IMG/VR virus record: IMGVR_UViG_3300012979_000030
Span: 1 to 64,000 of that record
Source of the DNA: a virus
Lineage: Duplodnaviria; Caudoviricetes
Strand: one strand, 5' to 3'
Length of the DNA: 64,000 nt
In this document: piece after piece, positions 1 through 64,000 of the stretch
How the letters are laid out: each line of letters starts with the position of its first letter
Position numbering within the stretch: the first letter of the stretch is position 1
The notes under the pieces: generated by a model
Seen by the model: the letters and a program-made list of their open reading frames with translations, nothing else
What the model was told of the DNA's origin: nothing
The model's database searches: none
Position numbers and translations under genes: made by a program

Positions 1-236
1 GTGGTTCAAGTTATACAGCACCAGCAAATGGATATGTTGTGTTGGCAAAGAGTGGAAACATAAATCAATATGCTCAAATAACAAATGGTATATCTATTCT
101 TAATACAGCTCCATTTAATGGTGGTAGTGTTAATATTTGGTTACCAATTAAAACGGGAGACTATTTTATTGTTGAATACGATTTGTCTGGTTCTACAAAT
201 TATTTTAGATTTTATTATGCAGATGGAGAAAATTAA
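1..236 (+). CDS. C-terminal fragment of tail-fibre-associated protein (5'-truncated by window)
   Basis: Frame open from window start (GSSYTAPANGYVV...FRFYYADGEN*); the YTAPANG motif resembles TFVAPMNG in 32276-32875. Confidence 0.55.
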   Translation, partial: GSSYTAPANGYVVLAKSGNINQYAQITNGISILNTAPFNGGSVNIWLPIKTGDYFIVEYDLSGSTNYFRFYYADGEN

Positions 237-237
237 T

Positions 238-639
238 ATGTTTAAAGCAATAAAAGACAATAAAATCATAGCAACAAATGACACAGGGGTTTTTCCTTGC
301 TTGGTTCTTGATGAAATTATTGAAGATACAGAACATACTATTGAAGATTTCAAACAACATCAAGGTGAGTTCTTGCTTAAATCTGATATTCCAACAGAAG
401 TTTATAATAATCAAATCCGTCAAACACGTCAATCTTTATTTACAGAGCAAGCAGACCCTTTGAAGTTTGATTATGATGAAGCATTAGCTCGTTATGGGGA
501 AACAGATGAAAAAACAATTGAGGCTAAAAACACTTGGTTAGCAAAGAAAGATGAAATTCGTGCTGATAATCCATATATCAATATTGAAGATACATTACCT
601 GAGGAAATTAATGACCTACAATCAACTTCAAATTTATAA
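238..639 (+). CDS. Putative tail fibre assembly/chaperone-like protein
   Basis: ATG at 238 just after upstream stop, GGAG upstream; IRQTRQ...ADPL...W..KKDEIR...PY pattern typical of small proteins next to fibre genes. Confidence 0.5.
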   Translation: MFKAIKDNKIIATNDTGVFPCLVLDEIIEDTEHTIEDFKQHQGEFLLKSDIPTEVYNNQIRQTRQSLFTEQADPLKFDYDEALARYGETDEKTIEAKNTWLAKKDEIRADNPYINIEDTLPEEINDLQSTSNL

Positions 640-659
640 ACAAAAAATAAGGATTTTTA

Positions 660-2072
660 ATGAGTATTAGACATGGTGGTAAAATAGTAGCAGGTTCTAT
701 TAATAAAGATCAAATAGAAGAATATATTGATTCAGAAATTGAATCAAAATCATTTGCATCAATTAATATTATAAATGGTTTAACAAGCAATAATACAAAT
801 GAATTACCATTGGATGGAATTAAATTAGATTATCCAAATCAAATACTTTCAGTTAATATTGGAAATACTATTATTTTACCATCATTATATACATTATCAG
901 AGGACGGTTTAAAAGTTATTTTAGAAAATGAAATTGAATCTAATATACATTATTCAATATCTTATATTAAAAGATATGAAATTGGTTCAATGCAACCAGT
1001 TGGGACACATAATGTTGGTGATATATTTTATACAACAAGGACAGATACAAACTTAAATGGTGCTGTTGAGTGTAATGGTGAAACATATAATGTAAATGAT
1101 TTTATTGGAAATGAATCTGTTGGAAATTTATTAAAAGATGGTAAACTACCTTATGTTAGTATGTCTGAATACTCAACAATTATTTCATCATATGGTTCAT
1201 GTAGAGCATTTGGTTGGGATGGTGGTGATTCATTTAGAGTACCGACAATTCCAGCATTATTATTGACGAAAGAACAAGCTGGTGTGGTTGGTAATGGTAT
1301 GACATTAGGGTTGACAGATGGAACTAATTACGCAGGTTTATCATCTAATAGTGAACAAACTGGATATATAGCACCTTCACAATATGGTGTACCTGTTGGC
1401 TCCGATCAAATTACTGCAAGTTTTTCTACACGTAAGAGTATTGGTATAACCACCGACCCAACAAAATCAGGTGTTATTGCAAAATTAGATACTGTTCAAT
1501 ATAGAGCAATGGTTCAATTAGCAACATTTGTCAAAGAAGTTTCAATTGAAAGTTATAATAATCAATTAATTGATAAAACAAATGAATGTTTAACAAATAT
1601 TGAAAATGTTGCTAACACAAAATTATCTGTATTTGAAAATATGTTTTCAAGTAATATATTAACATTATTGGAAACAATGTATCCAATTGGTTCATTATAT
1701 TTTGGAACACAAACAACATGCCCAATGATGACTATAATCCCAAATTCTACTTGGGAATTAGTTACAAGTAATAAAGCACTATGGACGGGTGATGGAAGTA
1801 ATGCTAATACAACAATAGATGCAGGATTACCAAATATTACTGGTGGTTTTGGTGCATCAATACCTGATTATCATTCTGAAACAGCTAGTGGAGCTTTTAT
1901 TCCAAATGGACCAATAGATTATCCAAACGCAATAACAAGAGTAGGAAATACTGAGTCACAGGATATTTATGGCTATTATTTAGATGCTTCTCGTTCATCT
2001 GCTATCTATGGCAACTCTGATACAGTTCAACCACCTGCATATGTCATAAATGTTTGGAGAAGAACAAAATAA
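660..2072 (+). CDS. Tail fibre protein with collar-like domains
   Basis: VGDIFY...GAVECNG...FRVPT collar-like segment; YPIGSLYF, GLPNITG and DASRSSAIYGNSDTVQPPA motifs typical of phage tail fibres. Confidence 0.75.
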   Translation: MSIRHGGKIVAGSINKDQIEEYIDSEIESKSFASINIINGLTSNNTNELPLDGIKLDYPNQILSVNIGNTIILPSLYTLSEDGLKVILENEIESNIHYSISYIKRYEIGSMQPVGTHNVGDIFYTTRTDTNLNGAVECNGETYNVNDFIGNESVGNLLKDGKLPYVSMSEYSTIISSYGSCRAFGWDGGDSFRVPTIPALLLTKEQAGVVGNGMTLGLTDGTNYAGLSSNSEQTGYIAPSQYGVPVGSDQITASFSTRKSIGITTDPTKSGVIAKLDTVQYRAMVQLATFVKEVSIESYNNQLIDKTNECLTNIENVANTKLSVFENMFSSNILTLLETMYPIGSLYFGTQTTCPMMTIIPNSTWELVTSNKALWTGDGSNANTTIDAGLPNITGGFGASIPDYHSETASGAFIPNGPIDYPNAITRVGNTESQDIYGYYLDASRSSAIYGNSDTVQPPAYVINVWRRTK

Positions 2073-2963
2073 TTATTTCTCAGTTTCAATGATACATTTT
2101 AATTCAGAATATTCATTATAATTATTTGGAATACCAAATCTTGTGAAATCATGACCATCAACATTAAAATGAACACATGGAATTGTTGTATCAATATTTC
2201 CAACAACTGTTATAAAATTATCATTTATAGTATGAATATTTTTTATATTCTTTAATTTAGAAATATATTGATTTTTACTAATATTAAAATCAGTATTCAT
2301 AAACCATTCAAATGCACATGAATTTATAAATTGTTCCCTTTGTAATGACATTCTATCATGTAATTCTTTTGAATATATAGCAAACCCAAGTCTTAACCCA
2401 CACCCAACCAATTTATCAAATGATCCAATGATAATATTTTTAGGATTTTGTTTCAATGTTTGTATGGATGATTTCATTTGTTCAATATTCTGATATGTTA
2501 TATCACAAATATTATAATTAAAATTACTGTTATATAAATCCATTGTGTTAAAATTATATTTAAAATAATTTGTAAACCCACAATTTGTATATAAACAATC
2601 ACACTTTATATCAGATAATTTTGGTGTAATAAATTCAGAGTTTATATTGTCATATTTAAATTCTTTTTTTAATGGTTTAATATCCAATGCCTCACAATAA
2701 ACATCCATCATACCCCAAGTAGGAATACACCAACACATTGTTTTTGGTTTAATTGCTAATAAAACATTTTTAATAGCATTTTCACAACCATTTGATAAGA
2801 AGAATGTATTGCTCTCTATGTTAAAATAATTACCAAATTTCTCATATATATAATACATATCTGGATATTGTCTTACATTACAAGATACAACACAATCATT
2901 ACCTGGTTCATTTTGTGTTGACAATCCACATATTTTCTTTACATATTCATTTCTCTTTAACAT
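2073..2963 (-). CDS. PLP-dependent aminotransferase class I/II-like protein (short)
   Basis: SNGCENAI, PTWGMM and GSFDKLVGCGLRLGFA resemble the HisC-type SFSK..G..GLRLG PLP-lysine motif. Confidence 0.65.
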   Translation of the reverse strand: MLKRNEYVKKICGLSTQNEPGNDCVVSCNVRQYPDMYYIYEKFGNYFNIESNTFFLSNGCENAIKNVLLAIKPKTMCWCIPTWGMMDVYCEALDIKPLKKEFKYDNINSEFITPKLSDIKCDCLYTNCGFTNYFKYNFNTMDLYNSNFNYNICDITYQNIEQMKSSIQTLKQNPKNIIIGSFDKLVGCGLRLGFAIYSKELHDRMSLQREQFINSCAFEWFMNTDFNISKNQYISKLKNIKNIHTINDNFITVVGNIDTTIPCVHFNVDGHDFTRFGIPNNYNEYSELKCIIETEK

Positions 2964-3762
2964 TATTAATCCAAAAATCTACAAATTTTTTACCATATAA
3001 TCTACCATCAATGTCACAATCCTTACAACAATTAAATGATTGTCTTTTATTTTCTGATAACATTTTTTCTCTAACAATATCACATTTATTGACAAAATAA
3101 TTTTCTATATGTGTATTCCAAATACTATTTTCTGTTTCAGATTTACACTCCCAATCTGCTTCACATTGTATGTATTTCCCATCAACATCAATTGCAATTT
3201 TATAAAATGGTAAATAACACTCTCTATATATTCTTTCTATTGGTTTATTTAAATAACCACCCCTATTATATAAATTCATTTGTGGATTATTTACATCATG
3301 ATTTCTATACCAAGCATTTGTATTTTGGAATTTGCTTTTAAACCATTGTATATTAGACCAATCATGAACAGATACTTTTATTTGTGCAATTTTTGTTATT
3401 TTTTCCCAAACATCTTTATCCAATAATTTTCCATTAGTAACAACCTGTGGATTAAAAGATTTTAATATATCAACAATTTCATAAAAATTTGGATTGGTTG
3501 ATGGTTCCCCCCATCCAGCAATACAGACAAACCCTTTATAATCAATTTCATTCAATTGTTTACATATCTCTTTAACTGTATGTAATCCCATAAACACTTC
3601 TTTATTTGTTTTCCAACCATGTGATTGAGGACAGAAACTACATTTTAAATTACAAACATTAGAAATATTTAATTCAATTATTCTTAAACAATCTAATTGA
3701 GTTTTTATTTCTATATCTTCAACCAATGATTTCCAAGTATTAAATTGTTGTTGATTTTCCAT
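2947..3762 (-). CDS. Radical SAM protein with SPASM/twitch domain
   Basis: CNLKCSFC, GWGEP, VTNG, C-terminal CYLPF...QCEADW...CKDC. Confidence 0.9.
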   Translation of the reverse strand: MENQQQFNTWKSLVEDIEIKTQLDCLRIIELNISNVCNLKCSFCPQSHGWKTNKEVFMGLHTVKEICKQLNEIDYKGFVCIAGWGEPSTNPNFYEIVDILKSFNPQVVTNGKLLDKDVWEKITKIAQIKVSVHDWSNIQWFKSKFQNTNAWYRNHDVNNPQMNLYNRGGYLNKPIERIYRECYLPFYKIAIDVDGKYIQCEADWECKSETENSIWNTHIENYFVNKCDIVREKMLSENKRQSFNCCKDCDIDGRLYGKKFVDFWINNVKEK

Positions 3763-3763
3763 A

Positions 3764-4777
3764 TTATTTACTATCCTTTATCTCTTCCAACAAATTATGT
3801 AGAACTTTTAATCCATCAATACATGTTTCTGGAAATTTTATATATTGTTGTGCTCTCATTCTTATGAATATATTTGGAACATAATCATTTCCAATACCCT
3901 CTAATCTTATACAATAGTTATCTAATAAGGAGTGCATTTCTTCTGTAAATTCCATACCATTTGTCTTTATTGCAAATATATGTGGTGCAGTATTTTGAAA
4001 TAATGAAAATCCATATTTAATCAAATCATAATGAAAATATTGTGTCATTACTTGTGTAAAACTATTCAATAAATCCTTTCTTTTTAACATTATATCTAAC
4101 AATTCTAAATAATCATAACCCCAATTTATTGCTTTAATTCCAAAATCATTATTTCTACTAATTAAAATACCCATATCATAACCCTCAATTAATGCATGAG
4201 CAGTTCCAACCACATAATCAAATATTGTATAATCTCTTGGAACCATAAACATTCCTTGAACATCATCCAAAACCATAATGTGTTCAATATTATTAATTAC
4301 CAATTGTTTCTTCAATGTTTCATAAAATAATTGTGGTGTTATCTCACCAGAAGATATTTGTGTTCCAATAATATATATAAATGCTTTCTTATATTTTTTA
4401 CACTCTGTTACAATAGTATCAACATTTAATGTGATAATATCTTTATAATGATTTAATATTAGTTTATTATTACATTTATTAACCAATTCTTTTACATTAT
4501 TATGTTCATTCATTGATGTTATTACTAATGTATCTTCATTAACATATTTTTTGAATAAATTTTTAATATGATTTGTAGCACAAGTATCAAACATGATATT
4601 ATGTGTTTTAGATGATATGTTACTAAATGGCATTCTACTAAAATATTCAGATTCCATTTTTTTATATTCTTTATCAGAATATAAAACAGCCTCTTCACTT
4701 CTTGTATTGGAAAGAATAAACATTTCCATATCATTTAATCTTCCTGCATTTAACCACCATTCTACTATATTATTCAT
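3764..4777 (-). CDS. Class V aminotransferase/cysteine desulfurase-fold protein lacking the PLP lysine
   Basis: ITSMNEHNNV, SSGEI, LDDVQG, DYVVGTAHAL (NifS-type SAHK lysine replaced by Ala). Confidence 0.6.
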   Translation of the reverse strand: MNNIVEWWLNAGRLNDMEMFILSNTRSEEAVLYSDKEYKKMESEYFSRMPFSNISSKTHNIMFDTCATNHIKNLFKKYVNEDTLVITSMNEHNNVKELVNKCNNKLILNHYKDIITLNVDTIVTECKKYKKAFIYIIGTQISSGEITPQLFYETLKKQLVINNIEHIMVLDDVQGMFMVPRDYTIFDYVVGTAHALIEGYDMGILISRNNDFGIKAINWGYDYLELLDIMLKRKDLLNSFTQVMTQYFHYDLIKYGFSLFQNTAPHIFAIKTNGMEFTEEMHSLLDNYCIRLEGIGNDYVPNIFIRMRAQQYIKFPETCIDGLKVLHNLLEEIKDSK

Positions 4778-4787
4778 ATTTTATCCT

Positions 4788-5315
4788 TTATTCAACATTA
4801 TTATACATTAATGGATTTTTATATATATCCTTTTCAAAATCTATTATTAATCTTGATTCATTTTCAGAAGATATAGTAAATTCTAAATTTTTAATTCTAT
4901 TTTCACCATTATCCAATACAACTATATCATCATTATCATAAACAACTCTTTTTGATTCTTTATTATCAAATTTTTGTTTTAAAGTATTATATATAATTGC
5001 AATTCGTGTATTTTCTTTGATAATAATTTCATTATTAGAAATATTTGTAATTGGTAATATAATTTCACATTTATTTGATGAATCATCACAATATCTGCAA
5101 CACTCAATAATAATCATTGGATATTCTTTTATATCGTGTTTAACAAATACATTTTCATTTCCACCACAATCTATGTATATACCTGTGTTATATTCAATTG
5201 ATTCATTTGGTTTAATATATATATCTCTATTATTTAAAATTTGTATTTCATCCAAATTAATTGGACTTACAACCAATTTTACAATATCATCTTTATTAAC
5301 AATATTAGTCACCAC
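4788..5315 (-). CDS. dUTPase-fold protein, catalytic motifs degenerate
   Basis: IKPNE...NTGIYI and EIILPITN...IIKENTRIA match the trimeric dUTPase scaffold; RSG and G.ID.DY.G motifs absent. Confidence 0.5.
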   Translation of the reverse strand: MVTNIVNKDDIVKLVVSPINLDEIQILNNRDIYIKPNESIEYNTGIYIDCGGNENVFVKHDIKEYPMIIIECCRYCDDSSNKCEIILPITNISNNEIIIKENTRIAIIYNTLKQKFDNKESKRVVYDNDDIVVLDNGENRIKNLEFTISSENESRLIIDFEKDIYKNPLMYNNVE

Positions 5316-6282
5316 ACATTTCCTCTATCATCTGTCTATCACATAAAACACAATCATCTGTATCAATATATGCTTGATATGAATTCATATGACCACATGG
5401 TAATATTACTGTATTTAATAAACTTGGATCTTCTAAATATTTTGAATGTTCAATGGAAGTGTCTTTATCTCTTACAAACTCAACCATATGTTCATTTTCA
5501 TCATTAAAGTTTCTATATAAATTATCTGCTCTATAATAAATATTAAATAATTTATCCCACATTTCTGGTGATTCTTGCTGTTTAAATTTAATAAGAAAAT
5601 CTAAAAACTTTTGTCTAGTAGGAAAGAAATTTGGCAAAACATTATTCATATCTTGTTTTGTTTTATGTATATATGGATTACCACATTGTTTAAAGAAAAA
5701 TTTTGTATGATATTCTTCCATCATCTTTTCAAAATTAATCTCATCATTTAAATACTTGTCAATTAAATCCCCTGTTAATATTGTTGTAATATTAAATAAA
5801 ATATCTGGATATAATTTATGAATTTGTTTCATATGATATGACCAATTATCTTCCATCTTTTTTGTATGAAATCTACCAATTGTATCATATGATGTTAATA
5901 TCCAAAGATTACCTTTATGACCCTTAAATTTTTCAAGGGTTTCATATAAATCTTTTTGATCACCAATAGTTAATGTTGCATATATCCACACAGTATCTAT
6001 ATATTCATTATTTAACAACCAAACGGTTTTATCTATAAGGTTCATAAACTCTTCTTTTACTTCTTTTGATTTCATTTGACCTTGAAAAAATTCACCACCC
6101 AAATATGATATAGTAGAATATTCTGGATATAATGATAAATCAGATATTTTATCATATGCCATCTTTATAGAATCTATTTTGATTTTATCTGATGTATAAC
6201 AATTATCATGTGCTAAATAACAGAACTTACATCTACTATTACACTCTTGCCAAAGTTCAAATTGCAATTGTTTTCCTCTCAT
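5305..6282 (-). CDS. Radical SAM protein (subfamily A)
   Basis: ELWQECNSRCKFC, GGEFF, TSYD..GRF, C-terminal CGH...CVLCD. Confidence 0.9.
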   Translation of the reverse strand: MRGKQLQFELWQECNSRCKFCYLAHDNCYTSDKIKIDSIKMAYDKISDLSLYPEYSTISYLGGEFFQGQMKSKEVKEEFMNLIDKTVWLLNNEYIDTVWIYATLTIGDQKDLYETLEKFKGHKGNLWILTSYDTIGRFHTKKMEDNWSYHMKQIHKLYPDILFNITTILTGDLIDKYLNDEINFEKMMEEYHTKFFFKQCGNPYIHKTKQDMNNVLPNFFPTRQKFLDFLIKFKQQESPEMWDKLFNIYYRADNLYRNFNDENEHMVEFVRDKDTSIEHSKYLEDPSLLNTVILPCGHMNSYQAYIDTDDCVLCDRQMIEEMCGD

Positions 6283-7223
6283 AAATACACCTCACCATCT
6301 AATAACATTAAATCACATAACATACAGTTATCACAATCAGAATAACATTTATATAATATTGAATGACCACATTTTTCATTTATTATTTCTTTTCCATCCG
6401 TTAACACTGGTTGCTCATAAGGGTCATTAGACCAATTTTTTCCTTTCAAACCTGTATATTTAAAAGAACAAGAATTCTTAGTTGAATGTAAGAATGATTC
6501 ATATACTTCATATCGTTCTTCTTTTAAATACATAATAAACTCCAAGAAATCATCTCTATTAAAGAAAAAATCATCTAATGGTTTTCCAGTTTTAATTGGA
6601 TGTGGATATAATAAACACAACATATTGCCTGGAATTTCATTATTCATAAATTCATTTACATCAAATTTACCATCTTTCCACATATTAATTAAATACTGTG
6701 TTAAAATCATTTGAACCCCAACACAATAATTATATCTATTATGGAAATCATTAATGTTCTTTAATACCAATTTGGAATCTTCTTCACTTTTATATCTATA
6801 TTTAAAATCATATGAAAAATTTACATCAATTTTACCAACACCCACAGCATCAACAATTTTATCAATAACTTTATATAAAAAAGTTGGTTCATATAATCCA
6901 TTTGTTACAGTAGAATATCTGCAACCAGGATTTGTAGATACTTTGAGAATTTTTTCAATGATTATATCAATTAATTCTAAAAATGATTCTTGTAGTTCTT
7001 TGTCTTTAATATAATATAATTCACCACCCAATAAAGATATACCATAACTAAATTTATTCTTCCAATCCAAAACATCAATATTTTTCTTTATCATATCTAA
7101 ATTTCTTAATTGTAATTTTTTAGTAAGAAATTCTCTTTCTTCTCTCAAACAAAAATCACAATTATTACAACAATTTGGCCATACACCATATTGGCAACAA
7201 TGCTGAAAATTATTTTCTATCAT
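6279..7223 (-). CDS. Radical SAM protein (subfamily A)
   Basis: WPNCCNNCDFC, GGELY, VTNG, SYD..YRY, CGH...CMLCD. Confidence 0.9.
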   Translation of the reverse strand: MIENNFQHCCQYGVWPNCCNNCDFCLREEREFLTKKLQLRNLDMIKKNIDVLDWKNKFSYGISLLGGELYYIKDKELQESFLELIDIIIEKILKVSTNPGCRYSTVTNGLYEPTFLYKVIDKIVDAVGVGKIDVNFSYDFKYRYKSEEDSKLVLKNINDFHNRYNYCVGVQMILTQYLINMWKDGKFDVNEFMNNEIPGNMLCLLYPHPIKTGKPLDDFFFNRDDFLEFIMYLKEERYEVYESFLHSTKNSCSFKYTGLKGKNWSNDPYEQPVLTDGKEIINEKCGHSILYKCYSDCDNCMLCDLMLLDGEVYL

Positions 7224-7224
7224 A

Positions 7225-7905
7225 TCATTTTATCCCATCTAAATATAATATTAAATCATTTAATGTATCTAATACTTCTATATCTCTAGCACATGTTCCA
7301 CCATTTTTATATACACAAAATGTTTTTATATAATTTAATTTATCACTATTTTCCACCAAAAATTTAATCAATGATGTTATTTGGGTTTTATTTATTTTAT
7401 TAGGAACTAAATCAAACATTAAACATTTTGCTTGTTTAGAAATTCTAATTATACCACATGATACTGCAATACTTATTATTTCATCTGTATTTAACTCATC
7501 ATCAATACCCAAATATTTTAATAATTCTTTTGAGTGTTCATCATCACAAATTATAACATCTCCATTTGGCATAACCATATAACCAAATATATCTTCTGAT
7601 ATATTAAATGAATCAAATTCTTTATGATACTTATCGGTTCTAAATATTGATATATCTTCTTTGTTTTTTAATGTTCCATTAAAAAATGATAACATTTTTA
7701 TACTATATTCTGTATCATTTAATAACACATCATCAAATACTCTCTTATTCCATTTATTTTGTAATTCTGTTAAATCATTACTTGAAATAGACACAATTAT
7801 TCCATTTTTTGAACAACCATTGCATTTTATAGTATATAATTTATCATCTGAATTATATACATAATCAACATTTTCATTACAAAATGGACAATTTTTAAAA
7901 AACAT
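7225..7905 (-). CDS. Hypothetical protein with N-terminal Lar-like zinc-ribbon
   Basis: KNCPFC...IKCNGC...KWNKR matches the Lar (restriction alleviation) family pattern; C-terminal region unassigned. Confidence 0.5.
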   Translation of the reverse strand: MFFKNCPFCNENVDYVYNSDDKLYTIKCNGCSKNGIIVSISSNDLTELQNKWNKRVFDDVLLNDTEYSIKMLSFFNGTLKNKEDISIFRTDKYHKEFDSFNISEDIFGYMVMPNGDVIICDDEHSKELLKYLGIDDELNTDEIISIAVSCGIIRISKQAKCLMFDLVPNKINKTQITSLIKFLVENSDKLNYIKTFCVYKNGGTCARDIEVLDTLNDLILYLDGIK

Positions 7906-8915
7906 TATTCTCCCTTGGTCAAAAGATATTCATAAATTAATTTTGGTGTAGGACAACCAGTTGAATCCCATTTCATCATACAACAATCACCCCTACAATA
8001 TTTTAAATATGGACAATCTCTACAACCATCATTTAATTTCTTCTCAAATAAAACATTTTCATTGTATATGTCCATATTTTTATTATTTGGGTTTAATATA
8101 TTGAAAAATGGTTTAACTGATGTTACAAAACATTGTGATACATCACCATTTGGTAAAAATGTTAAATTGTTTTCTTGGCAACACCTACTATGCTCATAAT
8201 AATTATTACCACATATTGATTCTTCCATACAATTAAATGTTTCAACATATACACCAACATCCTTTAATTTTTCATACAAAAGATAAGCATCAAACATCCA
8301 TTTATCAACATCTCTGTTTGTTGCTACAATATTACCATTATCATAATCTATCATTGGTTTTAATGGTGGGAATAACCTTTCTAATTCTATTTTTTTAATA
8401 CCCAATCCTAACATTATATCAAATAATGCTCTGGGTGTTAAATTTTCTACCACATCTTTTGTAATAGTAATGACACAAGACAATTCTATACCATTAGATG
8501 TTATTTTTCTAACATTATTAAACCATAATTCTCTTTGTTGTTCATTTGAGAATCTAATAGAATAATCATATGATGTATCCAAATAATCCATTTTTTTGAA
8601 TAAATTTAACCATTCATCTGTTAAATTATATACTAAATTTGATTGTGCATATATTTCAACATTATTATTAATAACATTATCTCTCATGTAATCTATCATA
8701 ATAGATAGTATATTTGGGTCATATAAACCAATCTCTCCACCAAAAAATTCAATTAAATATCTATTACTTGGATTGTTATTTGCCTCATTAATTAGATATG
8801 TAATTGTTTTTTCCAATATATCCATTGACATTGATGTGGTATTTCTGATTGCAAAACAATGTTTGCATTTTAAATTACATTTATTAGTTAAGACAATAGT
8901 TATATGTTTATCCAT
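7905..8915 (-). CDS. Radical SAM/SPASM protein (subfamily C)
   Basis: CNLKCKHC, FFGGE, TSYD..IRF, C-terminal CRDC.YLKYCRGDCC...GCP; ATG at 8915 preferred to GTG at 8927. Confidence 0.9.
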   Translation of the reverse strand: MDKHITIVLTNKCNLKCKHCFAIRNTTSMSMDILEKTITYLINEANNNPSNRYLIEFFGGEIGLYDPNILSIMIDYMRDNVINNNVEIYAQSNLVYNLTDEWLNLFKKMDYLDTSYDYSIRFSNEQQRELWFNNVRKITSNGIELSCVITITKDVVENLTPRALFDIMLGLGIKKIELERLFPPLKPMIDYDNGNIVATNRDVDKWMFDAYLLYEKLKDVGVYVETFNCMEESICGNNYYEHSRCCQENNLTFLPNGDVSQCFVTSVKPFFNILNPNNKNMDIYNENVLFEKKLNDGCRDCPYLKYCRGDCCMMKWDSTGCPTPKLIYEYLLTKGE

Positions 8916-8916
8916 T

Positions 8917-9834
8917 TTATTCACCACACATTTGTTTTACTTGTTTAACTATTTCTAACATCTTATCATTAGAATCCAATAAACCAGTTTCATATTTTAC
9001 ATCCATATCAGTAAAAGATATTGTCATATTAGTTTTTCTTCTATTAGACATTATATATCGTTTACCATTATAATTACAATATATCTTATCAGACCTAACA
9101 TTAGGTGATATAAATGTATCTAAATCTATTTCTCTATTTTCTATTGCAACTTTGTATAAAAATTCTATAAACCTATCTTTTGTAGGAAAGAAATCTGGCA
9201 TATCTTTTGAACATTCTTTCTTATCATAATAATAAAATCCAGAACCGGGTTCAATATAATCAATGTGTGTATTATATTCTTTACAAAAATCTGTTATACT
9301 AAACTCACCATTCAATACTGACTCAATAAAGAATCCAGAAACAATTGTTTCTGTATGCAATCTTAATTTTGGAAATACATAATTTAATAATTTCATATTA
9401 GATTCCCACATATGTTTTCTATCACTAGTATGAAATCTATATTTCAAATCATATGATGTACAAAGTAAAACATTTTCCAATACACCTTTATCATTTAAAT
9501 AATTTAAAAATGGTATCAAATGTTTATTCATATCAAACAATAAAGCAGTTGTTATATACAATTTATTAATTTTATTATTTTTAATTTTGTCAATACATTT
9601 ATCAAATAATCTATAAAACAATTGTCTTACATTCTTATTATCCAATTGACTATCAAAAAACTCACCACCAATAAATCCTATTTCATTATACTCATTAACT
9701 TCTGTATCATCTAACTTATCAATTACAAAATTTAATGATTCAATTTTATCTAAATCTTTTTGTCCTTTATTAAAGCAGAATTTACAACCATTTGAACAAT
9801 CTTTCCATAATTCATATTGTATAAAGTTATTCAT
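8917..9834 (-). CDS. Radical SAM protein (subfamily A, lacks C-terminal Cys cluster)
   Basis: ELWKDCSNGCKFC, GGEFF, TSYD..YRF; ATG at 9834 after GGAG. Confidence 0.88.
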   Translation of the reverse strand: MNNFIQYELWKDCSNGCKFCFNKGQKDLDKIESLNFVIDKLDDTEVNEYNEIGFIGGEFFDSQLDNKNVRQLFYRLFDKCIDKIKNNKINKLYITTALLFDMNKHLIPFLNYLNDKGVLENVLLCTSYDLKYRFHTSDRKHMWESNMKLLNYVFPKLRLHTETIVSGFFIESVLNGEFSITDFCKEYNTHIDYIEPGSGFYYYDKKECSKDMPDFFPTKDRFIEFLYKVAIENREIDLDTFISPNVRSDKIYCNYNGKRYIMSNRRKTNMTISFTDMDVKYETGLLDSNDKMLEIVKQVKQMCGE

Positions 9835-9835
9835 C

Positions 9836-10717
9836 TTATTCTCCAAACAATTTAGATAATTCTATTAAATCACATATAAAACATCTGTTATCACTAGAAT
9901 ATAATTTAAAATTTTGTGAATGACCACATTCCATATTATCACATGATACAAATGTTAAAGATTGTTTTTTATTATCATACTTGTATAATAATTTATCCTG
10001 TTTTAAACTAAAATTATCAACATATCTATTAAAATAATTTGGTATTAATTCATTAACTTTAATTAAGGTTGAAAATATTTGTTCTCTTGTTGCTGATAAT
10101 TCTTCTGTATAAACAATATATGGTATAAGATTTATATCACAATTATATTCATCACAAAAATCTTTTGGATTAAATACATTGTTTAAAATTTTTTCACATG
10201 TTTGTTTTGTTAATATTGTGTTGACTACTATATTACATTTTGGATATGTATTTTTTACATATTTAAGATTTGTCAAAAATAAGGTTTCTTTTTCTTTTGT
10301 TGAGAATCTACCTTCTAAGTCATATGATGTTGTAAATTTTAACCTATCCCATAAGTTATCATAATCAATAAGAGATAATAATTTATTTAAAATTCCCATA
10401 TTGTTATACAATAAATTTGTATTGATGTATAATAAATCAATACTGTTGCTGTTCATTTTATCAACAATTTTCTCAAAAAAATTTACGTAATCATTAATAA
10501 TCAAAAGGTTAGATTCATCAAAAATTTCACCACCAACTAATAAAACATGACTGCCATTTACATAATCATTAGAATCTAAAAATTCTAACACACAATTTAA
10601 AGATTTTATTTTATTCAATGGAGACAGAATAATTCCATTCTTTCTTTGAAAACAAAATTTACAATTATTATTACAATTATCCCAAAGTAAAAATTCATAA
10701 ACAGGTTTACATACCAT
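9836..10717 (-). CDS. Radical SAM protein (subfamily A)
   Basis: LWDNCNNNCKFC, GGEIF, TSYDLEGRF, CGH...CFICD; ATG at 10717 after AAGGAG. Confidence 0.9.
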   Translation of the reverse strand: MVCKPVYEFLLWDNCNNNCKFCFQRKNGIILSPLNKIKSLNCVLEFLDSNDYVNGSHVLLVGGEIFDESNLLIINDYVNFFEKIVDKMNSNSIDLLYINTNLLYNNMGILNKLLSLIDYDNLWDRLKFTTSYDLEGRFSTKEKETLFLTNLKYVKNTYPKCNIVVNTILTKQTCEKILNNVFNPKDFCDEYNCDINLIPYIVYTEELSATREQIFSTLIKVNELIPNYFNRYVDNFSLKQDKLLYKYDNKKQSLTFVSCDNMECGHSQNFKLYSSDNRCFICDLIELSKLFGE

Positions 10718-10736
10718 ATATTTCTCCTTTTGAGAT

Positions 10737-10765
10737 ATTATATAATAATTTAATATTAATGACAA
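10737..10765 (-). promoter_or_regulatory. sigma70-like promoter
   Basis: TTGTCA-17 nt-TATAAT on the minus strand, ~20 nt upstream of the 10717 start. Confidence 0.6.
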
Positions 10766-10779
10766 TATTTAATCTTTAT

Positions 10780-11346
10780 CTATTCTGTATATGGATCTTT
10801 TAAAGAAGCAGTATATTCAACAGGGATGACTCTAATTTTATTATGTAACTTATCCATAATAATAGTAAAGATATCATTGACATCTTTAGCATCAATTCTG
10901 TCTGTTTTTTCATCACCAATTGTATGGTATAATGAAGTGGGTAGTGATAATACTCCACCTGTATATATTAGATATTTCTTTGATGAATATTGACTTATAG
11001 AAAATTTTAAATTTTCTATACAAAACCCAACCATATTATTAATCAAATGATATAATTCTCCATCTAATATTTGTTGATTCAATTTATTATAAACACCAAT
11101 ATTCTTTAAAAAGTTCTCAAAATCACTATTAACATTACTTGTTTCTTTTCTTTCAACCTTATTATTGGTTAAATAAAATCTTATTAGTGCATTTTTAGAA
11201 CCCGGAATTTTAAAATTTCCTGTATCATATGATTTAAAACATGCATCCATACTATCATATTTACTACCAACATTTTGACAATTATTATTGATAAAAGCAA
11301 GGATTTTATCTGTAATATTTTTATATGTTATATTTCCACTTATCAT
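10780..11346 (-). CDS. Hypothetical protein, paralog of 11346-11954 without the Ser/Cys tail
   Basis: ITYKNITDKI..FINNNCQN vs ITYKDLADKI..LIINKCDN; other shared blocks (KYLIY/KYVIY). Confidence 0.6.
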   Translation of the reverse strand: MISGNITYKNITDKILAFINNNCQNVGSKYDSMDACFKSYDTGNFKIPGSKNALIRFYLTNNKVERKETSNVNSDFENFLKNIGVYNKLNQQILDGELYHLINNMVGFCIENLKFSISQYSSKKYLIYTGGVLSLPTSLYHTIGDEKTDRIDAKDVNDIFTIIMDKLHNKIRVIPVEYTASLKDPYTE

Positions 11347-11954
11347 TATATTTCCATATATGCTATAAACATTGAACTACTTGATGAACAAGAACTACTT
11401 GATGAACTTGAACTACTTGATGAACATGTATAAGTAATAGTTGTTGCGGGATAAAATACTTTTGATGTTGAGTTAATTGCATTTAATAATGAATTAACAT
11501 CTGTTTCTATTTGTGCTTTTGTATAATTCTTATCTTTTAATGCAGTTTGAACACTTGTATAATTAGTTGCACTTGCATTATAAATTACATATTTTTCACC
11601 CCTAAAACTTGATCCAACCAAAACCATCTTTGCAGATAAAAAGGATGAGATATTTGCATAAAAATTCATCATACCTTTAAATGTAATAACTTCATTTTCT
11701 TTTGATTTTATACCCCTTGAAGATAAAAATGAATCAAGTTGTGTTTTAACAACTGATGCACTTATAGGAACAAGCTTATTATCATTAATAGTTAATGTAC
11801 ATTTTGTTTTACTTGTTGAAGATATTGTATATGTTTGACCATTTATAGGAATAGTTTTATCAATATTATCACATTTATTGATTATTAATTCATATATTTT
11901 ATCTGCCAAATCTTTATATGTTATCTTCTTCCCTACTTCTATTGTCATCTTCAT
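11346..11954 (-). CDS. Hypothetical protein with C-terminal Cys/poly-Ser tail (candidate rSAM substrate)
   Basis: Ends TYTC-S11-C-S5-MFIAYMEI; lies inside the rSAM cluster. Confidence 0.6.
   Translation of the reverse strand: MKMTIEVGKKITYKDLADKIYELIINKCDNIDKTIPINGQTYTISSTSKTKCTLTINDNKLVPISASVVKTQLDSFLSSRGIKSKENEVITFKGMMNFYANISSFLSAKMVLVGSSFRGEKYVIYNASATNYTSVQTALKDKNYTKAQIETDVNSLLNAINSTSKVFYPATTITYTCSSSSSSSSSSSCSSSSSMFIAYMEI
11373..11426 (-). repeat. 3 x 18-bp tandem repeat encoding (C/S)SSSSS
   Basis: Minus-strand units TGTTCATCAAGTAGTTCA / AGTTCATCAAGTAGTTCT / TGTTCATCAAGTAGTTCA. Confidence 0.9.
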
Positions 11955-12606
11955 TCCTTAAAAAATCACTCAATAAACTAATACCAATTGAACTCTTCAT
12001 TAATAATTGAGATATAATGGTACAAGAATTTTCAATATAAACACATTCATCAGTATTAAATGGTTTACTCAATGAAAATATACCAGATAATGTTAATAAA
12101 TCACTTGATAAAAACAAATTTCTATAAATGTTAGGTAATTGAATGTGTTTATCTAATGGAGTAAATGTTAATTTGTTATATGATTTAAACAATGCAATAA
12201 AATGAATACTCATTTTTTGAATAAATGCTTCTAGTTCATTTTTAATTTTTAATTTCAAATTTAACAAATCAGTAATAGATGAAATATAAATGTTTTCATC
12301 TTTAAAGAAATATTCATTAAGTTTTAATCCACTTTTAATCAAATTCATAATATTTAATAACATTAATGGATCTTTTAAATCTTCTCTATCTAAGGAGTAT
12401 TTAATTGCAACCGATAATTTATCAATATTAATTCCCTTTAATAAAACTCTTATATTTGGAATAATATCTAAAGAATTTTCATAATCATATATATATGATA
12501 ATGATTTGACCAAATCTTCTTCTGAAATAGAATCAGAAAAATTGATATCAATATCTTCACCATTTAATAATTCTTTTAATTGCTGTTCGTCATATTTTTC
12601 AATCAT
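11914..12606 (-). CDS. Hypothetical protein (rSAM-cluster accessory)
   Basis: 230-aa ORF with GAGG RBS, overlapping the start of the Ser-tail gene. Confidence 0.6.
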   Translation of the reverse strand: MIEKYDEQQLKELLNGEDIDINFSDSISEEDLVKSLSYIYDYENSLDIIPNIRVLLKGINIDKLSVAIKYSLDREDLKDPLMLLNIMNLIKSGLKLNEYFFKDENIYISSITDLLNLKLKIKNELEAFIQKMSIHFIALFKSYNKLTFTPLDKHIQLPNIYRNLFLSSDLLTLSGIFSLSKPFNTDECVYIENSCTIISQLLMKSSIGISLLSDFLRNEDDNRSREEDNI

Positions 12607-12639
12607 TAATTTACCTCTTATAAGTATATTTATTACTGG

Positions 12640-13578
12640 TTATTTTATGTTATTACAAATATTTTTTATACACATTAATGTGTTTTTTAAATTATAACAA
12701 TCATATGTATCATCCTTTAAATCATGAACTCTTTTCATACATCCATTACAAATATTAAAAAACTCACACATATAACATTCATTCTTTATTATTTTATACT
12801 GATATGAATCATATATATAATCATCATCAAGGGATGGACATGTTGACATATTACCATCTGGACCCATACATTTTATATTTTTATAACATGTTCTGTTTGA
12901 TAATGGACATGTTGTATCTCTATTATTAAAGAAATTTATTAAATTTAAACAATTTGATTCATATTTATATAAGTCATCAGTTTCAAATAATTGTAAGTAT
13001 ATATCATACATTTTATCCAATGGATAGTGATACCCTTGTCTCCCAGATTTAACGGCAGGATTTAATTTACATTCTGTTCCAAGTTTTTTTGCCAATTTAA
13101 CATTATCAATTGCATATCCAGCATTTTCATTTGTAACAACACTAACAAATGTCAATTTTTCATTATATAATTCCTCAAATTTATAAAATATTTTTAAAAA
13201 ATCATCTTCTGTAAATAATGTATAATTTGGTTTTATCCGTCCATTTCCATATTGAAAAGATGTGCATATACCAATCTCGGGTTGTCTAAACAAATCATCC
13301 CATTTATCTGTGTTAATATACCAATCCCATAAGTTTGTTGTAAAAGATATAATACAATTTAGTTTTTCACTTCTTATGTGTTCAATAATGTCATAATAGA
13401 ATTGTGGTTTCATCATTAATGGATCACCACCATTAACAATTATACTTTTTGTTTCTGGAAATTCTTTTAAAAAACTAATAACCTTATCCGACTCCAATAC
13501 TTTATTTGGAATCAAATTAGAAGAACAAAATGAACAATGGAAATTACATGCTCTTGTTGGTTTAATTACTAATTCCAT
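12640..13578 (-). CDS. Radical SAM/SPASM protein
   Basis: KPTRACNFHCSFC, NGGDPL, TTNL, C-terminal CYMC...ICNGC. Confidence 0.9.
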   Translation of the reverse strand: MELVIKPTRACNFHCSFCSSNLIPNKVLESDKVISFLKEFPETKSIIVNGGDPLMMKPQFYYDIIEHIRSEKLNCIISFTTNLWDWYINTDKWDDLFRQPEIGICTSFQYGNGRIKPNYTLFTEDDFLKIFYKFEELYNEKLTFVSVVTNENAGYAIDNVKLAKKLGTECKLNPAVKSGRQGYHYPLDKMYDIYLQLFETDDLYKYESNCLNLINFFNNRDTTCPLSNRTCYKNIKCMGPDGNMSTCPSLDDDYIYDSYQYKIIKNECYMCEFFNICNGCMKRVHDLKDDTYDCYNLKNTLMCIKNICNNIK

Positions 13579-14548
13579 TTTTTAACTCCAAATATTTATA
13601 TATTGATAACATTCCTGGACAACCTGTGTTATCCCATTGTAATTGACAACAATCACCATTACATTGTTTAAAATATTTACAACACAAACAACCAATATTT
13701 TTATTATCTTCAAAATTATATAGCATTTTTTTCTTGTTTTCATCAATGGTTTTTAATGTTCCATATGAAATATTTGCCATATTTGGACAACTAGAGATTG
13801 TTCCATTAGGATTTATGGTTGTAACAGTTCTCATACATTGTCTTCTCCTACAACCAATCAAATTCCCCTTAATCCCTTCTTTAACTCCACTAAATAATGG
13901 TATATAAAATTTTGTATTCTCATATATTTTAAATGCATCTAATAACCATTTATCTAAATCAGAATTGTTTGGTCTCACATCATTTACATCTGCTCTACCA
14001 GTTGATGTAATTCTTTCAAAATTAAAATATTTGAGTCCAAGATTTGAAAACATATCAAAAATATAATTTGGGTTTAAATCTTTTATAAGTTGTTTTGTCA
14101 AACAAACAATTGGTTGAACTTCTATACCAATAGATTTGAGTTTTCTAACATTATTCAACCACAATTCTTCTTGTTCTTCATTAAACCTTATTTTATAATC
14201 CCAAGATGTTTTTATAAATGATTTATGCATCTTTTTAAAAATTTGAATATGTTTATCTGTCAATTCATAAACAAGATTTGTTGTTATTTCCCACATTATA
14301 TTTGTTTCATTTACTGATTCAATAATATATAAAATTTTATCTAAATCATATAGGGTAGGTTCTCCACCATGTAATGTGACATTTATATCATCATTTGGGT
14401 GTTTGTTGCAAAATTCTTTTAACCAGATTAATACATCTTCCAAAACATCTTCTTTCATATGATTATGATTCATCATTATTTCATTATAACAATGCTCACA
14501 TTTAAGTTGACACCCATTAGTTAATTTAAGATATATATTATATTCCAT
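13562..14548 (-). CDS. Radical SAM/SPASM protein (subfamily C)
   Basis: CQLKCEHC, HGGEP, TSWD..IRF, CLCCKYFKQCNGDCC...GCP. Confidence 0.92.
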   Translation of the reverse strand: MEYNIYLKLTNGCQLKCEHCYNEIMMNHNHMKEDVLEDVLIWLKEFCNKHPNDDINVTLHGGEPTLYDLDKILYIIESVNETNIMWEITTNLVYELTDKHIQIFKKMHKSFIKTSWDYKIRFNEEQEELWLNNVRKLKSIGIEVQPIVCLTKQLIKDLNPNYIFDMFSNLGLKYFNFERITSTGRADVNDVRPNNSDLDKWLLDAFKIYENTKFYIPLFSGVKEGIKGNLIGCRRRQCMRTVTTINPNGTISSCPNMANISYGTLKTIDENKKKMLYNFEDNKNIGCLCCKYFKQCNGDCCQLQWDNTGCPGMLSIYKYLELKNGISN

Positions 14549-15437
14549 TTTTTATACCCGTGCAAATGTTACATGTTTTTAATTTACCTGCAAGTGATTC
14601 ATTTCTCAAATTCATTGCTTTTTCAGAAAACCATAGTTCATCCAATGGAGTTTCCATAATATTACCAATAACAAACTCATCATCCACTCCCCACCTACAC
14701 AAATTTACATCACCATTTGTCTTTATATGACATAAATTATACATACCATAGCATGGTATATTTCCACACAATCCATTAATAATTCTTGGATTATTTGTTA
14801 AATCTATGTATTTGTTTATAACTTTATCAGCATGAGAATATATCTCAGTAAAATAATAATTATCAACAATTTTTGACATTTTATCAACAAAATCATCTTG
14901 TTCTGTATTATTGTAGAAGATTGATGATGCAGATATTTCTGTTGATGATATTATATCATTTCTATATTTAATAAGCAATTTTATATTTTCTATTATTTTA
15001 TCAAATGTATCAACACCTGTTGCTTTTAAGTGTGTTTCTTTATTATACCCATTTAATGAAAATTTAATTGATTGTATGTTATTTTTTACCAAATATTTTA
15101 ATTCATCTATTCTTGTTCCATTAGTTGTTATAAACAACTTTGAATTACAACCATTAAGTATTATATCAATTATTTCACAAAATTGTGGATGTAAAGTTCC
15201 CTCACCCATATGAAATAAACCAATTTCTTTTATATTTAATCTTCTAATTTCTTCAATTGTTTTATTAACCACATCAATAGGCATAAACTTCTTCAAACCT
15301 TTTAATGTTGGAACAACACAATAATAACATTTATGATTGCAAACACCAGATAATTCCAATTTTACTGCTGTTGGTAAATTACTACAAGATAAATCAATAC
15401 TTGTTGATGCTATTTTAATTCTATCAATGATGCTCAT
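14538..15437 (-). CDS. Radical SAM protein with twitch/SPASM domain
   Basis: CNHKCYYC, MGEGTLHP, TTNG, PC...GDVNLC...IGNI...W...CNIC. Confidence 0.9.
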   Translation of the reverse strand: MSIIDRIKIASTSIDLSCSNLPTAVKLELSGVCNHKCYYCVVPTLKGLKKFMPIDVVNKTIEEIRRLNIKEIGLFHMGEGTLHPQFCEIIDIILNGCNSKLFITTNGTRIDELKYLVKNNIQSIKFSLNGYNKETHLKATGVDTFDKIIENIKLLIKYRNDIISSTEISASSIFYNNTEQDDFVDKMSKIVDNYYFTEIYSHADKVINKYIDLTNNPRIINGLCGNIPCYGMYNLCHIKTNGDVNLCRWGVDDEFVIGNIMETPLDELWFSEKAMNLRNESLAGKLKTCNICTGIKNGI

Positions 15438-15441
15438 GCTT

Positions 15442-16479
15442 TTATAAAATTGTTATGTGTGGGTTTACTAATTTATTAATTAAATCTTTATTCACTGGTG
15501 GATTGTAATATAAATCATATGTTCCCAAATATGTTGTATTCATCATAATACAAACGGGTATTGTAGGAACATTTGTATATAATGCCGATAATATTCTTTT
15601 ATTAGAATAGTATGGTCTCAAAACACCATCTGGTGTTAATTTCAACTGTATAACTCTCTTTAATCCATTCTCAACACAATCTTTAACCAACAGACTTGCT
15701 TTTGTAAAATTTGCATTTGCATGACAATAATATGCTTTGTCAGTCAAATCATATGTTAAAACCTCGGTTTCATAAACCATTTGTTTTAAATATTCTCGTG
15801 GCATATTTTTATATAAATATGTAGTTGTAAAATTTGGATTATCTTTATATGTAAATTCACCAAACTTTTCTTCTGTTAATTTACTCCATTTTACTGTTTT
15901 TGGTAAATATTGGAATTCAACCTTTGGTTTTATATATTGTTCAGATGGATATTTAAATATTTGATGTTTTACTGTTGCCATATCCATATTATATAATGTT
16001 ACTTTTGCTTTTACAGTTTCACCATCATCTATATGCTTTTTAATTGGTGCAGGAATAACAAGGGTATCTGTTTGTGCATAATATCTTATACCATCATATC
16101 TTTCGTGTATTAATAAATTATAGGTTTCTTCATCCATTGGATCTTCTGTAAAGATTTTGATATTTTGAAAATCTTTAAGTATTTCATTATTAAAATCATA
16201 ATAATCATTTGTTGATATTGAAGTAATATATGATAAATCATTTGTTTCCAATGGTATATCTTCTGTAATTATTTTTGGTGAATATTCTGATAAACCAAGT
16301 TTTTCAACAATATACCTATCATATGCAGGCAATGAAGGGTTTTCACCAAGTTCATCTTCAATGTCCCCTCGTTCTCTTTCAACAATTGGTTGATATATAT
16401 CATCACCAACATCATATTCAATGTCATCATTATATCTGATATCTTCTTTTAAAATATCCAAACTCAAAGCATTATGCAT
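15442..16479 (-). CDS. Hypothetical protein, possible degenerate ParB/Srx-like C-terminal domain
   Basis: LVKDCVENGLKRVI...NKRILSALYTNVPTIPVCI resembles the ParB-N pattern. Confidence 0.4.
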   Translation of the reverse strand: MHNALSLDILKEDIRYNDDIEYDVGDDIYQPIVERERGDIEDELGENPSLPAYDRYIVEKLGLSEYSPKIITEDIPLETNDLSYITSISTNDYYDFNNEILKDFQNIKIFTEDPMDEETYNLLIHERYDGIRYYAQTDTLVIPAPIKKHIDDGETVKAKVTLYNMDMATVKHQIFKYPSEQYIKPKVEFQYLPKTVKWSKLTEEKFGEFTYKDNPNFTTTYLYKNMPREYLKQMVYETEVLTYDLTDKAYYCHANANFTKASLLVKDCVENGLKRVIQLKLTPDGVLRPYYSNKRILSALYTNVPTIPVCIMMNTTYLGTYDLYYNPPVNKDLINKLVNPHITIL

Positions 16480-16480
16480 A

Positions 16481-17209
16481 TTAATTTACCCCATCAACAT
16501 ATTCTGCTAAACCTTTACTAAATTCTTTCCATCCATCACCACTACTCATCCCATATAATAATGCTGTAAATGGTGTATATTTAGATACACATTCAAATAA
16601 TTTATTGTTTGATTCTGTAAATATATCATCATAAAAATGTGGTTTAATAGATATATCATTATTATCAAATAATAACATAAAACACTCATTTTTAATCAAG
16701 TTACAAATATTACTATTAAATGGTTTACCACAAATATGTGTTACATCACCAAAAGTAAATTTATCTTCTTCAACCATATCTAACCTTGATAATGGATATA
16801 ATGGTAATGAAAAACAAAATGTTAAAACATCTATAATTAATTTTTCATTATCTTCTATAAATTTCTTCATTTCATCATCTGTCAATATACAATCATTTGT
16901 ATTATATGATGTATTATAATACATTCCCAAGATTTTTAACCAAGTATCATCTAATTCAACAATTTGATATTCAATATCACCAATTAAATATTGCTTTAAC
17001 ATATCACACTTAAAATCATAATCTGATTTTGTAAAATCAAGTTTTATATTTTTTAAATCTGTATTTCTTAAATAAATTATAGATATATTTGCATATTGAG
17101 ACATTAATATGCCATCAAACTTAATATCAGACATATCAACAATTAAATGTTCATCCATTGGTTTGTTTAATATTTCATCACTATATGGTAATCCACTATT
17201 TAACATCAT
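16481..17209 (-). CDS. Hypothetical protein translationally coupled to the Cys/His-tail protein
   Basis: TAATG stop/start overlap at 17209 with AGGAGA SD supplied by the last codons of the upstream gene. Confidence 0.65.
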   Translation of the reverse strand: MMLNSGLPYSDEILNKPMDEHLIVDMSDIKFDGILMSQYANISIIYLRNTDLKNIKLDFTKSDYDFKCDMLKQYLIGDIEYQIVELDDTWLKILGMYYNTSYNTNDCILTDDEMKKFIEDNEKLIIDVLTFCFSLPLYPLSRLDMVEEDKFTFGDVTHICGKPFNSNICNLIKNECFMLLFDNNDISIKPHFYDDIFTESNNKLFECVSKYTPFTALLYGMSSGDGWKEFSKGLAEYVDGVN

Positions 17210-17928
17210 TATCTCCTTGATCTTGTTCCATAACAATTACCATGACAATTTAAATGGCATGTATATAAATTGTATGTCAATGTGTTTGCAGATATACAAG
17301 TATTATACCATGTATTATAACAATTTGTAATTGTTGTGTTCATATTTCCAGCTGTTATTTGGGCATTTGTTGTTAGGGCACTACTTGGATTCAATGTTAT
17401 TGAGGTTGTACCACTCCTTTCCCAAGAAGTTGATGAACCACCTAATGCATTTGATGCTGTTGGAACTGCCGGGAAAGATGCATTTATAACACATGTCCCT
17501 GAAACTGAACCTTTATTAATTAATGAACCACCATTTGGATCAGATGAGTTTGCATCATCGTTTACTGTTGTAAATTGTCTATGATACCATGTTGATGTAA
17601 ATTTTCTAATCTTATTTAATGCTCGTGTCATTGTTAACATCTGAGACCAAAGTGATGATGCAGATATAGTAGTATCAGATAATGTTAAAGATGGAACACT
17701 TTTGGACAACATTTGATTTGATGGTAATGCTGCTGGATTAGTAAAACCAACACTCCCAACATTATTTGAACCAATATTTGCTGTTCCAGAAAATTTTGGA
17801 ACATTACCACTATGGTATGTTGCTTGATTATATGCTTTTGTTAATACATTTGTATTAAAATCAGTTATTGCACCAACTATATTATTTGCTGTAACTTTTT
17901 GTATTTTTTGATTTTGTGTTACACCCAT
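17209..17928 (-). CDS. Thr/Asn/Ser-rich virion-like protein with C-terminal CHxxCHxxC..RSRR tail (candidate rSAM substrate)
   Basis: Ends YTCHLNCHGNCYGTRSRR*; body composition unlike the surrounding enzymes. Confidence 0.65.
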   Translation of the reverse strand: MGVTQNQKIQKVTANNIVGAITDFNTNVLTKAYNQATYHSGNVPKFSGTANIGSNNVGSVGFTNPAALPSNQMLSKSVPSLTLSDTTISASSLWSQMLTMTRALNKIRKFTSTWYHRQFTTVNDDANSSDPNGGSLINKGSVSGTCVINASFPAVPTASNALGGSSTSWERSGTTSITLNPSSALTTNAQITAGNMNTTITNCYNTWYNTCISANTLTYNLYTCHLNCHGNCYGTRSRR

Positions 17929-17955
17929 CTTTAATCCTTATAATAAATTATACAA

Positions 17956-18840
17956 TTATTTATTTTTAATAATATCATATAAACCAGAGCAATAAGGTTT
18001 TGAAAATGTTTTTAAATGCTCTGCTTTACACTTATCAAAAAATTCACATAAACAACAATTTTTTAAATAATCTTTTCTTTCTTTAACAATATACTTTTCC
18101 CACTCATTGATTGATTCAAACTCAACTAAATGTTCTATTGAATCTTTATATTCAACTGTCCCATAATTTCCATTTGGCAATATAAATACAAACCCACTTT
18201 GTGTTGGATTGTATTCATCATCATTTAAATATTTCATATTTTCTATATCAAAACAATAGTCACCCTTATTATATTCATTTATAATATTCTTTAAAAATAT
18301 AATAAAATCTTTTGTTGATATATCATACTTATTACAATATATTGACGGGTTATACTCCAAAAAATAAACGTTTTTACCAAGCAAATTATAAAATTCTAAC
18401 ACACTATTAATATCTTTTTCTAATAATGATGGAAGAACAACAGATGTTATTGAACAATCAATGTTTTTTATTTTTTTTAAAACATATTCATAATTGCTTC
18501 TTTCCTCATTTAATGATACATTTATATGAATATTATTATTTTTACAATAATCTATAATCCAATCATTTGTCAAATTTGTTGTTACATTTATTTCCCATTT
18601 TCTAATTAAATATATTAGATTATCAAGATATTTTTTATCTAATAAACTTATTTCACCACCATATATTGAAATATGTGAAAAATCATAACCATTGTGTAAT
18701 AATTCAGCAATTTTTTCATCAAGTGTTTTTAATGATAATATGGTTTTATCATTTTTCATATTACCCAAATAACAATAATCACAATTCATATTACAATGAT
18801 ATAATGGTATAATAGATAAATTAAGATTTTTTGTATTCAT
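17956..18840 (-). CDS. Radical SAM protein with SPASM-like C-terminus
   Basis: PLYHCNMNCDYC, YGGEI, TTNL, CCLCEFFDKCKAEH...CSG. Confidence 0.9.
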   Translation of the reverse strand: MNTKNLNLSIIPLYHCNMNCDYCYLGNMKNDKTILSLKTLDEKIAELLHNGYDFSHISIYGGEISLLDKKYLDNLIYLIRKWEINVTTNLTNDWIIDYCKNNNIHINVSLNEERSNYEYVLKKIKNIDCSITSVVLPSLLEKDINSVLEFYNLLGKNVYFLEYNPSIYCNKYDISTKDFIIFLKNIINEYNKGDYCFDIENMKYLNDDEYNPTQSGFVFILPNGNYGTVEYKDSIEHLVEFESINEWEKYIVKERKDYLKNCCLCEFFDKCKAEHLKTFSKPYCSGLYDIIKNK

Positions 18841-29400: not shown

Positions 29401-30801
29401 TACTTGAACTCTATTCCAACCTTCATCTTTATAATAAGGCAATTCAAATAAATCATAATCATATAATATGGCATTCACATCATTTGGTTCTAAATCCATT
29501 GTTAATTCTATTTTTTCTGGACCACCCCAAGTATGTGGTATATCCCAATAGTTTAATAATCCTTCGTTACCAATACCACCAAAGCAGTTTATAGAACCAC
29601 CAAGTTCATTATAATCCAACTCATATATTTCTGGTGCTGACCCACAATCGGTTCCATCAAATTGTTCTCTATAAAACATATTTGAGAAGTTTATTCCATT
29701 TATATCAGAAAGATATGTATAATCATCACCAAATATATTTGGATTAATTGTTAAATTTTTACAATTTTCAAAACATTTTGTGAAGTTTGTTATAGTTTTA
29801 TTTGTTGAAAATAATCCATTTGGTATTATTTTTAAATTATCACAATTATTAAACATACTTTCACAGTTTCTTAAAGTTGTTATTGATGTTAATAAACCAA
29901 ATGGAACTTCCTCTATACCATCACAATTATTGAACATATATGATACATTTATAATATTTGGTGTATATATTAATATATTTTCTGGTATTGTTAATAATGA
30001 ATTACAACCTTCAAAACAACCAGAAATATTTTTAATCTGATGATTATATTTAAAAATATCCTCAACAATAGATGATAAATTAGAACAACCACCAAACAAA
30101 TTTGGTAAATTTGTTTCCAATTCTCCATTAGTTCCAATCATCGGAACTAATGGACTTTTAATTTCCACAAGTTTTAAGTTATTATTGTTTATTGAACTAT
30201 AATTATCATTAAATGATAATGCAGGTATTTTATCACTTGATGATGTAATAGAAATATCATAAGAACCAGGATTACTATATATATGAGAACAATTTTCTTG
30301 TGTAAAGACACCATTTTCAATTGTTGTATTATTTCCATCACCCCAATCTATATTAATTGAATCATCTGATAATTCAGAATATGTTCCACTTGTAAATGGA
30401 ACAATAAATGTATTATCATTTGTATTAGAAACATTCTTTGTTGTATCAACCCTTAATACAAACTCAGCAGATAAATCCAATCCAATATCTAAATAATAAT
30501 CCTCTTTTCCTGCAACAAATTCAAACTCTTGTGTCAAATAATCATCATTTTCAACAGTAACATATACAGTGTTACCAATTGGAACTATCATTGTATTACC
30601 TTTTTGAATACAATTATCAGAAACAATTGAAATAGTTGCAGTTGATGGTGTTGCTTTGATTCTAATGAATGAGGTTAAGTATTTACCTTTAAGACAAAAA
30701 TGTTTAAACCCACCTGTTGATGAGTTCAACTTTTGTTTAAATGAAAACAATCTTGTTTGTCCATTGATTTTTCTTGCAAATACATAATCTCTTAAATTCA
30801 T
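26413..30801 (-). CDS. Large multidomain adhesin/fibre protein (PEGA, PKD-like, LRR, 4x LamG-like, Gly-rich)
   Basis: IDWGDG PKD-like motif; F..C..L..IP LRRs; four repeats from G..SGF...Y to YIKI.G..WW; GAGGGG Gly-rich domain. Confidence 0.7.
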   Translation of the reverse strand: MNLRDYVFARKINGQTRLFSFKQKLNSSTGGFKHFCLKGKYLTSFIRIKATPSTATISIVSDNCIQKGNTMIVPIGNTVYVTVENDDYLTQEFEFVAGKEDYYLDIGLDLSAEFVLRVDTTKNVSNTNDNTFIVPFTSGTYSELSDDSINIDWGDGNNTTIENGVFTQENCSHIYSNPGSYDISITSSSDKIPALSFNDNYSSINNNNLKLVEIKSPLVPMIGTNGELETNLPNLFGGCSNLSSIVEDIFKYNHQIKNISGCFEGCNSLLTIPENILIYTPNIINVSYMFNNCDGIEEVPFGLLTSITTLRNCESMFNNCDNLKIIPNGLFSTNKTITNFTKCFENCKNLTINPNIFGDDYTYLSDINGINFSNMFYREQFDGTDCGSAPEIYELDYNELGGSINCFGGIGNEGLLNYWDIPHTWGGPEKIELTMDLEPNDVNAILYDYDLFELPYYKDEGWNRVQVNTTPNDASVNVVHALNGYPDEYQQNVIFSRNPGVIYNGVASGFTSTEYLKLPQTIPNCSKIEFGGKFKCNATSGVRCIFELSKNNWTGFNIAIHDDLLRLWCSSSSSKITQLTKDKYYWFKCVCDTSGNKLYISTDGINYVEDVVQTTNEFSSYVDSIVYIGIRGYNKSEVFTDGHIDLNECYIKIDDSLWWDCHDLNSNVVSANNTKKEFSSGSYYINLSGGEYDVIVVGAGGGGSGCSKHSDGASGASGAAFVGKVNIPKGIYKITVGAGGTGTPRMDWSRGGTGGSSSIGDVIIAGGGTGGALDASGGTGGTLTLNTQPLSYTVKSNGNNGAGGYGWGQTSTVASPYGSYGYGGYGGACDWQGGGTGGNGYISISGLFELNSFTVEKIGFWNNDGIISGFTTSNYIKHASSIGTITSFEQVMKVTTTTDITTRQTICAGDAYLGLGSFMIIDGKIKLYASSDGTTNDIAGTDGTLSTLDVLPNTEYYVKYHWNGTDYKIDLSTNGIDYVNYISISKNISPKFNGVVGIGTDTGASNQYPWFGMIDISKSYIKINGQLWWNNKTNTYKYWDEKYIQNYSINGTMLSVENGIAKGFNETNYLLLPQLFTPGNSKWEIVLKFNISSFNTTSTWINLFGNGNTTDRTAGIHIFYNTSGSIRVEACTLGASSWNIMNVSGTTILTTNKDYWVKVQYTGTQYIVYISTDGITYNQEASVSSSEVIGASATQSLGISVSHPTLYHNGIIYLNESYIKIDDEIWWDGKQYNKVGYYDSNGILTGINATNYITLKNQFNPSTSPWEVGLKFNTGSDFSTSKYPFGCTNADNGVLFGWDVNGVARLWVSSDGSSWNVVNSSYTGNYAMSLNTEYYAKIIFDGKRYTTLLSKDGKTWRYGTRVDSTVAVRHCTFHLGAAWDRSSSHLPTNGYIDLNECYININGVRWWDCINKDTSNYAVNIKDKEFLTLQNSKVLINVSKNGYNDNTKYYTIADDTTLNISL

Positions 30802-30804
30802 TAT

Positions 30805-31938
30805 CTATTCCACATATGTTATTGTTAATTTATTATTATTTACAACATTTTGAACAAATGCTGTTGATGCAACACTTTGTGATGAATCCGATAAATCACT
30901 AACAGTAGGAACATTTGGACTTGAAGTAAATGTTTTTGTTCCATCAATTGTTTCATTACCACTTTTATGAACTATATTTGTTTCATCAATAGTAATATTA
31001 TCAATCAATCCATCAACTTCATCTTTTGTATATGTTGTTAGTTGGTCTGCTTTTGTTGCTATATTTGATGTATTTGATGCAATTTGTTCAAGTGTTGATG
31101 ATGTAACACCACTGTTAACGGCGGCAAGTTGTTCAGATGTTAAGGTTGCCTGCTTATTTCCCAATTCTGTGTTTATATCTGTAATATCTTTATTTAATTC
31201 AGTAATATCACCATTTATATTTGTTATACTATTATTAATTCCAGAAATATCACCATTTATACCCAAAATGCTTGCATTGATATTTGTTATACTATTTGTA
31301 TTTGATGTTATTTGTGATTGTAGTTGTGTTTCAGCCTCTGTTCTTGCTGATGTTTCTTCACTTAATTTTGTTAATACCCAACCTGCTGTTGCTATTTCAT
31401 TATCTTTTGCATCTGCTTTTGTGGTTGGTGCATATGCAATTATATCACCATTATCATAAAATCTTATTTCTAATGGAATTGGTGTAAAAACCCCATTATT
31501 ACTTGCTATTTCTAATTTAGCAGAATTATACAATTTTGTATCATCTATACCTCTTACAAATCCCAAAACACCAACAGAAATATCATTTTTATCTGTAATG
31601 TCAATTTTTCCAAAATATGGATTATCTGATACTGTGTCATTAATTCCAGTGGATGTACTATTTAATGCAACAACACCAACACCATTATCTGTTCCTCTAA
31701 ATGTTTTTAATCCAGTAATTGATTCATTACCTGCTTTATGTACAACCATATTTTCAATTGGTAATGTATTAACAACTTCTCTCAATTTTTTTGGTGTTAT
31801 ATATGTATAATCATCAATTCCTTGACTAACCATTTCTGATGTTGCTATTTTTGATACACCATCTGTTGTTTCAGTTGCTTTTAAATTGTTTTGTAAATCA
31901 ACCCAATTGTTTCCACTATTATACTTAATTTTTGGCAT
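30805..31938 (-). CDS. Tail fibre protein with coiled-coil segment
   Basis: Two VHK.GNE.I.G.KTF repeats; heptad ITNINASILGINGDISGINNSITNINGDI. Confidence 0.7.
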   Translation of the reverse strand: MPKIKYNSGNNWVDLQNNLKATETTDGVSKIATSEMVSQGIDDYTYITPKKLREVVNTLPIENMVVHKAGNESITGLKTFRGTDNGVGVVALNSTSTGINDTVSDNPYFGKIDITDKNDISVGVLGFVRGIDDTKLYNSAKLEIASNNGVFTPIPLEIRFYDNGDIIAYAPTTKADAKDNEIATAGWVLTKLSEETSARTEAETQLQSQITSNTNSITNINASILGINGDISGINNSITNINGDITELNKDITDINTELGNKQATLTSEQLAAVNSGVTSSTLEQIASNTSNIATKADQLTTYTKDEVDGLIDNITIDETNIVHKSGNETIDGTKTFTSSPNVPTVSDLSDSSQSVASTAFVQNVVNNNKLTITYVE

Positions 31939-31941
31939 ATG

Positions 31942-32283
31942 TTAACCACCCACTTTTTCTAAAATTCTTATTTCATTTCTAATTTCTTCACAACGTTCTA
32001 TTTCATCTTTATAATCATCAATTGTTGCACAACCTGTTGCTATTTTAACACCAATATAATCATAACTTTTTAATTCTTTTTTCAATTCAAATATTCTTTT
32101 TTCATTATTTGGTGTGTAACCACTTAATGGTGCATAACCTTTTATATACCAATTACCATTATAAGATTGTTCAACATCTAATAATTGCATACCTCTTTTT
32201 TTATAAAGTTCTACATTATTACCTAATCCAACTTTACATTTTTTTGTTCTTGTATTTGTTATTATTGCCCACATCTTACTCAT
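31942..32283 (-). CDS. Putative tail fibre assembly protein
   Basis: DVEQSYNGNWYIKGYAP...I.ELK..L...DY...K...R.EIR.LE pattern; flanked by fibre genes. Confidence 0.5.
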   Translation of the reverse strand: MSKMWAIITNTRTKKCKVGLGNNVELYKKRGMQLLDVEQSYNGNWYIKGYAPLSGYTPNNEKRIFELKKELKSYDYIGVKIATGCATIDDYKDEIERCEEIRNEIRILEKVGG

Positions 32284-32875
32284 CTACTTCTCCTTTAAAT
32301 GGATAGAATGATAATTGAACTGTTCCAGAACTTCTTTCATCAATATACACACTATCATTTTTTCCAATCATTATTGTTGTTGTATATGATTGATTTTCAC
32401 CTGCCCACAATTCTAATATAATCACAGGTGATGACTCTGATGGTTTAAATCTAATAATACCACCATTACTTACACGAACATAAATAAAACCATTCATTGG
32501 TGCAACAAATGTTTGTCCTGTTATTTCATCAATTGTTTCACCTGAATTATAATCAGGAACAATCAATGATGAAATTTTTGTTTTTGCAACACTTGTAATA
32601 TTACTTAAATCTGTATCAGCTGGTGAAATTGCAGCCATATCACCATCTGGATTTATCCATATTTTTGATTTTTCTACACTTGGTTCTTCATTACTAATAA
32701 TTACAGCATTTCTACCAACATCTGCATATGTTCTACTTGATACAGAAAAGTCTGTATCATTTAAGTCTTCTTTAACCACATAGATTTCATTTAAATTTTT
32801 TGTTGTTAAAGAATCATATTGCTCTTTTGATAACACATTTATTTGTAAATTTGTTGTATTCTCAGTATTTGCCAT
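32276..32875 (-). CDS. Tail fibre-associated protein
   Basis: ADTDLSNI, PDY.SG, TFVAPMNGFI; N-terminus similar to that of 25070-25975. Confidence 0.55.
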   Translation of the reverse strand: MANTENTTNLQINVLSKEQYDSLTTKNLNEIYVVKEDLNDTDFSVSSRTYADVGRNAVIISNEEPSVEKSKIWINPDGDMAAISPADTDLSNITSVAKTKISSLIVPDYNSGETIDEITGQTFVAPMNGFIYVRVSNGGIIRFKPSESSPVIILELWAGENQSYTTTIMIGKNDSVYIDERSSGTVQLSFYPFKGEVDE

Positions 32876-32887
32876 TTATAATCTCTC

Positions 32888-33247
32888 TTATTCTGTTTCT
32901 TTTAATAATTCCAATAAATGACCAAGCATAATAGGTTCATTATATGATTCTTGTGGTATTTTATTAAATGATATGCTATTTTTGTCATTCAAAACATAAA
33001 TCATACCATTTTCACCAACAATAGTATTATCACCTACAACTCTCTTAATAATTGTTTTTACTTTCAAATCACAATTATCATATATATTGTTACCTATTTG
33101 TGGATATTGTGTTGTATAAACAATTTCATCATTATTAATTGTATTTTTCCATGATTTTGAACTATTTAATTTATTATACAAATCTGTATATATTACATTC
33201 AATCTATCATTGTTGATTTTTAATGTGGTACCTAATCTTATTGGCAT
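32888..33247 (-). CDS. Hypothetical protein
   Basis: 119-aa ORF with GGAG RBS; first gene of the minus-strand fibre operon. Confidence 0.55.
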   Translation of the reverse strand: MPIRLGTTLKINNDRLNVIYTDLYNKLNSSKSWKNTINNDEIVYTTQYPQIGNNIYDNCDLKVKTIIKRVVGDNTIVGENGMIYVLNDKNSISFNKIPQESYNEPIMLGHLLELLKETE

Positions 33248-33268
33248 TTATTTCTCCATATATAGAAT

Positions 33269-33276
33269 TATTTATA
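33269..33276 (-). promoter_or_regulatory. T4-type late-promoter-like TATAAATA
   Basis: Exact TATAAATA ~21 nt upstream of 33247; ATAAATA also precedes 12606, 17928, 25975, 33326, 40894, 50710 and 63315; AT-rich background weakens significance. Confidence 0.4.
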
Positions 33277-33325
33277 CAATTATTTACCACTCAAAAGAAC
33301 ATAAATAAAAATATAATGTAGGAGA

Positions 33326-33577
33326 ATGTATATGGAGAAATCTATTGTTGTTCCGAATGGAACTACTGTCCGATGGAGAGTATATTGTGATGGATATGAA
33401 GAAGAATCCGGTATTGAAACAATTACCGGAAATAAAAGACTTTTAGTTGATTTAGAGTTAATTCCGGTTGAAGTAGATATTATTGATTATGAATTTACAA
33501 ATGAAGATAATATTGTAACATTAACAAAATATATAGGTTCCGAAACAAACGTGATTATGCCTGTTTTAATGGGGTGA
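33326..33577 (+). CDS. Small adaptor: C-terminal half of PEGA-like domain plus LRR N-cap motif
   Basis: SIVVPNGTTVRWRVYCDGY...LVDL, then DYEFTNEDNIVTLTKYIGSETNVIMP; start may be 33332. Confidence 0.6.
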   Translation: MYMEKSIVVPNGTTVRWRVYCDGYEEESGIETITGNKRLLVDLELIPVEVDIIDYEFTNEDNIVTLTKYIGSETNVIMPVLMG

Positions 33578-33580
33578 TAA

Positions 33581-34780
33581 ATGGCAATAACATTAGCAAA
33601 AGAAATACTTGCATCTCCAACTACTTTTAGAAACAATTCAAATATAGTTTCTGTTGATACAATGAATATTCCATGGGAAAATGACTCTATGGAATATAGT
33701 TTCAGCAATTGTTATAACCTTAAAGAGGTTCATAACATTTCAAATGATGTTATAAATTTAAGTTACACTTTTTATAATTGTTCAAATTTAACAAAATGCC
33801 CGGAAATTCCATCAAATGTATCAAATATGAGTTATACATTTTGTGGTTGTAACAATTTGAATGTTGCACCAACAATACCAAATAGTGTAACAAACATTGT
33901 TGGTTGTTTTGCAGATTGCCATTCATTAACATATACACCAACAATTCCAGAAAATATAACCAATTTGCAATCTACATTTTATAATTGTTCTAATTTAACA
34001 TCATTTCCAACAATACCAAATAGTGTATCAGATATGACACAAACCTATGCACTTTGTAAAAATATTAATGGTGTTATCACATATCCAACAAATATTGAGT
34101 GCTTAAGAGGAACATATGCATATTGTGATAATATAACATCTATTCCAAACATACCAGCATCAGTAACAGATTTATATGGAACATTTGAGGGATGTATTAA
34201 TGTTAGTGGAGATATTTACATACTTTCTGACAAAGTTTTAGATTGTAAAAATATATTTAATGGAACTTCTCAAATAAAAAATATATACATTCCATTTAAT
34301 TTTACAAATGATTATGCTGAAACTCTATATTGTTATAGTTCTGATTATGGTTATGATTCAATTTATATAAAATGTTTCAAAAATTCAGCACAAGTTTATT
34401 ACCAAAACGGTTCTATAAATGATAACATCAAGAATATTCAATTCAATGAATCAAAAACAGAAATCATTGTTGAATCATATTCAAATACATCAACATATTC
34501 AATAGATACATCAAATAATATATTAATAAATCACACAAATGGTTCACAATCATTGACATTAAAGTCTTTTATTGATGCAGGATATGATGGATATGGAACA
34601 TATGATGGTGTATACATTAAAGACATTTTAACATCTCAACTTCCACAAATACCTGAAGATGTCGTAGATATAAATTTAAGTGAATATGAAACAAGAACAT
34701 CAAATTATAAAACAGAGTTAATAAAATATATTGGAACCAATACAAGTGTTGTTGTTCCATCAACTGGGTTTGAGGGGTAA
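33581..34780 (+). CDS. Leucine-rich-repeat (BspA/DUF285-like, 23-aa) protein 1
   Basis: Repeats P.IP.SV..M..TF..C..L; C-terminal KYIGTNTSVVVP cap motif. Confidence 0.8.
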   Translation: MAITLAKEILASPTTFRNNSNIVSVDTMNIPWENDSMEYSFSNCYNLKEVHNISNDVINLSYTFYNCSNLTKCPEIPSNVSNMSYTFCGCNNLNVAPTIPNSVTNIVGCFADCHSLTYTPTIPENITNLQSTFYNCSNLTSFPTIPNSVSDMTQTYALCKNINGVITYPTNIECLRGTYAYCDNITSIPNIPASVTDLYGTFEGCINVSGDIYILSDKVLDCKNIFNGTSQIKNIYIPFNFTNDYAETLYCYSSDYGYDSIYIKCFKNSAQVYYQNGSINDNIKNIQFNESKTEIIVESYSNTSTYSIDTSNNILINHTNGSQSLTLKSFIDAGYDGYGTYDGVYIKDILTSQLPQIPEDVVDINLSEYETRTSNYKTELIKYIGTNTSVVVPSTGFEG

Positions 34781-34782
34781 CA

Positions 34783-35832
34783 ATGAAGACAAGACAAACA
34801 TTTTTAACATCAACAACATTTCAAAATAATCAATTAATTGAACATATTGATTGTAATAATGTAGTATGGAAAGGAAATTCAATATCATATGCATTTGCTG
34901 AATGTTCAAATTTAAAATCAATATCCAATATTAACAATAATGTATCTATTGTAAGTTATGCATATAAAAACTGTTCAAATTTATCAACACCACCAACATT
35001 ACCAAATAGTGTAACAAATATTGAGGGTGTTTATCAAGGATGTTCATCATTAACTGATATTCCTCATATTCCAGACAGTGTAACAAATATGTCATATACA
35101 TTTGCTGAATGCACAAACATCAAAAAATTATCAACATTACCAAACAGTGTATCAAATATGTCATATACATTTAGAAATTGCTTAAATTTATCATCTGTTT
35201 CATATACGTTTGATAATGTTTATAATATGGAAGGAACATTCCAAAACTGTATTAGATTGAATGGTGATATTCAAATAATATCTGAAAAAATTGGAAATGC
35301 AAATCTTTGTTTTGATAATTCTGGAACTTCCACAAAAAATGTTTATATTCCATTCAATTCAACCAAAAGACATTTATATTGTTATAGTAGAAATATAGAA
35401 GATTATGGATTTGAAAAATATTATATAGATGTTTATCCAATAAATCTATATGGGACTCAATTACCAGCATATGATGACAATGGAATCAATACTGGATATA
35501 CATTTTGGTTTACATCTAAAGATATTAATAGACCATTATTAGGTAAACCAAGTTCTGATGGAATTGGAACAACATATTCTGGTATTACTAGGGATATTAA
35601 GAATGATACATATGTCAATTTAGATGAACCAATTCCAACTATTACATATAATTCATTTATAAATGCTGGTTATAAAACTGATGGGTCATTGGATAATGTT
35701 TATTTGAAAGATTTTACTGAATTAGTTGCACAAGGTTACACCATAACAAATACTGAATCAACAGTATATCTAAATACATATATTGGAATAGAAACAAATA
35801 TTATAACACCAAAGTATTCTTGGGTTCAATAG
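34783..35832 (+). CDS. LRR protein 2
   Basis: Same repeats; C-terminal TYIGIETNIITP. Confidence 0.8.
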   Translation: MKTRQTFLTSTTFQNNQLIEHIDCNNVVWKGNSISYAFAECSNLKSISNINNNVSIVSYAYKNCSNLSTPPTLPNSVTNIEGVYQGCSSLTDIPHIPDSVTNMSYTFAECTNIKKLSTLPNSVSNMSYTFRNCLNLSSVSYTFDNVYNMEGTFQNCIRLNGDIQIISEKIGNANLCFDNSGTSTKNVYIPFNSTKRHLYCYSRNIEDYGFEKYYIDVYPINLYGTQLPAYDDNGINTGYTFWFTSKDINRPLLGKPSSDGIGTTYSGITRDIKNDTYVNLDEPIPTITYNSFINAGYKTDGSLDNVYLKDFTELVAQGYTITNTESTVYLNTYIGIETNIITPKYSWVQ

Positions 35833-35840
35833 GAGAAATT

Positions 35841-37049
35841 ATGAGTGGATTATTACCAACAACACTAGTCAATACAACATATGCAAATAATAGAAACATT
35901 GTTTCTGTTGATTTAAATGAAGTTCCATTTTATAATAACTCAATGGCTGGTGCATTTAGTGGTTGTTCTAATCTAATATCTGTATCAAGTATCAATGAAA
36001 ATGTATCAAATATGTATCAAACATTTAATGGTTGTTCTAAATTAGTTAATGCACCAGATATTCCTAATGGTGTAACTGATATGAATGGGACATTTAGGTA
36101 TTGTTCTAAATTAGTTAATGCACCAGTTATCCCTAATAATGTTGTTAATATGAGTAGTACATTTAGTGGTTGTCAGAATCTAGTCAATGCACCTGTTATT
36201 CCTAATAGTGTAACTGATATGTATACTACATTTGGTTCATGTAGCAACCTAGTTAATGCACCAGATATTCCTAATAGTGTAACTAATATGCATCAAACAT
36301 TTTATTATTGTTATAATCTAGTTAATGCACCGGTTATCCCTAATAGTGTTGCTAAACTGTATCAAACATTTTATTACTGTAATAATCTAGTTAATGCACC
36401 TATTATCCCCAATAGTGTAACCAATATGTATAGAACATTTAGTGGTTGTCAGAATCTAGTCAATGCACCTGTTATTCCTAATAGTGTAACTGATATGAGT
36501 GGGACATTTAATGGTTGTTCTAATTTAGTCAATGCACCAAATATCCCTAATAGTGTTAAAGACATTAGTTATACATTTTCCAATTGTTCTAATCTAGTAA
36601 ATGCACCTGTAATTCCTAATAGTGTAACTAATATGAGATATACATTTAGTGGTTGTTCTAATCTAACAAGTAATATATACATACAATCAAAAAACATAAG
36701 AAATGCATATCATTGTTTTTATAATACATCACTAACAAAAAATGTATATATTCCATTTAAATATGAAAATGGTGAATATACAAAGACATATAATGCATTT
36801 GAAAATGCAGGATATACAGAAGAAACAATTGTTAATGGTGTTAAACTATTTGATAGTAATTATAACTACTATACTTTAACATTAAGAGTAATACCATCTG
36901 ATGCTGATGTTTTATCAGTAGATCCAAATATTAATGGATATATTGTTGATGTTACTGATTATGAATATCAATTAACAGATGGTGGTTCATCAGTAATATT
37001 AGGTAAATACATTGGTAATGATGTTGAGGAAATTATGCCAAATATTTAA
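35841..37049 (+). CDS. LRR protein 3
   Basis: LVNAPVIPNSVTNM..TF..C.N repeats; ATG at 35841 after AGGAGA; C-terminal KYIGNDVEEIMP. Confidence 0.85.
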   Translation: MSGLLPTTLVNTTYANNRNIVSVDLNEVPFYNNSMAGAFSGCSNLISVSSINENVSNMYQTFNGCSKLVNAPDIPNGVTDMNGTFRYCSKLVNAPVIPNNVVNMSSTFSGCQNLVNAPVIPNSVTDMYTTFGSCSNLVNAPDIPNSVTNMHQTFYYCYNLVNAPVIPNSVAKLYQTFYYCNNLVNAPIIPNSVTNMYRTFSGCQNLVNAPVIPNSVTDMSGTFNGCSNLVNAPNIPNSVKDISYTFSNCSNLVNAPVIPNSVTNMRYTFSGCSNLTSNIYIQSKNIRNAYHCFYNTSLTKNVYIPFKYENGEYTKTYNAFENAGYTEETIVNGVKLFDSNYNYYTLTLRVIPSDADVLSVDPNINGYIVDVTDYEYQLTDGGSSVILGKYIGNDVEEIMPNI

Positions 37050-37060
37050 AGGGACAAAAA

Positions 37061-38755
37061 ATGACAAAGGTTTATGTATCAAATGTTTATGCCAATAGTC
37101 AATTAACATTTATAAACAACAAAAATATCATTTCTATTGATTGTAATTATGTATCTTGGGTCAATAATACAATGTCTAATGCATTTAGAAATTGTTCTAA
37201 TCTAGTTTCTGTATCAAACATCAATGAAAATGTAACTGATATGAGGAATACATTTAGTAATTGTTGTAGTCTAGTTAATGCACCAGAAATTCCTAATAGT
37301 GTAATTGATATGTGGGAGACATTTAATAATTGTTATAATCTAATAAATGCACCAGTAATTCCTAATAGTGTAATTAGGATGGTTAATACATTTAATAATT
37401 GTTGTAGTCTAGTTAATGCACCTGTTATCCATAATGGTGTAACTGATATGAATGGGACATTTAGGTATTGTCGTAATCTAGTTAATGCGCCAGTAATTCC
37501 TAATAGTGTAACTAATATGAGTGATACATTTTATAATTGTTCTAATCTAATAAATGCACCAGAAATTCCTAATAGTGTAACTGATATGAGTGGAACATTT
37601 GGTTATTGTTCTAATCTAATAAATGCACCAGAAATTCCTAATAGTGTAATTAGTATGGAAGGGACATTTGCTGGTTGTAATCTAGTCAATTTTCCTGTTA
37701 TTCCTAATAGTGTAATTGATATGAGTACTACATTTGCTAGTTGTAATAATCTAGTCAATTCACCTATTATTCCTAATAGTGTAACTAGAATGTTTCGAAC
37801 ATTTTACGATTGTCCTAATCTAGTTGATGCACCTATTATACCTAATAGTGTTATTAATATGGAAAGAACATTTGATAATTGTACCAATCTAGTTGATGCA
37901 CCTATTATTCCAAATAGTGTTGTTAATATGAGTGGAACATTTTTTTATTGTCCTAATCTAGTCAATTTTCCTGTTATTCCTAATGGTGTAACTGATATGA
38001 GTTCTACATTTTATCATTGTGAAAAACTGCTTAATTCACCTGTTATCCCTAATAGTGTTACTAATATGTATGGGACATTTCAAAATTGTTTTAATCTAGT
38101 CAATGCACCAGTTATTCCTAATGGTGTAACTGATATGTGGAGGACATTTGATAATTGTCGTAATATAGTCAATGCACCTATTATACCTAATAGTGTAACT
38201 AAGATGGTTAATACATTTAATAATTGTTCTAATCTAACAGGTAATATATACATTCAATCAGTAAACATAAGTAATGCAATGGGTTGTTTTTATAATACAT
38301 CACTAACAAAAAATATATATATTCCATATACATGCACAATAGCATATTATAAAACTTTTAATAGTGGTGATACATATTACTTTGTAAAAAATTATAATAT
38401 TGGTGAACCAATTTATTATTATGATAATGGTCAATATACAGGACAAACAATAAAAAGTATTTTTGAGGCAGTTGGATTCTTCTATGACCAAAATTACAAA
38501 TACTATTATGATAATTCATCCGTTTCTGTTTCAGAAGAAGTTGAACCATATACAACACAAACATATAATTCATTTATTAATGCTGGTTATGATGAAAACG
38601 GAACAAAACATAATGTTTATTTAAAAGATTATAAAACATTATTTGATGTTAATTTAACAGATTACACACATACAATTGAAAATAATGTTGCAACAGTAAC
38701 AGCATATATAGGACAAGGTGGTGATATTACATTACCATCAACACTAAACAAATAG
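37061..38755 (+). CDS. LRR protein 4 (longest repeat tract)
   Basis: About 15 23-aa repeats; C-terminal AYIGQGGDITLP. Confidence 0.85.
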   Translation: MTKVYVSNVYANSQLTFINNKNIISIDCNYVSWVNNTMSNAFRNCSNLVSVSNINENVTDMRNTFSNCCSLVNAPEIPNSVIDMWETFNNCYNLINAPVIPNSVIRMVNTFNNCCSLVNAPVIHNGVTDMNGTFRYCRNLVNAPVIPNSVTNMSDTFYNCSNLINAPEIPNSVTDMSGTFGYCSNLINAPEIPNSVISMEGTFAGCNLVNFPVIPNSVIDMSTTFASCNNLVNSPIIPNSVTRMFRTFYDCPNLVDAPIIPNSVINMERTFDNCTNLVDAPIIPNSVVNMSGTFFYCPNLVNFPVIPNGVTDMSSTFYHCEKLLNSPVIPNSVTNMYGTFQNCFNLVNAPVIPNGVTDMWRTFDNCRNIVNAPIIPNSVTKMVNTFNNCSNLTGNIYIQSVNISNAMGCFYNTSLTKNIYIPYTCTIAYYKTFNSGDTYYFVKNYNIGEPIYYYDNGQYTGQTIKSIFEAVGFFYDQNYKYYYDNSSVSVSEEVEPYTTQTYNSFINAGYDENGTKHNVYLKDYKTLFDVNLTDYTHTIENNVATVTAYIGQGGDITLPSTLNK

Positions 38756-38764
38756 GAGAACTTT

Positions 38765-39589
38765 ATGACAACAGTTAACAAAGTAATTTACTCTAATACA
38801 ACATTTACAAATTGTTCAAATATTGTATCAGTTGATTGTAATTATGTATCTTGGACTAATAACTCAATGTCTAATGCATTTAAAGATTGTTCCAATCTCA
38901 AATCTGTTAATAATATAAGTAAAAGTGTTACTAATATGTATTATACATTTAGGAATTGTCAAAATCTAGTTAATACTCCAGTAATTCCTAATAGTGTGGT
39001 TAATATGTATGGGACATTTCATTATTGTTATAATCTAGTCAATGCACCTATTATACCTAATAGTGTAACTGATATGAGTTATACATTTTATAGTTGTCAG
39101 AATCTAGTCAATGCACCAATAATTCCTAATAGTGTAACTAGTATGAATATGACATTTTATTGGTGCAAAAACATAGTCAATGCACCCATCATACCTAATA
39201 GTGTAACTTATATGAGTGGGACATTTGAAGATTGTTCTAATATAGTCAATGCACCCATCATACCTAATAGTGTAACTTATATGAGTGGGACATTTGAAGA
39301 TTGTTCTAATATAGTCAATGCACCTATTATACCTAATAGTGTAACTTATATGTTTGGGACATTTTCTAATTGTTATAATCTAAAGGGTAATGTATATATT
39401 CAATCAGAAAACATAACAAATGCATATAATTGTTTTTATTGTGCTTTTAATACACCATTGACAAAAAATGTATATATTCCATTTAAATATGAAAATGGTG
39501 AATATACAAAGACATATAATTCATTTATTAATGTAGGATATAATGAAAATGGAACAAAACATAATGTTTATTTAAAGAATATTAACTAA
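38765..39589 (+). CDS. LRR protein 5 (no C-terminal cap motif)
   Basis: Same repeats; ends NVYLKNIN*. Confidence 0.85.
   Translation: MTTVNKVIYSNTTFTNCSNIVSVDCNYVSWTNNSMSNAFKDCSNLKSVNNISKSVTNMYYTFRNCQNLVNTPVIPNSVVNMYGTFHYCYNLVNAPIIPNSVTDMSYTFYSCQNLVNAPIIPNSVTSMNMTFYWCKNIVNAPIIPNSVTYMSGTFEDCSNIVNAPIIPNSVTYMSGTFEDCSNIVNAPIIPNSVTYMFGTFSNCYNLKGNVYIQSENITNAYNCFYCAFNTPLTKNVYIPFKYENGEYTKTYNSFINVGYNENGTKHNVYLKNIN
39173..39324 (+). repeat. Exact 69-bp coding tandem duplication
   Basis: ATAGTCAATGCACCCATCATACCTAATAGT...GAAGATTGTTCTAAT at 39173 and 39242; third copy begins at 39311. Confidence 0.9.
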
Positions 39590-39636
39590 TTATAATCATA
39601 TACAATTATAGTTAAAATTAAATGTCATAAAAATAT

Positions 39637-39660
39637 TGAGGGGATAAATCAATCCCCTCA
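39637..39660. terminator. Hairpin terminator between convergent genes
   Basis: TGAGGGGAT-aaatca-ATCCCCTCA perfect 9-bp stem. Confidence 0.7.
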
Positions 39661-39664
39661 TTAA

Positions 39665-40663
39665 TTATTCACATTCTTTTTCCAATTCTTCAAGAAATTC
39701 TTTGATTCCAATTCTTGGAATAATTCCATGTAATTTATTACCCATATAACAATTTCTCATAACATCATTATAAATGTCAGAAAAAATATTATCTGGTATC
39801 TTATCTTTAATTTCTCTATAAACTTCTTTATAATATTTCAAACAAGAATTCCAATTCTGTTCAATAAATCTTTTATCTCTTTCTTCTGTTTCAATATAAT
39901 ATTCATATAAATTGCACAAAATCTGAACCTTTTGTTGCATAATATTACCATTAAATGGTGCAACTTTTTCAGCATATTTAACTGCATAAATCATATTTTC
40001 TGTATATCCAACAAATGATTGATCATATGAATATTGTGCATTGTTAATTCTTGTAATAGAATCTTCTTTAAAATGCCAATAATATGTAATATCTTGTATA
40101 AACTTGATTTGTTCATTTTGATTTGATACTAATTTACAAATCATATTAAAACCATTATCTTCATTGGCACGACTACCATTTAAGAACCTAATATTATACT
40201 TGTTTATAAAATCTCTTTTATACAATTTACCAAACATCCATACAGAATCATTTGGATGTCCAATATATGTTGTTTTTTGATCTTCCAAAAATTGACTGAA
40301 CACACAAGAAATTCTTGGATCAGATAAGATTTGTAATCTCAATGTTTTTAATGCAAATGCACCACTAAACGTGTCATCAGCATCAATAAACATCAACAAT
40401 GGGTTTGATGTATTATCAATACCATATTGTCTTGCATCCCCAGGACCACCATTTTTCTCCATAACAATTTCTCTAATTTTCATATATGGAGAAAACATAT
40501 CAACAAAATTTTTATAACCAATTCCATCAGCATCATTTACAATTGTTACTTCAACATCATCAACAATTTCTTGTGATGCAATACTCGATAATGTTCTTAA
40601 CAATGTATTTTGTGCTTTGTATGCAGGAATAATAATATCTATTTTTGGCAAACTATTTTCCAT
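39665..40663 (-). CDS. Glycosyltransferase family 2
   Basis: IDIIIPAYKA, IVND, NGGPGDARQYG, FIDADD, NEDNGF; ATG at 40663. Confidence 0.9.
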   Translation of the reverse strand: MENSLPKIDIIIPAYKAQNTLLRTLSSIASQEIVDDVEVTIVNDADGIGYKNFVDMFSPYMKIREIVMEKNGGPGDARQYGIDNTSNPLLMFIDADDTFSGAFALKTLRLQILSDPRISCVFSQFLEDQKTTYIGHPNDSVWMFGKLYKRDFINKYNIRFLNGSRANEDNGFNMICKLVSNQNEQIKFIQDITYYWHFKEDSITRINNAQYSYDQSFVGYTENMIYAVKYAEKVAPFNGNIMQQKVQILCNLYEYYIETEERDKRFIEQNWNSCLKYYKEVYREIKDKIPDNIFSDIYNDVMRNCYMGNKLHGIIPRIGIKEFLEELEKECE

Positions 40664-40696
40664 ATTCTTTTCCTTATAATTATTACAAACTTCTTT

Positions 40697-40725
40697 ATTA
40701 TAATCATTATACATTACTTAGTCAA
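40697..40725 (-). promoter_or_regulatory. sigma70-like promoter
   Basis: TTGACT-17 nt-TATAAT upstream of the GT2 gene. Confidence 0.6.
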
Positions 40726-40893
40726 ATATTATTTTATTATAAACATTGGTATAACAATATTTAACAAGGAAGTTATTATACAAAGAATAGATTTAAAAAG
40801 TGGTATCATTAAGAATTAAATGATTTAAGCATATAATAAATATTTGTATAATCAATTTAGATTATAATTTGTTATAACAAATGGAGAAATTAT

Positions 40894-42780
40894 ATGACAG
40901 TTAGAATACAAATGAGAAGAGATACTGCTGCTAATTGGATTAAATATAATCCCATTTTAGCAAGTGGTGAAATTGGTCTTGAAACAGACACTAGTAAAAT
41001 AAAAGTAGGTAATGGCAATGATGTATATACAGATTTACCATACAAAATAGTAACAACAGAACAAATCAATTTAATTAGTCAACAACAATTGACAGGTGAA
41101 TCAATTACAGGTGGTGCTATTAAATATGGTATTTGGTATGCTGTGTCATCTGGTAATGTTGCTAGAAATAGAACTGTTACAGATTTCATTGAATTACCAA
41201 CAACACATAATCATGAATTGTTGTTTAAAATACCATTGCTTGATTTAAGTAGTCCAGAATACCCATTTATATCATTATATAAAGCACCTAGCAATGATAC
41301 TGCATCATTGGTTGGATATTTTAAAAGAGATGGTGGAACATTAGGTGGATCAGAATTAACAATTTCTGATGTAAAATGTGTTGCAGATACAACAATTAAT
41401 AGTTCACCATATTATTTGTATGAACCATCAACAAAAACACTTAGTTATAATCCATCAGAAGTAAAATATATTAGATGTTCATTACAAGATGCTCAATTAA
41501 CATATGAATATACTATTACAACACAAAATGTTGTTGAAAGTGTTGATATTACACATGGTGTTATCAAGTCAACACATATTGAACCAACATATCATTATTC
41601 AAATGTTGTTCGTGGTAATATGTATAATAATAAAACATATATACTTCCAGAAACAACTGGAAATGTTGCAGCAGCAGCAATGATGACATTGACATCATTA
41701 GAAGATGGTTCAACATTTTCTTGCCCTACTCGTGTATTAACAGAACCAATTGAATTAAAATATGATGGTCTTGTAATAGATGGTACAATCTATGACTACC
41801 CAGGTGGTGGTTATGATACATTGTTATTTTATGACGAAAATAATACACCAATTGAAGGGTATGAAGGTATCAATGGTGCTTTAAATATAATTACAACAAA
41901 TCAAATTGATATTGACTCAAGTGTGTCTAAATTAACAATTGTGACAAGTAATTCAACAACAGCACATATAAAAGTTCCACCTACCTACAAATATGTAAGA
42001 TCTTCAACAACATTTACTCCAAATGCTGGTATAGAAAATGGTGGTATAATTGTCAAGTATCATTATATTGGTGAACCAGAAAAAAATATTATTACATCAA
42101 CAACATTAGATGAATATATTGATGGTAAAATTAAATTGCCTACACAAACATCTGGAACATATCATTGGTCAGAAAACTATGGTAAATCGGTTGTTGCTCT
42201 TGGTGGTTCATTTGCTACAACTGGATATGCTCAACGTGCATATGATATTTGGAATGAAAAATTAGGATTATCATATAAATCAGTTGCAGTTGGTGGTGCT
42301 GGTTTCTGTGTTGGTTCAACATTTGTAACACAAGCAACCAATGCTCCTGTTGCAGACATTTATGTAATTTGGTGTTCAACAAATGACTTTGCAAATGGTA
42401 AACCAATTGGAACAAAAGATGATGATTATGCAACCACACCAACACAATGGTCTGCATTTAAAAAGGTTATAGAAACCTTATATACTAAAAACCCAAATGC
42501 AAAAATTTGTTTATTCACATCATCACCACATTTAACAAATGCAAAAGGTAATGAAGAAGGTATTGGTAGTGCAAGTTCATTGACACCATTAAAAGAATAT
42601 GTTGATGCACAAATTGCTGTATGTAAACATTATAGTATTCCTGTGTTGGATCAATATTATCAATCAAATCATAACTCATTTACAAAATCATTGGTATGTA
42701 AAAGTGGTGATTTCCATTTAACTCCATATGGTTATGAAGTTATGGCAGGAAGACAATTGCAAATGTTAGCAAGTTTATAA
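40894..42780 (+). CDS. Tailspike-like protein: Mtd_N/hyaluronidase-type N-terminal anchor plus C-terminal SGNH hydrolase
   Basis: IQMRRDTAANW...NPILASGEIGLETDT..KVGNG; VALGGSF, AVGGA, STND, GDFHLT.YGY (SGNH blocks). Confidence 0.8.
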   Translation: MTVRIQMRRDTAANWIKYNPILASGEIGLETDTSKIKVGNGNDVYTDLPYKIVTTEQINLISQQQLTGESITGGAIKYGIWYAVSSGNVARNRTVTDFIELPTTHNHELLFKIPLLDLSSPEYPFISLYKAPSNDTASLVGYFKRDGGTLGGSELTISDVKCVADTTINSSPYYLYEPSTKTLSYNPSEVKYIRCSLQDAQLTYEYTITTQNVVESVDITHGVIKSTHIEPTYHYSNVVRGNMYNNKTYILPETTGNVAAAAMMTLTSLEDGSTFSCPTRVLTEPIELKYDGLVIDGTIYDYPGGGYDTLLFYDENNTPIEGYEGINGALNIITTNQIDIDSSVSKLTIVTSNSTTAHIKVPPTYKYVRSSTTFTPNAGIENGGIIVKYHYIGEPEKNIITSTTLDEYIDGKIKLPTQTSGTYHWSENYGKSVVALGGSFATTGYAQRAYDIWNEKLGLSYKSVAVGGAGFCVGSTFVTQATNAPVADIYVIWCSTNDFANGKPIGTKDDDYATTPTQWSAFKKVIETLYTKNPNAKICLFTSSPHLTNAKGNEEGIGSASSLTPLKEYVDAQIAVCKHYSIPVLDQYYQSNHNSFTKSLVCKSGDFHLTPYGYEVMAGRQLQMLASL

Positions 42781-42796
42781 AATTTCTAATATTATT

Positions 42797-42823
42797 AAGA
42801 GGGAGTTTATACTCCCTCTTTTT
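42797..42823 (+). terminator. Rho-independent terminator
   Basis: AAGAGGGAGT-ttat-ACTCCCTCTT followed by T run. Confidence 0.8.
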
Positions 42824-42875
42824 GATAGGGACATTTATGTCCTTAACAAAAAATAATTAAAAATGGGAAAGTTAT

Positions 42876-43520
42876 TTACTTTCCCATTTTTTCTAATACT
42901 TCTTTTTCTAAATCCTCAATTGTTCCATCATTTTTAAAAATATGTTTAGGTCTATCATAACCAACCCATCTCCATTCAGATTCATGGATTTTATCTAAAT
43001 CATCAACAACATATAAAGGATTAAAGTTAAGCGCTACATATAAATAATGACTTAATTTATTGAGTTCAAGATACCATTTTGGTAGTTCACCTCTTTCAAC
43101 ACGATAAATTGTTCCACCAAGTTCTTTAATCATGTCAATTTCATTTGGAAATCTAACATCTGTAATAACAACATTTTTATCAGAGTTCATAATTTTCTTT
43201 TTTAATGAATCAACCCAAATACTTTGTAAGAAATGATTTCTCAAAACTTCTGTCCCAAGTTGTTGTAAAATAATTCTTGGTGTAATCATTTTACCAAAAG
43301 CAACTGACCAATAATCATCTGCTTTTTCTCTCCACTCTCTTGATTCAATAGTATCACCTTGTAATAGTTTTCTATCCCAACCCATTAAAATAGCAGTAAT
43401 ATCTTTTAATGTGTCAGCAAAAGACATTTTTACAAACGATTCATCATTCTTACAAATAATATCACCAATGGTATCTTTTCCACTATTTTTAAGTCCACAA
43501 ATTCCAATAACTTTTGTCAT
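42876..43520 (-). CDS. Deoxynucleoside monophosphate kinase (T4 gp1-like)
   Basis: GLKNSGKDT P-loop, SFADTLK, TPR.ILQ.LGTE, ITDVRFPNE, HESE. Confidence 0.9.
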   Translation of the reverse strand: MTKVIGICGLKNSGKDTIGDIICKNDESFVKMSFADTLKDITAILMGWDRKLLQGDTIESREWREKADDYWSVAFGKMITPRIILQQLGTEVLRNHFLQSIWVDSLKKKIMNSDKNVVITDVRFPNEIDMIKELGGTIYRVERGELPKWYLELNKLSHYLYVALNFNPLYVVDDLDKIHESEWRWVGYDRPKHIFKNDGTIEDLEKEVLEKMGK

Positions 43521-43736
43521 TTATTCCTCTGTTGCATAAATTAATTTATACCAATTTTTACCTTTATAAGTTAAATTTGATACTTTTGTTGTTGTTTTAG
43601 AAATTCTTTCTGTAATTTCAACAACTAATTTACCATTACCAAGTTCAGAACATGAATATTTTGTATTATCAGTGGAAATGAGTTCTTGAAAATCTGCTTC
43701 CTCATTTCGTTTAATATAATATGCAATCTTAATCAT
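43521..43736 (-). CDS. Hypothetical protein
   Basis: 71-aa ORF abutting both neighbours, GGAG RBS. Confidence 0.55.
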   Translation of the reverse strand: MIKIAYYIKRNEEADFQELISTDNTKYSCSELGNGKLVVEITERISKTTTKVSNLTYKGKNWYKLIYATEE

Positions 43737-44180
43737 TTATAACATCTCCTTAATTTTTTTAGAAACATAACCAAAATCCATCTGACCTGAATATTTGGAT
43801 TTTAATACACCCATTAATTTACCCATATCTTTCATAGATGTAATGGAATTGGTTTCAATTTCTTGTTTAAGTATATCATCAATTTCATCAGTTGTCAATT
43901 GTTTTGGTAAGAATTGTGATAAAATACTGACTTCTTTTTCATTCTTTTCAACCAAATCTTCTCTGCCACCTGTTTTAAACATTTCAATAGCATCTTTTGT
44001 TTGTTTGATAAGTTTTTGAACTAATGACAAAATAACATCATCATTCATTTCTTTGTTAGATGTTCTTAATTCAATTTCTTTGTTTTTGATTTCTGCTCTT
44101 AAAGTGCTAATAACTCTTTTAGCATCTTCATCTTTATTTAACATTGCTTGTTTAAAAGCATTTGTAATTTTTGTTTGCAT
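43737..44180 (-). CDS. GatB/YqeY domain protein
   Basis: KQAML.KD, IKNKEIE, F..GGREDLVEK...E..IL..FLPKQL, MKDMGKLM. Confidence 0.9.
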   Translation of the reverse strand: MQTKITNAFKQAMLNKDEDAKRVISTLRAEIKNKEIELRTSNKEMNDDVILSLVQKLIKQTKDAIEMFKTGGREDLVEKNEKEVSILSQFLPKQLTTDEIDDILKQEIETNSITSMKDMGKLMGVLKSKYSGQMDFGYVSKKIKEML

Positions 44181-44181
44181 C

Positions 44182-44391
44182 TTAATTCTCCATATGTTCT
44201 TTTAATTCTTCTCTTTTTTTCCAACCACAAACAAATTTATGTGTTGGTGTATCATATTCATGGTATTCACCATATGTCAAACAATGTTTTCCAATATTAA
44301 CTTTCATTCTGTGTATAGCAACATCTCTTTGATATACACATAAACAAAAAATAAATACACCAATAATTATATAAAATAATAAATTTTTCAT
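44182..44391 (-). CDS. Small protein with N-terminal hydrophobic segment
   Basis: LLFYIIIGVFIFCLCVY. Confidence 0.5.
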   Translation of the reverse strand: MKNLLFYIIIGVFIFCLCVYQRDVAIHRMKVNIGKHCLTYGEYHEYDTPTHKFVCGWKKREELKEHMEN

Positions 44392-44404
44392 TTATTTTTC
44401 TATT

Positions 44405-44701
44405 TTAATCCTTAAATTCTATTTCTTTGTATTCAATTTTAATTGTATATTGTGATAATTGACAAATCAAATCTTTTGCTTCACCAAAATTATATAATTT
44501 TTCAGTTTTTCTAATTTCATTTAACTGATTAGTTTGATATTCTTTATGCATATGTGAAAATAATTTGAAAATATCTTCATCAGACAAATATTGAGACTCT
44601 AAACAAATTGTACAACCTGTATATACATCACTAATTGGTGATACATCAACAACTTTACCGTTTAATCTTGTAACCAAAAACATACCATCAAATTTTACCA
44701 T
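44405..44701 (-). CDS. Hypothetical protein
   Basis: 98 aa, AGGAG RBS. Confidence 0.55.
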   Translation of the reverse strand: MVKFDGMFLVTRLNGKVVDVSPISDVYTGCTICLESQYLSDEDIFKLFSHMHKEYQTNQLNEIRKTEKLYNFGEAKDLICQLSQYTIKIEYKEIEFKD

Positions 44702-44758
44702 TATATTTCTCCTTAATGTTCACACATATCTAATTTTCTTCTATTACAAAATTTTACC

Positions 44759-44947
44759 TTAATTTATTGGAAGTGTAATAATATCAAAATATTCCCAATC
44801 ATCAGTATCGTATATTTCTTGTTCATCTTCTAATTCTAATACAACCTTATCAAGTTCTGAACCTGTATCACACATAGTAACAAACTCATGCATTTCCTCA
44901 ATATCTCTATTTGGATAATATTTAATGACAATAAATTTTGCAGACAT
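44759..44947 (-). CDS. Small acidic hypothetical protein
   Basis: 62 aa, AGGAG RBS. Confidence 0.55.
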   Translation of the reverse strand: MSAKFIVIKYYPNRDIEEMHEFVTMCDTGSELDKVVLELEDEQEIYDTDDWEYFDIITLPIN

Positions 44948-44977
44948 ACTACTTTCTCCTAATGATTGTAAATTATT

Positions 44978-45268
44978 TTAAATATTTTTGTTTAATATAA
45001 TTAAATTACCATATCTGTTTTGATAATGGGTTTTATCATGACCACTTTCAATAATAATTTTTGTTCTAAATCCATATACAGTATTCCCATTTTCATCTCT
45101 GAACCAATTGGCCTTTAATGCTCTCCAGTCCCAAATGTACCCTTTATGTTGGAATATAATATTATCATTTGTTGAAAAAATTACATCAGCTTTGTCCAAT
45201 AATTGTCTTTGGATTGTTTTTAATAATTCAGAATGCAGTTTATCTTCAAAAATATAAGTTTTAGTCAT
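44978..45268 (-). CDS. Hypothetical protein
   Basis: ATG at 45268 overlapping the end of the upstream gene. Confidence 0.5.
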   Translation of the reverse strand: MTKTYIFEDKLHSELLKTIQRQLLDKADVIFSTNDNIIFQHKGYIWDWRALKANWFRDENGNTVYGFRTKIIIESGHDKTHYQNRYGNLIILNKNI

Positions 45269-45452
45269 GTGCAATATCCATTTGTTGTAATTTTTTCAAA
45301 GACATTTGATATGCTTTCTCTTTTGTGGGTGCTACAAAATCTCCATACACTTCCTCTTTTTTGTTATTATAAGATAAAAAGCATACCCAACCACCCATCA
45401 ATGTTTTATGATATTTTATTTTAAGTTTTTTACCACAAGATGTATTGTTCAT
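45261..45452 (-). CDS. Small hypothetical protein
   Basis: ATG at 45452 after AAGGA, downstream of a sigma70-like promoter. Confidence 0.5.
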   Translation of the reverse strand: MNNTSCGKKLKIKYHKTLMGGWVCFLSYNNKKEEVYGDFVAPTKEKAYQMSLKKLQQMDIAHD

Positions 45453-45480
45453 TTTAATTATCCTTTCTGTTGATATATGC

Positions 45481-45509
45481 AATATATCATATGAATTACA
45501 AATTGTCAA
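45481..45509 (-). promoter_or_regulatory. sigma70-like promoter
   Basis: TTGACA-17 nt-TATATT. Confidence 0.6.
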
Positions 45510-45578
45510 TAGCAAAAGAATATCATAACTTAAAAATATCTTTTCTTATATTTTGTATCATTATTTTTCGGTCAATAT

Positions 45579-45731
45579 TTAACGAGGCCACCAAATCCAT
45601 AACATAATATAAAAAACAATAGGTCCAATAATAATAAACCAAGGTGATACAAAAATACTCAATAATATTATAACATTAATAGGTACAGTAATATTAAATA
45701 CAGCATAATTGCTATCTAAATCAAAAAACAT
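45579..45731 (-). CDS. 50-aa membrane protein (not in ORF track)
   Basis: GAAGGAGAG RBS, MFFDLDSNYAVFNITVPINVIILLSIFVSPWFIIIGPIVFYIMLWIWWPR*. Confidence 0.55.
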   Translation of the reverse strand: MFFDLDSNYAVFNITVPINVIILLSIFVSPWFIIIGPIVFYIMLWIWWPR

Positions 45732-45751
45732 ATTAACTCTCCTTCCATTCA

Positions 45752-45967
45752 CTATATTATAATTATATACTGCTCATAATAATTTGTCAATACATAAACT
45801 GGTATTAAATTAATCCTTGTCATATATTCATATACTCCATCATTCAAATATTTTTTACGTATAAGTGGTGATGAATCCAAATTTTTCAAGATATCATTGT
45901 TATATTGATAATCATCTTTTTTTCTAACCAATTCTGACTGTTCAAGTTCTTTTAACATCATAACCAT
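45752..45967 (-). CDS. Hypothetical protein
   Basis: 71-aa ORF with AAGGA RBS. Confidence 0.45.
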   Translation of the reverse strand: MVMMLKELEQSELVRKKDDYQYNNDILKNLDSSPLIRKKYLNDGVYEYMTRINLIPVYVLTNYYEQYIIII

Positions 45968-45975
45968 CCTTTAAT

Positions 45976-47178
45976 TTAAAATGTTTTTGTTCTAATTTCT
46001 TTGTCATAAACATTGTTTTTAATATATAATGGATTAAATCCATCTTTTGTCAATTCAACAATTCTTAAATATCTACCAAATTCTACTTTTCCTTCTAAAT
46101 TAAATGTTCTACCATTTTGGATTGGAACATAATTAATATTTCTATGACCATGAATTGAATAAGCAATATCAATAGTATTTCTATTGAAGTATTCATCTAC
46201 CAACTCACCATCACCATAACTACCAACACCCTTAATATTTTGAATTGTTTTATTAACAAACAATGGAATACAAGGTGTCCCACCATGAGTAACTATAACA
46301 TTCTTATTATCAAATGTCAAGTAGAATTTATCTACTAATTTCTTTGATATTTTTGTTAAATTTTCTTTTAAATCACCCATATCTTCCAATGATTTAACAA
46401 AGGCAGGAGTTAAATATGCATCAAAACCAGATTTAACATAATTATCTACCCAAATTTCATGATTACCCTTTAATAAAACCACATTTGGTTGGTCAACCAT
46501 ATCTAATAAGAATTGTAATACTTCTTTTGCTTGAATACCTCTGTCAAAATAGTCACCACAGAAGATATATAGATTATCTTTTGTAAATGGTTCTTTATCA
46601 AAGTATTCTTTCAATGGTTCATAACAACTATGTATATCACCAAATACTACAACTTTTTTATAGTCATTTACATCAATTGGATTATCTGTTGAATATAGGT
46701 ATTCCATTACATCATTATATGGAATGACATTATAACCATCTAAGTTTGTCTGTTTCATGCTTTCATACATTTTAACAATAACATCTTTTGGAACTTGTTT
46801 ATATTGTTCTCTACTGGCATTTCTTTTCAATACTGTTTCTAAATCAATTTCAGAAAAATCTGCAACAACAAGTTCATATCCAAACTTTTCACAAAGTTTT
46901 TTATAATCTTTGTAGTAAAATAATTTGGTATGTGTTGCATCTACAACAGTAAAATCACCAGATGCCATTCTATATTCCAAGATAGTTTGAAATAAATCCC
47001 AAACTCTTTTATCATTATCTGATGGAATTGATAATGTTCCATCAATATTTGTTTTTGGTGCAGAAAACATTAATCTAATAGTATCAGGTGATAATGTATA
47101 TTTTTCCAACCCATTATCTTTAATCCATGTTGATTTGCCTGAACCAGGAACACCTCTTGTTACTAATAATATTTTCAT
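45976..47178 (-). CDS. Polynucleotide kinase (AAA_33) fused to metallophosphoesterase (Pnkp-like, no ligase domain)
   Basis: RGVPGSGKST, VVDATH; GDIHSC, GDYFDRG, GNHE, THGG, IHGH. Confidence 0.88.
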   Translation of the reverse strand: MKILLVTRGVPGSGKSTWIKDNGLEKYTLSPDTIRLMFSAPKTNIDGTLSIPSDNDKRVWDLFQTILEYRMASGDFTVVDATHTKLFYYKDYKKLCEKFGYELVVADFSEIDLETVLKRNASREQYKQVPKDVIVKMYESMKQTNLDGYNVIPYNDVMEYLYSTDNPIDVNDYKKVVVFGDIHSCYEPLKEYFDKEPFTKDNLYIFCGDYFDRGIQAKEVLQFLLDMVDQPNVVLLKGNHEIWVDNYVKSGFDAYLTPAFVKSLEDMGDLKENLTKISKKLVDKFYLTFDNKNVIVTHGGTPCIPLFVNKTIQNIKGVGSYGDGELVDEYFNRNTIDIAYSIHGHRNINYVPIQNGRTFNLEGKVEFGRYLRIVELTKDGFNPLYIKNNVYDKEIRTKTF

Positions 47179-47200
47179 AATACACCTCTTTTTAAAAATT

Positions 47201-47232
47201 AATAAACCCACTCTTCATTAAGTGGGTTTATT
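47201..47232. terminator. 12-bp inverted repeat (terminator or operator)
   Basis: AATAAACCCACT-cttcatta-AGTGGGTTTATT. Confidence 0.6.
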
Positions 47233-47258
47233 ATATCAAATAAAATAAAAGATGTCAA
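47230..47258 (-). promoter_or_regulatory. Consensus sigma70 promoter
   Basis: TTGACA-17 nt-TATAAT exact. Confidence 0.8.
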
Positions 47259-47266
47259 GCAAAATA

Positions 47267-48952
47267 TTAATAAACTAATTCATCCATATCATATTCTGGT
47301 TCTTGATTTTTCAAAATTTTATCTTTTCTTGAAATATTTATAGTCATAACTTCTCTATCAATTTTATCAAAATCATTTTCTGATATCTTTCCACTTGTTA
47401 TCATTAGTGGTTTAAATTTATCATAAAATTCATGTGTGTCAAGTGTTTTTTTTGCTTTTGAAATTATCATCCATAAACCTTTTTCTGTAAAGTCAAGAAT
47501 AGGTATAAATTGTTCTGGGTATTCCAATGCATTAATATGCATATATCTATTAACCACGTTTGCTACACCCTTTACATCACCATATGTTTTTAATATATCT
47601 TTGCAGATTGCAACTTTATTTTGTGAATTTTCCATATATGCATATATAATTTTATTAAATTCAATATTTTCTTTTATATCACTATTTTCACTTATTGTTT
47701 TTAACATTTTCATTCCACCATCAATACGGGACAATTCTTCATATGATGATGAAGATGTAATAAAATCCATAAATACAAAACTTTTATATAATGATGGATT
47801 TATATATGGATATAATTTATATAATACATTAACTATATCTGAGTTACTAACTGTTCCACCATCCAATCTTCTTGTATAGACTAATCTTTTTAATGTTAAT
47901 TCAGATGTATTATATTTTGTATCTTCTGTTATTGTATCACCAAATTGAACCATAATTCTATATGGAATATACTTATAACAAATGTTGTTCAACATACTTA
48001 TTTGTTTTTTTGGTTCTGTTTGATTTAATTCATATATTCGTTTACCTAATCTATCATTATTATACATTTTTTGTATAATTTGTTCTAATGGTTTTGGAGA
48101 TTTTAAGAATTTCATCAGAACCTTAGGATTTGATATAACATCTGAATATATTTTATTTAATTTCTCAGTGCTTAATAATTTATTTCTTTCTTGGGCATTA
48201 AACTTAAAAGATGAAAGTTTACTATCATATGAATGCATTTTAACTTGTTCAATAAAATTATCCCTATCCAAACCATTGATTTCTTTTTCATCCAATGTAT
48301 CAATTATCCATTTTACAAATTCCCAAACACGGATATAGAATGATTTGATGACATTTTTATCACCATCATTCAAAAAGCCTCTTGGACCACGCCACTCTAA
48401 TGTTTTATTTCTGTGAACATTTATCAATGAATATTTGTCTGTATTACACATATCAAATATTTTTTTAAAATCATTCATTTCAACTGCATATTTTAAAGTA
48501 TCAAGATAACTTGTATCACTCCAATATGATTCAAAATTATAATCACCAAAAAACTTCAAATTTCTTTTCATTTTATCATCTAATGATAATTTAGACATTA
48601 ACCAAATAACATCATCAGCAGTTATTCCTGGATATGAAATATGATGATGAAATCCACAACTATCATTTACATAATATTCAGAGTCCAATGTTTCATCAAA
48701 AAAGTTAACTATTTTATTAAATGTTGTTATATTCACAGGAAAAACAGGACTTGCATACTCAAATGTTGTATCATCATAATCATCACTATTAATTGATGAA
48801 TCATCATGTAAGTCTCCACCATCACCAAAATATGATTTAAAAAATTCATTAATGGTTGAAATATCTTCTTCACCTTTCCATATGGCTTCTAATTCAAATC
48901 CCATTGTGAATTCTGATACCAATTTTCTTTCTATTAACATTTCACTAAACAT
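47267..48952 (-). CDS. Amidoligase (COOH-NH2 ligase, Amidoligase_2-like) domain protein
   Basis: FTMGFELE, DDSSI, FEYASP, NDSCGFHHHI, KYSLIN, TLEWRGP. Confidence 0.8.
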   Translation of the reverse strand: MFSEMLIERKLVSEFTMGFELEAIWKGEEDISTINEFFKSYFGDGGDLHDDSSINSDDYDDTTFEYASPVFPVNITTFNKIVNFFDETLDSEYYVNDSCGFHHHISYPGITADDVIWLMSKLSLDDKMKRNLKFFGDYNFESYWSDTSYLDTLKYAVEMNDFKKIFDMCNTDKYSLINVHRNKTLEWRGPRGFLNDGDKNVIKSFYIRVWEFVKWIIDTLDEKEINGLDRDNFIEQVKMHSYDSKLSSFKFNAQERNKLLSTEKLNKIYSDVISNPKVLMKFLKSPKPLEQIIQKMYNNDRLGKRIYELNQTEPKKQISMLNNICYKYIPYRIMVQFGDTITEDTKYNTSELTLKRLVYTRRLDGGTVSNSDIVNVLYKLYPYINPSLYKSFVFMDFITSSSSYEELSRIDGGMKMLKTISENSDIKENIEFNKIIYAYMENSQNKVAICKDILKTYGDVKGVANVVNRYMHINALEYPEQFIPILDFTEKGLWMIISKAKKTLDTHEFYDKFKPLMITSGKISENDFDKIDREVMTINISRKDKILKNQEPEYDMDELVY

Positions 48953-48955
48953 TTT

Positions 48956-50710
48956 TTATTTCCTTATATATACACCATATTTTTCTAATTCTGTTATTTG
49001 CTCATCACTCAAAAATTCAACAACTGATGGTTCCCTCTTAATTATATTAAATAAATCTTTTACTGATGGTTTTCCTACATAAAATAAATATAAATCTTCA
49101 CCAACTTTATTAATATTATTCACAATCATAGAATTCCAGGTATTTTTTAAATTTGATTTACCAACGATTGATGTAATATCATTACATTTAACATCATACA
49201 TACCCTTAATTTGTAAATTATGTAAGATTGCCTGTTTTAATAACCAATAATATAATTTTGATTTTAATTCATCAGACATAATATCACCAAGTGTATTTGA
49301 ATTATAGATATAATAATTTATTTGGGTTAAATTTATATCACCAATTTTTAAACACAAATTAAATATTGATTTTTCTATCACTTGCAAATTTAATGGAAAT
49401 TTACATTCAACAAGTGTATTGAGCATTGACATTATCAATTTGTTCATATCTTTGATTTTATAAATTGAATTATATACTATTTCCTTATCAACAACATCTA
49501 AAACATTAGACCTATAGCATTTTTTTAATATATATGGTATATTTTCTGAACAACTCATTGATACAAGTTTATTAATGAATGTTTTAACATCATAATTTTC
49601 TGCATCACCAATAATTTCATAAAATGAATCTTCAACACTTAAAACAAAATTATATTTTTCATTTCCAATAATATTTTTTACCATGTTGTTTTCTTTAATA
49701 ACACATTTATACAATATATCCTTATTTTTATTGCATTTTGATAAAAAGTTTTTTATTGAATTACTAGATAAACCACTCTTTTTATTTGTTTTAAATTTAA
49801 TATCCTTAGAACTATCATATGATTCATCATGTGTCAAAAATTCTAATGTTGGTTTTGATGGTGCTTTTTCAACTGCTTTTTCTAATTCTGCAAAAAACTC
49901 ATCTTTTGGTGTTCCAATACCAACTAATTTATCAGAATCCATATATGTTTTTATTTTTCCAATCAATTTTATGAACAATTTATAAAAATTCTTAATTGAA
50001 TCAGAAACACCATCATTCATAAAATCCCTTGGACCTCTCCATTCCAATGTTCCTTGTGGGTGAATTCTAAATACTCTCCATTTTCTTGTCCCTAAATATG
50101 ATAGTACCTCTACATAATCTCGTTCTCTTAATGCATCACCCAAACCTATAATGGACTCATATGATGCCCATTCATCACTATATAATGAATATCCATCCAT
50201 TTTTCCAAAATCATTCTTTAGTGTTGGTTCAGAGGCCATATTACAGTATATCCATACCATATCACGTTCTGTTAAACCTTTAAAATGTAAATGATGATGA
50301 AACCCACATGTTTTATTTGTATATACACCACTCTCTAATAATTCATATAATGTTTTTATAATAGCATTGAACCATATTGGTTTACATGGAATTATAGGAC
50401 TCGAGTATTCAAATGAAATATCATTATAACTATAATCATCGGTGCTGACAGAAGAATCTTCATGACATCCATCACTACCAATCAAATCACCATCACCATA
50501 GTGTTTTAATCTATTTGTAATATAGTCTTTTATATTATTTAAACGTGCCTCATCTACATCATCTTCATCATATACACCATATTCAATTTCATTATATATT
50601 TCACTGTCTTCTTTGATACATCCTTCTAATTCAAACCCCATTGTGAAATCAGATGTTAATAGTGTTTCATCTAATCTTTCTAATTGCTCTAATAGTTGAT
50701 TTTTAGACAT
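48956..50710 (-). CDS. Amidoligase domain protein, tandem paralog
   Basis: FTMGFELE, EDSSV, FEYSSP, NKTCGFHHHL, TLEWRGP. Confidence 0.8.
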   Translation of the reverse strand: MSKNQLLEQLERLDETLLTSDFTMGFELEGCIKEDSEIYNEIEYGVYDEDDVDEARLNNIKDYITNRLKHYGDGDLIGSDGCHEDSSVSTDDYSYNDISFEYSSPIIPCKPIWFNAIIKTLYELLESGVYTNKTCGFHHHLHFKGLTERDMVWIYCNMASEPTLKNDFGKMDGYSLYSDEWASYESIIGLGDALRERDYVEVLSYLGTRKWRVFRIHPQGTLEWRGPRDFMNDGVSDSIKNFYKLFIKLIGKIKTYMDSDKLVGIGTPKDEFFAELEKAVEKAPSKPTLEFLTHDESYDSSKDIKFKTNKKSGLSSNSIKNFLSKCNKNKDILYKCVIKENNMVKNIIGNEKYNFVLSVEDSFYEIIGDAENYDVKTFINKLVSMSCSENIPYILKKCYRSNVLDVVDKEIVYNSIYKIKDMNKLIMSMLNTLVECKFPLNLQVIEKSIFNLCLKIGDINLTQINYYIYNSNTLGDIMSDELKSKLYYWLLKQAILHNLQIKGMYDVKCNDITSIVGKSNLKNTWNSMIVNNINKVGEDLYLFYVGKPSVKDLFNIIKREPSVVEFLSDEQITELEKYGVYIRK

Positions 50711-50716
50711 ATAATT

Positions 50717-50753
50717 ATCCCCATAAATATTGTATAATAGTATTTATGGGGAT
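50717..50753. terminator. 13-bp inverted repeat between clamp loader and amidoligase genes
   Basis: ATCCCCATAAATA ... TATTTATGGGGAT; each strand carries ATAAATA. Confidence 0.55.
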
Positions 50754-50764
50754 TTATTCTTATA

Positions 50765-51691
50765 TTATTTGTTTAGAATGTTTTTAATTTCCACTAAACA
50801 CGCCATCAAATTCAAATCTTTAAATGCAACTGTTGGATGTTTATAAAGATATTCAGCAACCTTAACAATTATTTGTTCCCATTTATTTCTATCAACAGTA
50901 AATACATCTAATTTGTTATATATTATTTTATATATGTTCTCAATCTCATCCTCATTGAAACTTGTAGCAATAAGTTTTTGAACATCATTACAATGCTTTC
51001 TATTATGAACAAAATCTAAAATAGGTAGTAGTTTATCTAAGTTAGAAACTTCATATTCTTTTTTAAATTTACTTAATTCACCATTAATAACATTCTTATT
51101 AATATCATTAATACATTTTCGCAAATCAGGATATGATAACTTAATATATTCAACAACATCTTCCATAGAATATTTAATATTCTCTTTTGTAAGAATATTC
51201 ACAATTCTTGTTACAAATTGTTGTTGGTCAAGTTTTTGGAAACTATATGATTCACATCTTGAAAGAATTGCAGGTGTAACCTTATTAACATTATTAGTTG
51301 TGAAAATGAATCTACACCATAATGAATACTTTTCCAATACATACTTTAATGAATCTTGTGCTTGTGCTGATAATCTTTCAAATTCTTCAATAATAACAAC
51401 CTTAATTTTATCATCTAATGATGGAACAGAAGCATATTCAATGATTCTTCTAGTATCATCAATACCTGTTTTATCAGAACCATTGATAGTAATGTAGTCG
51501 CTGATGTTTAATTCATTTAGAATAACATTAATTGAAGATGATTTACCTGTTCCCGGAATCCCATATAATAAAATATGAGAATCAAATGAACCTTTTTCCT
51601 TCCATTGTTTTAACTTATCACCAAACTCTTTATTGGTAATAACTAAATCTTCAATTGTTTTTGGTCTATATTTTTCTGTCAATAATTCCAT
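50765..51691 (-). CDS. Sliding-clamp loader AAA+ subunit (RFC small subunit / T4 gp44-like)
   Basis: EKYRPKT, YGIPGTGKS, IIEEFERL, AQDSL, ILSRC, PDLRKCIN. Confidence 0.92.
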   Translation of the reverse strand: MELLTEKYRPKTIEDLVITNKEFGDKLKQWKEKGSFDSHILLYGIPGTGKSSSINVILNELNISDYITINGSDKTGIDDTRRIIEYASVPSLDDKIKVVIIEEFERLSAQAQDSLKYVLEKYSLWCRFIFTTNNVNKVTPAILSRCESYSFQKLDQQQFVTRIVNILTKENIKYSMEDVVEYIKLSYPDLRKCINDINKNVINGELSKFKKEYEVSNLDKLLPILDFVHNRKHCNDVQKLIATSFNEDEIENIYKIIYNKLDVFTVDRNKWEQIIVKVAEYLYKHPTVAFKDLNLMACLVEIKNILNK

Positions 51692-51701
51692 AATATTTTC
51701 C

Positions 51702-51917
51702 TTATAAAACTTCATCTAATGATTGGCATTTAATACCCTTTGGGCAATTTTTAGCAATATAATCACAACCTTTTTCATTTGTAATAATAAAAACCGAACC
51801 ATTTTTATATGGATATACATTGCTAATTGTTTTAGCATAATTAACTGCTTTTTTAGAAAAAAATGCTTTGATTGAACCAAAATTTGTTTTTTCAAATGTG
51901 ATGTTGTATGTTGCCAT
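51702..51917 (-). CDS. Hypothetical protein
   Basis: 71 aa, AAGGA RBS, downstream of a sigma70-like promoter. Confidence 0.55.
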   Translation of the reverse strand: MATYNITFEKTNFGSIKAFFSKKAVNYAKTISNVYPYKNGSVFIITNEKGCDYIAKNCPKGIKCQSLDEVL

Positions 51918-51944
51918 ATATTGTTCCTTTCTCTTGATATATTC

Positions 51945-51973
51945 TTTATATCATTTTTTGAAACCAATGTCAA
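51945..51973 (-). promoter_or_regulatory. sigma70-like promoter
   Basis: TTGACA-17 nt-TATAAA. Confidence 0.65.
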
Positions 51974-51976
51974 GCA

Positions 51977-52900
51977 CTATTTTAACCCTTTAAACAAATA
52001 TTTAATAACATTGGCATTCCATCCATTACCACAAGCATTATATCGGTTTCCATCACTAATGTCAATGGTTTTTCCATCTTTCAACCCATATTTGGTGTAA
52101 TTATCGGGTAATGACTGACACCGTTCATATTCTATTGGTAACATTTTTCTGTTTCTATCACCTTGTCTAACTTTTTTATGAGTATAACCCCCATTAACAC
52201 AAGTTAATGTATAACATTTACTATTTAAATTACTGACTCTTTTACCCATTTTAAAACAATTAATTTTTAATGTACAGATTGGGTTGGCATCTTCACCATG
52301 ATATTCATAATCATACTTATACCAATATTTGTTTGGAACATTTTCTTCTGGTTCAACAATATCCTTTAACAATTCTGTTGATTTTTCAATTGGTTGTCCA
52401 TCATTGGGAATATTTGTCCAAAACAATCTCTTTCTTCTTTGTGCCGAAAAATCAGCAGCATCTAACATTATTGGTTCAACACCCATGAGTTCAGTAATAA
52501 TGGTTTTATCAGATTCGGGCATACCATAATTGTTTTCTAATAAGAACTTAATATTAGGATTAACAGATTTTAAATGATTTAAGATTTCAACATATCTATA
52601 AAACAATCCAGATTTAGAACCCTTTAAACCTTCTCTTTCATTTTGTTGACCAACTCTAATAATAGAAAGGTCTGTACAAGGACTTCCACCAATTAATAAA
52701 TCAATTGATTTCCAATCAATATCCCAATCTCTCCAATTATTAACATCACCTAATTGAATTGTATTTGGATAATTATATTGTGTAATAACAATAGCTGATT
52801 CTTCAATCTCACTTGCATAATATGTTTCAACAGTTATGCCTAACTGATTTAAGCATAATTGTCCTGTTGAAATCCCATCAAATAAACTTAATACTTTCAT
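51977..52900 (-). CDS. C5-cytosine DNA methyltransferase (DNMT3-like motifs)
   Basis: VLSLFDGISTG, ASEI, IGGSPC, FLLEN, SAQRRKRLFWTN, GNGW. Confidence 0.92.
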   Translation of the reverse strand: MKVLSLFDGISTGQLCLNQLGITVETYYASEIEESAIVITQYNYPNTIQLGDVNNWRDWDIDWKSIDLLIGGSPCTDLSIIRVGQQNEREGLKGSKSGLFYRYVEILNHLKSVNPNIKFLLENNYGMPESDKTIITELMGVEPIMLDAADFSAQRRKRLFWTNIPNDGQPIEKSTELLKDIVEPEENVPNKYWYKYDYEYHGEDANPICTLKINCFKMGKRVSNLNSKCYTLTCVNGGYTHKKVRQGDRNRKMLPIEYERCQSLPDNYTKYGLKDGKTIDISDGNRYNACGNGWNANVIKYLFKGLK

Positions 52901-54864
52901 TTTAATCCCTCAAAAATAAACTTAATAACCTCTGCTGTCCAACCATTACCAACACATTTAACTCTCTGTGTGTAACTAATTTCTTGTTTCTCACCATTTA
53001 AGATTCCATATTTAGTATAATTATCAGGTAATGTTTGTAATCTTTCTGATTCCAATGCTGTTGGTTTATAGAATTGTCCATCAGGATATTTAATATTAGT
53101 TGCACCAGAGTTAGCAATAGATTGAGAACATGTTAATGTTTTAGATTTTTGTTCCAATGTTTTAACAGAACCCCATGCTTTCTTAAATGATAATGTTCCC
53201 TCTTTTTTAGCATACATTTTATCTGTAATGTTAAACTCTACCTTATCTTCAATTGGTTCAACAATATCTTTTAATGTCAGATTCTTATCTTCTAACTCAC
53301 CACTAATTTCAATATTTGTCCAATACAATCTTTTTCTTCTTTGTGCTGAAACAATTGCTGAATCAATGAGAATTGGTTTTACACCTAATAAATCATTAAA
53401 TGTTTGTTCCCATTCTTTTTTCATAACAACATTTTCTAATAAGAACTTAACATTTGGATTAACAGATTTAATATGGTTTAAAATTTCCAAATATCTATAA
53501 AACAATCCTGATTCAGAACCTTCTAAACCTGTTCCATTCCCAGCATTACTTAAGTTTTGACAATTATGCACAACAACTCCATTGGCAGTATATGAATTAT
53601 CTTCTTCTACTTCCATATTATAAACAATTGTTTGTTTTTCTTCTGTTGTTATTGAAGTAATCTGTGACCATGAATAACTCATATCTTTGTCAAAAAACGA
53701 CCTATCTTGTGGATGGGTATGTGTTTTAAATCTAATTTGATATGTATTATGTTGATTTACTTCTCTACCTTCAATAATATATTTGGATGGTCTAATAGTA
53801 TATGTCATCCCAACAGGCACATTATACACTTCAGTAATTAATAACTTTAACTCATAGGCTAATTGCTTACTTATTGTTGTTATACTACAAAGACCATTTC
53901 TATTTTTTGGGTATGAACCATCAGCACTAATATATCCATCTAATAATGCTTTCTTTTTGTTTAATGGTAACCCCCATACATCTGGGTGAATACATTTATT
54001 AATAGCACCAATCCCACATTTAGAAAGATAATCAAGTAATTCCATGGAACAAATTCTAAATTTATATGTTGTTCTTTCTTCTAAATAATTATAATTATAT
54101 CCAAGGTTATCCATTATCTGTTTAATTTCATTAAATTCAGATTTACCACAACATAATATCACTTTATACATATGACTATTTTTTCTATTTTTTCTTTTTG
54201 TTTTTTGAATCCAACCATCTCCAATAAATCTTCCAACAAAATACCAAAAATCTTCACTATGGGTATCAGTATCAATGCCCAGATTTGTATTATAAGTAAC
54301 TCCTAAATAGTGTTTCGTTTTATCCAAATCTTTTGCTTCCACCCATTGTGGTTCTTTATAATAACGAACTTTGGATTTTTTCTTCCATCCTTCTTTTGTT
54401 TTCATACCTTTGTCTTCATATTGGTAATATTTTTCTCTAGCATAGAATGGATGATTTGATGTTGTCGTAATATTATCAAAACCCATCCCTTTGATATTAT
54501 ACACATTATCAACCAATTTACCACCAACATTCAATACTTTTCTGTATCTACTATTATGTGTTAATACCATATCACCAACTTTTATTTCTTCAATTGGTTT
54601 CATACCCTTATCCGTCATTACTAATGTACCAGCAACAAAACATGGACTCCCCCCAATAATCAAATCAATTGATGACCAATCAATATCCCAATCTTTCCAA
54701 TTATTAACATCACCCAACTGAATTGTATTTGGATAGTTATATTGAGTAATTGCAATAGCATACTTATCAATTTCTGATGCATAATATGTTTCTACATCAA
54801 TTTCCAATTCTTTAAGACAATACTGTCCTGTTGAAATACCATCAAATAAACTAATTACTTTCAT
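52897..54864 (-). CDS. C5-cytosine DNA methyltransferase containing an intein
   Basis: Paralog of 51977-52900, interrupted at GGSP|CFVAGT...VVHN|CQNLS. Confidence 0.92.
   Translation of the reverse strand: MKVISLFDGISTGQYCLKELEIDVETYYASEIDKYAIAITQYNYPNTIQLGDVNNWKDWDIDWSSIDLIIGGSPCFVAGTLVMTDKGMKPIEEIKVGDMVLTHNSRYRKVLNVGGKLVDNVYNIKGMGFDNITTTSNHPFYAREKYYQYEDKGMKTKEGWKKKSKVRYYKEPQWVEAKDLDKTKHYLGVTYNTNLGIDTDTHSEDFWYFVGRFIGDGWIQKTKRKNRKNSHMYKVILCCGKSEFNEIKQIMDNLGYNYNYLEERTTYKFRICSMELLDYLSKCGIGAINKCIHPDVWGLPLNKKKALLDGYISADGSYPKNRNGLCSITTISKQLAYELKLLITEVYNVPVGMTYTIRPSKYIIEGREVNQHNTYQIRFKTHTHPQDRSFFDKDMSYSWSQITSITTEEKQTIVYNMEVEEDNSYTANGVVVHNCQNLSNAGNGTGLEGSESGLFYRYLEILNHIKSVNPNVKFLLENVVMKKEWEQTFNDLLGVKPILIDSAIVSAQRRKRLYWTNIEISGELEDKNLTLKDIVEPIEDKVEFNITDKMYAKKEGTLSFKKAWGSVKTLEQKSKTLTCSQSIANSGATNIKYPDGQFYKPTALESERLQTLPDNYTKYGILNGEKQEISYTQRVKCVGNGWTAEVIKFIFEGLK
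53563..54642 (-). mobile_element. Intein (360 aa) with LAGLIDADG homing endonuclease
   Basis: Block A CFVAGTLV, block B TSNHPF, VGRFIGDG and LDGYISADG LAGLIDADG motifs, VYNMEVE..NSYTANGVVVHN followed by Cys+1. Confidence 0.93.
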
Positions 54865-54894
54865 TTATACTCCTAACCAACTTTTGTTATATTT

Positions 54895-56001
54895 TTAACC
54901 AAATAAGTTTTTAAAAATTGCTTCTAACACATTTACAACTATTGAATTACCTGCTTGTTTATATTTTTGACAATTGGACATATTTTTAACTTTATCTATT
55001 TGTTCATCTTTCCAACCCATCAATCTCCAACACTCTTTTGGTGTTAATTTTCTAATTCTCAATGGGTTATTAGATACAACAGTTTTTAATAAATGTGGTG
55101 TTGATGCATGAGTTCCAGCAGCTATTGTTCTGCATATACCATCTTGATGTTGAATTAAATCTTGTTGATGTTTAGCATTAGATGATACTTCAATTATTTT
55201 ATTTGTTTGTGGTTCAGCAATAGCACACACAGCACCATGATTTTCCTTAATAGTTGGTGCAATACCATTTATATCCATAACTCTACCGCATTCGTGTCCA
55301 GATGGTTTATAATTACCCAATACTTTTATTCTTGGTTCTAATATTTTTTCTTTAATATTTTTTTCAACATCTTTCATAATTGGTTTCATTTTTTCATTAT
55401 TTAAATAATATCTTTCATCAACTGATTCTTCTAAAATGTCTTTCAATCTTAATGTTAGTTCTTGTGGTTCAGGAAATACATATGGTTTATGATCTCCTAA
55501 AATAGATACACAAAATACTCTTTCTCTATTTTGTGGAATACCAAAATCTTTTGAATTAAGAACTTTCCAATAATTTGTATATCCCATTTCTTCTAACACT
55601 TTTAACCATTCTTCAAAAGATGGTAAGAATTTTTTACCAACAAGATTTTTTACATTCTCCATTAAAAGATACTTTGGTTTAACTTTTCTAAAAATCTTTT
55701 CACATTCCCATAATAAAGAACTTCTTGAACCAGAATCTTTTTCTAATCCTTTTTGAAGACCAGACAAAGAAATATCTTGGCAGGGGAATGAATAAGTAAT
55801 TAAATCCCATTGATTTTCATATAAATCATCTTCATTAATTTGACTTATATCACCAAGATTTTCTGTATCTCCATGCAATTGGTTATAAACATTTATTGCA
55901 TACTTATCAATATCACATTGTGTAGATGTATGCTCTATACCAATATTTTTTAATGCTTGTGTTTGAGAACCAATCCCACTAAATAGTTCTAATACTTTCA
56001 T
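54895..56001 (-). CDS. C5-cytosine DNA methyltransferase (Dcm/HhaI-like)
   Basis: ELFSGIG, SFPCQD, MENV, PQNRERVF, RKLTPKEC.RLMG, QAGNS. Confidence 0.93.
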   Translation of the reverse strand: MKVLELFSGIGSQTQALKNIGIEHTSTQCDIDKYAINVYNQLHGDTENLGDISQINEDDLYENQWDLITYSFPCQDISLSGLQKGLEKDSGSRSSLLWECEKIFRKVKPKYLLMENVKNLVGKKFLPSFEEWLKVLEEMGYTNYWKVLNSKDFGIPQNRERVFCVSILGDHKPYVFPEPQELTLRLKDILEESVDERYYLNNEKMKPIMKDVEKNIKEKILEPRIKVLGNYKPSGHECGRVMDINGIAPTIKENHGAVCAIAEPQTNKIIEVSSNAKHQQDLIQHQDGICRTIAAGTHASTPHLLKTVVSNNPLRIRKLTPKECWRLMGWKDEQIDKVKNMSNCQKYKQAGNSIVVNVLEAIFKNLFG

Positions 56002-56066
56002 TTATACATACTCCATATCTTATACCACAATATTACTATATAATCCTCATAATATCAAGTATAATT

Positions 56067-56870
56067 TTAATAATTACAAATAAAAACTTCTACTGATTCT
56101 TCCACATTACTTTGTTTTTTTGCTTTATTATTAAAGGTTTCAATTCTATGCCAATTGAAATTCATAAGTTTTTTCAAATACTCATTAGCAACACCCTTAT
56201 GAATTGCCATATTAGATAATCCAAATTTTACACCATTTTTATCTAAATCCAAAATAAAGTTATAAAGTTTTTCTTCTAATTCTTTACTCCAATAACAATT
56301 ATATCCTGCTTCTGTAATAAGATATGGTGGATCAAGATATACAAAAGCATTATTTGGTATATACACAGTATTAAAACTTTGATTAGTGAACAATAATGAA
56401 TCAAATGTTTTCATTCTTTCTTGGTATAATCTAAGTTTTTCAACAGTATTATCATTGATACATCTTTTACCAAAAGTTTGATTAAACTTAAATTGTTTAT
56501 TAAATCTCATCATATTATTAGTACAAGATGAACACAATACAAAGAATTTATAAGGGTCAGGATTTTCATTATATTCTGCTCTTAACTTATTATAACCATC
56601 TTGGTCATCCTTTGATACAGAATATTCTTTACACTTTTCAAGGATTTCATCTAATGATTTAGTGTTCAATTCTTTATAAAATCCCATTAAATCTGTAATA
56701 ATATCATTAGCAATTATATGTTTAAATGATGAGTTCATAAAAACACTTCCACCACCACAAAATAAATCAACCAATGTATCACAATCTTTTGGGAAATGTG
56801 AATACAATTCTTCTAATTCAGGATACTTTGTTCCAGTATAATTAAATGGTGATTTAATATAATTATTCAT
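56067..56870 (-). CDS. Dam-like (D12/alpha class) adenine methyltransferase
   Basis: SPFNYTG.K, DLFCGGGSV, MRFN...FN..FG, YLDPPY. Confidence 0.9.
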   Translation of the reverse strand: MNNYIKSPFNYTGTKYPELEELYSHFPKDCDTLVDLFCGGGSVFMNSSFKHIIANDIITDLMGFYKELNTKSLDEILEKCKEYSVSKDDQDGYNKLRAEYNENPDPYKFFVLCSSCTNNMMRFNKQFKFNQTFGKRCINDNTVEKLRLYQERMKTFDSLLFTNQSFNTVYIPNNAFVYLDPPYLITEAGYNCYWSKELEEKLYNFILDLDKNGVKFGLSNMAIHKGVANEYLKKLMNFNWHRIETFNNKAKKQSNVEESVEVFICNY

Positions 56871-57672
56871 TTATTCTATCCTCTGCTATGTTAAAATAAT
56901 TTGTATCTAATTCAATACCTATGAAATTTCTATTTAATTTTTTGCATGCTACACCTGTTGTTCCTGAACCCATTGTGAAATCCAATACAGTATCTCCCTC
57001 GTTAGTATAAGTTTTAATGAGATATTCCATAAGAGCTATAGGTTTTTGTGTTGGGTGTAGATTTGTATTGATTTCTTTGTTAATTTTTAAAACAGATTTA
57101 GGATAACGATAACCATCATCTGCATTTCTAATTCGCTTTAAATCTATTCCAATCAATTCTTTGTTTGTGGTAGGATTGTTAATAGTTTTTCTTCTATCAA
57201 CCTTACCATATCTATCATAATCTTTAGTTTCAAATACTTCTTTTAATTGTTTTTTATCCATATTTTCTATTTCAGAAAATTCCAAAACTTTATATTTTTG
57301 TGGATTATATTTATGAGTACCATTTGAAAAGACTGATATTAACTCGTGATATTTAAGAGGAGCATTTTTTGCACCCATAAAATTAGCTGCCTTTTGTTTT
57401 TCCCAAACCCAATCATACTTGAAATTCTTAATATTAGAACATCTTAATATACTACTAAATGGTTCACTACCAAACAAACAAATAACACCATTGTCTTTAA
57501 TTAGTTTATTACAACAATCCCACATCTCATCAAAAGGAATAACACTATCCCACTTACAAGCAGTTGTTCCATATGGTGGGTCAGTAATTATGGCATCAAC
57601 TTTTGTCCCACATTTAATTAGTTGTTCCATAATTTCTAAACAATCTCCGTTATATAAACTAATTTGACTCAT
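56863..57672 (-). CDS. Beta-class N6A/N4C DNA methyltransferase
   Basis: TDPPYG, HPTQKP, VLDFTMGSGTT. Confidence 0.92.
   Translation of the reverse strand: MSQISLYNGDCLEIMEQLIKCGTKVDAIITDPPYGTTACKWDSVIPFDEMWDCCNKLIKDNGVICLFGSEPFSSILRCSNIKNFKYDWVWEKQKAANFMGAKNAPLKYHELISVFSNGTHKYNPQKYKVLEFSEIENMDKKQLKEVFETKDYDRYGKVDRRKTINNPTTNKELIGIDLKRIRNADDGYRYPKSVLKINKEINTNLHPTQKPIALMEYLIKTYTNEGDTVLDFTMGSGTTGVACKKLNRNFIGIELDTNYFNIAEDRINE

Positions 57673-64000: not shown

Follow-up and report, generated by a model that had tools for sequence, protein, structure and literature searches.

A giant phage encodes a protein that combines a folded domain with a disordered run of serine and cysteine residues and a short hydrophobic tip, and we consider it on balance probable that this fibre-associated protein has its Ser/Cys tract targeted by a dedicated set of rSAM enzymes that is inherited together with it. 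Given that the tailed protein is always accompanied by this dedicated set, chemical modification of the tail is probable, and the system responsible would be an undescribed one that is linked to phage tail fibres. The window, i.e. the whole stretch of DNA that has been analysed, comprises 64,000 nucleotides of the IMG/VR virus record IMGVR_UViG_3300012979_000030 (Caudoviricetes); its source is a giant phage of ruminant guts, with a genome GC content of 25%.

The gene of interest and the parts of its product are located in the window as follows:

11346..11954, minus strand: ORF of 202 aa that encodes the Ser/Cys-tailed protein, with 41 close and 163 representative homologs
11427..11948, minus strand: N-terminal folded domain of alpha/beta type (residues 3-176); a variable loop follows its first helix (AF2 model)
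11373..11426, minus strand: Ser/Cys tract, three 18-bp units coding C-S5, S6 and C-S5 (repeat detection, codon reading)
11349..11372, minus strand: hydrophobic C-terminal tip M-FIAYMEI (tip profile over 135 homologs)

The true start of the gene is probably the ATG at 11948, which gives a product of 200 aa, since AAGGA is located 8 nt upstream of it and the N-terminus MTI... is found in the homologs and in the Atlas record. The product ends in ...TYT-C-S11-C-S5-MFIAYMEI-stop, and the stop codon (11346-11348) shares bases with the ATG start codon of the gene that follows. A promoter and terminator scan of positions 10500-13000 has returned promoter-like sites at the level of shuffled sequence (33 versus 29.5) and zero terminators. 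No RNA dataset is listed as containing the tailed gene; it has been found in one run labelled metagenomic RNA-Seq, which possibly includes DNA and is not taken as evidence of expression.

Read on the minus strand, unit 1 of the tract (11426-11409) is TGT TCA TCA AGT AGT TCA, unit 2 (11408-11391) is AGT TCA TCA AGT AGT TCT, and unit 3 (11390-11373) is TGT TCA TCA AGT AGT TCA, identical to unit 1. These codons bear out the initial annotation, in which the tail C-S11-C-S5-MFIAYMEI had been described as three 18-bp units; its remark on the identity of units 1 and 3 and on the initial AGT of unit 2 also stands, but the last base of unit 2, which differs as well (TCT, not TCA), had been overlooked. 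Tandem Repeats Finder places the repeat at 11374-11426 (period 18, 2.9 copies, 91% matches, score 92), and the self-match of the tract is 0.89 at period 18 versus 0.23-0.56 for the other codon-multiple periods. When the Ser codons are shuffled 200,000 times around fixed Cys positions, the observed periodicity is reached in 171 cases, so few that the 18-bp repeat exceeds a mere by-product of the usage of two kinds of Ser codon; the mixed TCA and AGT usage, on which the tract had been held to be no simple microsatellite, is likewise confirmed.

A phmmer search with the tailed protein has retrieved 41 close homologs and 163 representatives, with E-values from 1e-114 to 1e-9 (alignment A1), and by this comparison the protein belongs to a large family of giant-phage proteins that consist of a folded domain, a Ser/Cys run and a near-invariant tip. 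The run and the tip are present in 135 of the 178 retrieved proteins, the remainder being mostly fragments or members of a tail-less paralog class; since all full-length homologs possess both, the conservation of the tail is no accident. The length of the run varies from 6 to 31 residues across the family. The tip, which is located at or close to the C-terminus, follows the pattern [FY]-I-[AGV]-Y-M-x-[ILV], and the protein of the window has both the tip and the run: among the 135 homologs, the successive positions are occupied by F in 119, I in 128, A in 93 (V in 24, G in 17), Y in 123, M in 113 and, after the variable x, by I, L or V in 127, while the protein ends exactly at the tip in 100.

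The composition of the 135 tracts is S 2280, C 445, T 14 and N 6; cysteine is thus about 30 times commoner than threonine, despite either residue being one step from Ser codons, so that only the side-chains -CH2-OH and -CH2-SH are tolerated. Cysteine is the first residue of the tract in 65 of 132 tails, and the arrangement C-S5-x-tip occurs in 46 of 132. The number of cysteines per tail ranges from 0 to 7, with 2-4 in most tails, and the distance from one to the next varies from 1 to 22; a distance of six, proposed earlier as a cysteine at every sixth position, accounts for 10 of the 313 spacings in the 135 tails, and is therefore not a trait of the family. Tails with zero cysteines occur in 3 of the 135 representatives, in locus L010 (S29) and in one copy of locus L014, the Cys-free tails by name being P0014, P0062, P0082, P0163, L010 and the one L014 copy; where their genomes have been seen, these encode another, Cys-bearing tail. 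The complete genomes G002 and G003 encode one tailed protein each, with one cysteine. These counts bear on whether the cysteines might simply bind a metal or an Fe-S cluster, or form disulfides that join subunits, with no enzymatic modification, an anchor that we regard as very improbable: the 2-4 cysteines of most tails and the approximately 15 Fe-S enzymes that the phage encodes are in line with it, but the spacing of the cysteines is variable, and there are tails that contain none or only one (3/135, L010, the L014 copy, G002 and G003).

The closest relatives of the window allow the tail to be compared with the rest of the protein: in the window and in loci L020, L021 and L022, all 26 of the 26 tail residues are kept, bar one M/L change, at an overall identity of 49-62%, and C-S11-C-S5 is exact, while the tail codons have accumulated many synonymous changes, switches between TCN and AGY included. 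As judged from this retention of residues despite the synonymous changes, the tail is under purifying selection. The same comparison speaks against an ancestral (CSSSSS)3, which had been suggested from the repeat: position 7 is serine (AGT), and C-S11-C-S5 is kept, in each of the four closest relatives, at 49-62% identity. The idea that the tract is repeat-expandable holds for whole-unit change over long times, as P0007 and P0015 carry one more unit of 9 residues than P0010 and P0016, but not for natural populations, where no gain or loss of a unit has been seen in the contigs of four runs from four ruminant metagenome studies. It is hardly credible that replication slippage has merely left a low-complexity repeat without meaning where an ordinary gene ends, and the conservation data refute this reading. 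Slippage could account for 18-bp tandem units in a genome of 25% GC, but the tract and the tip are found across the 163 representatives, a phage of 50% GC included, synonymous changes have accumulated where replacements are absent, and length polymorphism is absent in the four metagenome studies.

The AF2 model of the tailed protein (m0d633c81e070) has a pLDDT of 79.6 and a pTM of 0.71. The Ser/Cys tract, with a pLDDT of 36-47, is modelled as disordered, and such disorder would suit a peptide-like substrate. Three motifs of the N-terminal domain of the family are present in the window protein (I-T-Y-x-D-L ... C-x-N; F-L-x-S-R-G-I; N-F-Y-N-N-I-A-S-F), and its variable loop is the site of insertions or fusions in P0101 and P0139. 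Foldseek has found zero matches for the model at E<=0.001 in pdb and BFVD; the best match of a wide VIA search, at Z 4.5, is with designed helical proteins, which is no usable fold match, and the comparison with the ESM Atlas has yielded nothing usable. Neither the tailed protein nor its paralog nor the 230-aa partner described below has a match in Pfam, NCBIfam or PHROGs. A tblastn search of phage GenBank records was likewise negative.

The genes that surround the tailed gene form a cassette, which, together with a fibre-like gene located further along the window, consists of the following:

11914..12606, minus strand: 230-aa partner protein, directly upstream of the tailed gene and overlapping it; no family match
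10780..11346, minus strand: tail-less paralog of the folded domain, 188 aa (blastp E 4e-6 to the tailed protein; profile E 1e-15)
9836..10717, minus strand: subfamily A rSAM enzyme, 9836-type; the sole rSAM gene of the minimal cassette, in locus L002
8917..9846, minus strand: subfamily A rSAM enzyme, 8917-type (sequence comparison)
7905..8927, minus strand: SPASM-type rSAM enzyme; best family match anaerobic sulfatase maturase, well under its cut-off
7225..7905, minus strand: protein of 226 aa whose N-terminus resembles a Lar zinc ribbon; same gene in the nearest cassettes, L020, L021 and L022
6279..7223, minus strand: subfamily A rSAM enzyme, 6279-type (sequence comparison)
5305..6282, minus strand: subfamily A rSAM enzyme, 5305-type (sequence comparison)
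3764..4777, minus strand: conserved 337-aa cassette protein, homolog in 12/20 loci
2073-2963: aminotransferase-like gene of the cassette
25070..25975, minus strand: fibre-like protein with weak PHROGs tail-fibre matches

The 230-aa partner shares features with ARM/TPR-like clusters of the ESM Atlas at 0.90-0.93, helical-repeat features that serve as a lead only. The 337-aa protein has zero matches in the Pfam or PDB sequence profile search, and hhalign against the aminotransferase-like protein gives a probability of 0.3, by which the reading as a lysine-less PLP fold gains no support.

The association of tail and enzymes has been followed in both directions. Starting from the tail, subfamily A rSAM genes are present in 20/20 loci, the usual set being one each of the four subfamily A orthogroups, and a homolog of the 230-aa partner gene is found beside the tailed gene in 18/20. 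The location that the initial annotation gave for the tailed gene, just upstream of the subfamily A rSAM genes, is correct as to linkage and incorrect as to adjacency: the paralog at 10780-11346 intervenes before the enzyme at 9836-10717. A tail-less paralog follows the tailed gene in 13/20 loci. Starting from the enzymes, with a search based on the 9836-type alignment only, 25 loci have been retrieved: a tailed ORF occurs within 10 kb in 22, two more have it elsewhere on the contig (L035, with the ORF in L013, and L046, with the ORF in L048), and the last is cut by the contig end. Homologs that keep subfamily A but have no tail, a case that had been raised at the outset, were thus sought from the enzyme side, and the tailed protein is present in 24/24 informative contigs. 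The phage of L046 and L048 has a GC content of 50%, so that the module spans 25% to 50% GC, and it occurs in ruminant guts and in other habitats. The linkage of tail and rSAM genes, as seen in these gene neighbourhoods, is one of shared function, short of an enzyme-substrate relation. An earlier expectation that tail length would track the copy number of subfamily A is not followed: lengths run from 18 to 30 residues and copy numbers from 1 to 7 in the 20 loci, and neither tail length nor Cys number shows any visible correlation with rSAM copy number in this small sample of related loci.

In its wider surroundings, the cassette continues the tail-fibre operon. Homologs of the fibre-like protein at 25070..25975 adjoin the partner-like gene, directly upstream of the cassette, in L003-L007, L009, L011 and L013, while the L002 cassette adjoins a gp25-like baseplate gene. 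Some members of the family are themselves fused to domains of this kind: in P0101 there is a Gly_rich_2 domain, of the Pfam family that also occurs in the 1462-aa fibre-like protein of the window, and in L040 the family domain is fused to an LRR region homologous to the LRR genes of the window. The fusion to fibre-type domains points to the tailed protein being a virion protein. A different role is suggested by the layout of the cassette, which resembles that of a RiPP cluster, with numerous rSAM genes beside a C-terminus of low complexity that is rich in Cys and Ser: the folded domain could be an oversized leader (proteusins do have long leader domains), and the tail, or a portion of it, could undergo modification and then be released by cleavage as a RiPP-type peptide or as a cofactor derived from a peptide. 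The enzyme at 7905-8927 has weak matches to RiPP maturase families, in accordance with such a released product; nonetheless, we consider it improbable. No conserved protease or exporter has been seen in the cassette, the family includes fusions with fibre-type or LRR binding domains, and the cassette lies within tail-fibre and baseplate operons, so that a modified structural protein fits better than a diffusible product.

The kind of chemistry that the enzymes might perform has been approached through their motifs and models. The invariants of the 9836-type are CxxxCxxC, GGE and a C-terminal C-G-H...CxxC; across subfamily A, the C-terminal cysteines amount at most to C-G-H...CxxC and one further invariant cysteine. 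For the 9836-type AF2 model (pLDDT 88), the best VIA match is anSMEcpe (Z 15.5, 262 residues, 3.6 A, C-terminal domain included), followed by CteB and SuiB (Z 14.5), viperin-like proteins (13.7) and EpeE (10.7-11.2); as far as the model tells, this ranking is shallow, with anSME, CteB/SuiB and viperin-like close together.

The anSME enzymes (anSMEcpe/AtsB; PDB 4k36-4k39) are rSAM enzymes that act on proteins, and accept serine or cysteine alike, by hydrogen abstraction at C-beta that leads to formylglycine. The resemblance extends to the Ser/Cys-only tail and to the neighbouring enzyme at 7905-8927, which has a SPASM domain (TIGR04085, 29.4 bits versus a cut-off of 27) and anSME as its best NCBIfam match (TIGR03942, E 2e-14), although at 53 bits versus a cut-off of 349, with zero matches for subfamily A. 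Unlike in anSME, where one enzyme modifies one target, there are four dedicated orthogroups and many adjacent candidate targets, in a phage fibre operon; the tail, which contains neither Pro nor Arg, is missing the sulfatase motif (C/S)-x-(P/A)-x-R, and subfamily A is without the seven-Cys SPASM motif, which corresponds to two auxiliary clusters in anSME.

The rSAM RiPPs whose precursors are periodic or of low complexity and rich in cysteine (SCIFF/ScfB, the TIGR04115 CXXX-repeat maturase, CefB NF038107 with a cysteine at every fifth position, CteB of sactipeptides and PapB of ranthipeptides) are similar in having a maturase beside a Cys-containing, low-complexity C-terminus, and CteB and SuiB are near-top structural matches. 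Their substrates, however, are short peptides with obligatory cysteines at fixed spacing, whereas the candidate substrate here has a folded domain of 175 residues, free Cys spacing, and as few as 0 or 1 cysteines. With regard to the sactipeptide and ranthipeptide criterion of a cysteine, as sulfur donor, in every substrate, Cys-free tails exist, in genomes that, where seen, hold another tail with cysteine. The scores against RiPP maturase families, which come from 7905-8927 only, are 27-42 bits versus cut-offs of 340-600 (NF038107, 27.6 versus 600; TIGR04115, 36 versus 350; TIGR03974, 28 versus 425), and Pfam has detected no RRE/PqqD domain. The rSAM enzymes of the epipeptide system (YydF/YydG, or EpeX/EpeE; PDB 8ai1-8ai6) and the proteusin epimerases (PoyD) also modify several residues of a ribosomal product, but EpeE ranks well under anSME, CteB, SuiB and viperin, and we know of no requirement of epimerases for Ser/Cys-only targets.

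Viperins (PDB 6q2p, 9dgw, 7n7i), which act on nucleoside triphosphates, resemble subfamily A in a cluster motif of the type C-N-x-x-C-x-F-C-F and in weak matches to the NCBIfam viperin_w_prok family; these matches, at 17-23 bits versus a cut-off of 180 (NF038283: 17-18), fall mostly on the generic cluster-binding segment, and viperins are not known to have a dedicated protein partner that travels along with them. Viperin-like proteins are nevertheless the only PDB sequence-profile matches for subfamily A (E 3e-4 to 1e-3), and they head its Foldseek list (TM 0.55). Together with the presence of the aminotransferase-like gene (2073-2963) within the cassette, these matches favour an explanation in which the rSAM enzymes act on another protein, on the folded domain, or on a small molecule (e.g. 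a nucleotide, a sugar); the Ser/Cys run would then be a flexible, protease-tolerant spacer, comparable to the polyserine linkers that occur in secreted bacterial enzymes, and the tip would be a β-strand that inserts into an rSAM enzyme, the 230-aa partner, or some protein of the fibre or the baseplate. We hold such a linker with a docking peptide to be possible, though rather unlikely. The best-conserved part of the family is the tip and not the tract, which fits this explanation as well as it fits a substrate, the all-hydrophobic pattern of the tip suits a buried strand, and the tract is free to vary between 6 and 31 residues. A plain linker, on the other hand, would admit Thr, Gly, Asn, Pro and Ala, in contrast with the 445 cysteines against 14 threonines and 6 asparagines of the tracts; it does not explain the favoured positions of cysteine (65/132 and 46/132) or an exact C-S11-C-S5 at 49-62% identity, and the L002 minimal cassette, in which four tailed proteins are accompanied by one rSAM gene and the partner gene, offers little else as a candidate substrate.

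If the tract is instead the substrate, as we favour, the enzyme set would consist of the four subfamily A orthogroups, joined in the window by the anSME-like SPASM enzyme. The hydrophobic tip would most likely be the handle by which the enzymes, the 230-aa partner, or both grip the tail, and the flexible Ser/Cys run would then enter the rSAM active site, where the most likely reaction is an anSME-like hydrogen abstraction at a carbon of serine or cysteine, converting the residue to formylglycine; epimerisation and thioether formation are alternative chemistries. Further than this, we can only tentatively suggest that the four orthogroups, with accessory enzymes in the larger cassettes, rebuild the tract stepwise, on a fibre protein of the virion, into a chemically new appendage, e.g. 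a run of formylglycine aldehydes, or amine or cross-linked derivatives of these, by which the phage would bond covalently or adhere either to the surface of the host or to the fibre apparatus of its own particle.

To our knowledge, the rSAM modification of ribosomal products is established in bacterial peptides and a few enzymes, and not in phage structural proteins; our search of the literature on rSAM enzymes with polyserine or serine-rich phage proteins, on the FIAYM tip, and on rSAM enzymes in jumbo or rumen phages has found no paper that describes the tailed system. What emerges is a widely conserved phage module, in which a folded, fibre-associated protein is paired with its own four types of rSAM enzyme, and through which several large families of unannotated giant-phage genes gain a function-linked context. 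A modified tail would mean new rSAM chemistry on a repetitive and easily synthesised Ser/Cys substrate, for which a 26-residue peptide with a defined handle would be a test bed, and a new way for viruses to change their particles chemically; should the tract indeed be rebuilt stepwise, virus particles would be subject to a new class of post-translational modification by enzymes.

A protein tail consisting of Ser and Cys alone, ending in a fixed hydrophobic tip, is conserved under purifying selection and is co-inherited with a dedicated set of radical-SAM (rSAM) enzymes inside fibre operons; our literature search found no published description of such a tailed-protein/rSAM system. In the window, the tail forms the C-terminus of the minus-strand ORF 11346..11954 (202 aa), where ...T-Y-T is followed by C-S11-C-S5, M-F-I-A-Y-M-E-I and the stop codon, and all 18 Ser/Cys codons are contained in three 18-bp units of the tailed gene:

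Repeat unit 1, minus strand: TGT TCA TCA AGT AGT TCA
Repeat unit 2, minus strand: AGT TCA TCA AGT AGT TCT
Repeat unit 3, minus strand: TGT TCA TCA AGT AGT TCA

Units 1 and 3 are identical and unit 2 differs from them at its first base, as the initial annotation had described; unit 2 also differs at its last base, which had been overlooked. The array is detected at 11374-11426 (Tandem Repeats Finder: period 18, 2.9 copies, 91% matches), its self-match is 0.89 at period 18 versus 0.23-0.56 at other codon periods, and when the Ser codons were shuffled 200,000 times, the observed periodicity was reached in only 171 cases.

The true start of the tailed gene is probably the ATG at 11948, since AAGGA occurs 8 nt upstream and the homologs begin with MTI; its stop codon overlaps the ATG of the downstream gene 10780-11346, which encodes a weak paralog of the tailed protein that has no tail. 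The gene of the 230-aa partner protein (11914-12606, minus strand) and the tailed gene overlap by 35-41 nt in different frames (11914-11954), and overlaps of 1-68 nt occur at the same junction in the homologous phage loci L003-L007; this recurrence suggests that the two genes are translationally coupled.

The source IMG/VR record is 106.5 kb long and 41% complete (CheckV), the GC content of the window is ~25%, and metagenomes of nine studies on the gut of sheep and cattle contain near-identical DNA. Between 33247 and 2073, almost every gene is on the minus strand, with the fibre and baseplate genes preceding ~15 ORFs with radical-SAM signatures. The fibre/baseplate group includes:

30805-31938: BppL_N gene
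26413-30801: 1462-aa fibre-like protein with a Gly_rich_2 domain

The rSAM ORFs lie directly downstream of the tail-fibre genes, within 21 kb (2947-24000, minus strand), an array that is unusually dense for any genome; four of them (9836, 8917, 6279 and 5305) constitute subfamily A. The ORF 7905-8927 encodes a SPASM-type enzyme, with a sub-threshold top family match to anaerobic sulfatase maturase, and the 226-aa protein encoded amid the rSAM genes at 7225-7905, with a Lar-like zinc-ribbon N-terminus, occupies the same position in the nearest cassettes (L020, L021 and L022). For the 337-aa cassette protein (3764-4777), sequence methods gave no confirmation of a lysine-less PLP fold. A tandem rSAM quadruplet is located at 18821-23210 (35-59% identity). 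A second module (17209-17928 with 12640-24000) comprises, in order, six rSAM genes, a 239-aa protein with a Cys/His-rich C-terminus, 251- and 345-aa proteins, and three rSAM genes; it recurs as a divergent block beside the Ser/Cys-tail cassette in two other loci (L008 and L010) and is missing from most of the rest, so it is a separate unit from that cassette.

The word-indexed search has revealed 41 homologs of the tailed protein and the exhaustive search 163 representatives at E<=1e-3, none of which is named or contains a Pfam domain. Of the 178 sequences retrieved, 135 have a Ser/Cys run ahead of the hydrophobic tip, the remainder being mostly fragments or tail-less forms. The tracts of these 135 tails are 6-31 residues long (median 20), consist of S 2280, C 445, T 14 and N 6, and contain 0-7 Cys each; the tip consensus is F (119), I (128), A (93; V 24, G 17), Y (123), M (113), any residue, and I/L/V (127), with the protein ending exactly at the tip in 100 of the 135. 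Cys is ~30 times commoner than Thr, despite both being single-step neighbours of the Ser codons in use, so selection on the tract admits only Ser and Cys. Some sites are preferred by Cys: it opens the tract in 65 of 132 tails, and 46 of 132 show C-S5-x-tip; the proposed placement of Cys at every sixth position does not hold across the family, where the spacing is not periodic and seldom equals 6 (10/313).

The linkage with subfamily A has been explored in both directions. In 20 loci fetched via the tailed protein, with ORFs classified by blastp against the window proteins, at least one subfamily A gene is present in 20/20 and a homolog of the 230-aa protein in 18/20. The usual cassette contains one copy of each of the four orthogroups; the minimal cassette (L002, on a 327-kb contig) contains one 9836-type gene, one 230-like gene and four tailed genes, and adjoins a gp25-like baseplate gene. 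Across the 20 loci, the subfamily A copy number (1-7), which the initial annotation had proposed to compare with the tail, tracks neither tail length (18-30) nor Cys number. Conversely, among 25 IMG/VR loci found by the 9836-type enzyme, a tailed ORF lies within 10 kb of that gene in 22, including L036, with the tips FIGFL and FIIYL. In L035 the cassette is located elsewhere on the contig (L013), in L046 (50% GC) the full cassette, whose tail ends in ...C-S-Y-I-A-W-Y-N-L-V-A, lies 20 kb away, and L047 is truncated by the end of its contig; enzyme and tailed protein therefore occur together on every informative contig, and no case of a lost tail beside retained subfamily A enzymes, the refuting outcome named in the initial annotation, was seen. 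G002 (203 kb) and G003 (171 kb), both complete genomes, encode exactly one tailed protein each, with one Cys each. The full cassette on the L046 phage contig of ~50% GC (L048, G004:C1:79000-97000) comprises the partner, a tailed protein with the tip Y-I-A-W-Y-N-L-V-A, and four subfamily A genes, the 9836-type gene being 20 kb from the other cassette genes.

In the window protein and its nearest homologs L020, L021 and L022 (49-62% identity overall), C-S11-C-S5-[M/L]-FIAYMEI is strictly retained, although Ser codon choice varies at many sites, TCN/AGY switches included, so the residue pattern and length of the tail are under strong purifying selection. All four have AGT (Ser) at position 7, and therefore a recent (CSSSSS)3 form, the suggested ancestor, has no support. 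Within a genome, units 1 and 3 change together: they match fully in the window and L022 and are one base apart in L020, which indicates concerted evolution. In the L003-L007 clade, where a 27-bp unit encodes C-S8, the homologs P0010 and P0016 are one unit shorter than P0007 and P0015; changes by whole units thus happen over long times. On short times, no repeat indels were found in repeat-spanning contigs from four runs of four studies, with 15-71 substitutions in their flanks; the sole change within the repeat is the synonymous 11391 A>T (minus strand TCT to TCA) in one gut metagenome, a variant in which unit 2 differs from units 1 and 3 at the first base only. Four tandem tailed paralogs (L002:9302-12075) are just 40-52% identical in the folded domain and identical at 36-39 of the final 39 nt ahead of the stop, a pattern that points to gene conversion restricted to the end of the tail.

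In its AF2 model (pLDDT 79.6), the tailed protein has an alpha/beta domain at ~residues 10-178, for which no convincing fold relative was found (Foldseek against PDB and BFVD; exhaustive VIA, best Z 4.5), and a disordered tail (pLDDT 36-47). The 9836-type model (pLDDT 88) shows a standard rSAM barrel and, at its C-terminus, a small hairpin domain; its top VIA match, covering the whole model, is anSMEcpe (Z 15.5, 262 aligned residues, 3.6 A), followed by CteB and SuiB (14.5) and by SkfB and viperin-like enzymes (13.7), while Foldseek is led by viperin and CteB (TM 0.50-0.56), and the PDB sequence-profile matches of subfamily A are viperin-like only (E 3e-4, ~22 bits). Judging from these rankings, subfamily A is an undescribed rSAM branch, with protein- and peptide-modifying enzymes and viperin as its nearest folds; the ranking of the 9836-type model is too shallow to fix the chemistry.

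Chief among the rival explanations is a linker role for the tract and a docking-strand role for the tip, in which case the rSAM enzymes would act elsewhere. In the reading that we put forward, the tract would be the substrate of the cassette enzymes and the tip their handle. The restriction of the tract to Ser and Cys fits an anSME-like attack on C-beta, anSME itself attacking C-beta of either residue; epimerisation and thioether formation are other options, the latter weakened by the existence of Cys-free tails.

Several relatives are fused to other domains. In P0101 (395 aa), a Gly_rich_2 domain (E 3.6e-8), of the Pfam family also present in the 1462-aa fibre-like protein, is inserted in a variable loop; the L040:4398-6320 protein (about 640-645 aa) joins an LRR region, homologous to the window LRR genes 35820-39589 (E 1e-7), to the family domain and tail; and L036:3914-5470 encodes a 518-aa tailed form whose N-terminal region has no assignment and whose FIGFL-type tip is extended by ten residues. 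In eight other loci, homologs of the fibre-like protein 25070-25975 lie directly upstream of the cassette. Because of these fusions and this upstream gene, we favour a candidate modified virion or fibre component over the precursor of a released peptide.

Follow-up and report, generated by a model that had tools for sequence, protein, structure and literature searches.

We propose that a phage genome with a long array of radical SAM (rSAM) genes encodes a virion protein, probably a fibre-associated one, and that the rSAM/SPASM enzymes encoded beside it would cross-link its exposed C-terminal repeat tail. We hold this reading to be rather probable; the pairing of the enzymes with their putative substrate rests throughout on genomic evidence. 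The 239-aa protein (hereafter the tail protein) is encoded in the window, that is, the 64,000-nucleotide stretch of viral DNA analysed here (IMGVR_UViG_3300012979_000030:1-64000; the virus record has 106.5 kb and 26.8% G+C). It belongs to a large, unnamed family, of which our literature search, with subscription journals outside its scope, found no description. What is new is the proposed substrate class, its spread across phages and its tie to fibre genes.

The tail protein and its surroundings

An earlier note on this DNA had placed a 239-aa ORF at 17209-17928, and it is indeed present there, on the minus strand. Its C-terminal end reads NCYNTWYNTC…YTCHLNCHGNCYGTRSRR; the tail printed in the note was right in all letters but one, since the first block begins NCYNTWYNTC and not TCYNTWYNTC. 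The protein is as rich in T, N, S and G as the note had said: together they make up 46.9% of the residues, the top value among proteins of at least 100 aa in the 106.5-kb genome. The genome mean is 27.7%, and large proteins of the tail-fibre region are among the next highest. Cys is found at positions 146, 203, 211, 224, 228 and 232, and His at positions 39, 116, 225 and 229. Residues 224-239 consist of three C-aromatic-x-(N/S/T) units followed by an R-x-R-R C-terminus. The features of the window that are used below are:

2947..10765, minus strand, distal array: rSAM genes at 2947-3762, 5305-6282, 6279-7223, 7905-8927, 8917-9846 and 9836-10765, interleaved with non-rSAM ORFs of 337 aa (3764-4777), 175 aa (4788-5315) and 226 aa (7225-7905)
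12640..15437, minus strand, three further rSAM genes, of which 14538-15437 matches Pfam SPASM
15442..16479, minus strand, 345-aa ORF at the conserved +2 position
16481..17209, minus strand, protein of the p238 family (phrog_20767; AF2 pLDDT 84.9)
17928..17209, minus strand, tail protein ORF, 239 aa, predicted folded alpha/beta body and C-terminal repeat tail
17212..17259, minus strand, universal tail, residues 224-239, CHLN-CHGN-CYGT-RSRR
17296..17325, minus strand, clade-specific Cys/aromatic block NCYNTWYNTC, residues 202-211, within predicted helix 193-214
17956..18840, minus strand, rSAM gene at the conserved -1 position, 294 aa (Pfam Radical_SAM 43.1 bits; rSAM_A HMM E 3e-40)
18821..24000, minus strand, five more consecutive rSAM genes (371, 381, 366, 354 and 265 aa)
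25070..25975, minus strand, tail-fibre-like protein (phrog_6427, phrog_22593 and phrog_19602, tail fiber protein; module HMM E 1.5e-45)

AlphaFold2, run on an alignment of 22 relatives, predicted the tail protein as an alpha/beta domain (pLDDT 80.5, pTM 0.77). The fibre-like body suggested by the note is not what the model gives: the domain is globular and has no fold match. Nor does the first Cys block, NCYNTWYNTC, belong to the tail as had been assumed, because it sits in a confidently predicted helix (residues 193-214) of the folded domain and is confined to one clade. A strand is predicted at residues 216-225, and the CHGNC stretch and the last residues are of low confidence or disordered, with pLDDT below 50 at 230-232 and 234-239. 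Such an end on a confident fold fits an accessible tail, as far as the model goes.

The tail protein matched no Pfam or NCBIfam model, and phrog_35144 matches it weakly, at the C-terminus alone. Foldseek searches of the PDB with the model gave nothing convincing (best E 1.1); VIA-align reached a Z of 6.2 at best, with TssK and baseplate rows at about 4.5-4.8, the noise level. The BFVD matches to the model were uncharacterised phage proteins only, an Atu_ph07 entry among them.

A family defined by its C-terminus

A word-based search returned 21 close relatives with identities of 42-98%, and the residues invariant among them include C203, C211, C224, H225, C228, R236, R238 and R239. NCYNTWYNTC is invariant in 22 close relatives and missing from most of the wider family, and is thus a feature of the clade, not of the family. 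The CHxxCHxxC pattern described in the note fared better for its first two Cys, which are invariant or nearly so, than for its third, C232, which is replaced by Trp in 9 of the 22 aligned close relatives (about 40%).

Among 1.84 billion representatives searched with a profile, 133 clusters matched at E ≤ 0.001. The R-x-R-R C-terminus is present in 138 of 153 family sequences. Among 375 repeat units from 138 members, position 2 is always aromatic (H in 349, Y in 24, F and W in one each), and position 4 is N (174) or S (152) in 326. The 138 profile-found members carry one to five units, most often three, as in the window protein, and variants with up to about 10 units occur. In a broader alignment of 58 members, C224, R238 and R239 are the sole invariant residues, with H225, C228, H229 and R236 nearly invariant, while the body is hypervariable (column identity averaging 25%). 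Only the last 16 residues are universal across the family. The body ranges from 110 to 280 aa and the whole protein from 125 to 360 aa; tandem pairs of tail genes occur, and tail proteins of ≤142 aa are mostly found in such pairs. The Arg residues of R-x-R-R are encoded by all six possible codons across the family, which indicates that conservation acts on the protein. For the same reason we could rule out that the motif is kept merely as a Shine-Dalgarno sequence for the next gene (AGGAGA here).

One sequence, P0092, joins a tail-protein N-terminus to the C-terminal part of an rSAM protein. As it resembles an assembly or deletion chimera, we did not take it as evidence from fusion.

Linkage to rSAM genes

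Between 2947 and 24000 there are 15 rSAM genes, all on the minus strand. The tail gene lies directly downstream of six consecutive ones (17956-24000, minus), as the note had it: each carries CxxxCxxC, and all match Pfam Radical_SAM and/or Fer4_12, five of them above the gathering score (21059-22159 has a sub-threshold Fer4_12 match only). Against our custom rSAM module HMM the six gave E values of 2e-26 to 2e-58. A PLP-enzyme-like ORF (Pfam Aminotran_1_2) and a 202-aa ORF with a poly-Ser tail are likewise part of the array.

The same arrangement recurs in relatives. Close relatives on gut-metagenome contigs of 102 kb and 30 kb have 6-7 rSAM genes upstream and the equivalent two ORFs downstream, and at least six rSAM genes lie near a distant relative (E 3e-29). 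The note had proposed looking for the C-terminal pattern across phage genomes. We ran C-H-x-x-C-H-x-x-C-H-x-x-R-x-R-R-stop as a DNA pattern on IMG/VR contigs; it matches more than 120 viral contigs, which is a lower bound, and the family HMM recognizes all 131 tail ORFs of the listed pattern contigs and of the loci described before. Scoring any CxxxCxxC ORF as rSAM-like, we analysed 113 viral loci with a tail gene among the matches listed. The nearest such ORF lies within four genes in 102 of them; it is adjacent in 76, at -1, the commonest position, in 59 and at +1 in 17. The 11 loci lacking an rSAM-like ORF are mostly short or end near the tail gene. Overall, rSAM-like genes account for 265 of the 1226 genes in these 113 loci. 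Relatives found by profile and not by the pattern are equally rSAM-linked. Homologues routinely lacking rSAM neighbours, which the note had named as an argument against its reading, were not what we found: the linkage holds almost always.

Prokaryote genomes (596 billion bases) gave 47 matches to the pattern, namely 39 family members and 8 chance matches, the latter providing an empirical false-positive rate. Since the pattern recurs in homologous ORFs and few matches lie outside the family, the tail is no chance pattern. Nearly all of the 39 loci have the equivalent neighbours, rSAM genes included. Bdellovibrionota account for about 26 of them, with contigs of 1.3-2.8 Mb in some cases; in a sample of this phylum 9 of 301 genomes had a match, and the distribution is therefore patchy. 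A locus from a Bacilli MAG (L162) carries a member of the window's own clade (E 8e-65) behind six rSAM genes.

A recurring module next to fibre genes

By clustering all neighbouring genes and annotating one complete example (locus L053), we obtained the order of a module. It begins with a large structural protein (phrog_358, DUF4815), a small virion structural protein (phrog_473) and a tail-fibre-like protein of variable length, 'p473' (phrog_22593/6427/19602), whose member in L053 has a weak, below cut-off match to Peptidase_G2/IMC. A cupin, an rSAM/SPASM enzyme (phrog_1802) and the tail protein follow, then p238 (phrog_20767) and p369, and finally more rSAM genes together with proteins of ~185 aa, at positions where Ralstonia phage RSF1 has genes annotated as 2OG-Fe(II) oxygenases. 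A fibre-like gene stands directly or within four genes before the tail gene in at least 62 loci. Two combinations can be told apart: short tail proteins (≤142 aa) go with rSAM_B and p366b, and mid-length and long ones with rSAM_A, p369 and the cupin. Neighbour clustering and the L053 annotation revealed no conserved protease in the module.

Of this module the window has the fibre-like gene, the tail protein, p238 and 14 genes of rSAM_A type; the module HMMs found no cupin and no p369 in it. Genes of tail-fibre type lie at 25070-31938, upstream of the rSAM array, and the C-terminal part of the protein at 25070..25975 belongs to the p473 family, which precedes the module in other phages. At the +2 position, equivalent ORFs of 301-322 aa are present in loci L001 and L003. 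Scans for sigma-70 sites (136 versus 137 expected) and for TATAAATA (11 versus 32 expected) are uninformative in such AT-rich DNA.

The gene following the tail gene, p238, probably starts with the ATG at 17209, which overlaps the tail-protein stop codon as TAATG; we therefore regard the two as translationally coupled. The overlap is common across the family, and among the loci listed p238 is present in 101, at +1 in 77. The p238 model has no fold match (best Z 3.3). Profile-profile probabilities of at most 1.2% ruled out that p238 or p369 is a degenerate rSAM protein. A predicted complex of the tail protein with p238 scored 0.49, against 0.00 for the best of three controls, which is weak support that we do not count as evidence: three runs disagreed (0.00, 0.49 and 0.53; partner pLDDT at least 70), and at scores of 0.60 or less the mark was reached by 7 of 80 solved complexes as well as by both passing mismatches of 110.

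The enzymes compared with known systems

In the rSAM genes, which encode proteins of 265-381 aa, CxxxCxxC lies near residue 10-30, leaving no N-terminal RRE domain. A SPASM-type motif, CxxCx5Cx3C, can be recognized by eye in four of the upstream genes. The full length of a typical -1 enzyme can be aligned, though weakly, to the NCBIfam models of the PapB ranthipeptide maturase (E 1.4e-13), the anaerobic sulfatase maturase (E 4e-12), DynA (E 3.9e-11) and the CXXX-repeat-target maturase TIGR04115 (E 1.4e-8). No rSAM protein here reaches the NCBIfam curated cut-off of any characterised maturase family. Judged by their sequences, these neighbours form an undescribed subfamily of SPASM-type maturases for proteins or peptides. 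Since 15 rSAM genes stand against one family member in the window, most of the enzymes need other sites or substrates. The extra Cys/aromatic block of the clade and the six upstream rSAM paralogues may, speculatively, belong together.

Functionally, the system is akin to rSAM/SPASM systems that have Cys repeats as targets, and it falls outside every named family checked. Its tandem Cys-every-fourth units beside SPASM-type rSAM genes resemble CXXX-repeat targets (TIGR04115, PF27846), and the nearest named ESM Atlas cluster is PF27846, 'modification target Cys-rich repeat' (score 0.76, a lead only). In having a Cys-repeat target it also resembles the PapB ranthipeptides and SCIFF, PapB and TIGR04115 being among the best, weak matches of the -1 rSAM. 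The scores nevertheless stay far from the cut-offs: for TIGR04115 36.4 bits (window 7905-8927) and 34.6 bits (the -1 rSAM of L053) versus 350, for PapB 26-51 bits, with 50.8 for the -1 rSAM, versus 340, and for the SCIFF maturase 28 bits versus 425. Unlike the short leader-core peptides of ranthipeptides and SCIFF, the candidate substrate here is a 239-aa folded protein with a homologue in a virion. The system further differs from the rSAM/SPASM Cys-repeat systems in the lack of an RRE in the maturase, in its phage host, in the aromatic residue that always follows Cys, and in the invariant R-x-R-R C-terminus.

SPASM rSAM enzymes that modify whole proteins are represented by anSME, which acts on sulfatases, and QhpD, which acts on QhpC. 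The enzymes of the array are like them in size and architecture, with an N-terminal CxxxCxxC, a C-terminal SPASM and no RRE. Likeness to anSME extends to a weak full-length alignment with TIGR03942, a protein target and the frequent occurrence of C-x-x-x-R (the last Cys has Arg at i+4 in 85 of 138 members). TIGR03942, however, is matched with 46-53 bits versus a cut-off of 349, and, unlike sulfatase targets, the tail protein has neither a sulfatase fold or domain nor C/S-x-P/A-x-R, as Pro or Ala is missing at position 3. The His-Xaa-Ser (Hxs) system is also different: HxsB is matched with at most 51 bits versus 370, and HxsC with at most 26 versus 268.

Triceptides contain three-residue cyclophanes formed on aromatic-X-X, with HaaB/HAA, YhhB/HNR and HtkB/HTK as His examples (PMC11499958). 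Each unit of the tail includes His/Tyr-x-Asn/Ser, formally a repeated aromatic-X2-X3, a likeness that is a sequence feature only, and His, Tyr, Phe and Trp interchange as expected of cyclophane donors. The conserved Cys before every aromatic residue has no role in triceptides. YhhB, XyeB, FxsB, AmcB and GrrM match the enzymes weakly, below their cut-offs.

Accessory genes of the fibre tip are known from T4-type phages, where gp37 is followed by gp38. With T4-type gp38 the tail protein shares being a small G/S/T/N-rich protein encoded behind a fibre gene and, in a homologue, residing in the virion; tblastn and fold searches found no sequence or fold similarity to T4-type fibre-tip accessory proteins.

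Cultured phages and virion proteomics

Neither the window protein nor a typical marine member had a tblastn match in cultured phages; these were reached with the Atu_ph07 member and the p238 neighbour as queries. The module is carried by Agrobacterium phage Atu_ph07, Sinorhizobium phage Phosso, Ralstonia phages RSF1 and RSL2, Burkholderia phages FLC6, FLC8 and S13, and Pseudomonas phage pPa_SNUABM_DT01; of these, Atu_ph07, RSF1, RSL2, FLC6 and S13 are jumbo phages. In both records examined, Atu_ph07 and RSF1, the tail protein is annotated as hypothetical (ORF071 in RSF1, where the neighbouring ORF067 is called a virion structural protein), and the cupin, rSAM and 2OG genes of RSF1, FLC6 and S13 are listed as of unknown function (PMC8066314, PMC11898562).

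The family member of Atu_ph07 is AUZ94952.1, ending …CHSSCHASCHNSRSRR. Its computed mass, 31.89 kDa, equals the mass listed for gp170 in the published virion proteome (Table S5 of PMC6102473), which identifies it as gp170; the numbering is fixed by AUZ94958 (66.07 kDa) and AUZ94959 (21.66 kDa), which match gp176 and gp177. According to these entries, purified virions yielded 8 unique peptides of gp170, at a coverage of 35%, and at least this family member is thus a real virion protein. The flanking rSAM proteins and p238 (about 168-171) are absent from Table S5 over those numbers. The earlier note had described a structural-type protein whose Cys/His tail is the target of neighbouring rSAM enzymes, and this picture gains support from rSAM-linked homologues of which one, by the same entries, is in the virion.

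The same entries (PMC6102473 Table S5) give the gel position of gp170. It was found in bands 1-9 with peak abundance in band 1, whereas band 8 is the peak for ~30-kDa proteins, and those of 87-137 kDa peak in bands 1-2; gp170 ran far above monomer size after SDS and 95 °C. The position is compatible with covalent cross-linking without proving it, and could also reflect ordinary SDS-resistant oligomers.

Discussion

On the reading that we favour, the 239-aa protein would be a virion component, probably tail-fibre-associated, made of a folded alpha/beta body and a flexible tail of C-(His/Tyr)-x-(Asn/Ser) units closed by the invariant R-x-R-R. The tail would be the substrate of the co-encoded rSAM/SPASM enzymes, which have no RRE and may, like anSME or QhpD, work on the protein as a whole, and p238, the translationally coupled neighbour of ~240 aa, would be a probable non-virion chaperone or presenter. 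Oxidative cross-links, within or between chains, would be installed in each repeat. They could be thioethers from Cys-S to an Asn/Ser carbon, a type of Cys-to-carbon bond with precedent in ranthipeptides, SCIFF and QhpC, or else cyclophanes from the His/Tyr ring to Asn/Ser C-beta. Each unit offers both Cys and His/Tyr-x-Asn/Ser, which makes the two undecidable by sequence alone. The modification itself, its chemistry and its purpose, perhaps a rigid, protease-resistant or covalently anchored tip, we infer. A further idea, that the cross-links join chains (tail to tail or tail to fibre) and lock the protein into an SDS- and heat-stable virion assembly, would explain why the 32-kDa Atu_ph07 homologue peaks at the top of the gel in the entries of Table S5; we regard it as doubtful.

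Could the tail be left unmodified and bind a metal or Fe-S cluster, as a structural site at the fibre tip or as an Fe-S/electron carrier serving the rSAM enzymes? A metal-binding tip was the alternative named in the note. Phage fibres do use His-bound metals, the universal residues of the tail are Cys, His and Arg, and such tails can simply bind metals. Fe-S assembly genes have moreover been noted in phages with many rSAM genes (PMC5332604). We nevertheless think this unlikely. The tail has 1 to 5 units, variants reaching about 10, and His is swapped for Tyr, Phe or Trp, never for Asp, Glu or Cys; a fixed metal site would account less well than a repeated modification motif for such differences in copy number and for the exchange of His and Tyr. 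Also against this reading are the hypervariable body of structural-type composition, the tandem gene pairs, and a homologue that is found in the virion whereas, over the same Table S5 numbers, the enzymes are not.

Similarly improbable, in our view, is that the rSAM enzymes act elsewhere, on the fibre protein, on other proteins of the array such as the poly-Ser-tailed 202-aa ORF, or on a small molecule, with the tail protein as a syntenic structural neighbour. The imbalance of 15 rSAM genes to one family member in the genome speaks for this, as do the PLP-enzyme-like ORF in the array and the cupin and oxygenase-type genes elsewhere. But the adjacency of rSAM and tail genes survives wide divergence and changes of gene order and holds in bacterial chromosomes, the subfamilies of tail and rSAM proteins co-vary, and what is invariant in the protein coincides exactly with the repeat tail. 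With its ultra-conserved core and poorly conserved body the tail protein resembles cofactor-type precursors; its 16-residue tail might then be modified, cleaved off and released, as a small peptide or a protein-derived cofactor, in the manner of PQQ or mycofactocin from a precursor with a long leader. This we consider very unlikely, given a module with no conserved protease, a body that is a confidently folded domain of 110-280 aa, and a homologue that the Table S5 entries place in virions at the coverage given above.

Earlier reports of rSAM arrays in large phages left them unexplained; a T4-like marine genome, for example, has 12 such genes (PMC5332604). Modification of the repeat tail by the neighbouring enzymes, the reading preferred here, gives such arrays a target that is concrete and testable, namely a conserved virion protein whose repeat tail is RiPP-like, and the cultured phages for which virion proteomics already exists make testing straightforward. 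If the tail is modified, it would represent a new class of SPASM substrate, namely entire folded proteins that carry a C-aromatic-x-N/S repeat and end in RxRR. Inter-chain cross-links, if true, would be a radical-chemistry counterpart of capsid chainmail, present in many phages and reused by some Bdellovibrionota. On the genomic evidence, phages probably use radical chemistry on a virion protein; a modified tail would mean that they apply RiPP-type radical chemistry to their own particle, probably to the host-recognition apparatus.

Variation in the tail-protein family and its gene junction

The tail repeat of the family is able to expand, and the basic end able to be lost, since two members retrieved by the profile search, P0148 and P0139, carry about 5-10 CHxx units without the R-x-R-R end (e.g. 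…CHSECHSNCHSDCHSDCHGDCYGD). The same search returned P0092 (330 aa), which combines the N-terminal ~74 residues from a tail-family protein with the C-terminal portion of an rSAM/SPASM protein, the latter lacking CxxxCxxC. P0092 probably reflects a deletion or a chimeric assembly, not a true fusion.

In the window, the stop codon of the tail protein and the likely start of its downstream neighbour, p238, overlap as TAATG (17207-17211), and the final two Arg codons of the tail protein, AGG AGA, provide a Shine-Dalgarno-like AGGAG. The p238 start given in the ORF list, a TTG at 17236, is probably wrong.

Composition of the rSAM array

Two adjoining rSAM paralogues at 18821-21066 (minus strand) share long identical peptide blocks (e.g. 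…WGGELFFDALPD(T/S)LFDEYKLLVDNFR…), a sign that part of the array was recently duplicated in tandem. The array and its distal end also hold other ORFs:

11346-11954, minus strand: 202-aa ORF within the array, C-terminal end C-S11-C-S5-MFIAYMEI
2073-2963, minus strand: aminotransferase-like ORF, distal end of the array
3764-4777, minus strand: ORF of 337 aa, function unknown, also at the distal end

The 202-aa ORF, which the tail-protein HMM did not match, may be a second, different substrate. The match of Pfam Aminotran_1_2 to the aminotransferase-like ORF scored 21.9 bits. The array enzymes need not all act on the tail protein.

Homologues in a cultured phage and in bacterial chromosomes

The homologue in the cultured Agrobacterium phage Atu_ph07, gp170 (31.9 kDa; L127:12001-12891), reached its highest abundance in the uppermost gel band of the published virion proteome, whereas proteins of ~30 kDa peaked in band 8 (PMC6102473).

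Bdellovibrionota chromosomes also carry the module in full (tail protein, rSAM_A/B, p238, p369 and oxygenase-like genes), in 9 of the 301 genomes sampled from this phylum. These copies are among the GTDB genome contigs L129-L175 (e.g. L151, L149 and L172), and some of the contigs bearing them are 1.3-2.8 Mb long.

For the window virus itself, the following genes bear on the host:

33581-39589, plus strand: BspA-type LRR / DUF285 ('Mycoplasma') genes

The closest genomic relative of the window clade lies in a Bacilli MAG (L162), and the close relatives come from metagenome samples that, going by their names, may be gut cohorts. Taken together, these observations hint at a low-G+C Bacillota host.

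What the first reader, a model, noticed from the sequence alone, without database searches (positions are those of the whole stretch)
33326..39589. LRR operon in which each gene ends with the N-cap of the next: an ordered head-to-tail filament by cap complementation?
Seen: five consecutive genes end with the same motif (DYEF..VTLTKYIG..NVIMP; EYET..ELIKYIG..SVVVP; GYTI..YLNTYIG..NIITP; DYEY..ILGKYIG..EEIMP; DYTH..TVTAYIG..DITLP). Each following gene starts abruptly at T(F/Y).N..NIVSVD. Known: in BspA/TpLRR proteins, Y....VTITGY.G....V.IP is the N-terminal cap that directly precedes the first repeat within one chain. Here the first gene (83 aa) has a cap but no LRR, the four middle genes have LRR plus cap, and the last has LRR but no cap: initiator, extenders, terminator. 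Junction frames differ and most genes have their own RBS, which argues against readthrough. Inference: subunits polymerise in trans by donor-cap complementation, analogous to pilus donor-strand exchange, forming a modular receptor-binding fibre.
Basis: partly seen in the sequence, partly recalled or inferred. Interest (0 to 1): 0.88.

Follow-up and report, generated by a model that had tools for sequence, protein, structure and literature searches.

The report
Split LRR cap joins phage proteins
In an uncultured large phage of the ruminant gut, six neighbouring genes in the tail-fibre region are all cut at the same point inside a leucine-rich-repeat capping unit, so each protein probably plugs its tail hairpin into the head of the next to build a chain of binding modules; this is predicted, not shown by experiment.

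Summary
Six co-directional genes (33332-39589) each have their own ribosome-binding site. A roughly 30-residue 'cap' hairpin (Y..T....V.LT.YIG....V..P) ends genes 1-5 and occurs nowhere else in the 106-kb record. Genes 2-6 are BspA-type LRR proteins that begin just after the point where the cap would sit. In solved and fused relatives, the cap and the following LRR lie in one chain.

In 11 related uncultured-phage loci I counted 27 C-terminal caps followed at once by such an LRR gene, and 4 that are not. The donors include fibre-like proteins of 1171 and 1751 aa. At least 7 junctions in relatives are fused into one reading frame. So the split is a recurrent, conserved gene fission at one fixed point, not an error.

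A controlled complex prediction places the gene-1 cap on the N-terminal end of gene 2 (ipSAE 0.78; best control 0.00). This pass may partly reflect memory of solved structures that carry the cap in the same chain.

Best reading: non-covalent head-to-tail docking by cap complementation. A strict subunit order, and attachment to the virion, are not shown.

The principle has precedents (Tuc2009 BppU-BppA; Goslar DUF7941 filaments). This scan has also noted three other split-domain joints on other phage DNA. I rate it a new variant of a known kind.

The parts
33300..33307 (+). CATAAATA, a candidate T4-type late promoter for the operon
   Evidence: this is the only + strand YATAAATA between 32479 and 43039, and there is none inside the operon. 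The motif is depleted in the window (20 found, 52 expected). Its function is inferred.
33332..33577 (+). Gene 1, the starter (81 aa; 83 aa if it starts at 33326): the C-terminal two thirds of a PEGA/Head_fiber_dimeric-like domain plus a cap, with no LRR
   Evidence: PF25641 positions 22-59 of 61; 14.4 bits, below cut-off; residues 6-48 align to residues 72-112 of the 132-aa protein, E 3e-5.
33485..33571 (+). Cap 1 (donor hairpin)
   Evidence: E 3.4e-16; predicted to bind gene 2 residues 1-28.
33581..34780 (+). Gene 2, an extender (399 aa): acceptor leader, LRR_5, insert, then cap 2 at 34679-34771
   Evidence: (58.6 bits).
34783..35832 (+). Gene 3, an extender (349 aa): acceptor leader, LRR_5, insert, then cap 3 at 35731-35823
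   Evidence: in the AF2 monomer the LRR has pLDDT above 90 and the cap only 43-67.
35841..37049 (+). Gene 4, an extender (402 aa from ATG 35841): LRR_5, a short PEGA-like remnant, then cap 4 at 36954-37046
   Evidence: (75.4 bits).
37061..38755 (+). Gene 5, an extender (564 aa): LRR_5, insert, then cap 5 at 38657-38752
   Evidence: (87.2 bits).
38765..39589 (+). Gene 6, the terminator (274 aa): acceptor leader plus LRR_5; it ends right after the ..VYLKNIN block and has no cap
   Evidence: (53.4 bits).
39637..39660 (.). Two-way terminator-like hairpin that closes the operon
   Evidence: the only terminator-like site in 33000-39900.
26006..26404 (-). Possible upstream link (inferred, and outside the finding): a 132-aa protein with one whole PEGA/HFD-like domain that ends with only the first strands of a second one, the part that gene 1 lacks
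   Evidence: An adjacent-gene version of the same PEGA split is seen in L019.
39665..40714 (-). Family-2 glycosyltransferase, a conserved neighbour of the LRR array
   Evidence: Glycos_transf_2 (Pfam) lies next to the arrays in L003, L004 and L006, and closely similar proteins (by eye) do so in L016, L017 and L018.

Best explanation
The six genes form one late operon that encodes separate proteins. These proteins are the pieces of what is, in other phages, a single multi-module BspA-type LRR protein. Every cut lies in the loop between the last strand of the N-terminal cap hairpin (..V.xP) and the leader strand of the next LRR. Each upstream protein therefore carries, as its last ~30 residues, the cap that the next protein lacks. 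After translation, which is probably coupled given the 2-11 nt gaps, the cap of protein n joins the leader and first LRR strand of protein n+1 in a shared beta-sheet. This rebuilds the normal cap-LRR unit across two chains and links the subunits head to tail without a covalent bond. Gene 1 has a cap but no LRR and would start the chain. Genes 2-5 would extend it. Gene 6 has no cap and would end it. The product would be a string of up to five LRR modules, most likely a host-binding appendage attached to a fibre. Shown here: the sequence anatomy, its conservation, and the existence of fused counterparts. Predicted: the cap-to-LRR interface for the gene 1 / gene 2 pair. Inferred: chain formation along all six proteins, attachment to the virion, and a receptor-binding role.
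For: (1) The cap profile hits the genome only at the five C-termini. Y, G and P are invariant across 16 caps that are 25-43% identical.
(2) The cap and LRR lie in one chain in solved 4GT6, in L007 (a 1161-aa ORF with three LRR modules joined by two caps) and in L010 (a 708-aa ORF). In large proteins the cap occurs up to 15 times per chain.
(3) In 11 loci, 27 C-terminal caps are followed within -1 to 14 nt (110 nt in one case) by an LRR gene that starts with the acceptor leader; 4 caps are not.
(4) The donors are not only LRR proteins. They include a 1171-aa LamG-type fibre protein (L017), a 1751-aa protein (L011), and PEGA-domain adaptors of 189, 209 and 424 aa. These have no LRR of their own for the cap to fold onto.
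(5) Among arrays whose end was seen, all but L010 and L012 end with an LRR gene that lacks the cap.
(6) Complex prediction of the gene-1 cap (39 aa) with gene 2 residues 1-356: ipSAE 0.78 in three runs, best of 3 controls 0.00. That mark was reached by 58 of 80 solved complexes and 2 of 110 mismatched pairs. The runs share at least 94% of contacts, and partner pLDDT is at least 88. The interface is gene 2 residues 1-12, 14-16, 19, 21-28, that is, the leader plus the first LRR strand.
(7) In the AF2 model of the fused L007 fragment, the cap that has an LRR behind it scores pLDDT 88-92. The second cap in the same model has no acceptor and scores 64-71. Gene 3's own cap in a monomer model scores 43-67.
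(8) There is one promoter-like motif before gene 1 and one terminator after gene 6. The split state is kept in contigs from four studies.
Against: No experiment exists, and binding is only predicted. The prediction may pass from memory of solved LRR structures that carry the cap in the same chain (4GT6, 4H09), and my own alignments were used, so the calibration holds only roughly. Only one of the five junctions was modelled, and no non-cognate pair was tried. At least 8 array-first LRR genes in relatives have an acceptor-type N-terminus but no cap donor upstream, so an uncapped LRR seems viable and the cap is not the only way to attach. Four C-terminal caps have no LRR gene next to them. In L006 one cap sits at an N-terminus in front of a PEGA-like domain, so the hairpin is not strictly an LRR part. 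Virion location is inferred only from neighbouring genes. No RNA data were found.
Confidence: 0.65

Rival explanations
1. Independent paralogous LRR proteins. The C-terminal hairpin is a leftover inter-module linker from a fused ancestor and binds nothing in trans. Each protein acts alone or attaches by some other means.
For: Fused ancestors or relatives exist. At least 8 LRR genes in relatives have no donor upstream, and 4 caps have no acceptor next to them. One ancestral cut followed by tandem gene duplication could explain a constant cut point within a single array.
Against: The hairpin keeps its invariant Y, G and P at 25-43% identity, whereas a useless tail would decay. In most arrays the last LRR gene lacks it. 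It also ends non-LRR fibre and adaptor proteins precisely where an LRR gene follows. The LRR proteins have only 12-17 residues before the first repeat and no other attachment domain. Mixed fused and split states at the same point in many lineages imply repeated fission or fusion events, all at this one site.
Confidence: 0.17
2. The cap binds acceptors without preference, or binds copies of its own protein. The products would then be homopolymers, rings or random copolymers started by gene 1 and stopped by gene 6, rather than the ordered 1-2-3-4-5-6 chain.
For: The residues in the predicted interface (cap L22, Y25 and V/I32-34; acceptor F/Y16 and the I/V-S-V-D strand) are the most conserved positions in both alignments, so no pair-specific code is visible. 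In L010 the free cap of the last protein and the free acceptor of the first protein are the only unpaired ends.
Against: Gene order matches the donor-then-acceptor order at 27 junctions, and the junctions are tight enough for coupled translation, which would favour neighbour pairing. Not tested directly.
Confidence: 0.12
3. Recoding (stop read-through at the two in-frame junctions, -1 frameshifts at the other three) makes one polyprotein, and the separate ORFs are only apparent.
For: Every junction is either in frame or shifted by -1, never +1. A GGGG run lies at junction 2->3.
Against: Junction 1->2 has two consecutive stops (TGA TAA). Three different stop codons are used, so no stop reassignment fits. 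No canonical slippery heptamer is present. Each junction has a Shine-Dalgarno sequence plus ATG at normal spacing. The -1 offsets follow simply from the compact stop-NN-ATG spacing also seen in relatives.
Confidence: 0.03
4. Self-capping: the C-terminal hairpin of each extender folds back onto the N-terminal end of its own LRR.
For: Each extender contains both parts. The monomer model cannot exclude it, because no contact read-out was available.
Against: Starters with a cap but no LRR (gene 1, and the 1171-aa and 1751-aa proteins) cannot do this. In gene 3 only about 8 residues separate the last ordered C-terminal element (helix 312-315) from the hairpin (319-333), while the N-terminal end lies a whole solenoid (residues ~10-190) away; this is a geometric inference. 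The cap has low confidence (pLDDT 43-67) in the monomer model.
Confidence: 0.03

Closest known systems
BspA-type (Pfam LRR_5, PF13306) cell-surface LRR proteins with an N-terminal cap hairpin in the same chain, e.g. PDB 4GT6, 4H09, 4FS7
   Same: Same repeat family. The same cap motif sits directly before the first repeat (4GT6 residues ~11-45 align to the cap). Same fold (4fs7 Z 19.9, rmsd 5.6, 304 aligned; 4gt6 Z 14.7, rmsd 6.9, 291 aligned). Multi-module proteins carry many cap-LRR units.
   Different: Here the cap and its LRR are encoded by different, consecutive genes. The cap is the C-terminal tail of the preceding protein.
Lactococcus phage Tuc2009 baseplate: the BppU C-terminal beta-hairpin completes a beta-sheet of BppA domain 2 (crystal structure, PMC4742702)
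   Same: In a phage adhesion device, a ~25-residue C-terminal hairpin of one protein completes a domain of an accessory binding protein in trans.
   Different: The partner fold differs (a titin-like sandwich, not an LRR cap). It is a single joint, not repeated along a chain. No sequence relation is known or was tested.
DUF7941 fibre proteins of Chimalliviridae phage Goslar (bioRxiv 10.64898/2026.04.21.720040)
   Same: Large-phage host-recognition proteins, some with LRR or beta-helix domains. They are proposed from AlphaFold predictions to assemble head to tail by docking one protomer's C-terminal region on the next protomer's N-terminal domain, and filaments were seen for purified gp22.
   Different: The docking module differs (DUF7941; there was no such Pfam hit here). 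Those are mostly homo-oligomers and do not involve a domain cut between genes.
Donor-strand complementation in chaperone-usher pili (textbook knowledge)
   Same: The general idea: a subunit with an incomplete fold is completed by a strand from the neighbouring subunit, which gives a polar chain with defined end subunits.
   Different: Those use an Ig-like pilin fold, an N-terminal donor strand, and a periplasmic chaperone and usher that drive strand exchange. None of that is seen here. The donor here is a C-terminal hairpin, and no exchange step is implied.
Other split-domain joints noted by this scan in uncultured phages (e1-5348573, e1-5690838, e1-5856786)
   Same: A small beta domain is cut at a gene boundary in tail or fibre gene clusters and is read as docking by rebuilding the domain across two chains.
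   Different: Different domains are involved (a two-Cys repeat, a jelly-roll, a collagen knob). Those are AI notes that I did not test.

Membership tests
BspA-type LRR (Pfam PF13306 LRR_5) | Profile match above the curated gathering score | tested here: met
   Genes 2-6 score 58.6, 45.4, 75.4, 87.2 and 53.4 bits against a cut-off of 27.7. Gene 1 has no match.
BspA-type LRR (Pfam PF13306 LRR_5) | LRR solenoid fold like the solved family members | tested here: met
   The AF2 model of the related L007 fragment matches 4fs7 (Z 19.9, rmsd 5.6, 304 aligned), 4fd0 (Z 18.4), 4fdw, 4gt6 and 4h09. The gene 3 LRR is modelled at pLDDT above 90.
Canonical single-chain cap-LRR architecture (as in 4GT6) | Cap hairpin and the LRR it caps lie in one polypeptide | tested here: not met
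   In the window every cap is followed by a stop codon, and the LRR starts at a new ATG with its own ribosome-binding site. The feature is met in relatives L007 and L010.
Chaperone-usher donor-strand complementation | Ig-like pilin fold lacking its last strand, with a chaperone and an usher | tested here: not met
   The acceptor is an LRR. No chaperone or usher family appeared in the Pfam or PHROG scans of the proteins examined. The remaining window proteins were not scanned.
Tuc2009 BppU-BppA type hairpin joint | The C-terminal beta-hairpin of one virion protein completes a sheet of the partner | tested here: inconclusive
   This is predicted for the gene 1 / gene 2 pair (cap strands pair with the acceptor leader and the first LRR strand), not observed. 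Homology to BppU or BppA was not tested.
DUF7941 head-to-tail fibre proteins (Goslar) | Presence of the DUF7941 module | tested here: inconclusive
   No such family appeared in the Pfam scan of the six proteins at E up to 0.1. I did not confirm that the model is in this Pfam copy.
PEGA / Head_fiber_dimeric (PF08308 / PF25641), for the N-terminal part of gene 1 | A complete domain above the gathering score | tested here: not met
   14.4 bits against a cut-off of 30. Only profile positions 22-59 of 61 are covered. The region aligns to the second part of the whole domain in the 132-aa protein. It reads as a partial domain.

The most novel reading that the evidence does not exclude
The fibre of this phage group is built wholly from separately encoded pieces joined by rebuilt split domains, using at least two kinds of joint. 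One is the LRR cap, which links gene 1 through gene 6. The other is a split PEGA/Head_fiber_dimeric-like sandwich, which links the 132-aa protein beside the 1462-aa fibre gene to gene 1. Subunit order would be set by gene order through coupled translation, so the phage can change the length and content of its host-binding chain simply by gaining, losing, fusing or splitting genes.
Probability: 0.25. Interest if true: 0.8.

Novelty: new variant of a known kind. Interest (0 to 1): 0.66.

Why it matters
If the joints form as predicted, these phages assemble a multi-module host-binding appendage from interchangeable gene-sized parts with one standard plug and socket. That would explain how arrays of LRR genes can grow, shrink, fuse and split between related phages without losing attachment. 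It would give a rule for annotating many 'hypothetical' LRR genes and 40-100-aa miniproteins in gut viromes. It would also offer a natural, genetically encoded head-to-tail connector for LRR scaffolds that protein engineers could reuse. And it adds an iterated, multi-subunit case to the few known phage joints made by completing a partner's beta-sheet.

Tried and rejected
- DNA search of the named-phage collection found no match. A protein search there found only weak LRR hits in Escherichia phages.
- The first scan of viral contigs with gene 3 alone found nothing. An alignment query then worked.
- The Python machine was lost. The planned automatic ORF classification was replaced by profile searches and by reading ORF lists, so the junction tally was made by hand.
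- The sigma-70 promoter scan was uninformative (57 found, 70 expected).
- There are no tRNA genes in the window.
- No RNA holder was listed among the public runs, so nothing can be said about expression.
- The gene 3 monomer model gives no contact read-out, so self-capping could only be argued from confidence values and geometry.
- Literature searches for a split or trans LRR cap, and for BspA-like proteins in phage fibres, found nothing on this point.
- Stop-codon reassignment was rejected: three different stop codons are used and there is a double stop.
- Sequencing error or recent pseudogene decay was rejected, on four grounds: the independent assembly L001; contigs from four studies with no listed indels at the junctions; ribosome-binding sites at every junction; and intact 274-564-aa ORFs in a genome with 26% G+C.
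- Only one complex job was allowed, so cognate versus non-cognate pairs could not be compared.
Full report
**The observation**

The region holds six ORFs on the + strand. Their stop codons are TGA+TAA, TAA, TAG, TAA, TAG and TAA. Relative to the preceding gene, the frame offsets are 0, -1, -1, -1 and 0. Every junction carries a GGAG/GGGG-type ribosome-binding site a few bases before an ATG, and the gaps between genes are 2-11 nt. Gene 1 probably starts at ATG 33332, because AGGAG lies at 33320-33324 and the 95%-identical relative is 81 aa long. Gene 4 probably starts at ATG 35841.

Genes 2-6 are clear Pfam LRR_5 (BspA-type) proteins. Gene 1 has no LRR. A profile built from 14 caps finds exactly five places in the 106.5-kb virus record, namely the C-termini of genes 1-5, with E from 3e-16 to 1e-11. 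The pattern is therefore real and not a chance pattern. The window comes from an IMG/VR record judged about 41% complete, with about 26% G+C. The operon lies among tail-fibre-type genes.

**What the motif is**

In solved 4GT6, a BspA-type cell-surface protein, the same motif lies at residues ~11-45, directly before the first repeat of the same chain. A search of 1.84 billion representative proteins with the cap profile found 911 hits. The best are very large proteins with up to 15 caps per chain. About 24 of the best 150 carry the cap at the extreme C-terminus, and these include miniproteins of 42-116 aa.

Related phages also show the fused form:
- L007 has one 1161-aa ORF with three LRR modules joined by two caps.
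- L010 has a 708-aa ORF that reads LRR-cap-LRR-cap.
- Profile coordinates indicate further fused junctions in L008, L009 and L012.

In the fused form, the cap's last strand (..V.TP) is followed after about 15 residues by the ..AF.NN..I.SVD strand. In the window, the stop codon, the ribosome-binding site and the new ATG lie inside exactly that short stretch.

**Conservation of the split**

I read ORFs in loci from ENA, Logan and IMG/VR assemblies that share only ~28-58% identity with the window proteins. The arrays are as follows:
- L004 repeats the whole layout: an 82-aa starter, five LRR proteins that end in a cap, and a last protein without one.
- L003 has two donor-acceptor pairs, and L006 has three.
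- L017 has a 1171-aa LamG-type fibre protein ending in a PEGA-like domain plus cap, followed 14 nt later by a 490-aa LRR protein without a cap.
- L018 has a 189-aa two-PEGA adaptor with a cap, then a 473-aa LRR protein.
- L019 has a 424-aa protein with PEGA and cap, then an LRR protein with a cap.
- L011 has a 1751-aa protein with a cap, then three LRR proteins ending in a variant cap, then another LRR gene at the contig end.
- L009 and L012 mix fused and split junctions.

By hand count, 27 C-terminal caps (about three of them degenerate) are followed at once by a gene that starts with the acceptor leader. Four are not: the L010 708-aa protein, the L019 357-aa protein, the L012 1084-aa protein and the L016 48-aa cap-only ORF. 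Most arrays whose end was seen close with an LRR gene that lacks the cap; L010 and L012 end in a cap.

On the other hand, at least 8 array-first LRR genes have an ordinary acceptor N-terminus but no donor upstream. The cap is therefore not indispensable for an LRR protein.

The split state in the window's own lineage is stable. Assembly L001, from a different sample, keeps the boundaries it reaches, through the start of gene 4, even though its gene 2 has one repeat more. Contigs from four ruminant-gut studies bridge all five junctions, and no insertion or deletion is listed there.

**Structure predictions**

Gene 2's own cap was removed, and my own alignments were supplied for both chains.

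The result: ipSAE 0.78 in all three runs, with the best of three controls at 0.00. According to the tool's calibration, 58 of 80 solved complexes and 2 of 110 mismatched pairs reached that mark. The runs agree in at least 94% of contacts, and the partner's pLDDT is at least 88.

The interface is gene 2 residues 1-12, 14-16, 19 and 21-28. The cap strand N-V-I-M pairs with gene 2's I-V-S-V-D, and the cap strand V-T-L-T-K-Y pairs with the leader (residues 9-16). This is the arrangement expected of the normal same-chain cap.

One caveat must be stated. Solved BspA-type structures contain this unit in one chain, so the pass may show likeness rather than binding.

The AF2 models agree with the complex result. 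In the natural fused fragment of L007, the cap that has an LRR behind it scores pLDDT 88-92, while the second cap in the same model has nothing behind it and scores 64-71. In the gene 3 monomer, the LRR scores above 90 and its own C-terminal cap only 43-67. The fold matches 4fs7 (Z 19.9, rmsd 5.6, 304 aligned), 4fd0, 4fdw, 4gt6 and 4h09.

**Mechanism**

The best reading is that the operon encodes the pieces of a multi-module LRR protein, cut at one tolerated point. The pieces would re-associate by rebuilding the cap-LRR sheet across chains.

The strongest arguments come from comparison with relatives. The cap is conserved where it would otherwise be useless. It ends proteins that have no LRR of their own exactly where an LRR gene follows. 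In most arrays the last LRR gene lacks it. And the fused and split forms alternate at the same point.

Two further features suggest the products are made together and in similar amounts, although this is inferred. The junctions are tight. There is also a single CATAAATA before gene 1 and a single terminator after gene 6.

Several things are not shown. No binding has been measured. The subunit order is unproven, because the predicted contact residues are the most conserved ones, so promiscuous pairing is quite possible. Attachment to the virion and a role in receptor binding are also unproven.

**How gene 1 may be anchored**

This part lies outside the finding and follows an earlier scan note, e1-5950288. 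Gene 1 residues 6-48 align with the second part of the PEGA/Head_fiber_dimeric-like domain of the 132-aa protein at 26006-26404 on the - strand (E 3e-5). That 132-aa protein ends with only the first strands of a second copy of the domain.

In L019 the same domain is cut between two adjacent genes. An LRR protein ends with the first strands, and the next protein starts at PEGA profile position 32 of 71. A second type of split joint is therefore plausible, but I could not model it.

**Comparison with what is known**

The proteins are members of the BspA-type LRR family. The single-chain cap architecture that usually goes with that family is not met here.

A joint in which a C-terminal hairpin completes a partner's sheet has been solved for Tuc2009 BppU-BppA (PMC4742702). 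Head-to-tail assembly of large-phage fibre proteins has been proposed for the DUF7941 proteins of Goslar. Pilus donor-strand complementation is only a conceptual parallel.

This scan has recorded three other split-domain joints on other phage DNA. I did not test those notes. I found no paper that describes an LRR cap supplied in trans.

**Verdict**

I class this as a new variant of a known kind, of fairly high interest. It is widespread in one group of ruminant-gut phages (records of animal gut and faeces) and can be tested directly.

Noticed in passing
window 26006-26404 (-) and 33332-33480 (+); L019 9001-9768 and 9778-10725: A PEGA/Head_fiber_dimeric-like domain also seems to be cut between proteins. 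The 132-aa protein ends with only the first strands of the domain, and gene 1 begins with the rest. In L019 the two halves lie at the end and the start of adjacent genes.
   Followed up: partly
window 39665-40714 (-); L003 8098-9114, L004 17196-18221, L006 14830-15831, L016 12340-13347, L017 11458-12459, L018 6685-7704: A family-2 glycosyltransferase sits next to the LRR array in every locus examined (Pfam hit in L003, L004 and L006; by sequence likeness in the others). Its role, for example glycosylating the LRR proteins, is unknown.
   Followed up: no
L016 15625-15771 (-); G008 4775-4861; G009 209972-210058; P0239, P0241, P0248, P0249, P0267: Conserved cap-only miniproteins of 42-56 aa. In L016 the ORF follows a 330-aa fibre gene and has no LRR gene beside it; the record's one acceptor-type LRR gene lies about 6 kb away on the other strand.
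   Followed up: partly
L011 9292-9426, 11006-11140, 12915-13049; P0019, P0027, P0029, P0106: A second class of C-terminal cap lacks the Y.G motif (..VTL.DAP.DA.G.V.FPN). It is likewise followed by acceptor LRR genes.
   Followed up: partly
window 33581-34780 versus L001 6784-8052; window 35841-39589: Gene 2 differs by one 23-aa LRR repeat between two 95%-identical strains. Contigs from other samples show many skips and back-joints among the repeats of genes 4-6, which suggests repeat shuffling or assembly confusion.
   Followed up: no
whole window: YATAAATA (the T4 late-promoter type) occurs 20 times against about 52 expected. A divergent pair lies in the 78-nt gap before gene 1 (33269-33276 on the - strand, 33300-33307 on the + strand).
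   Followed up: partly
L006 9295-10008: A 237-aa protein begins with a cap-like hairpin (residues 21-36) followed by a PEGA-like domain rather than an LRR, so the hairpin is not used only as an LRR cap.
   Followed up: no
L007 12800-13426; L004 16300-16699: Array-terminal proteins in two distant loci share a C-terminal motif (..FYLYNQ...KTFSL.NVS..GLL..), which may mark a common distal tip domain. The window's gene 6 lacks it.
   Followed up: no
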